Assembly: GCA_041690595.1 (NCBI GenBank)
Contig: JAWLHB010000033.1
Location: forward strand, 62,001 to 89,833
From: Lentisphaeria bacterium
GTDB lineage: Bacteria > Verrucomicrobiota > Lentisphaeria > JABSQK01 > JAWLHB01
Direction of reading: 5' to 3'
DNA length: 27,833 nt
The position numbers were made by a program, and so were the translations under genes. This document shows, piece after piece, positions 1-27,833 of this stretch. The stretch's first letter is position 1. The number at the start of each line of letters is the position of its first letter. The notes below the pieces were generated by a model. It had not been told where the DNA came from and ran no database searches. It saw nothing but the letters and a program-made list of their open reading frames with translations.

Positions 1-1
1 C

Positions 2-397
2 CACCTCGGGCAGCCGGCAACGACCCTTTCCGGCGGCGAGGCCCAACGCGTCAAGCTGGCCACCGAGCTGGCACGCCCTCCCAAAGGCCATACCCTTTAT
101 ATCCTCGATGAGCCCACCACCGGCCTGCACATGGACGACATCCGCAAGCTCCTCGAAGTCCTCCTCGCACTTCGCGACCACGGTAACACCCTCCTCATCA
201 TCGAGCACAATCTCGACGTCATCAAGGTTGCCGATCACATCATCGACCTCGGCCCCGAAGGCGGCGATGGCGGCGGCCAGGTCATCGCCACCGGCACCCC
301 TGAAGAGGTCGCTCTGGTCTCCGAGAGCTACACCGGCCAGTTTCTCCGCGACACCCTCTACCCCCCTGATCCTCCTGTAAACCACTCTCTTCACTGA
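2..397 (+). CDS. uvrA: Excinuclease ABC subunit A, C-terminal fragment (5' truncated by window edge)
   Basis: The frame from base 2 reads [23 protein letters not shown]...[13 protein letters not shown]...[36 protein letters not shown]. This is the ABC signature, Walker B and H-loop of the second UvrA ATPase domain. Confidence 0.96.
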
Positions 398-407
398 AGG
401 TGCCAGC

Positions 408-2363
408 ATGACCGCTCCTGCCCCCCTGCGTGTGGACATTCCCAAGGTCAGAGATCCCTTTGTCAATACCCCGCTGCTCCCCCTCGGCCCCGATTCCAAA
501 GGTGTCGATCAGTTCTGGATCTCCACCTGGAACGCTGTCGACGGCACCACCGCGGTCCGCATCGGGACCGACGGCGATTACCGGCTCTACCACTTCACCC
601 AACCACTCTATTGCGGCTTCTACAGCTGCGCCCCCGAGAGCCAGCGAAGCCTCTGGCTCTGCAACTGGCTGGATGGCGTCGTTCATCTCGACCTCGACAG
701 TGGCGACTATGAAAGCTATCCCACCGGCGCCGAGCGGGCTCTGGTCTTTGCCGGCATGGTCCTCGATCCCCCCACCGGCAGACTCTTCGCGCTGGCAAAC
801 GTCATGGGACATGGTCGCGCCGGCGGATGCGTAACCGCCTTCACCTTCGATACCCATACACGGCAGACCATCCAGTTGCACCGCGACTTCGCCCGCGATG
901 TCTACATGCGCGCCAGCTTCCCCAATGGCGACGGCACCTGGACCCTACTTCTCAACATCCCCGGTCTGAGCCTGCTGCGTTGGGATCCCGTCGCCGACAC
1001 CCTCACCGTCCGCCGCCTGCGCGACCACATGCCCCATGCCGTGCATCATGACTACAGCCGCATCCTGCAGGACGACCGCTTTCGACTCTATATGCCGCAC
1101 GAAGGTTGGTTCGATCCAGCCGAACAGACGCTTACCCCACTCAGCACCCCCCTTCACCGGGAGGCAAGCTGGCTCGGCATCCGCGACGGCAACATGATCG
1201 GCGTACGGGCCAACCGACACGACCTCGCGCTCATCGCCAGAGATCTCCAGACTGGCCACGAGCGTCACCTCGCCGTCATCGACAATGCCACCCCCCACTG
1301 CGTCAGCCTCACCAGCGGCAACCAGGCCATCTGCGTCAACGTCTACGGATTCATGTCCCTCCATGACCTCGACGACGGCCACCTGATATGCTCTCGCCGT
1401 CTCCCGGTCGACGCCGTGCAGCACCCCGACTGCCTCCGCCGCATCGACAGCCGGCGCCTCCTTGGCACCCCCTTCATCACCCAGCGCTTCTGGGAAATCG
1501 ACCTCGAATCCGGCCGTGGCTACGACTGCGGAAGAGCCGCACCTGGATGGGGAGAGATCCTCCAGACCTGGCGCATCGGCGGCAGGATCTATATGGCCGA
1601 GTATGGCGGTGGACGCCTGGTCGAGTACGATCCTGCCGAGCATTCGCACTTCCCCGAAAATCCGCGCATCGTGGCCGAACCCACCCACGCCATGCGCCCC
1701 ATTGCCGCCGCAGATGACGGCCGGGTGCTCTGGTATGCCTGCAGTTCTCCCTATGGCACCCTCGGCTCGACCGTCGCACGGTATGACACCCAGACCGGCG
1801 CCGCACACCACCTCGTCAATCCCCTGCCCGAACACAAGATCTGCGCGCTCTGGTACGACGCCGATCGTGATCTGCTGGTCGCCTCCACCTCCATTTCCAG
1901 CGACTGCGACAGTGCCCCTCCTACCGCCGATCGCGCCTGCTGCGCACTCCTCGATCCCGCTACGCTGGAGGTCGTCGAACAGATTCCCGCCGCCGAAGGC
2001 ATTCTGCACGCGACCCTGCGCGGGCCGCTCGGCAACGGCAGGTACCTCATCAGTTTCAGCGGCGATGCTCCCTTCCTCAACGGAGGCACCAGCTATGCGA
2101 GTCTCTCCATTGCACCACTCACCGTGCACGACGATCACTGGCCCGCACCCGGCGATTGGCTGCAGCTTCAGTTTGCTGGGGCCGATGGCCTCTTCGCCAT
2201 CCGCCTCGCCGATCGCATCGAACTATGGGACATGAACCGCCACGAGTGCCTGCGCCTCCTTCACCAGGGAGCATCCAAAGGCATGGTTGTGCAGGAGAGA
2301 AGCCTCTACATCATCCGTCACCACGACATCCTCGTCGACGACCATTCTCTCGCCGACATCTGA
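408..2363 (+). CDS. Hypothetical protein, 651 aa, probably beta-propeller-rich
   Basis: Long ORF starting 10 nt after the uvrA stop, with codon style like its neighbours. It has repeated short beta-strand motifs ending in [YFW]-D-x-x-[TS]-G (LDLDSG, LDPPTG, IDLESG, YDTQTG). No obvious signal peptide and no recognisable catalytic motif. Confidence 0.75.
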   Translation: MTAPAPLRVDIPKVRDPFVNTPLLPLGPDSKGVDQFWISTWNAVDGTTAVRIGTDGDYRLYHFTQPLYCGFYSCAPESQRSLWLCNWLDGVVHLDLDSGDYESYPTGAERALVFAGMVLDPPTGRLFALANVMGHGRAGGCVTAFTFDTHTRQTIQLHRDFARDVYMRASFPNGDGTWTLLLNIPGLSLLRWDPVADTLTVRRLRDHMPHAVHHDYSRILQDDRFRLYMPHEGWFDPAEQTLTPLSTPLHREASWLGIRDGNMIGVRANRHDLALIARDLQTGHERHLAVIDNATPHCVSLTSGNQAICVNVYGFMSLHDLDDGHLICSRRLPVDAVQHPDCLRRIDSRRLLGTPFITQRFWEIDLESGRGYDCGRAAPGWGEILQTWRIGGRIYMAEYGGGRLVEYDPAEHSHFPENPRIVAEPTHAMRPIAAADDGRVLWYACSSPYGTLGSTVARYDTQTGAAHHLVNPLPEHKICALWYDADRDLLVASTSISSDCDSAPPTADRACCALLDPATLEVVEQIPAAEGILHATLRGPLGNGRYLISFSGDAPFLNGGTSYASLSIAPLTVHDDHWPAPGDWLQLQFAGADGLFAIRLADRIELWDMNRHECLRLLHQGASKGMVVQERSLYIIRHHDILVDDHSLADI

Positions 2364-2381
2364 TTTCCGCCACTCGCGGGA

Positions 2382-4109
2382 TCAATCCGTCAGCTCATAG
2401 TTCGCCGGAATAAGGTTGTCGTAAACGAAGAGGATGGCATCTATCAACCCCTTCTTGGGGGCTGGATATGGCCCATTCAACTCGAGCGTAGCAAGGTGTA
2501 TCCTGGCATTTATGCTGAGCTGATTGTATCCGTTGCCGCTGGCCATACGCAGGTTCTCCCATGAGTCACCAGTCATCGAGAGCGGAAATGACCACTCTCC
2601 GCCTGTTCCAAAGCTGTGACGAAACCCAGGACCATAGGCGATCCAGAAATCGTTGGCACGCGCTCCGTTGACATAGAGGATGCAGTCGATTCCCCCGAGA
2701 AAATGGTACCCGCCACCAAGCGGCAACTGGTAATTGATGCTCTGCATGCCGCTCCAATCGACAATGTCGAAATAACCCTGTCCGTTTTCCATCCACATTG
2801 GCATTCCAACGACCATGCCAGTGGCATGGTCCACCAGCGCATAGCCACCATGACTCATCGGGTAGGTCGCTTCGTCGTCAACCGCCACACCCCGCATGCT
2901 CAGCGTGTAAAGTATCCACGGCGCCGAGGCGGCTGGCGCTGCGCTCTTCTTCTCTGTTGTCACATCCGCCACCACTTCCGCCAGACGAGAGCCAGCGGCG
3001 GATTGCTGCCAAGGTATGCCCAGGTCGGTTGCCACATTGCCCACCAGCTCACCATGCGGCGTGTTTTCGGCATTGGCCTTCCGCGTCTCCGCAAGATCGA
3101 TGCGACCGCTGATGCTCCCCATTCCATAGCAAGCCGTCCCTCCGCTCTCCCCGCCAAAGCGCGATTGACCGACCAGCGTCGCGCAGACCACGCCAGAGGC
3201 CGCTCCACCCAGCGGAACGGTCGATGGATGATGCGCACCGTAATATTGGGTGATGTGAAAGTATTCATCTTGGCTGCCCAGTAGTGATTCCTGACTGTCG
3301 TTCACCATGAAAAGATAGCCTCCGGCGCCAGGCGTGCACTCATAGCTCATTCCATAGTTATCCCAACGCTCGACATACGCACTGCCATTCGAGAACTTGC
3401 ACATATCCGTTACCGCCCCAGTCACCTGATCGATGATCATCGCTCCCTGCCCCGTCAACGCTTGACTGCCGCTGCTGTGAATGTTGCCGCGAAAGGTGTA
3501 GTCATAGATCACATTCCGCTGCTGCGTCGGCGCCGCCAGAATCCGGAACAGCGGAACCGTGGAGACGAACAGGTTGTTCTCCGACTCCTCCACGATCTCA
3601 CTTCCAGCATCCACCCGGCACGCCAGCCAGACGTCGAACGGCGTATTCAGGCCCGTGCCGATGCGGATCCGGATTGCAGTCCATGTTTCATCACCCGGAC
3701 CGAGCGCTGGAATGGATAGTGTCGCCAGTTGCGAATCGTCGGTGACATCGAAGTCCCCGTCGGTCGACAACCAGACCACCGCGATGCTCGACGGTGCCGC
3801 TTCCGTCCCGATGTTCGCTATCTTCAGAAAGAGCAAAATGAAGCCGTCTTCATAGACTTCACTCTTGTCGGAACTCATAGAGTCGTTCACCAAGTCTGGG
3901 CCGCTGCTCGGCGTGATGGTGAGCACGGCTCCACTTGTCGCTGTCTTCACCTCCACTTGCCGCTCCGCTGGCACTGGCGAAACCGGACCCGCGGCAAGAG
4001 ACTTCAGCCGCGCCACAATCGCCGACTCCCGCGATCCTCCCCTCACTGGCAAGGCCGCTATGGAAACCACTGCCAACAGCACCGCAATCTGTCCGTACCT
4101 CTTTATCAC
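2382..4109 (-). CDS. Secreted protein with a CARDB/Ig-like domain and a duplicated C-terminal domain of unknown function (paralogue 1)
   Basis: GTG start with an AGGGGG SD-like site. Sec-type signal (MIKRYGQIAVLLAVVSIAALPVRG). CARDB-like pattern PDLV...IANIGT.AA...WLSTD...IPALGPG.E...VDAGSEIVEESENN, followed by the shared ~370-aa C-terminal module. Confidence 0.85.
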   Translation of the reverse strand: MIKRYGQIAVLLAVVSIAALPVRGGSRESAIVARLKSLAAGPVSPVPAERQVEVKTATSGAVLTITPSSGPDLVNDSMSSDKSEVYEDGFILLFLKIANIGTEAAPSSIAVVWLSTDGDFDVTDDSQLATLSIPALGPGDETWTAIRIRIGTGLNTPFDVWLACRVDAGSEIVEESENNLFVSTVPLFRILAAPTQQRNVIYDYTFRGNIHSSGSQALTGQGAMIIDQVTGAVTDMCKFSNGSAYVERWDNYGMSYECTPGAGGYLFMVNDSQESLLGSQDEYFHITQYYGAHHPSTVPLGGAASGVVCATLVGQSRFGGESGGTACYGMGSISGRIDLAETRKANAENTPHGELVGNVATDLGIPWQQSAAGSRLAEVVADVTTEKKSAAPAASAPWILYTLSMRGVAVDDEATYPMSHGGYALVDHATGMVVGMPMWMENGQGYFDIVDWSGMQSINYQLPLGGGYHFLGGIDCILYVNGARANDFWIAYGPGFRHSFGTGGEWSFPLSMTGDSWENLRMASGNGYNQLSINARIHLATLELNGPYPAPKKGLIDAILFVYDNLIPANYELTD

Positions 4110-4220
4110 CGTTACCCCCTCATGTCCTTCTCCTGGCCTAATTTGGATTAATTAGAATGCCTTTAATCTTGAACCTTATTCATAATAATGGTCAATGAAG
4201 CGTTTTCACTGCTGTTTTTC

Positions 4221-4248
4221 AGATTACCATGACTGCACTTCGGGTCAA
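4221..4248 (-). promoter_or_regulatory. Putative sigma70 promoter for paralogue 1
   Basis: The minus strand reads TTGACC-16 nt-TAATCT with an extended -10 TG, in an AT-rich intergenic region ~110 nt upstream of the start. The 11-mer ATGGTAATCTG also occurs upstream of paralogue 2. Confidence 0.55.
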
Positions 4249-4291
4249 GGTGAATCTTACATTTTTCTCCCAACACTCAGCCAAGTATTCT

Positions 4292-4332
4292 TGCTGGGCC
4301 GGAGCCACCTCTCATGGCGACTCCGGCCCGCA
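4292..4332 (-). terminator. GC-rich stem-loop downstream of paralogue 2 (terminator or mRNA stabiliser)
   Basis: Inverted repeat GGGCCGGAG (4296-4304) / CTCCGGCCC (4321-4329), ~20 nt after the stop codon. No clear U-tract. Confidence 0.45.
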
Positions 4333-4350
4333 TGACTAACCCACAGGCAA

Positions 4351-6078
4351 TTATTCCGCCAATTCGAAATTGGCGGGAATCAGGTTCTCGACAATGAAGT
4401 AGAGGGCACCCATCGCATCCATCCTCTCGGCGGGATACGGCCCGTTCAACTCGAGCGTACCAAGGTGCACCTTGGCGTTCATGCTCAGCTGTTTGTACTC
4501 GTGGCCGGCGGACATGTCCATGTTGCGCCAGGTCTCACCAGTCAACGAGATTGGCAGTGACCACTGCTGGCCCGTGCCAAAATTATGCCGGAAATCAGGA
4601 CCATAACCGATCCAGAAGTAGGCCGCTCGCGCTCCGCTGACATAGAAGATGCGGTCGATTCCACCGAAGAAGTGGTACCCGCCGCCAAGCGGCAATTGGT
4701 AGTTGATGGGCTGCATGCCGCTCCAGTTGACAAGATCGAAGTAACCTTGACCATTCTCGACCCACATCGGTATCGCAACGATCAGGCCGGTGGAGTGGTC
4801 TATCAGCATGTAGCCGCCATAGCTCTTCGGGTCGATCAACTCGTCGCCTGCCGCCACACCACTCATGCTCAGCGTGTAGAGCATCCATGGCGGTGTGCTT
4901 GCCGTCCCGGGGCTCTCCTGCTTTGGCGGCACATCCTCGAGCACTTCCGCCAGATCCGAATCATCGCCCGTGACCTGCAAAGGAACGCCCAGACGGTTGG
5001 CCACATCCCTTGCCAACTCACTGTGCGGCTTGTTTTCGGCGTTGGCCTGTCGAGTCTCAGCAAGGTTGATGCGACCGCTGATGCTCCCCATGCCATAGCA
5101 GGCCGTGCCTCCGCTCTCCCCGCCGAAGCGCGATTGACCGACCAGCGTCGCGCAAACTGTCCCGGAGGCCGCTCCACCCAGTGGGACAGTCGACGGATGG
5201 TGCGCGCCATAGAATTGGGTGATATGGAAGTACTCATCCTCGCTGCCCAGCAGCGACGTCTGATCGTCGTTCACCAGGAAGAGATAGCCGCCCGAGTGGG
5301 GCGTGCATTCGTAGCTCATCCCGTAGAGATCCCAGCGCTCGATATAGGCGCTGCCATTCGAGTACTTGCACATATCCGTCACCGCCCCAGTCACCTGGTC
5401 GATGACCATCGCCCCCTGGCCCGTCAACACACGACTACCGTTGCTGTAGATGTTACCGCGGAAGGTGTAGTCATAGACCACATTCTGCTGCTGCGCCGGC
5501 GGCTCGACAATCCGGAACAACGGCTCCGTGGTGACGAACAGGTTGTTCTCCGAATCCTCCACGATCTCATCTCCCGCATCCACCAGGCACGCCAGCCAGA
5601 CATCGATCGGCGTGTTCAGCCCCTTGGCGATATGCGTTCGGGTCGCAATCCAGGTTTCATCGCCCGGATCGAGTGCCGGTACCGGTAAGGTTGTCAGTTG
5701 CTCATCGTCAGTGACATCAAAGTCGCCATCCGTCGACAGCCAGAGCACCGCCGTGCTTGCCGGTGCCGCTTCCGTCCCGATGTTCTCGATCTTCAGAAAG
5801 AGCGCGATGAAGCAATCTTCATAGACTTCTCTCGTGTTAGCTGCCGCTGCGCTGTTCACCAGGTCCGGACCGCTGCTCGGCGTGATGGTCAGCACGGCTC
5901 CACTTGTTCCCGTCTTCACCTCCACCTGCCTCTCCGCTGCCATCACGGACGATGTCGGCCCAGCGGTAAGCGATTCCAGACGATCGGCTATCGCCGAGTC
6001 CCGCGATGCTCCCCTCACCGGCAAGGCCACTATGGAAACCACTGCCAACAGCACCGCAAATAGGTTGTACCTCTTCAT
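4351..6078 (-). CDS. Secreted protein with a CARDB/Ig-like domain and a duplicated C-terminal domain of unknown function (paralogue 2)
   Basis: ATG start with a GAGG SD. Signal peptide MKRYNLFAVLLAVVSIVALPVRGA. Co-linear with, and highly similar to, 2382..4109 over the full 575 aa. Confidence 0.85.
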   Translation of the reverse strand: MKRYNLFAVLLAVVSIVALPVRGASRDSAIADRLESLTAGPTSSVMAAERQVEVKTGTSGAVLTITPSSGPDLVNSAAAANTREVYEDCFIALFLKIENIGTEAAPASTAVLWLSTDGDFDVTDDEQLTTLPVPALDPGDETWIATRTHIAKGLNTPIDVWLACLVDAGDEIVEDSENNLFVTTEPLFRIVEPPAQQQNVVYDYTFRGNIYSNGSRVLTGQGAMVIDQVTGAVTDMCKYSNGSAYIERWDLYGMSYECTPHSGGYLFLVNDDQTSLLGSEDEYFHITQFYGAHHPSTVPLGGAASGTVCATLVGQSRFGGESGGTACYGMGSISGRINLAETRQANAENKPHSELARDVANRLGVPLQVTGDDSDLAEVLEDVPPKQESPGTASTPPWMLYTLSMSGVAAGDELIDPKSYGGYMLIDHSTGLIVAIPMWVENGQGYFDLVNWSGMQPINYQLPLGGGYHFFGGIDRIFYVSGARAAYFWIGYGPDFRHNFGTGQQWSLPISLTGETWRNMDMSAGHEYKQLSMNAKVHLGTLELNGPYPAERMDAMGALYFIVENLIPANFELAE

Positions 6079-6210
6079 CTCTGTTACCTCACAAGGTTTG
6101 ACGCTTCCAGGTTCATACCGAGTGTTCCGCGTAGCTTCATGCCTGCCTCCCTGCGGTATCTCGCCCGCATGGAATGGTTCTAATTATGCACCTATTACAC
6201 TTCGGTGGCC

Positions 6211-6246
6211 GAAAACGATGGAAGATCGTTTTCTACAGATTACCAT
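6211..6246 (-). promoter_or_regulatory. Putative extended -10 promoter of paralogue 2 with an adjacent perfect 9-bp inverted repeat
   Basis: Minus-strand TGgTAATCT (hexamer 6237-6242) is identical to the paralogue 1 -10 context. GAAAACGAT-5 nt-ATCGTTTTC at 6211-6233 overlaps the expected start site. The -35 element is poor. Confidence 0.4.
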
Positions 6247-6683
6247 AGCCACATCACGCGAATACCAGCAATGACCGCCACTGTCCAACCACCGGACAAG
6301 GTGACGCAGGATCCCAATACTCTTTCAAATCCGCCTCGGAACGTGCCTGCTCCCATACCGTTTCCGTATTCTTTTTTTTCCCGGTTTGGGAGCTCGAATT
6401 TCACGAAGCCCGCATGGCGGCCTTTTCTGAGGGCAGGATTTAGCGGATTTATCGCTGTTCTGGTTTACAAACCCGATGCAGACCTGTATTAGTACAGTTT
6501 CGAAACCGGGCAGGTTGGATGCACCTTGGTCAGCGCGGCCCCCGGAGACGGCTAAAATCCTGTTGTCGAGTTGCAAGGTGCACGCGTGTTCGGTCGTATC
6601 CTCCGTGGGGAGGAGGCGAGCGAGACAGCGCGCGCTGCGTTGTCAGAAGCAGCAAAGTCAGCAACCGTCAAGAGGAGTAGCAT

Positions 6684-8717
6684 ATGTCGAAATTCACCTC
6701 AGCCAAGGTACGAAATTTCACCCTCGCCGGTCATTCCGGCTCTGGTAAGACGCTGTTGGCAGACACGATGCTCTTCAATGCCGGCAAGGTTACCAGAGTC
6801 GGTAAGGTTGAAGACAAGACCAGCGTGTCAGACTATCGGCAGGAAGAGCAGGACAAGGGACAGAGCTTGTTCGCCACACCGCTGCATTGCTCCTGGAAGG
6901 ACAACGAGCTCTTCTTCGTTGATACTCCCGGCAATCTCGATTTTCAGGGAGAGGCCTGCGCCGCCCTCAGCGTCTGCGACACCGCGCTCATCGTCATTGA
7001 CGCCCACAGCGGCATCGAGTTCGGCACCGTCCGGACCATGAAGATGGCTCGCGAACGCGGCTGCCCACGCGCTATCTTCGTCAATGGACTCGATCGGGAA
7101 AATGCTGACTATTTCAAGATCCTCAAGGAGATTCAGGACAACTACGGCGCGACCACCTGCATCCCCATCACCCTCCCCGTCGGCGAATCCGCCAATTTCA
7201 GCAGCGTGGTCCATGTCCTCCGCGGTGAAGATGTGCCTGCCGAGCTTGCCGAACTGGTCAGCACCTATAAGACGACGCTGATGGACACCGTCGCCGAATC
7301 CGACGAAGAGCTGATGATGCGCTATCTCGAAGGCGAAGAGCTGAGCGAGAAGGATATCTCGAAGGGATTGCACGCCGCCGTGCAGGCGGGATCCCTGATC
7401 CCCGTTTTCTGCGGCAGCGCCGCCCGGAACATCGGCATCGAACAGCTCATGAACGGCATCGTCAATCTCTTCCCCGATCCTTTGGCCCTCGGTCCTGTCG
7501 CACTCGCTGACGGCAGCACCATCCAACCCAAAGAAGATGGCGATGGCCTCGGCTTCGTCTTCAAATCCGTTATCGATCCCTTCATCGGCCAGCTCACCTT
7601 CATGCGCGTCTATACCGGCAGCATCACCTGCGAAGGCGACATCCTCAATGTCAGCCGCAACACGCGCGAACGCTTCGGTAGCATGCTGCTCACCAACGGC
7701 AAGGAACAGGAAGCACTCGACTGCGCCGTCCCCGGCATGATCGTTGCCGTCCCCAAGCTCAAGGCCACCCATATCAACGACACCCTCTCCACCAACACCG
7801 CCTCTCACGGCAAGCTCAAACCCATCGTCTTCCCGAAACCTACTGCTTCCTTCGCCTGCTATCCGGTCAAGAAGGGTGACGATGACAAGATCGCCACCGC
7901 CCTGCATCGCCTCGCTGACGAAGACCCCACCGTCAAGGTCGAAAGGCAGGAAGAAACCGCGGAACTCCTCCTCTACGGCATGGGCGATCAGCACCTCAGG
8001 CTCATCATCGACCGCGTTCACGCCAGTGCCCACGTCGAAGTCGATCTGCGCAAGCCCAAGGTTCCTTATCGCGAGACGATCACCAAGGAAGGGGACGCCA
8101 AATACCGCCATAAGAAGCAGACCGGCGGGCATGGTCAGTTCGCGGAAGTCTGGCTGCGCATAGAGCCGATTACCGAGCAGGAGTACGAATTTGCCAATGA
8201 AGTCGTCGGCGGGCATATCCCCAAGAACTTCATTCCCGGCGTCGAGAAAGGCGTGGTCGATGCCATGAAGAACGGGCCACTCGCCAACTGCAAGGTCATC
8301 AACATCCGTGCGGCTGTCTACGACGGCAAGTATCACCCCGTCGATTCCTCCGACATGGCCTTCCAGATCGCCGGGCGATCCGCCTTCCGCGAGGCCATGC
8401 GCAGCGCCAACCCCATCCTCCTCGAACCCATCATGCACGTCCGCATCACCATTCCCCCAGACTACATGGGCGACATCAGCGGCGACCTCAACCAGCGGCG
8501 TGGACGCATCCTCGGCATGGCGCTGGAGGATGGCATGCAGACCGTCGAGGCCGAGGTGCCACTCGGGGAAATGCACAACTATTCGTCGCAGCTCCGCTCC
8601 CTGACCCACGGACGTGGCTCCTTCAGCATGGAGTTCATCCGCTACGATCAGGTTCCCACCAATGTCTCGAAGCAGATTCAGGAAGAGGCCGCCAAGGATT
8701 CGGCTGAAGAGGAATAG
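6684..8717 (+). CDS. fusA2: Elongation factor G-like protein (EF-G2/FusA2 type)
   Basis: GAGGAG SD. G1 GHSGSGKT, G3 DTPG, G4 NGLD. Domain IV KKQTGGHGQF and YHPVDSS. Domain V LLEPIM...GDISGDLNQRRG...LRSLTHGRGSF. Not in an rpsL-rpsG-tuf context and with a divergent switch I, as expected for the secondary paralogue. Confidence 0.93.
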   Translation: MSKFTSAKVRNFTLAGHSGSGKTLLADTMLFNAGKVTRVGKVEDKTSVSDYRQEEQDKGQSLFATPLHCSWKDNELFFVDTPGNLDFQGEACAALSVCDTALIVIDAHSGIEFGTVRTMKMARERGCPRAIFVNGLDRENADYFKILKEIQDNYGATTCIPITLPVGESANFSSVVHVLRGEDVPAELAELVSTYKTTLMDTVAESDEELMMRYLEGEELSEKDISKGLHAAVQAGSLIPVFCGSAARNIGIEQLMNGIVNLFPDPLALGPVALADGSTIQPKEDGDGLGFVFKSVIDPFIGQLTFMRVYTGSITCEGDILNVSRNTRERFGSMLLTNGKEQEALDCAVPGMIVAVPKLKATHINDTLSTNTASHGKLKPIVFPKPTASFACYPVKKGDDDKIATALHRLADEDPTVKVERQEETAELLLYGMGDQHLRLIIDRVHASAHVEVDLRKPKVPYRETITKEGDAKYRHKKQTGGHGQFAEVWLRIEPITEQEYEFANEVVGGHIPKNFIPGVEKGVVDAMKNGPLANCKVINIRAAVYDGKYHPVDSSDMAFQIAGRSAFREAMRSANPILLEPIMHVRITIPPDYMGDISGDLNQRRGRILGMALEDGMQTVEAEVPLGEMHNYSSQLRSLTHGRGSFSMEFIRYDQVPTNVSKQIQEEAAKDSAEEE

Positions 8718-8759
8718 TCGCCTCAGGGTATTCCCCGCTTCATCGACGGCATTCAAGTC

Positions 8760-8793
8760 AGGGGTGGCGCGCCGGCGCGTCACCCCTTTTCTT
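8760..8793 (+). terminator. Rho-independent terminator after the EF-G-like gene
   Basis: Hairpin GGGGTGGCGCG-CCGG-CGCGTCACCCC followed by TTTTCTT. Confidence 0.8.
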
Positions 8794-8806
8794 ACCCCCG
8801 GCCCGC

Positions 8807-9478
8807 ATGTCAAGAATTCCGCTCCTCCTTCTCCGCCTTCCTGCCGCCGCCGTCATGCTCTCGCTCGTCTGGGCCATGGCGGTTGCGCTGCCGCGTCTTT
8901 CCATCGATCCGCGGGGGAACCGCCAGCATTTTGCCCTCGCTCTCGGCTTTGCCATCGGGGTCATTGTTGTAGCTGCCGGCCTCCACAGTCGCCCGCTCTA
9001 CATCTTCGGGCATGAATTGACCCACTGGCTGGTAGCCAAGCTCTTTCGCCGGCGAACCGGCCGTTTCCGCGTTGGTCTCACCCGGGGCAGCGTCCTCGTG
9101 GAGAAACCCAATATCTGGATCGTCCTGGCTCCCTACTTCGTCCCCACCTACGCGCTCGCCTGGATCGCCACCGGCCTGCTTGTGCACCTCTGGTGGACCC
9201 CTCCCTGGTACAGCACCGCCTTCTACGGCGGTCTCGGCCTCATCTTTGCTCACCACCTCGTGCTCACCCTCACCACCATCGCCGATGGGCAGCACGACCT
9301 CCTCTTCCACGGCAGGCTCTTCTCCATCATCCTCATCATCACCGGCAATATCGCTGTCGTCTACCTTGCTCTTGCTGCCCTCTCCGGTGCCCCTGTGCAC
9401 GCGCTGCGCCAACTCGCCGTCGGCTTCCAGCAGCAGCGGGAGTTCCTCCTCTTCCTCTGGCAGAGCGTTTACCCCTGA
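8807..9478 (+). CDS. Integral membrane protein with an HExxH motif (peptidase M50B-like)
   Basis: Several hydrophobic segments. YIFGHELTH motif followed by a basic/Gly segment and IVLAPYF, typical of M50-like membrane metalloproteases. Confidence 0.7.
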   Translation: MSRIPLLLLRLPAAAVMLSLVWAMAVALPRLSIDPRGNRQHFALALGFAIGVIVVAAGLHSRPLYIFGHELTHWLVAKLFRRRTGRFRVGLTRGSVLVEKPNIWIVLAPYFVPTYALAWIATGLLVHLWWTPPWYSTAFYGGLGLIFAHHLVLTLTTIADGQHDLLFHGRLFSIILIITGNIAVVYLALAALSGAPVHALRQLAVGFQQQREFLLFLWQSVYP

Positions 9479-9581
9479 ACCTTGTCGACGCTGCTCCGGA
9501 TCATTCACACTCGCGCTGACCTTCCACCGGGTGTATGTTGAGCAGACCACCCATTTCTCCCTTTCCCAAGGTTCATGCCTG

Positions 9582-10496
9582 ATGATATACGACGATCCTC
9601 GAGAAGCCATACGACAGGTCACCTGGAGCGGTCTCGTCGCCAATATTGTCCTTGCCACCTTCAAGGTCGTGGCCGGCTACATTGGCGGCAGCCAGGCCGT
9701 GGTCGCTGACGGCGTTCACAGCATCTCCGACGTGACCACCGACCTGGCGGTCCTCATCGGCGTGGAGTTTTGGAGCGCCCCGCCCGATGCCGGCCACCCG
9801 CATGGCCACCAACGCATTGAAACCACCATCACCGCCCTTATCGGCATTGTCCTCGCCATCGTCGCCGTCGGCATGGCCACACAGGCCATCGGTTCTCTGC
9901 GCATACGCCAGAGCATGCCGCCCTCCGGCATCGCCCTGACCGCGGCCGTCGCCTCCATTATCGTCAAGGAAGCCATATACAGATGGACGCTGCAGGTGGG
10001 GCGTCGCACCGGCTCCAAAGCCGTCATTGCCAATGCCTGGCATCATCGCAGTGATGCCCTCAGTTCCATACCGGCCGCACTCGCTGTCGGCGGCGCCATC
10101 CTCATGCCTGCCTGGACCATTCTTGACGCGGTCGGGGCAGTCATCGTCTCCATCTTCATCCTGCAGGCGGCATGGAAAATCACCTGGCCCGCACTTATGG
10201 AACTCGCCGACGCCGGCGCTCCACCCGAGGTGCTTCACGACATCCGCGTGCTTGCGCTCCAGACCGATGGTGTCCTCGACGTTCACAAGATCCGCACCCG
10301 GCAAGTCGGCAACGGTCTTCAGGTAGACCTGCATGTCCTTGTCGATGCTTCACTCACTGTGCGTGAAGGACACCAGATCGGCGGGCGTGTCCGCCAGCGA
10401 CTCATCCAGCAGGGGCCGGACATCAATGACGTGATCGTGCACCTCGAACCGTACGATCTGCCGCCGCCTTCTATTCCGCCGGAACTTCGCCGCTGA
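9582..10496 (+). CDS. Cation diffusion facilitator (CDF) family transporter, FieF-like
   Basis: ADGVHSISD (TM2 HxxxD), HPHGH loop, AWHHRSDA (TM5) and a C-terminal ZT-dimer domain (VHKIRTR...VDLHV...H...VHLEP). Start reassigned to ATG 9582 because the longer ORF overlaps the upstream gene. Confidence 0.93.
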   Translation: MIYDDPREAIRQVTWSGLVANIVLATFKVVAGYIGGSQAVVADGVHSISDVTTDLAVLIGVEFWSAPPDAGHPHGHQRIETTITALIGIVLAIVAVGMATQAIGSLRIRQSMPPSGIALTAAVASIIVKEAIYRWTLQVGRRTGSKAVIANAWHHRSDALSSIPAALAVGGAILMPAWTILDAVGAVIVSIFILQAAWKITWPALMELADAGAPPEVLHDIRVLALQTDGVLDVHKIRTRQVGNGLQVDLHVLVDASLTVREGHQIGGRVRQRLIQQGPDINDVIVHLEPYDLPPPSIPPELRR

Positions 10497-11424
10497 GCCG
10501 CTTGCAACCGGCGCGAAAACACTCCAGCATATACTCGTAATGCGCCAGCGGCATGCCGCCAAATATGGTATTCGACGTGCTGAAGATATAGCCACCGCCC
10601 GGTGCTCCCGCCTGCAGGCACTTGTCGACAGCCTCCGCAATCGCCGCCCGCGGTCCATCCTGCAGCAGACTGCATTGTACGTTGCCCATCAACGCCAACC
10701 GCTTACCACAACGCGCCTTCACCGTTGCCAGATCCATGCCCGCCATCGGGTCGATGGACTGATAGCAGTCCGCCCCCAGACCGATCCACTCATCGAGAAC
10801 GCTCATGATGTTGCCATCTGTATGAATGAAGGCAAAGGCGCCGGCAGCGCGAACTCGCGCCACCACCTCACCCAGATAAGGCAGCACCAGCTCTCGCATT
10901 TGCGAGGGCTGCAGGAAGGTGCCGCGATTGTCGGCAATGTCGTTCACCAGAAGGATGAAATCCGCGCCGGCGTCCACCAACTGCTCAGCCAGCGCCCCGG
11001 CATGGTCGCACATCTCGCGCGCCCGCGCGTGCAGGCTCCCTGGCCGCTCGTGCAGATCCACCGAGAACTCCATCCAGTCCGTCACCTGCTCGATTGCCCA
11101 GCAGCAGCCACCGACAATGCTCCCGATGAGGATATCCTGGCCAAACGCCGCGCGGGCCGCCCGTACCCCGTCGGCGTCGCTCCAGGGCCAGTACACTGCC
11201 AGAGCATCCCACTGATACCGCTCAATGATCCGCCCGTAGATCTCCATGCACTCACCGATCATTCGCTCCTTCTCCGCCGCGCCGCAGCTCCCCCAACGCG
11301 TCCGCTCGGGAAAGCGCAGACCGAAGGCTTCCTGTTCCAGCTCGAACATCGTCTCGAAGTGTGGCGGACGATCCGGCTCTTCAAACCGCAAGGTCCTCAG
11401 CATGCGCTCCCGGCCGGTCATCAT
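10471..11424 (-). CDS. Uroporphyrinogen decarboxylase (URO-D/MtaA-CmuA) family protein
   Basis: N-terminal MTGRERM...EPDRPP; ND-IA, FIHTDGN, QSIDPMAGMDL, LMGNV and GGGYIFSTSN motifs. A GGAGG SD precedes ATG 11424. The true substrate is unknown. Confidence 0.85.
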   Translation of the reverse strand: MMTGRERMLRTLRFEEPDRPPHFETMFELEQEAFGLRFPERTRWGSCGAAEKERMIGECMEIYGRIIERYQWDALAVYWPWSDADGVRAARAAFGQDILIGSIVGGCCWAIEQVTDWMEFSVDLHERPGSLHARAREMCDHAGALAEQLVDAGADFILLVNDIADNRGTFLQPSQMRELVLPYLGEVVARVRAAGAFAFIHTDGNIMSVLDEWIGLGADCYQSIDPMAGMDLATVKARCGKRLALMGNVQCSLLQDGPRAAIAEAVDKCLQAGAPGGGYIFSTSNTIFGGMPLAHYEYMLECFRAGCKRLSGEVPAE

Positions 11425-11441
11425 CGCTATCCCCTCCCCGC

Positions 11442-12569
11442 TCAAGGTATCTCGTAGATTGACTGCAGGTGCGTGAATCCCTTCAGCTCAAGCTGTTTCC
11501 GGAATTCTCCCCCCAGCCCCGGTTCCACTTTGCAATGCGTCGATTCGGAGAGCAGAATCTGACCGCTTTCCGCCAGGCTGCACAAGCGCGCCGCCAGGTT
11601 TGTCACGCTGCCGATGGCGGCATAGTCGAGCCGTCCCTCGAAGCCGATAGTCCCCAGTGAAGCGATCCCTGTCGAGATGCCGATACCCAATCCAAGGTTG
11701 AAGCCTTTGGCCACCCATGCGTGCCACAGTTCCCCCACGGCCTCCCGGATCTCGATCGCCATGCGCACTGCCTGCGTCGGATGATCCGGCATTGGCTCCG
11801 GATCCCCCAGAAAAACCATCAAGCCATCTCCCGTGAAGCGTTCCAGCGTCCCGCGATACCGGAAGATGATCGGTCCCACCGTCGCGTGCAACTCACGCAC
11901 CGTGCTCAGAATCTCCTCCGGCTCCGCCCGCTCCGCAAAGGCCGTGAAGTTCCGAAGATCCAGGAAGACTACCGTGATCTCGCTGCGATGTTCCCGCAAC
12001 TTCTGCTCCGCATCATTCACGATGGTGTCCACAATCTGCGGCGAAAAGAAACGGCGCAACCGGTTCACCCGCTCCAGCTCCTGCACCTGCTCCCGAACCT
12101 TCTGCTCCAGATTGCGGTTCAACTCGTCCAGTGCCCCATTGGCTTCCCGCAGCTCCTGTTGCGTATCCTTGATACGCAACATGCTCCGGACGCGCGCCAG
12201 CATCTCCATGTAGTTGAACGGCTTGATCAGGTAGTCGTCCGCCCCGACATTGAAGCCCCGCACGATATCCTCTGGTTCCGAGTTCGCGGTCACCAGGATC
12301 ACCGGCAGATGCTCCGTCTCGGGACGCTGCCGCAGCTGCTGGCAGACATCCAGACCGCTCATCCGCGGCATGTTGATGTCCAGCATCACCAGATCCGGAA
12401 GCTCGCTCACGGCCAGGCGCAGCCCTTCGACGCCGCCGTATGCCCCCAGAGTACGGTAGCCGCGCACCTCGAGATGCGCCGTCAGCATCATCACGTTGTC
12501 CCGGATGTCGTCCACTACCAGAATCAGGTGCCGGCCGTCGTCATTGTCCTGGATCCCCTGCCGCGTCAT
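11442..12569 (-). CDS. Response-regulator receiver fused to a class III adenylate/guanylate cyclase
   Basis: Receiver motifs ILVVDD, LDINMP, VTA, DYLIKP, then a coiled-coil linker. Cyclase motifs VFLDLRNFT, RFTGDG, GISTG, IGSVTNLAARL. Confidence 0.93.
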   Translation of the reverse strand: MTRQGIQDNDDGRHLILVVDDIRDNVMMLTAHLEVRGYRTLGAYGGVEGLRLAVSELPDLVMLDINMPRMSGLDVCQQLRQRPETEHLPVILVTANSEPEDIVRGFNVGADDYLIKPFNYMEMLARVRSMLRIKDTQQELREANGALDELNRNLEQKVREQVQELERVNRLRRFFSPQIVDTIVNDAEQKLREHRSEITVVFLDLRNFTAFAERAEPEEILSTVRELHATVGPIIFRYRGTLERFTGDGLMVFLGDPEPMPDHPTQAVRMAIEIREAVGELWHAWVAKGFNLGLGIGISTGIASLGTIGFEGRLDYAAIGSVTNLAARLCSLAESGQILLSESTHCKVEPGLGGEFRKQLELKGFTHLQSIYEIP

Positions 12570-12880
12570 TCCTTCCCCTCCACGCTCAGCACCTTCTGTA
12601 CCACCAGCGCATCCGCATCACGCAGCAGAATCTCCTTCTCCCGCGACCTCTCACCGGTCACGATGCTCACCCGCGATCTGGACAATCCGCACAGTTTCGC
12701 CAGGAATCGACAGATCTCCTTGTTCGCCTTCCCATCCACCGGCGGACCTGCCACCTTCACCTTCAGCCGGCCATTGTGCTCGCCGGCACATTCGGTCCTG
12801 CCCGCGTTCGGTTGCGCGTGCACGGCAAGCAGAGTACCACCAGAACATCTCCGGATGTACGGCGGCGACACCATGGTCAT
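12566..12880 (-). CDS. yggU: DUF167 / YggU family protein
   Basis: LAVHAQPNA...[17 protein letters not shown]...GERSREK. ATGA overlaps with both neighbours. Confidence 0.92.
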
Positions 12881-14949
12881 CCACCATTGCCCTGATCGTC
12901 CGGTGAGGGAGGCGGCGGTGGCGGCTTCTCGCCAATCGGATCGGGCGGCACTCGGGGCGGTTGACGCGGCACGAAGGCCTGGTCCATAGCCTCGATCTCC
13001 GCTTCCGTCGCCGGCTGTACAAAGGGATCTTCATCCTCCGCTTTTTTCGGCGCTTCAGCGACCACGTCGTCCGGCTCGATCATCCCCAGCAGGAGCTTGA
13101 TCTCCCGAACATCCATCGTCTCCTTCTCCAGCAGTGTCGTCCCCAGAAGCTCCAACTGATCCCTGTGCTCCGTGAGGATTGCCTTCGCCCGGTTGTAAGC
13201 CGTGTCGACGATGCCCTTGATCTCGATGTCCAACTGCGATGCGGTCTGCTCGCTGTAGTCGATGTTGCGGGTGATGTCACGGCCGACATAGATGTGCTCT
13301 TCGCGCTCGCCATAGCGCAACAGCCCCATCTTATCGCTCATTCCCCATTCGCAGACCATCCGGCGCGCGATATTCGTCGCCTGCTTGATATCCATCGATG
13401 CGCCGTTGGTGATCTCGGCAAACATCAGCTCTTCCGCTATGCGTCCGCCCATCGCCACCGCCAGTTCATCATTCAGCTCTGACCGCGAATGCGTGTATTT
13501 GTCCTTGGTCGGCAGATACATCGCCGCGCCCAGGAAAGCCATGCCACGCGGGATAATCGTCACCTTGTGCAGCGGTGTAGCGTTCTCGCAATGCAACCCC
13601 ACCAGCGCATGCCCGGCTTCGTGAAAAGCCGTAATCCGCTTGTCGTGCTCGTCCATCACCCGGCTGCGCCGTTCCTTGCCCCAGCGAACCTTGTCCCGCG
13701 CTTCCTCCATATCGTCCTGCTCCACCGACTGCTTCCCAGTCCGCGCGGCAAGCAGCGCAGCTTCGTTCACCAGATTCGCCAGATCCGCCCCACTGAAGCC
13801 CGGGGTACCGCGCGCCGTGATCTCCAACGTCACCTTGTCGCTCAGCTTCACGCGCTTCGAGTGTACCTTCAGAATCTCCAGACGACCGCCCAGGTCCGGC
13901 AGGTCGATGCTGATCTGACGATCGAAACGTCCCGGACGAAGCAACGCGGGATCCAGCACATCCGGACGATTCGTCGCCGCAATCACGATGACGCCCGAAT
14001 TGCCCTCAAATCCGTCCATCTCCACCAGCAGCGCATTCAGCGTCTGCTCACGCTCGTCATGACCGCCGCCGATGCCGCTGAAGCGAGAACGCCCCACCGC
14101 GTCGATCTCGTCGATAAAAATGATGCACGGCGCGTGCTTCTTGCCCTGCTCGAACATGTCGCGCACCCGGCTCGCGCCCACACCGACAAACATCTCCACA
14201 AAGTCTGAGCCGCTGATATTGAAGAAGGGCACGTCCGCCTCGCCCGCAATCGCCTTCGCCAACAGTGTTTTGCCTGTTCCCGGCGGGCCCACCATCAGGA
14301 CGCCTTTCGGCATTTTGCCGCCGAGGCGGTGAAAGCGGTCCGGATCCTTCAGATACTCGATGATCTCCTCCACTTCCTCCTTCGCCTCGGTCACCCCCGC
14401 CACATCCGAGAAGGTCACCTTGTCCAGGCTTTGCACCAACTTCGCGCGGCTCTTGCCGAACTGCATCGCCCCCTTGCCCGCGTTCCGCATCTGCCGGACA
14501 AAGAGATAGTAGATGATTACCACCAGAAGCACGATCGGCAGCAGCGGCAGCAGCAGATTGCTCCAGATTCCCGATGGTGGATCCGTATCGAAATCGGTGA
14601 TCACATTGTCGCGGATCATCGCCTCCATCTCGTCACTGAAGTAAACCACTGCCGTATAGCCGGTCAACTCCTCTGCTTCTGGGGTCGCTTTCCACTTGCC
14701 CGTGACCGTCGCGATGCCGGATGCCACATGATCGATATTCGCCGTGTGGATCCGCTGTGCACGCAGGGCTTCCTCGAAGGCCTTCTGGCTCAATTCCCCA
14801 GATTTCTCCCGGCCGCTTGCCCACATCACGACCAGCGGCACCGTGATGAAGATCAGCAACCAGATGATGATGCTCTGCACCGGCGGCGGTGACAACTTCG
14901 GTTCGCTCTTGCCACCGCGGGGCTTCGGACTAGGCGTATTCTTCTTCAT
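12877..14949 (-). CDS. ftsH: ATP-dependent zinc metalloprotease FtsH
   Basis: Two TM segments, Walker A GPPGTGKT, Walker [31 protein letters not shown] and HEAGH zinc motif. ATG 14949 has an AAGGGA SD; an alternative start lies at 14973. Confidence 0.97.
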
Positions 14950-15109
14950 GAATTCCCTTGAGAGTCTGACCAAAACAGCTGAAACAACACTATATCACCA
15001 TACTATAGGCCCCATGAGGCCAACCGCAAAGCTCCTTCACCGCGAAGCTCTCGGAAAGCAAGGAAAAAACATGAATCACCTGGCGGCACGAACGGCCCGC
15101 ATGGCAACT

Positions 15110-15622
15110 TCAGGCACTCACCTGCAGATAGATCAGGTAGGCCGCGATTCCCAGCACCGCCAGAGCCAGCGCCGCGATCACCAGGACGAAGACCATGTTC
15201 ACCTTCGGATTACTGCGCTTCGAACTCGGAAACGGATCCTTGTTGCCAAGGTCAGGGTTCAACGTCATCGTCTCGTTGACGTTGATCTGCGTACGCGTAC
15301 TGATCACCGATGTCGGCGACTTGTCGTCGCAGTCAAACAACAGCTCCACCGCCCCAACTTGCAGAATATCGCTGTTGACCAGCTTCTGCTCCTCGATCCG
15401 CATGCCGTTGATACGAGTTCCATTGGTGCTGCCAGTGTCCCGCGCCGTGTACAACCCGTCCTCGTTCTTCACCAGCTCACAATGCCGGGTGCTGATTGTC
15501 GCATCCACGATGACGATGCTCTGGTCTTCCTGCCGCCCGATGGTGTAGACATCTTCGGTCAGCTCATACGTCTGCCCGCGCAGCTGCTCGGACAACACAA
15601 TAAGTTTAGGTGTTGGCGCCAT
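15110..15622 (-). CDS. FHA-domain protein with a C-terminal membrane anchor
   Basis: FHA motifs TIGR, ISTRH, DTGSTNGT.ING, D.LQVG, then a Thr/Ser-rich linker and a C-terminal hydrophobic helix. Confidence 0.92.
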   Translation of the reverse strand: MAPTPKLIVLSEQLRGQTYELTEDVYTIGRQEDQSIVIVDATISTRHCELVKNEDGLYTARDTGSTNGTRINGMRIEEQKLVNSDILQVGAVELLFDCDDKSPTSVISTRTQINVNETMTLNPDLGNKDPFPSSKRSNPKVNMVFVLVIAALALAVLGIAAYLIYLQVSA

Positions 15623-15880
15623 AGATTCTCTATTGGTTACCTTAGCGTCCTGGGTATGAAAGTCGTTCCCCCGCGATTATACACGCGTCCGAATGCGTAC
15701 TGTAGAGGTTCATCCCGACCCTGTCAACCACCTCCGGAAATCACCGCACCTTCACTTCATACTCAAAAACCAAAATAACTGCGAAAAATGTGGTTGCATA
15801 AGGGCTGATGCACGATCATTGTACTTTAAGTCCAACAGTTCTTCAGAGTCAACCTCAAAGCCGAAACGTGCGACTGCAAC

Positions 15881-16513
15881 ATGACGTCCCATTTCTTCCT
15901 GCGACTCCTCTCCATCGTTTCCGCCGTCACCGCTATCTCCATTATGGCCACCGGGTGCCGATCTCCGAAGATTGACAAGGATGCCAAAGTCCGCGGTGCG
16001 GACCAAGGTAGTTACGTCGGTGAAAGCACCCTCTTCGATCCGGACGCAAGCTCGGGGCGTACCACCTCCCCTTCTACTCCCATTGCCTTCGAAGTGCCTC
16101 CCCCCACCGAATGGAGTGAGCCAGGAGGCGGCATTCCCGTGGATCCGGATGGCTTCGAAAAGGTACCCGGGCAGGTATGGCCCCCCGTCTATTTCGGCTA
16201 CAACCGTTTTTCCATCGGCGAAACCGAACGCCAGAAGATCACCAGACTGGCTGACTTCCTCTCCGAGAATGCGCGCTATCACTGCCTCGTCGAAGGACAC
16301 TGCGACGAACGCGGCAGCGATGAATACAACCGCGCCCTCGGCGAGCGCCGCGCCCTTACCGTCAAAGAATACCTCGTCCAGCTTGGAGTCGATGCCAACC
16401 GCCTCCGCACCCTATCCTACGGGGAGGAACGGCCGGCCGACAGCGGCAGCGGCGAATCCGCGTGGGCCAAGAACCGACGCGCCGAATTCGTCATCCTGTT
16501 ACCCAGGAACTGA
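15881..16513 (+). CDS. pal: Peptidoglycan-associated lipoprotein (Pal/OmpA-like)
   Basis: Lipoprotein signal ending MATG-C. OmpA C-terminal domain VYFGYN...EGHCDERGSDEYNRALGERRA...SYGEERP...NRRAEF. Confidence 0.9.
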   Translation: MTSHFFLRLLSIVSAVTAISIMATGCRSPKIDKDAKVRGADQGSYVGESTLFDPDASSGRTTSPSTPIAFEVPPPTEWSEPGGGIPVDPDGFEKVPGQVWPPVYFGYNRFSIGETERQKITRLADFLSENARYHCLVEGHCDERGSDEYNRALGERRALTVKEYLVQLGVDANRLRTLSYGEERPADSGSGESAWAKNRRAEFVILLPRN

Positions 16514-16533
16514 ACGCCTGCCGTGGCCAGCGT

Positions 16534-17517
16534 ATGATCACTAAATGCCAACACTGCCGGCGACCGGTAGAGGTTGAGCTTTCTCCAATGGGCGGCCTCT
16601 TCAGATGCTCGCTCTGCAAGAAGCTGAATGTCCTTCTCAAGCAGGTCACTGACCACGCGATCCTCTTCAAGGATTACGAGATCATGCAGGAGGTTGGCCA
16701 GGGTGCCAATGCCGTGGTCTGCAAAGCCCGACACCCTTCCGGCTCCATCATCGCCATCAAGCTCTTCCTCTTCGACCGCGAGGTCGACAGCCATGCCACC
16801 CGCGAGTTCTTCCGCGAAAGCAACTTCATGGTCCAGGTCGAGCACAAGAACATCGTCCGTACCTACTCGGGCGGGGAGCACTATGGCATTCCTTATCTCG
16901 AGATGGAGTATGTCGATGGGCTCAACCTCGCCCAGTATCTCGATCGCTATGGCTGCATGGACCAGTATGAAGCCTTCTCCGTCGGATCCTTTGTCGCGCT
17001 CGCCCTCGATTACGTCTGGAGCAATCACCTGATGGTTCACCGTGACATCAAACCCCAGAACATCATGCTCGATACCCAGGGACGCGTGAAGGTCTGCGAT
17101 TTCGGCATGGTCACCGCGCATGAGATGGCGGGCGTCGACCTCGATGCCATCGAGGGAACCCCCTACTATCTCAGCCCCGAATCCATCAGCAATTCCGCCA
17201 GTACCTACCAGGACAATCGCAGCGATATCTATTCCCTCGGGACGACGCTGTATCACCTGATTGCCGGAGAGCCTCCCTTCGACTATGACTCCGTCGTCAA
17301 AGTCATCACTGCTCGCGCTGACGAGGACGCCCCGGACATTCGCGACGTGAAGCCCGAGGTACATGCCGATGTATCCGCCGTGCTGCGAACCATGATGGCC
17401 CGCGCTCCGGAAGACCGCTACGTCACCGCCTATGAATGCCTGCAGGACATGCTGCGCGTCAAGCGCCGCTCCAAACCGTTGCTCGTAGACCGCTCCCGCC
17501 CCAGAATCAATCAATAA
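16534..17517 (+). CDS. Hanks-type Ser/Thr protein kinase with an N-terminal zinc-ribbon-like motif
   Basis: GQGANAVV, AIK, HRDIKPQN, DFG, GTPYYLSPE and SDIYSLG are all intact. N-terminal CQHC...CSLC. No TM segment. Start set to ATG 16534, after the pal stop. Confidence 0.93.
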   Translation: MITKCQHCRRPVEVELSPMGGLFRCSLCKKLNVLLKQVTDHAILFKDYEIMQEVGQGANAVVCKARHPSGSIIAIKLFLFDREVDSHATREFFRESNFMVQVEHKNIVRTYSGGEHYGIPYLEMEYVDGLNLAQYLDRYGCMDQYEAFSVGSFVALALDYVWSNHLMVHRDIKPQNIMLDTQGRVKVCDFGMVTAHEMAGVDLDAIEGTPYYLSPESISNSASTYQDNRSDIYSLGTTLYHLIAGEPPFDYDSVVKVITARADEDAPDIRDVKPEVHADVSAVLRTMMARAPEDRYVTAYECLQDMLRVKRRSKPLLVDRSRPRINQ

Positions 17518-17553
17518 CTCCCACGGGTCGTCCAGGAGAGAGGAGGCCATTTC

Positions 17554-18189
17554 ATGTGCGAACGTCCCGCTCCTGGTGAATGCGACGATTTTCGCGCGCG
17601 CTTCATTCGCGCCTGGACCGACTGCGGCGGCAGAAACGCCGCGGAGAGCTATCGCCGGCTCCTTGAGTGCTATGCGTGCGGCAGAGTCTACCATCGGTTT
17701 GACCATATCGCCGCCATCTTCACGGTCGCCGATGAGATCCTCGGCAGCGATGCCCTTTCCCCCGAGCAGACCATCGCCATCTTCTATCACGACGCCGTCT
17801 GCTCCCCCGGCAATCACGACAATGAAGCGCAAAGCGCGGAGCTTCTGCGCCGCGAACTTGGCGCTGACGCCCCGCCAGAGATCGTCGACCATATTGCCAC
17901 CCTCATTCTCGCCACCGAGCATCATCGCGCTGACGACGCCGACGCGCAGCTCATTATCGACCTGGACCTCAGCTTCCTCGGGCTCGACAAGGAAGCCTTC
18001 CGGATGAACGTCGAAAAGCTTGTCAGCGAGTTCTCCCACCTCAGCCGTCACGACTTTCTCGAAGGACAGAAGCAGTACCTGCAACCCTTCCTCGACCGCC
18101 GACATATCTATTATACCACCGCCTTTCGCACCCGATTCGAAGACCAGGCCCGAGACAACCTCAAGCACTTCATCGAGCAGCAATCATGA
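17554..18189 (+). CDS. HD-superfamily metal-dependent phosphohydrolase (COG4339-like)
   Basis: GGAGG SD. YH..DHI, AIFYHDAV, NEAQSA, LILATEHH and DLDLSFLG motifs. Confidence 0.85.
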   Translation: MCERPAPGECDDFRARFIRAWTDCGGRNAAESYRRLLECYACGRVYHRFDHIAAIFTVADEILGSDALSPEQTIAIFYHDAVCSPGNHDNEAQSAELLRRELGADAPPEIVDHIATLILATEHHRADDADAQLIIDLDLSFLGLDKEAFRMNVEKLVSEFSHLSRHDFLEGQKQYLQPFLDRRHIYYTTAFRTRFEDQARDNLKHFIEQQS

Positions 18190-19322
18190 GAGCCCTTTAC
18201 GCCTTTTCCGGCGACCCGATCACCTTCGGCCACATCGACATCGTCGAACGTGCCGCCCGCACCTATGACGAAGTCGCCGTCGCCATTGGCGAGAACCCCT
18301 CCAAGTCCGGCAAGTACCTCTTTCCCCGCGAAGCGCGCCTCAACCTCGCCTCCGATTGCCTCTCGCACCTGCCGAACGTCACCTGCGTCACCTTCGGCGG
18401 TCTGCTCGGCGAGTACGCCTTCCGGCATGGTTTCGACGTTATCGTCCGCGGCGTTCGCAACAACTCCGATCTCGAAGGCGAGTTGGTCCTCTACAACGTC
18501 GTCGAAAGCCTCCATTCCAGCCTCGACATGGTCTTTTTTCCCGCTCGCCACGATCTGGCCCACATCAGCTCCGGCGTCGTCAAGGCCATCGTTGCGGAAG
18601 GCGGTGACGTCAGCGCCTACTGTCCATTGCGGGTAAAGGAAGAACTCGAACGGCGCATCCTCGGGCGATTCTCCGTCGCCGTCGCCGGCGGTGTCGCTGC
18701 CGGCAAAACCTTTGTCGCCAGACGCCTGGTCGACAAGCTTTCGGAATCCACCACCGCCACCTATATCAGCCTCGACAGTGTTGGCCACTTCATCCTCGGC
18801 CACTCCCAGGACTCCCTCTACGTCTCCACCCGCGAACGCGTTGCACAGCGCTTCGGTCCGGATGTCATGAACAGCGACGGCACCATAGACCGCAAGAAGC
18901 TCGGGCGCATCGTTTTCGCCGACCACCAGGCTCTCGACGACCTCAATGCCATCATGCGCGATCCCATGCTCGCCAGGCTGTACGAAGAAACCTGCAGCCT
19001 GCCGCACGGCATCCTCGTCCTCGAAGGCGCCATCTTTGTCGAAGCCGGATGGACCAATCTCGTCAACAACAACGTCATCCTCGTCAACGCCCCCATTCCC
19101 ATTCGTCAGCAGCGCCTCGTGCAGCGCGCCGGCATTGACGCCGACGAAGCTCTCAACAAGATCCACCGCCAGATTTCCCCAGACGAACGCAAGACTATCA
19201 TGAACGAGCGTATCGCCCGCCAGCGATGGGGACGACTTTGGGAAATCGAAGATTCCGGCGATGGCGTCAACGTCGACCGCCTCGCCGCTCAGCTCATCGA
19301 GCTGGCCAACGCCCCCAACTGA
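18186..19322 (+). CDS. coaD: Bifunctional phosphopantetheine adenylyltransferase / dephospho-CoA kinase (CoaD-CoaE fusion)
   Basis: aa 1-~160: SGDPITFGHIDI, IVRGVRN.SD, HISSGVVK (CoaD). aa ~160-378: GGVAAGKT P-loop, DGTIDRKKLGRIVFAD, L..LNAI, E.AIFVE, RQ (CoaE). One uninterrupted frame with an ATGA overlap to the HD gene. Confidence 0.9.
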   Translation: MRALYAFSGDPITFGHIDIVERAARTYDEVAVAIGENPSKSGKYLFPREARLNLASDCLSHLPNVTCVTFGGLLGEYAFRHGFDVIVRGVRNNSDLEGELVLYNVVESLHSSLDMVFFPARHDLAHISSGVVKAIVAEGGDVSAYCPLRVKEELERRILGRFSVAVAGGVAAGKTFVARRLVDKLSESTTATYISLDSVGHFILGHSQDSLYVSTRERVAQRFGPDVMNSDGTIDRKKLGRIVFADHQALDDLNAIMRDPMLARLYEETCSLPHGILVLEGAIFVEAGWTNLVNNNVILVNAPIPIRQQRLVQRAGIDADEALNKIHRQISPDERKTIMNERIARQRWGRLWEIEDSGDGVNVDRLAAQLIELANAPN

Positions 19323-19456
19323 CCGCCCGGCAGACCGCACGAAACGGCTCATGGGTGCCAAGAATTCGTTCTGGCGAACTCCCCGCCCGCATGTTACGTT
19401 ATTGTCGCAGGCCCTCCCTGCACCCTGTAACCATGGTCGCCATGGAGGAAAGGCCA

Positions 19457-19903
19457 ATGTGGACAACATTCAGCGGGCAACCCATGAGCCTCGAGGACTT
19501 CCTCCAGAGGCACCTCGACGGGACCCCTGTTGTCTACATCGGCTCCGATTCCAAGACGCTCGACCAAACCAGATTCTCCACCGTTCTTGTCACCTATTCC
19601 CCGGGACGAGGTGGAGTCATCCTCAAGCGAAGCCGCCGCGAAAAGAAAATCACCTCGCTGCGGGAACGCCTTTGGAAGGAAGCATGGTACTCCGTCCAGC
19701 TCGGCCTTCAGGTTGTCGCACTCACGCCACACCCGGTGGACATCGAAGTCCATCTCGACGTCAACGCCAACGAGAAGCATCTCTCCGCCCCGTACGCCCA
19801 GTCGCTCGTCGGCCTCGTCACCAGTCAGGGCTTCGCCTACCGCATCAAGCCCGATGCCTGGTGCGCCACCTGTATTGCCGATCGTCTTGTGCGCAATGGT
19901 TGA
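19457..19903 (+). CDS. Ribonuclease H-like YkuK family protein (DUF458)
   Basis: GGAGG SD before ATG 19457. YIGSDS, GRGG, SLRERLWKEA..S, IEVHLDVN and IKPDAWCAT..ADR motifs. Confidence 0.82.
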   Translation: MWTTFSGQPMSLEDFLQRHLDGTPVVYIGSDSKTLDQTRFSTVLVTYSPGRGGVILKRSRREKKITSLRERLWKEAWYSVQLGLQVVALTPHPVDIEVHLDVNANEKHLSAPYAQSLVGLVTSQGFAYRIKPDAWCATCIADRLVRNG

Positions 19904-19912
19904 GCCAGGCCA

Positions 19913-19940
19913 TTGACAATGTCGCCTTGTCACTTAAACT
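19913..19940 (+). promoter_or_regulatory. Putative sigma70 promoter of the hemC fusion (leaderless) with an overlapping palindrome
   Basis: TTGACA-16 nt-TAAACT ends 6 nt before ATG 19947. No SD is present. TGACAA-N7-TTGTCA spans 19914-19932. Confidence 0.6.
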
Positions 19941-19946
19941 ACCTCC

Positions 19947-22085
19947 ATGCCTACCTCCACCTCCATCTCCTTCCGTATTGGCGCCCGAGCGAGCCGCCTC
20001 TCTCTTGCGCAGAGCGGCAATGCCCTGCGCAAGCTCCGCCAACTCCTCCCGAACTTTCACTTCGAGCTGGTTCCCTACTCCAGCCCAGGCGATGAAGACC
20101 GCCTCACCGACCTGCGCATCAGCGACCCCGACTTCTTCACCCGATACCTCGATCACGACGTCCTCAGCGGCAAAATCGACGGCGCCCTTCATTCCGCCAA
20201 GGATATGCCCGATCCCCTCCCCGATGGCATCGACTGGTGCTGGCTCCCATGGCCGGAAGATCGCCGCGACGTCCTCGTCTACAGGCCCGGCCTGACCGCG
20301 GACGACCTGCCCGGCGCCCCCGTCATCGGCGTCAGCAGCGATCGCCGTGCCCAGTACTGCCGCGAGCGCTGGCCCAATGCTCTTCACCGCCCCATCCGCG
20401 GCAACATCGAACACCGCCTGCAGCAACTCGACAATGGCGACTTCGACATTGTGCCCATGGCCGGCTGCGCCCTCGTCCGTCTCGATCTTACCCACCGCAT
20501 CAGCGAATGGGTTCCTCTCGACGAGCTGGACGCCCCGCCCGCACAAGGCTACCTTGGCCTCACCTTCCGCCACGGTGACCCGCGCCTTACCCGCCTGCGT
20601 AATCTCCTCATCAAGGCGGTCACCCTCATCAGTGCCGGCCCTGGCGATCCAGGATTATGCACCATCGCCGGGCGCGACGCCTTGCACCAGGCAGACGTTT
20701 GCCTCTACGATGCCCTCGCCCCACGCGAGCTGCTCGCCGACTTGCCGCCCCATGCCGAAGCCATCGACGTCGGTAAGCGCCGGCACAAGTATACCGTTGG
20801 CCGCCAGGAACTGGAGAATCTCCTCGTCAACTACTGTCGTCAGGGCAAACGCGTGGTGCGTCTCAAGGGAGGCGATGCCGGCATCTTTGCCCGCCTCTCC
20901 CAGGAGACCGAAGCTCTGGCACACTTCAATCTCCCCTTCCGCGTGCTCCCGGGTGTCAGCAGCCTCCATGCCGCCACCACCCCCACCGGCCTCATGCTCA
21001 CCCGAAAAGGTACCTCCCGAGGCTTCTGTGTCGTCACGCCGGAGCAACTTGGCGATCAACAAGCCGCCGTCGGCATGAACGACCGACGGAATCTGCCCCT
21101 CGCCCTCTTCATGGCCGTCTCCCGCATTCGCGATGTCGTCGCCGAGCTTCTTGCCGAAGGGCGCCCCGCCGGCGAACCCGCCACCATGGTCTATGCCGCC
21201 AGCACCCCCGACGAAGTCATCCTGACCGCCACGCTCGCCACCATTGCCGACATCGTCGAGGCCCATGATACCAACTCACCGGGACTCCTCCTCGTCGGCG
21301 ACATTGCCGATGCCCACCACCTGTTCGACCGCAGCCACTTCCCGCTCGAAGGCAAGCATGTTCTACTCACCTGCGGCTCCAGCATCATGGCCCGCGCCAG
21401 GCTCGCGGTACACGACCTCGGCGGCATCCCGATACCCATGCCCTTCATCCGACTTGTGCCCGAGAAGAGCCTCATCCCCGTACTTCGCGATCTTCACGAC
21501 TTTGACTGGCTCGTCCTCACCTCCCCTTCCGCCGTCGATTGTCTCTGGCAGCTCCTGACTCAGGCCCGGGTCGATCCGCGTCAACTCCCCAGGATCATCG
21601 TCTGTGGATCAGGAACAGCCGACGCGCTCATGCGCTACGGCATTCATGCCGACGCCTGCCCCGCCAGCGACTATTCCGCCCAGGGGATGCTCGCGCTCGC
21701 GGCTGAATGCATACCCTCAGGCGCCCGTGTCCTCCGCCTGCGCTCCGACAAGGCCACCCCTGCCGTTGCCGATGCGCTCACCGCACGCGGCGCCCGCGTT
21801 GCCGATCATATCCTCTACCGCAACGAGGTCATCCGCCACGAGCACCTGCCGCCGCTCGACGCCATCTTTTTCGCCAGCGCCTCCGCCGTAGATGCCTTTG
21901 TCGACTGCTTCACCCCCGGGGCCGCCGAAGCACTGACGCTGGTGGCCATCGGCAAGCCAACTGCCGACCGTCTCCTTCATCATGGACTAACCGCCACGGT
22001 AGTATCCGAAGAAGGCACGGCCCCGGCCGCTATCCATGCGCTTGCCGCCTGGTATACCACGCGCGCCATCTCCCTCGGCATTTGA
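19947..22085 (+). CDS. Triple fusion: truncated hydroxymethylbilane synthase (HemC domains 1-2) + uroporphyrinogen-III C-methyltransferase (CobA/SUMT) + uroporphyrinogen-III synthase (HemD)
   Basis: HemC: GARASRLSLAQ, PGD, HSAKDMP, IGVSSDRR, IRGNI..RL, PPAQG. SUMT from aa ~223: SAGPGDPGL.T, LYDAL, VVRLKGGD, LPGVSS. HemD from aa ~466: PLEGKHVLLT, WLVLTSPSAV, G.GTA.AL, FFASASAV, AIGKPTA. Confidence 0.9.
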   Translation: MPTSTSISFRIGARASRLSLAQSGNALRKLRQLLPNFHFELVPYSSPGDEDRLTDLRISDPDFFTRYLDHDVLSGKIDGALHSAKDMPDPLPDGIDWCWLPWPEDRRDVLVYRPGLTADDLPGAPVIGVSSDRRAQYCRERWPNALHRPIRGNIEHRLQQLDNGDFDIVPMAGCALVRLDLTHRISEWVPLDELDAPPAQGYLGLTFRHGDPRLTRLRNLLIKAVTLISAGPGDPGLCTIAGRDALHQADVCLYDALAPRELLADLPPHAEAIDVGKRRHKYTVGRQELENLLVNYCRQGKRVVRLKGGDAGIFARLSQETEALAHFNLPFRVLPGVSSLHAATTPTGLMLTRKGTSRGFCVVTPEQLGDQQAAVGMNDRRNLPLALFMAVSRIRDVVAELLAEGRPAGEPATMVYAASTPDEVILTATLATIADIVEAHDTNSPGLLLVGDIADAHHLFDRSHFPLEGKHVLLTCGSSIMARARLAVHDLGGIPIPMPFIRLVPEKSLIPVLRDLHDFDWLVLTSPSAVDCLWQLLTQARVDPRQLPRIIVCGSGTADALMRYGIHADACPASDYSAQGMLALAAECIPSGARVLRLRSDKATPAVADALTARGARVADHILYRNEVIRHEHLPPLDAIFFASASAVDAFVDCFTPGAAEALTLVAIGKPTADRLLHHGLTATVVSEEGTAPAAIHALAAWYTTRAISLGI

Positions 22086-22098
22086 AGGGGCATTGCGG

Positions 22099-25000
22099 CT
22101 ACCGGCGCTGGTATCCGGTCATCTTGCTCTCCAGGAAGGTCATCGCGGCATCCATCGTCATCGACTGCTGATTCATGGCGAGGGTATAGCCATTGACGCC
22201 GCACGTGATGGTGCTTTGCGAATACAGGCCCGTCCCACCATCCACACTGTGACTCCAGAGATTGCCGCTCAGGCTCAGTGCAATCGTCTGTGGCACCTTC
22301 GACGGCAGCCCGATCAACATCGACCGCGTCGCACCGTACATGAACCGAAAGCTGTGGCTGTCGCCTTCCCCCTCGGCGCGATCAATCATCTCCTGCCGAG
22401 CTCCCAGGAAAGCATACGAGCTGTTGCCGACTGCCAGCGGATAAGAAAAGCTCTGCTCGCCGTACCAGCTCTCCACCGTGTACATCCACGTGCTCCCCTC
22501 GCGCCACGCCCGCAGAATCCGCATCTCGCCTGTCGCCAGATCGAGCAGCAGATAGCCGACATAGGCAAAGTTTCGCAAGCCATTGTTGCCCCCCGTCACT
22601 CCATTCCAGTTCAGATTGTAGCAAACGACGCCCTGACCTGCCACCCTTGGTCCAGCTGCCTCCGAGATCGCCTCCATTGAACCCACCAGGATCACATTGG
22701 CGCTCGCGGCAAGCTCCGCCAGCAACTGCTCGAAGGGCGTGTTCTCGGTATTCTCCAGTACCGTACGCGCATAATCCAGACGCGCACTCGCCTCGCCCAT
22801 CTGCACCGTGGTCGGATTGCCGGCAGGATCGCCAGCCCGCCAAGGCCCTTGGAAGCTTAGCACCGGCCGCCCCACCACGCCGCCGCCCAGTGGTGCATCG
22901 CTCGTGTATGCCGTGCCGATCATGTGCAGATAGCTGAACTCCTCGACGGATGCCGGGGTCAGGCCGATCCTCGTCAGGTTCAGCACCCACAGATTGCTGC
23001 CGGCAAGGCCCGCCATGTACCACATGCCGCCATCACGCGAAAAGTCGATCCGTTCCCCGCGTCCGTCCTGCCAGCGGACCACGGCCGCGGCATTTCCATC
23101 TCGCTGATCCAGCACCATGTAACCCGCGCCAGTAACGCCCGTGGTGACGCCGCCATAGCTGTCGCCCCGCACCGAGAAGCTGTACACCAGATTCTCCGCC
23201 TGATCGTCATTGAGGACCGTCACCACCGCCTGCGCGGATTGATGATCCACCGCCGTCGCCGAAATGGTCACCTGCTTGTGCGCGTCGATGATATCCTCAT
23301 CCACGCCGCTCACCATGAAAGTTGCCGTGCTGCTGCCCACCGCCATCGACACGCTGCTCGGCACAGTGGCTTCGCCAGTGTCACTGCTGCTCAATTCCAC
23401 GACCAATGCCACCCCCGTATCGGTATTGCGGGTGACTGTGGCGATCGTACTGCCGCCATTCTCACCGATCGTTGCCGCGGCCAGCGTCAACCGCAGCCAT
23501 GGTTCATCATTGTCGATGATGGTCCCAGTTCCTTCCCCGTCGCCCACGCTGAGCAGAAGTGGCATCGACAGATTCACTGAAAAGCTTTCATCCGGCTCAT
23601 CCAGTTCATCCTCAAGCGTCTGGACGCTCAAAGTTACCGTCATCTGGTATGGTGCAAAGCTGACGCTGCCGCCGCCCGCCACATAATCCAACCCCGCCAG
23701 TGCACTGCCATCCACCGTAATCCAGCCAATGCTCGAAGCAAACGGACTCGGCCGGTCAAGGCTCAGCGTAAAGACGATGCTCCCCCCCTCCACAACGGCG
23801 CCGTCCCCCACATTCACCACCGGCACATCGTCGTCGACAATCGTCACCGTGGCACTGCCATCCGAGAGTTCGGCATTCTGCGCTCCGCTCAGTGTCACCA
23901 GGAAGAACTGTTCCCCTTCCACCTCCTCATCGTCCACGATGGTCACACTCACCTGGCGAGAGGTGACGCCAGCGGCAAAGCTCACCAGGGTGTTCATGGC
24001 AAGATAATCACTGGGCGCCGTTGCCGACCCGTCAGCGGTTGTTACCGTCACCGTCACCTCCCGATCGCACGGCGTCGACAGCGTCACATCGACCACTGCC
24101 TGGCCACCCGTCTCCATCACCTGGTCATCGCCAATGCTCAGCATGGCGTTGTCATCATCCAGAATCGTCACCACGCCGCGGAGATCGCCGGGGAGCGCGT
24201 TCTGGACATTACTCAGCACCAGCGCAAAGTTCTCGTCCAGCTCGTCAACCACGTCACCATGAATGGTCAGAAGCACCTCTTTGGCCATCTCGCCCGGCGC
24301 GAATGTCAGCGAACCCGAAGCTGCTTCATAGTCAATCCCTTCTGTCGCCGTATCGGCCTCGGTCCTGTAGTCGACGGTCACCGTGAAGCTGCTTTCGATA
24401 TCCAGCGCCACGGCCAGTGCCACGGCACTCACGCCGGCATCGCCTTCCGTGACCACCGCGCCAGTGACGGCGACGCTCGCTGTATCGTCATCAAGAATGG
24501 TACCCGTTGCCGCCGTTGCAGGCAAATTGACATGTACCGGGTTGGTCAGCGTCACCGTGAAGCTCTTGTCCAGCTCGTCCACTCGGTCCCCGAGAATCGG
24601 CACCGTCATCGTCTGAACGATTTGCCCGGGAGCAAATACCAACTTTCCGCTTCGTTCCTCGTAGTCCATGCCCGCGACCGCGGTTCCGTCGGCAGTCGCA
24701 TAGTCGATAGTAATCGTCAGTGGACTGGGCTGATCCAGAATCACGCTGAAGAGCATCTCCGCCACCCCTATATCCCCTTCCGCCTGCTGCACATCGGTAA
24801 TGGAAGCGTCTGGAGAGTCATCATCCAGGATGGTGATGACTGCATCGGCATCGTCGGGAAGAGTCGTCCCGGAGATGTGCGTCACCACCAGTATCAGGTC
24901 CTCGGAACCTTCCGGCAGTTCGTCGTCGAGAATCGTCACCGGGAAGCTCTTCTCCGTCTCCCCTGGCGTGAAGGTCAATCCAATTGGCGCGAATTCAAAG

Positions 25001-27231
25001 TCCACATCCACGGTGGCACTGCCCCCCTGATGAGCAATGCGGAACCACAACTCCCGTGCGCTCGGCGTACTCAGCACTGCCCGAACCATTGCAATACCAG
25101 CCGCTTCACCGACCTGCATGTCGGCCATGAAAAAGACCGAGGTATCATCGTCCTCGATGGTGCCTGTTGCCTGATCATCCTGCATCCCTGCCTGCTCGGC
25201 ATTCATCAGCGAGATCGTGAAGCTCTCGTCATCCTCATCCACGGCATCTCCGATTATCCCAACTGATATCGTTCTGGACAGTTGGCCGGGCGGAAAGGTA
25301 AGGGTACCGCCGGCGGACTCATAGTCGACGCCGGCTGTGGCGGTCTCCGGCGCCGTCTCCCATGCGCAGGTCACCGTAAAGCTGCTCGGGTAGTCCAACG
25401 TGACGGTAAAGGTCATTTGGGTTACCCCTGCATCCCCCTCCGCGATGGCCGCGTCGCCAATCGAGAGCAGCGAGTTATCGTCGTCCATGATAACCAGCGT
25501 TCCTGCCGCCTGGGATATCGTCGCCTGGTTCGCCCCACTCAGTTCAACAGTCAGCGACTTATCGGCCTCATCCAGCTTGTTTCCATGAATCGTCACCAGA
25601 ATATCCCTTGACCGCTCACCGGGAAGAAAAGTCAACGTGCCGGGAGTCAGCGAGAAATCCACGCCGGCTTTGGCGCTCCCTTCCGTCGACGCATAATCGA
25701 CGGTCACCGTACGATCGCTTGCCTTGCTCAACGAGACCGCCATTGCCACCTGCCGGCTGCCCGAGTCCCCCTCTTCGACTGCCAGATCCCCAATGCTCAA
25801 CGCCGCGACATCGTCATCGAGTACTGTAATCGTCGCGATGGCAGGGCCCAGCAATGCGTTTCGTGCGTCGCTCAAGACCACAGTGAAACTCTCATCCAGT
25901 TCATCCACCTCATCGCCCATTGCCTGCACGGCAATGCTCTTTTCGGTCTCACCAGGCGCAAAGCTCAGCTGCCCGCCTGCCGACACGAAATCCACATCCG
26001 CGGCAGCTGTGCCGGCTTGCGTTGACCAATCCACGATCACCGTAAAGCTGCTCTCCAGGTTCAACGTCACGCTAAGTTTCACCGCCGTGAGCCCGTCATC
26101 ACCCTCGGTTACCTGGCCACCGCTGGCAATACTCACCATCGCCGTATCGTCGTCCAGTATGGTTGCGATGCCTATGCCGTCGGTGATCTCAGCGCCCTGC
26201 GCCCCGGCAAGCTGGAGTAAAAAGCCCTCATTCGCCTCATCCACCAGATCGCCGATCACGTTTGCTGGAACCGTCTTGGCCTGTTCTCCAGGTGAGAAGA
26301 CCAGGCTCCCTTCCGTCGCGATGAAATCGACCCCGACCGTCGCCGTCTCCGCCACAGTCGCATAGTCTACGGTGATCGTGAAGACGCTGGGAATATCCAT
26401 GGTAACGGCGAAGACGGCAGCCGTTATCCCCGTATCGCCTTCATCCGCCTGCACATCCGCCACAGAGAGTCGTGGCGTGTCGTCATCCAGAATGGTTCCC
26501 ACAGCTTCGGCGACTACGAGGGTCGCACCCACGGGATCGGTTAGAATGACTCTGAAGCTTTCGTGTCCCTCATCGAGGCGATCTCCGATGATCGGCATCG
26601 CGATGGTCGCCTCGGTTTCGGCAATCGCGAAGCTCACGACATCGTTCACGGCGATGAAATCCTCGCCAGCGATTGCCGTCCCGCTCACGCTCGCATACGC
26701 GATCGTCACCACCTCTTCCGCAGGACTGCTCAGCGTAACAGTGAAGATCATGCTGCTGGTGCCGCTGTCACCCTCCACGAGTTCCGCGTCGCCGATGCTT
26801 GCCGTCGGCGGCACTCTTGCCGACAAGCTTACCGGGGCACTGATGCCACCGATCGCCCCATTGGAAACGAAAGTCAAACCTTCGCGAATGTCATGAATTA
26901 ATGACGTTGCTGCGTCGTAGACCTTGTAGGTGAGCCCACTTTCGCTATCCGCGTTGCTGAAGACCTGCAGGACGAATATTTTGCCCGCGGGGCTCAATGT
27001 CGGTTCCGCAACTCCCCGCAGATCATCTCCCTTGAACGCCGCCAGCATGCTGCCGTCGGCATCGACGGTGGTTGTTCCTACCGTCACCACCGCATAGACC
27101 TCCATCGAGTTCGCATAGCCAAGCGGAACGGTCCAATCCGGAACCGGATCAGCCGCAAGCGCTCCACGACCAGCCATCAGCAACAGCACCATGGTGGCCG
27201 CAAAACAAGGCAAAGCATGACGATGCTTCAT
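22099..27231 (-). CDS. Large secreted Calx-beta repeat protein (adhesin/surface-protein-like) with the shared C-terminal duplicated domain
   Basis: Signal peptide ending ALA-A, an N-terminal ~110-aa beta domain, 11 repeats of ~110 aa (EGD.G...V.YAT..GTA.AG.DF...G.L.F.PGE..K...GD..DE.DE.F...TILDDD), then the ~370-aa C-terminal module. Confidence 0.92.
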   Translation of the reverse strand: MKHRHALPCFAATMVLLLMAGRGALAADPVPDWTVPLGYANSMEVYAVVTVGTTTVDADGSMLAAFKGDDLRGVAEPTLSPAGKIFVLQVFSNADSESGLTYKVYDAATSLIHDIREGLTFVSNGAIGGISAPVSLSARVPPTASIGDAELVEGDSGTSSMIFTVTLSSPAEEVVTIAYASVSGTAIAGEDFIAVNDVVSFAIAETEATIAMPIIGDRLDEGHESFRVILTDPVGATLVVAEAVGTILDDDTPRLSVADVQADEGDTGITAAVFAVTMDIPSVFTITVDYATVAETATVGVDFIATEGSLVFSPGEQAKTVPANVIGDLVDEANEGFLLQLAGAQGAEITDGIGIATILDDDTAMVSIASGGQVTEGDDGLTAVKLSVTLNLESSFTVIVDWSTQAGTAAADVDFVSAGGQLSFAPGETEKSIAVQAMGDEVDELDESFTVVLSDARNALLGPAIATITVLDDDVAALSIGDLAVEEGDSGSRQVAMAVSLSKASDRTVTVDYASTEGSAKAGVDFSLTPGTLTFLPGERSRDILVTIHGNKLDEADKSLTVELSGANQATISQAAGTLVIMDDDNSLLSIGDAAIAEGDAGVTQMTFTVTLDYPSSFTVTCAWETAPETATAGVDYESAGGTLTFPPGQLSRTISVGIIGDAVDEDDESFTISLMNAEQAGMQDDQATGTIEDDDTSVFFMADMQVGEAAGIAMVRAVLSTPSARELWFRIAHQGGSATVDVDFEFAPIGLTFTPGETEKSFPVTILDDELPEGSEDLILVVTHISGTTLPDDADAVITILDDDSPDASITDVQQAEGDIGVAEMLFSVILDQPSPLTITIDYATADGTAVAGMDYEERSGKLVFAPGQIVQTMTVPILGDRVDELDKSFTVTLTNPVHVNLPATAATGTILDDDTASVAVTGAVVTEGDAGVSAVALAVALDIESSFTVTVDYRTEADTATEGIDYEAASGSLTFAPGEMAKEVLLTIHGDVVDELDENFALVLSNVQNALPGDLRGVVTILDDDNAMLSIGDDQVMETGGQAVVDVTLSTPCDREVTVTVTTADGSATAPSDYLAMNTLVSFAAGVTSRQVSVTIVDDEEVEGEQFFLVTLSGAQNAELSDGSATVTIVDDDVPVVNVGDGAVVEGGSIVFTLSLDRPSPFASSIGWITVDGSALAGLDYVAGGGSVSFAPYQMTVTLSVQTLEDELDEPDESFSVNLSMPLLLSVGDGEGTGTIIDNDEPWLRLTLAAATIGENGGSTIATVTRNTDTGVALVVELSSSDTGEATVPSSVSMAVGSSTATFMVSGVDEDIIDAHKQVTISATAVDHQSAQAVVTVLNDDQAENLVYSFSVRGDSYGGVTTGVTGAGYMVLDQRDGNAAAVVRWQDGRGERIDFSRDGGMWYMAGLAGSNLWVLNLTRIGLTPASVEEFSYLHMIGTAYTSDAPLGGGVVGRPVLSFQGPWRAGDPAGNPTTVQMGEASARLDYARTVLENTENTPFEQLLAELAASANVILVGSMEAISEAAGPRVAGQGVVCYNLNWNGVTGGNNGLRNFAYVGYLLLDLATGEMRILRAWREGSTWMYTVESWYGEQSFSYPLAVGNSSYAFLGARQEMIDRAEGEGDSHSFRFMYGATRSMLIGLPSKVPQTIALSLSGNLWSHSVDGGTGLYSQSTITCGVNGYTLAMNQQSMTMDAAMTFLESKMTGYQRR
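23205..26810 (-). repeat. Eleven degenerate Calx-beta coding repeats
   Basis: Eleven T[IV]xD[DN]D-type repeat ends counted in the translation (TILDDD x5, TVLDDD, VIMDDD, TIEDDD, TIVDDD, TIIDND, TVLNDD). Boundaries are approximate. Confidence 0.85.
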
Positions 27232-27300
27232 GAATCGGTCCTTTTGTATGGCTGAACAAGCAGCCGACAGCGATCAATCGGCGATGCTCATTGAATGGAA

Positions 27301-27340
27301 ACACTCCGTGTGCCCGATCGGCATCGGGCACACGGAGCGT
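27301..27340 (-). terminator. Strong intercistronic hairpin (terminator or stabiliser)
   Basis: Perfect 15-bp stem CTCCGTGTGCCCGAT (27304-27318) / ATCGGGCACACGGAG (27323-27337) with a 4-nt loop. On the minus strand it is followed by TGTTTCC, ~20 nt after the upstream stop codon. Confidence 0.7.
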
Positions 27341-27358
27341 ATCGATGATCTCTCGAGA

Positions 27359-27832
27359 CTAGTCTCTGATGAAGTTAGTCAGCGTGCCTTCGACGTAGAT
27401 CATGGCTTGGTCGAGGGCGAGCTGATTCTGGTTTATGTGCAGAGTCATGCCTCCGTTGATGCCGCAGGCGATGGTGCTCTGCGTGTAGGTACCACCCTCC
27501 TCGTTCGGGCTGAAGTGGCCCCAGAGGTTGCCGCTCAGGCTCAGCGGCAGGGTCTGCGGCTCGTTCGAAGGCAGCCCGATCTTCACCGTACGGTTGGCCC
27601 CGTACATGAAACGGAAGCGGTAGTCTTCCGGGTGAGCAAAGCCTGCCCGGAGGATACCGTCGCGGCCACCGAGGAAGGTATAGGTGCTGCTGCCGACCGT
27701 CAACGGATAGGCAAAGCTTTCGGCTGTACTCCAAGTCTCGATGGTGTAGTACCACTGGGTTCCCTGACGCCAGGCGCGCAGGGCCTGCATCTCACCCGTA
27801 GACAGGTCGAGAAGCAGGTAACCGGGATAGCT
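27359..27832 (-). CDS. C-terminal fragment of another protein carrying the shared C-terminal domain (5' truncated by window edge)
   Basis: The frame is open to the window edge: SYPGYLLLDLSTGEMQALRAW...FRFMYGA...LSLSGNLW...QSTIACGING. It aligns closely with the C-terminus of 22099..27231. Confidence 0.88.
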   Translation of the reverse strand, partial: SYPGYLLLDLSTGEMQALRAWRQGTQWYYTIETWSTAESFAYPLTVGSSTYTFLGGRDGILRAGFAHPEDYRFRFMYGANRTVKIGLPSNEPQTLPLSLSGNLWGHFSPNEEGGTYTQSTIACGINGGMTLHINQNQLALDQAMIYVEGTLTNFIRD

Positions 27833-27833
27833 G

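Follow-up and report, generated by a model that had tools for sequence, protein, structure and literature searches.

Four proteins encoded in the window (the whole 27,833-nucleotide stretch of DNA analyzed here) end in a common tail of ∼365 aa, which represents a real, apparently undescribed domain family. The tail, hereafter the module, consists of a tandemly duplicated unit of ∼180 aa that is predicted to form a β-barrel. We suggest, as a reading with about an even chance of being correct, that the twin module is the non-covalent, cell-side anchor of tip-stalk-base surface proteins exported by type II secretion (T2SS). How giant Sec-dependent adhesins and enzymes of the cell surface are exported and retained in PVC bacteria is poorly known, and T2SS substrates generally have no recognizable shared signal.

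Proteins of the Window and Their Common Tail

The module-bearing genes of the window and their parts are as follows.

22099..27231, minus strand: 1710-aa secreted Calx-beta protein (sequence, domain search)
23506..26808, minus strand: stalk of ten Calx-beta repeats, residues 142–1242 of the 1710-aa protein
22702..23199, minus strand: module unit A, residues 1345–1510 of the 1710-aa protein (predicted β-barrel and two helices)
22102..22629, minus strand: module unit B, residues 1535–1710 of the 1710-aa protein (predicted β-barrel and two helices)
2382..4109, minus strand: first 575-aa protein, with signal peptide, CARDB domain (residues 71–179), and twin-unit module
2385..3521, minus strand: twin-unit module of the first CARDB protein
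4351..6078, minus strand: second 575-aa protein, a paralogue with signal peptide, CARDB domain, and twin-unit module
4354..5490, minus strand: twin-unit module of the second CARDB protein
27359..27832, minus strand: fourth module gene, 3′ end only, with most of unit B (BLASTP, contig end)

From N- to C-terminus, the 1710-aa protein has a signal peptide, an unnamed domain of ∼110 aa, the Calx-beta stalk, a divergent Ig-like domain, and the twin-unit module. The module begins at residue 1345 (window 23199–22102, minus strand) and its unit B runs up to the stop codon. The initial annotation had counted 11 Calx-beta repeats; there are ten full repeats plus the divergent Ig-like domain. In both CARDB proteins the module starts at residue 197, and the two modules are 71% identical. 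The C-terminal 366 aa of the 1710-aa protein can be aligned to the final 379 aa of each CARDB protein (25–26% identity over ∼355 aa in BLASTP, E 1e-24 to 1e-31), with local alignment scores of 273 and 276 that are far above the maxima of 57 and 71 from 200 shuffles each. The homology proposed in the initial annotation is thereby confirmed, and the motifs that it quoted align as claimed. It had also assigned the second half of the module to the truncated gene at 27359–27832; the identity is 53%, and the gene is not broken but runs off contig C33, whose end coincides with that of the window.

The ∼110-aa N-terminal domain of the Calx-beta protein (window 26812–27150, minus strand) has counterparts, at 47–62% identity, in four further large proteins that the same genome (G000) encodes for secretion. 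Elsewhere in the window, a fused CoaD-CoaE-like protein (18186–19322, plus strand) joins a cytidylyltransferase-like domain to a dephospho-CoA kinase, an arrangement better known from the bifunctional CoA synthase of eukaryotes, and a single 712-aa ORF (19947–22085, plus strand) is a triple fusion of HemC, tetrapyrrole methylase, and HemD. A 651-aa ORF (408–2363, plus strand) is propeller-like by eye and has no Pfam match at E 1e-5. An EF-G-like GTPase (6684–8717), an FHA protein (15110–15622), an OmpA/Pal-like protein (15881–16513), and a Ser/Thr kinase (about 16500–17517) are ordinary. The EF-G-like protein has named relatives mostly from Lentisphaeria/Lentisphaerae and some from Kiritimatiella, which places G000 loosely in Lentisphaeria, Verrucomicrobiota.

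Module Anatomy, Predicted Fold, and Family Searches

The two halves of the module align to each other with an HHalign probability of 99.65% (E 4.9e-25). The initial annotation had described one novel domain; its novelty stands, and the single domain resolves into two homologous units. Searches of Pfam, NCBIfam, PDB sequences, and Rfam gave no assignment for module or unit. Any given family matched at most one member of set A1 (28 members) or A2 (59 members), with a best E value of 7e-4 for such a single match; PadR hits to A2 cover the signal-peptide end alone. The ESM Atlas yielded no usable hit for the module and only unnamed clusters with a score of 0.76 for the stand-alone unit. Pattern scans of the genome contigs made no find, and no description of the domain was found in the open literature searched.

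AlphaFold2 models are confident for the tandem (pLDDT 90.8, pTM 0.86) and for the single unit (pLDDT 93.7). Each unit is predicted to have ∼10 strands (DSSP) followed by two helices. Foldseek returned no fold-level match (query-normalized TM-scores of at most 0.27 for the tandem and 0.34 for the unit). The best structure matches of the tandem are to fHbp, NHBA, and Cap15 (Z 6.5), and those of the single unit are to OpcA (Z 9.0, rmsd 3.4, 129 aligned), CpeS (Z 8.9, rmsd 2.9, 113 aligned), OmpT (Z 8.6), and Rv2717c (Z 8.1). These matches, obtained with VIA-align, place the modeled unit among up-and-down barrels with none singled out, a similarity that is generic (Z of at most 9). They are ties among unrelated barrels, from which neither kinship nor a new fold follows.

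No transmembrane helix was found by hydropathy in 28 modules, in which the highest 19-aa hydropathy ranges from 0.75 to 1.63. Column hydropathy reveals no continuous hydrophobic belt and no consistently hydrophobic strand face; some of the strands are short, or both of their faces are polar. Hydrophobic residues group instead at the V-Y and GYLV-D ends and on one helix face. Modules carry a net charge of −6 to −30, their chains end in helices and mostly on a charged residue, and conserved residues of the unit look structural. Judged by column hydropathy and strong acidity, the unit is likely a soluble β-barrel.

Census of the Module in Genome G000

An iterated HMM search over 67,346 six-frame ORFs of G000 (8.1 Mb, 97% complete) identified 30 tandem-module proteins, 28 complete and 2 cut at contig ends, in hosts of 540 to 18,235 aa. 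All 28 complete tandem copies stop 0–12 aa before the stop codon, the extreme C-terminal position that the initial annotation had proposed to check in HMM hits. A signal-like N-terminus is present in 26 of the 30 by a crude hydrophobicity test, the sole measure used for signal peptides, and assembly breaks have removed the N-terminus of the other four. Single units occur in six stand-alone signal-peptide genes (two adjacent pairs, one alone, and one directly upstream of the gene for the 18,235-aa giant), on a trypsin-like protein, and near the end of an S8 protein downstream of the giant, bringing unit-bearing genes to 38. At contig ends, the 3′-open ORFs of C1 and C50 end in the same repeat and the 5′-open ORFs of C33 and C51 begin at one and the same point of the module; these four ORFs probably represent two module genes that a collapsed repeat has split in halves.

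Passengers are diverse, as had been anticipated from the cargo of the window proteins. They include Calx-beta, Big_9/cadherin, PKD, and InlB-like repeats, β-helices, S8 and M6 peptidases, ice-binding, FG-GAP, kelch, FGE-sulfatase, and DUF4838 domains, and a BACON/ASH chain in the giant. For S8, M6, ice-binding, FG-GAP, FGE-sulfatase, and kelch passengers, the order is effector, Ig stalk, module.

The strongest result comes from the reverse test, in which stalk families prove almost confined to module genes. In G000, 62 of 64 Calx-beta matches over the cut-off are in 16 module ORFs, and the remaining two are in an ORF split from a module ORF by an N gap. The same holds for Big_9 (16 of 17 in module ORFs, the last in this same split-off ORF) and Flg_new_2 (25 of 26, the last in an ORF that runs off a contig end). 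All three S8 peptidases bear one or two units. Among the ORFs listed with at least 1000 aa and the most stalk-like composition, 15 of 17 bear the module; the exceptions are a 3′-open ORF and a pilin-headed protein. The module marks almost all Ig-stalk proteins of one genome and could serve to predict its surface proteome. Many other large signal-peptide proteins of G000, among those listed, are without it, and several large families of 1000–1700-aa signal-peptide proteins have common C-termini that are unrelated to the module.

The giant (G000:C17:23773–78477, minus strand; loci L082–L085, L122, and L056) belongs to a run on contig C17 that consists of a pilin-like cassette, a stand-alone unit, the giant, and an S8 peptidase with one unit, followed by glycosyltransferase and WbaP-like genes. 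On the same contig, a 1468-aa protein (G000:C17:84453–88874, minus strand; L122:8454–12857) has a prepilin-like N-terminus and a weak Calx-beta match, and seems to be a stalk-like protein with a pilin head in place of the module. A pattern scan found a prepilin-type motif in 90 called genes of G000.

Distribution across Verrucomicrobiota

When 1.84 billion representatives were searched with a profile, 125 hits were obtained, 101 of them outside G000. The foreign hits comprise 59 stand-alone single units, 21 C-terminal tandems, 11 C-terminal singles, 3 N-terminal units, 1 internal unit, 3 tandems whose N-terminal part is short or missing, and 3 fragments; N-terminal units also occur in loci of family f25. 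The C-terminal sorting domain suggested by the initial annotation therefore describes all 30 tandem proteins of G000, but elsewhere the unit mostly stands alone and is sometimes N-terminal. Its expectation of secreted hosts fared better, with 53 of the 59 stand-alone units signal-like.

Organism names, rare among the hits, are Verrucomicrobiota, Verrucomicrobiae, and Prosthecobacter. Matches to A2 occur in 66 of 117 genomes of family f63, 45 of 151 in the order of f63 (14 of 40 in f88, 3 of 3 in f90, none of 40 in f43, and none of 25 in f89), and 5 of 18 in f25. In the class of the window, 10 of 331 genomes match, a count that includes G000 and two discounted hits to the signal peptide only; matches in genus g12 were dropped for the same reason. 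Of 14 same-order genomes, 13 gave no match to the unit, and the one hit is to a signal-peptide end alone. Queries with P0004 or A1 turned up no tandem form among 40 relatives or among 300 genomes of the class, for each of which ∼6 candidates were scored in the class search, and its thirty-fold expansion is seen in G000 alone among the genomes searched. Judged by sequence matches, the unit is phylum-wide yet patchy. The lineage specificity claimed earlier holds insofar as all named relatives are Verrucomicrobiota, but only the tandem expansion is peculiar to G000.

Gene Context and Type II Secretion

In family f63, a stand-alone unit gene repeatedly stands just ahead of gspE, and gspF-G-H-I-J often come next. 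The unit gene of f88 is found immediately behind gspD, ahead of gspE, or convergent with these genes. Of the 24 loci of stand-alone clade A, 17 have gspE or gspD close by, with gene order varying and two families represented, and 7 loci have no T2SS neighbors. In sister clade B, T2SS genes are nearby in 0 of 20 loci, 8 of which were read for 1.5 kb on each side. Tree supports for the two clades are moderate (0.85 and 0.78), and kin are not independent. C-terminal single-unit fusions of f63 have no T2SS neighbors.

On contig C28 of G000, an S8-BACON-module gene is directly upstream of gspF-G-H-I-J-K. When gspF, G, I, J, and K of genome G172 are compared with G000, their best hits fall in this cluster, and G172 has two unit genes tail-to-tail with its own gsp cluster. 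Genome G568 has the same two unit genes and no T2SS gene in the 20 kb read. Two large neighbors in G172 were considered as unit carriers; they end in LamG-like repeats by eye and have no unit match. Direct adjacency to a T2SS cluster in G000 involves 1 of 38 unit genes and has a probability of ∼8% by chance, as estimated from 6 gspF-like genes among 5304 called genes. Most other module genes sit in unrelated surroundings, and G000 has 6 secretin and 8 full-length GspE/PilB matches. The initial annotation had looked to co-occurring outer-membrane translocon genes; no recurrent translocon family emerged among the listed neighbors of G000 module genes. Since no unit match came from 13 of 14 same-order genomes or from the genomes searched in f43 and f89, the unit is not a universal part of T2SS.

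Proposed Function and Alternatives

The order of effector, stalk, and module, the coverage of stalk families, the presence of a signal peptide without another anchor, and the occasional N-terminal place of the unit are best fitted by a cell-side anchor. N-terminal occurrence is what a position-independent anchor would exhibit, and linkage to gsp genes points to T2SS as the outer-membrane route, in keeping with the secretin and GspE/PilB matches of G000 and the lack of an autotransporter match there. We propose that the passenger-stalk-module protein would be exported by Sec, that T2SS would carry it across the outer membrane, and that the twin barrel would serve as a base by which the protein stays attached non-covalently at the cell surface. 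Docking partners of the base may be an envelope component or the single-unit proteins that stand alone. In G000 the module appears to be the general means of displaying adhesins with Ig stalks and proteases at the surface. The export or anchoring role put forward in the initial annotation would be consistent with these observations, with gene context now adding a link to type II secretion. It is also possible, although we hold it only tentatively, that in Verrucomicrobiota the unit works as a folded, portable domain for T2SS routing and display, that the stand-alone proteins of gsp operons are its docking partner at the secretin or on the surface, and that a twin copy suffices for export and display. 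If so, it would be a discrete, transplantable T2SS cargo domain, much as the T9SS CTD is for its own system. Because its stand-alone relatives accompany gsp genes in Verrucomicrobiae of the Prosthecobacter type, T2SS cargo selection or anchoring becomes testable by fusion.

The main rival to the anchor is a pure export tag, which we consider rather unlikely. The unit would be a folded T2SS targeting tag for the secretin or pseudopilus tip that drags the passenger out and does no anchoring itself, and the units encoded alone in T2SS operons would use the same binding site as adaptors or plugs. Clade A stand-alone genes remain beside gspD or gspE despite rearrangements, which is as a tag would have it, and fHbp and NHBA barrels head the fold list of the tandem. 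Cargo of T11SS is directed by a C-terminal barrel (PMC12282271). A tag is also compatible with anchoring by another route. However, a fixed base makes more sense of long Ig stalks, the unit is found at either terminus, the fold matches are generic, and many signal-peptide proteins of the T2SS-rich G000 have no unit.

It is improbable that the unit is an ordinary calycin- or nitrobindin-like barrel that binds a substrate, a surface, or a small hydrophobic molecule outside the cell, with its fixed C-terminal place a legacy of paralogous expansion. Soluble calycin-like barrels (CpeS and Rv2717c) do tie at the top of the matches, and secreted stand-alone forms are the commonest and their conserved residues look structural. 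But ligand binding leaves unexplained the near-complete coverage of unrelated stalk families, the tail of 0–12 aa, and the T2SS linkage of clade A, and it leaves the 18,235-aa protein without a recognizable anchor. A reading of the units as barrels embedded in the outer membrane, or as cargo barrels of T11SS/Slam, that anchor or export the passenger directly is very improbable even with OpcA and OmpT tied at the top for the single unit, given the column hydropathy and its short or polar strands, the helical and mostly charged chain ends, the acidity of modules, and a G000 in which SlipAM was not found by a search whose control did not ring.

Comparison with Known Systems

In tests that ran conclusively, the module exhibits none of the defining features of GlyGly-CTERM, T11SS, T9SS CTD, or SLH. 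In GlyGly-CTERM/rhombosortase systems of Vibrio, a constant C-terminal element keeps varied T2SS passengers on the surface (PMC6219818). The module is likewise a constant C-terminal element on varied passengers. GlyGly-CTERM, however, is a short Gly/Ser motif with a transmembrane helix and basic tail that is cleaved and lipid-conjugated, whereas the module is a ∼365-aa folded twin barrel that lacks a transmembrane helix and has stand-alone and N-terminal forms. The combination of motif, transmembrane helix, and basic tail that defines GlyGly-CTERM and PEP-CTERM is absent from the module, and a pattern search of modules found no PEP-CTERM-like tail; a PEP-CTERM search of G000 was negative, with its control silent.

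Cargo proteins of T11SS/Slam (TbpB, fHbp, NHBA, and hemophilin) share with module proteins a signal peptide, a variable N-terminal effector, and a predicted soluble barrel at the C-terminus. Their barrels have eight strands, and a Slam gene accompanies them in Proteobacteria (PMC12282271). The module differs in having ∼10 predicted strands and two helices per unit, a tandem arrangement, no sequence similarity, and T2SS rather than Slam neighbors; its fold matches to these barrels (Z 5–6.5) are tied with those to unrelated barrels. No DUF560/Slam (SlipAM) match was found in G000, in the search with the silent control. Giant proteins of Omnitrophota, also PVC bacteria, are encoded downstream of T2SS or pilin-like genes, and in the available text of that preprint they have transmembrane anchors and SecA-like domains near the C-terminus, with the module unmentioned there (10.1101/2023.11.21.568195). 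The gene for the 18,235-aa protein is comparably placed behind its pilin-like cassette. The 12-stranded C-terminal membrane barrel of T5a autotransporters (PF03797) is not seen in the module, the model of which ends in helices, and has no match in G000, in a search whose control was positive in 3 of 14.

In T9SS, too, a single genome has many large, Sec-exported proteins with Ig stalks that end in a folded domain, the CTD. The CTD is an Ig-like sandwich of ∼70–80 aa from Bacteroidota, and the module differs from it in size, fold, and phylum; TIGR04183 matched neither the module itself nor anything in G000, for which the control was also silent. SLH domains are small helical repeats that bind wall polymers, and Pfam SLH matched no module. 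They are also terminal, repeated, and position-flexible anchors on surface enzymes and adhesins, and by analogy SLH and other non-covalent envelope-binding domains may be the best functional counterparts of the module.
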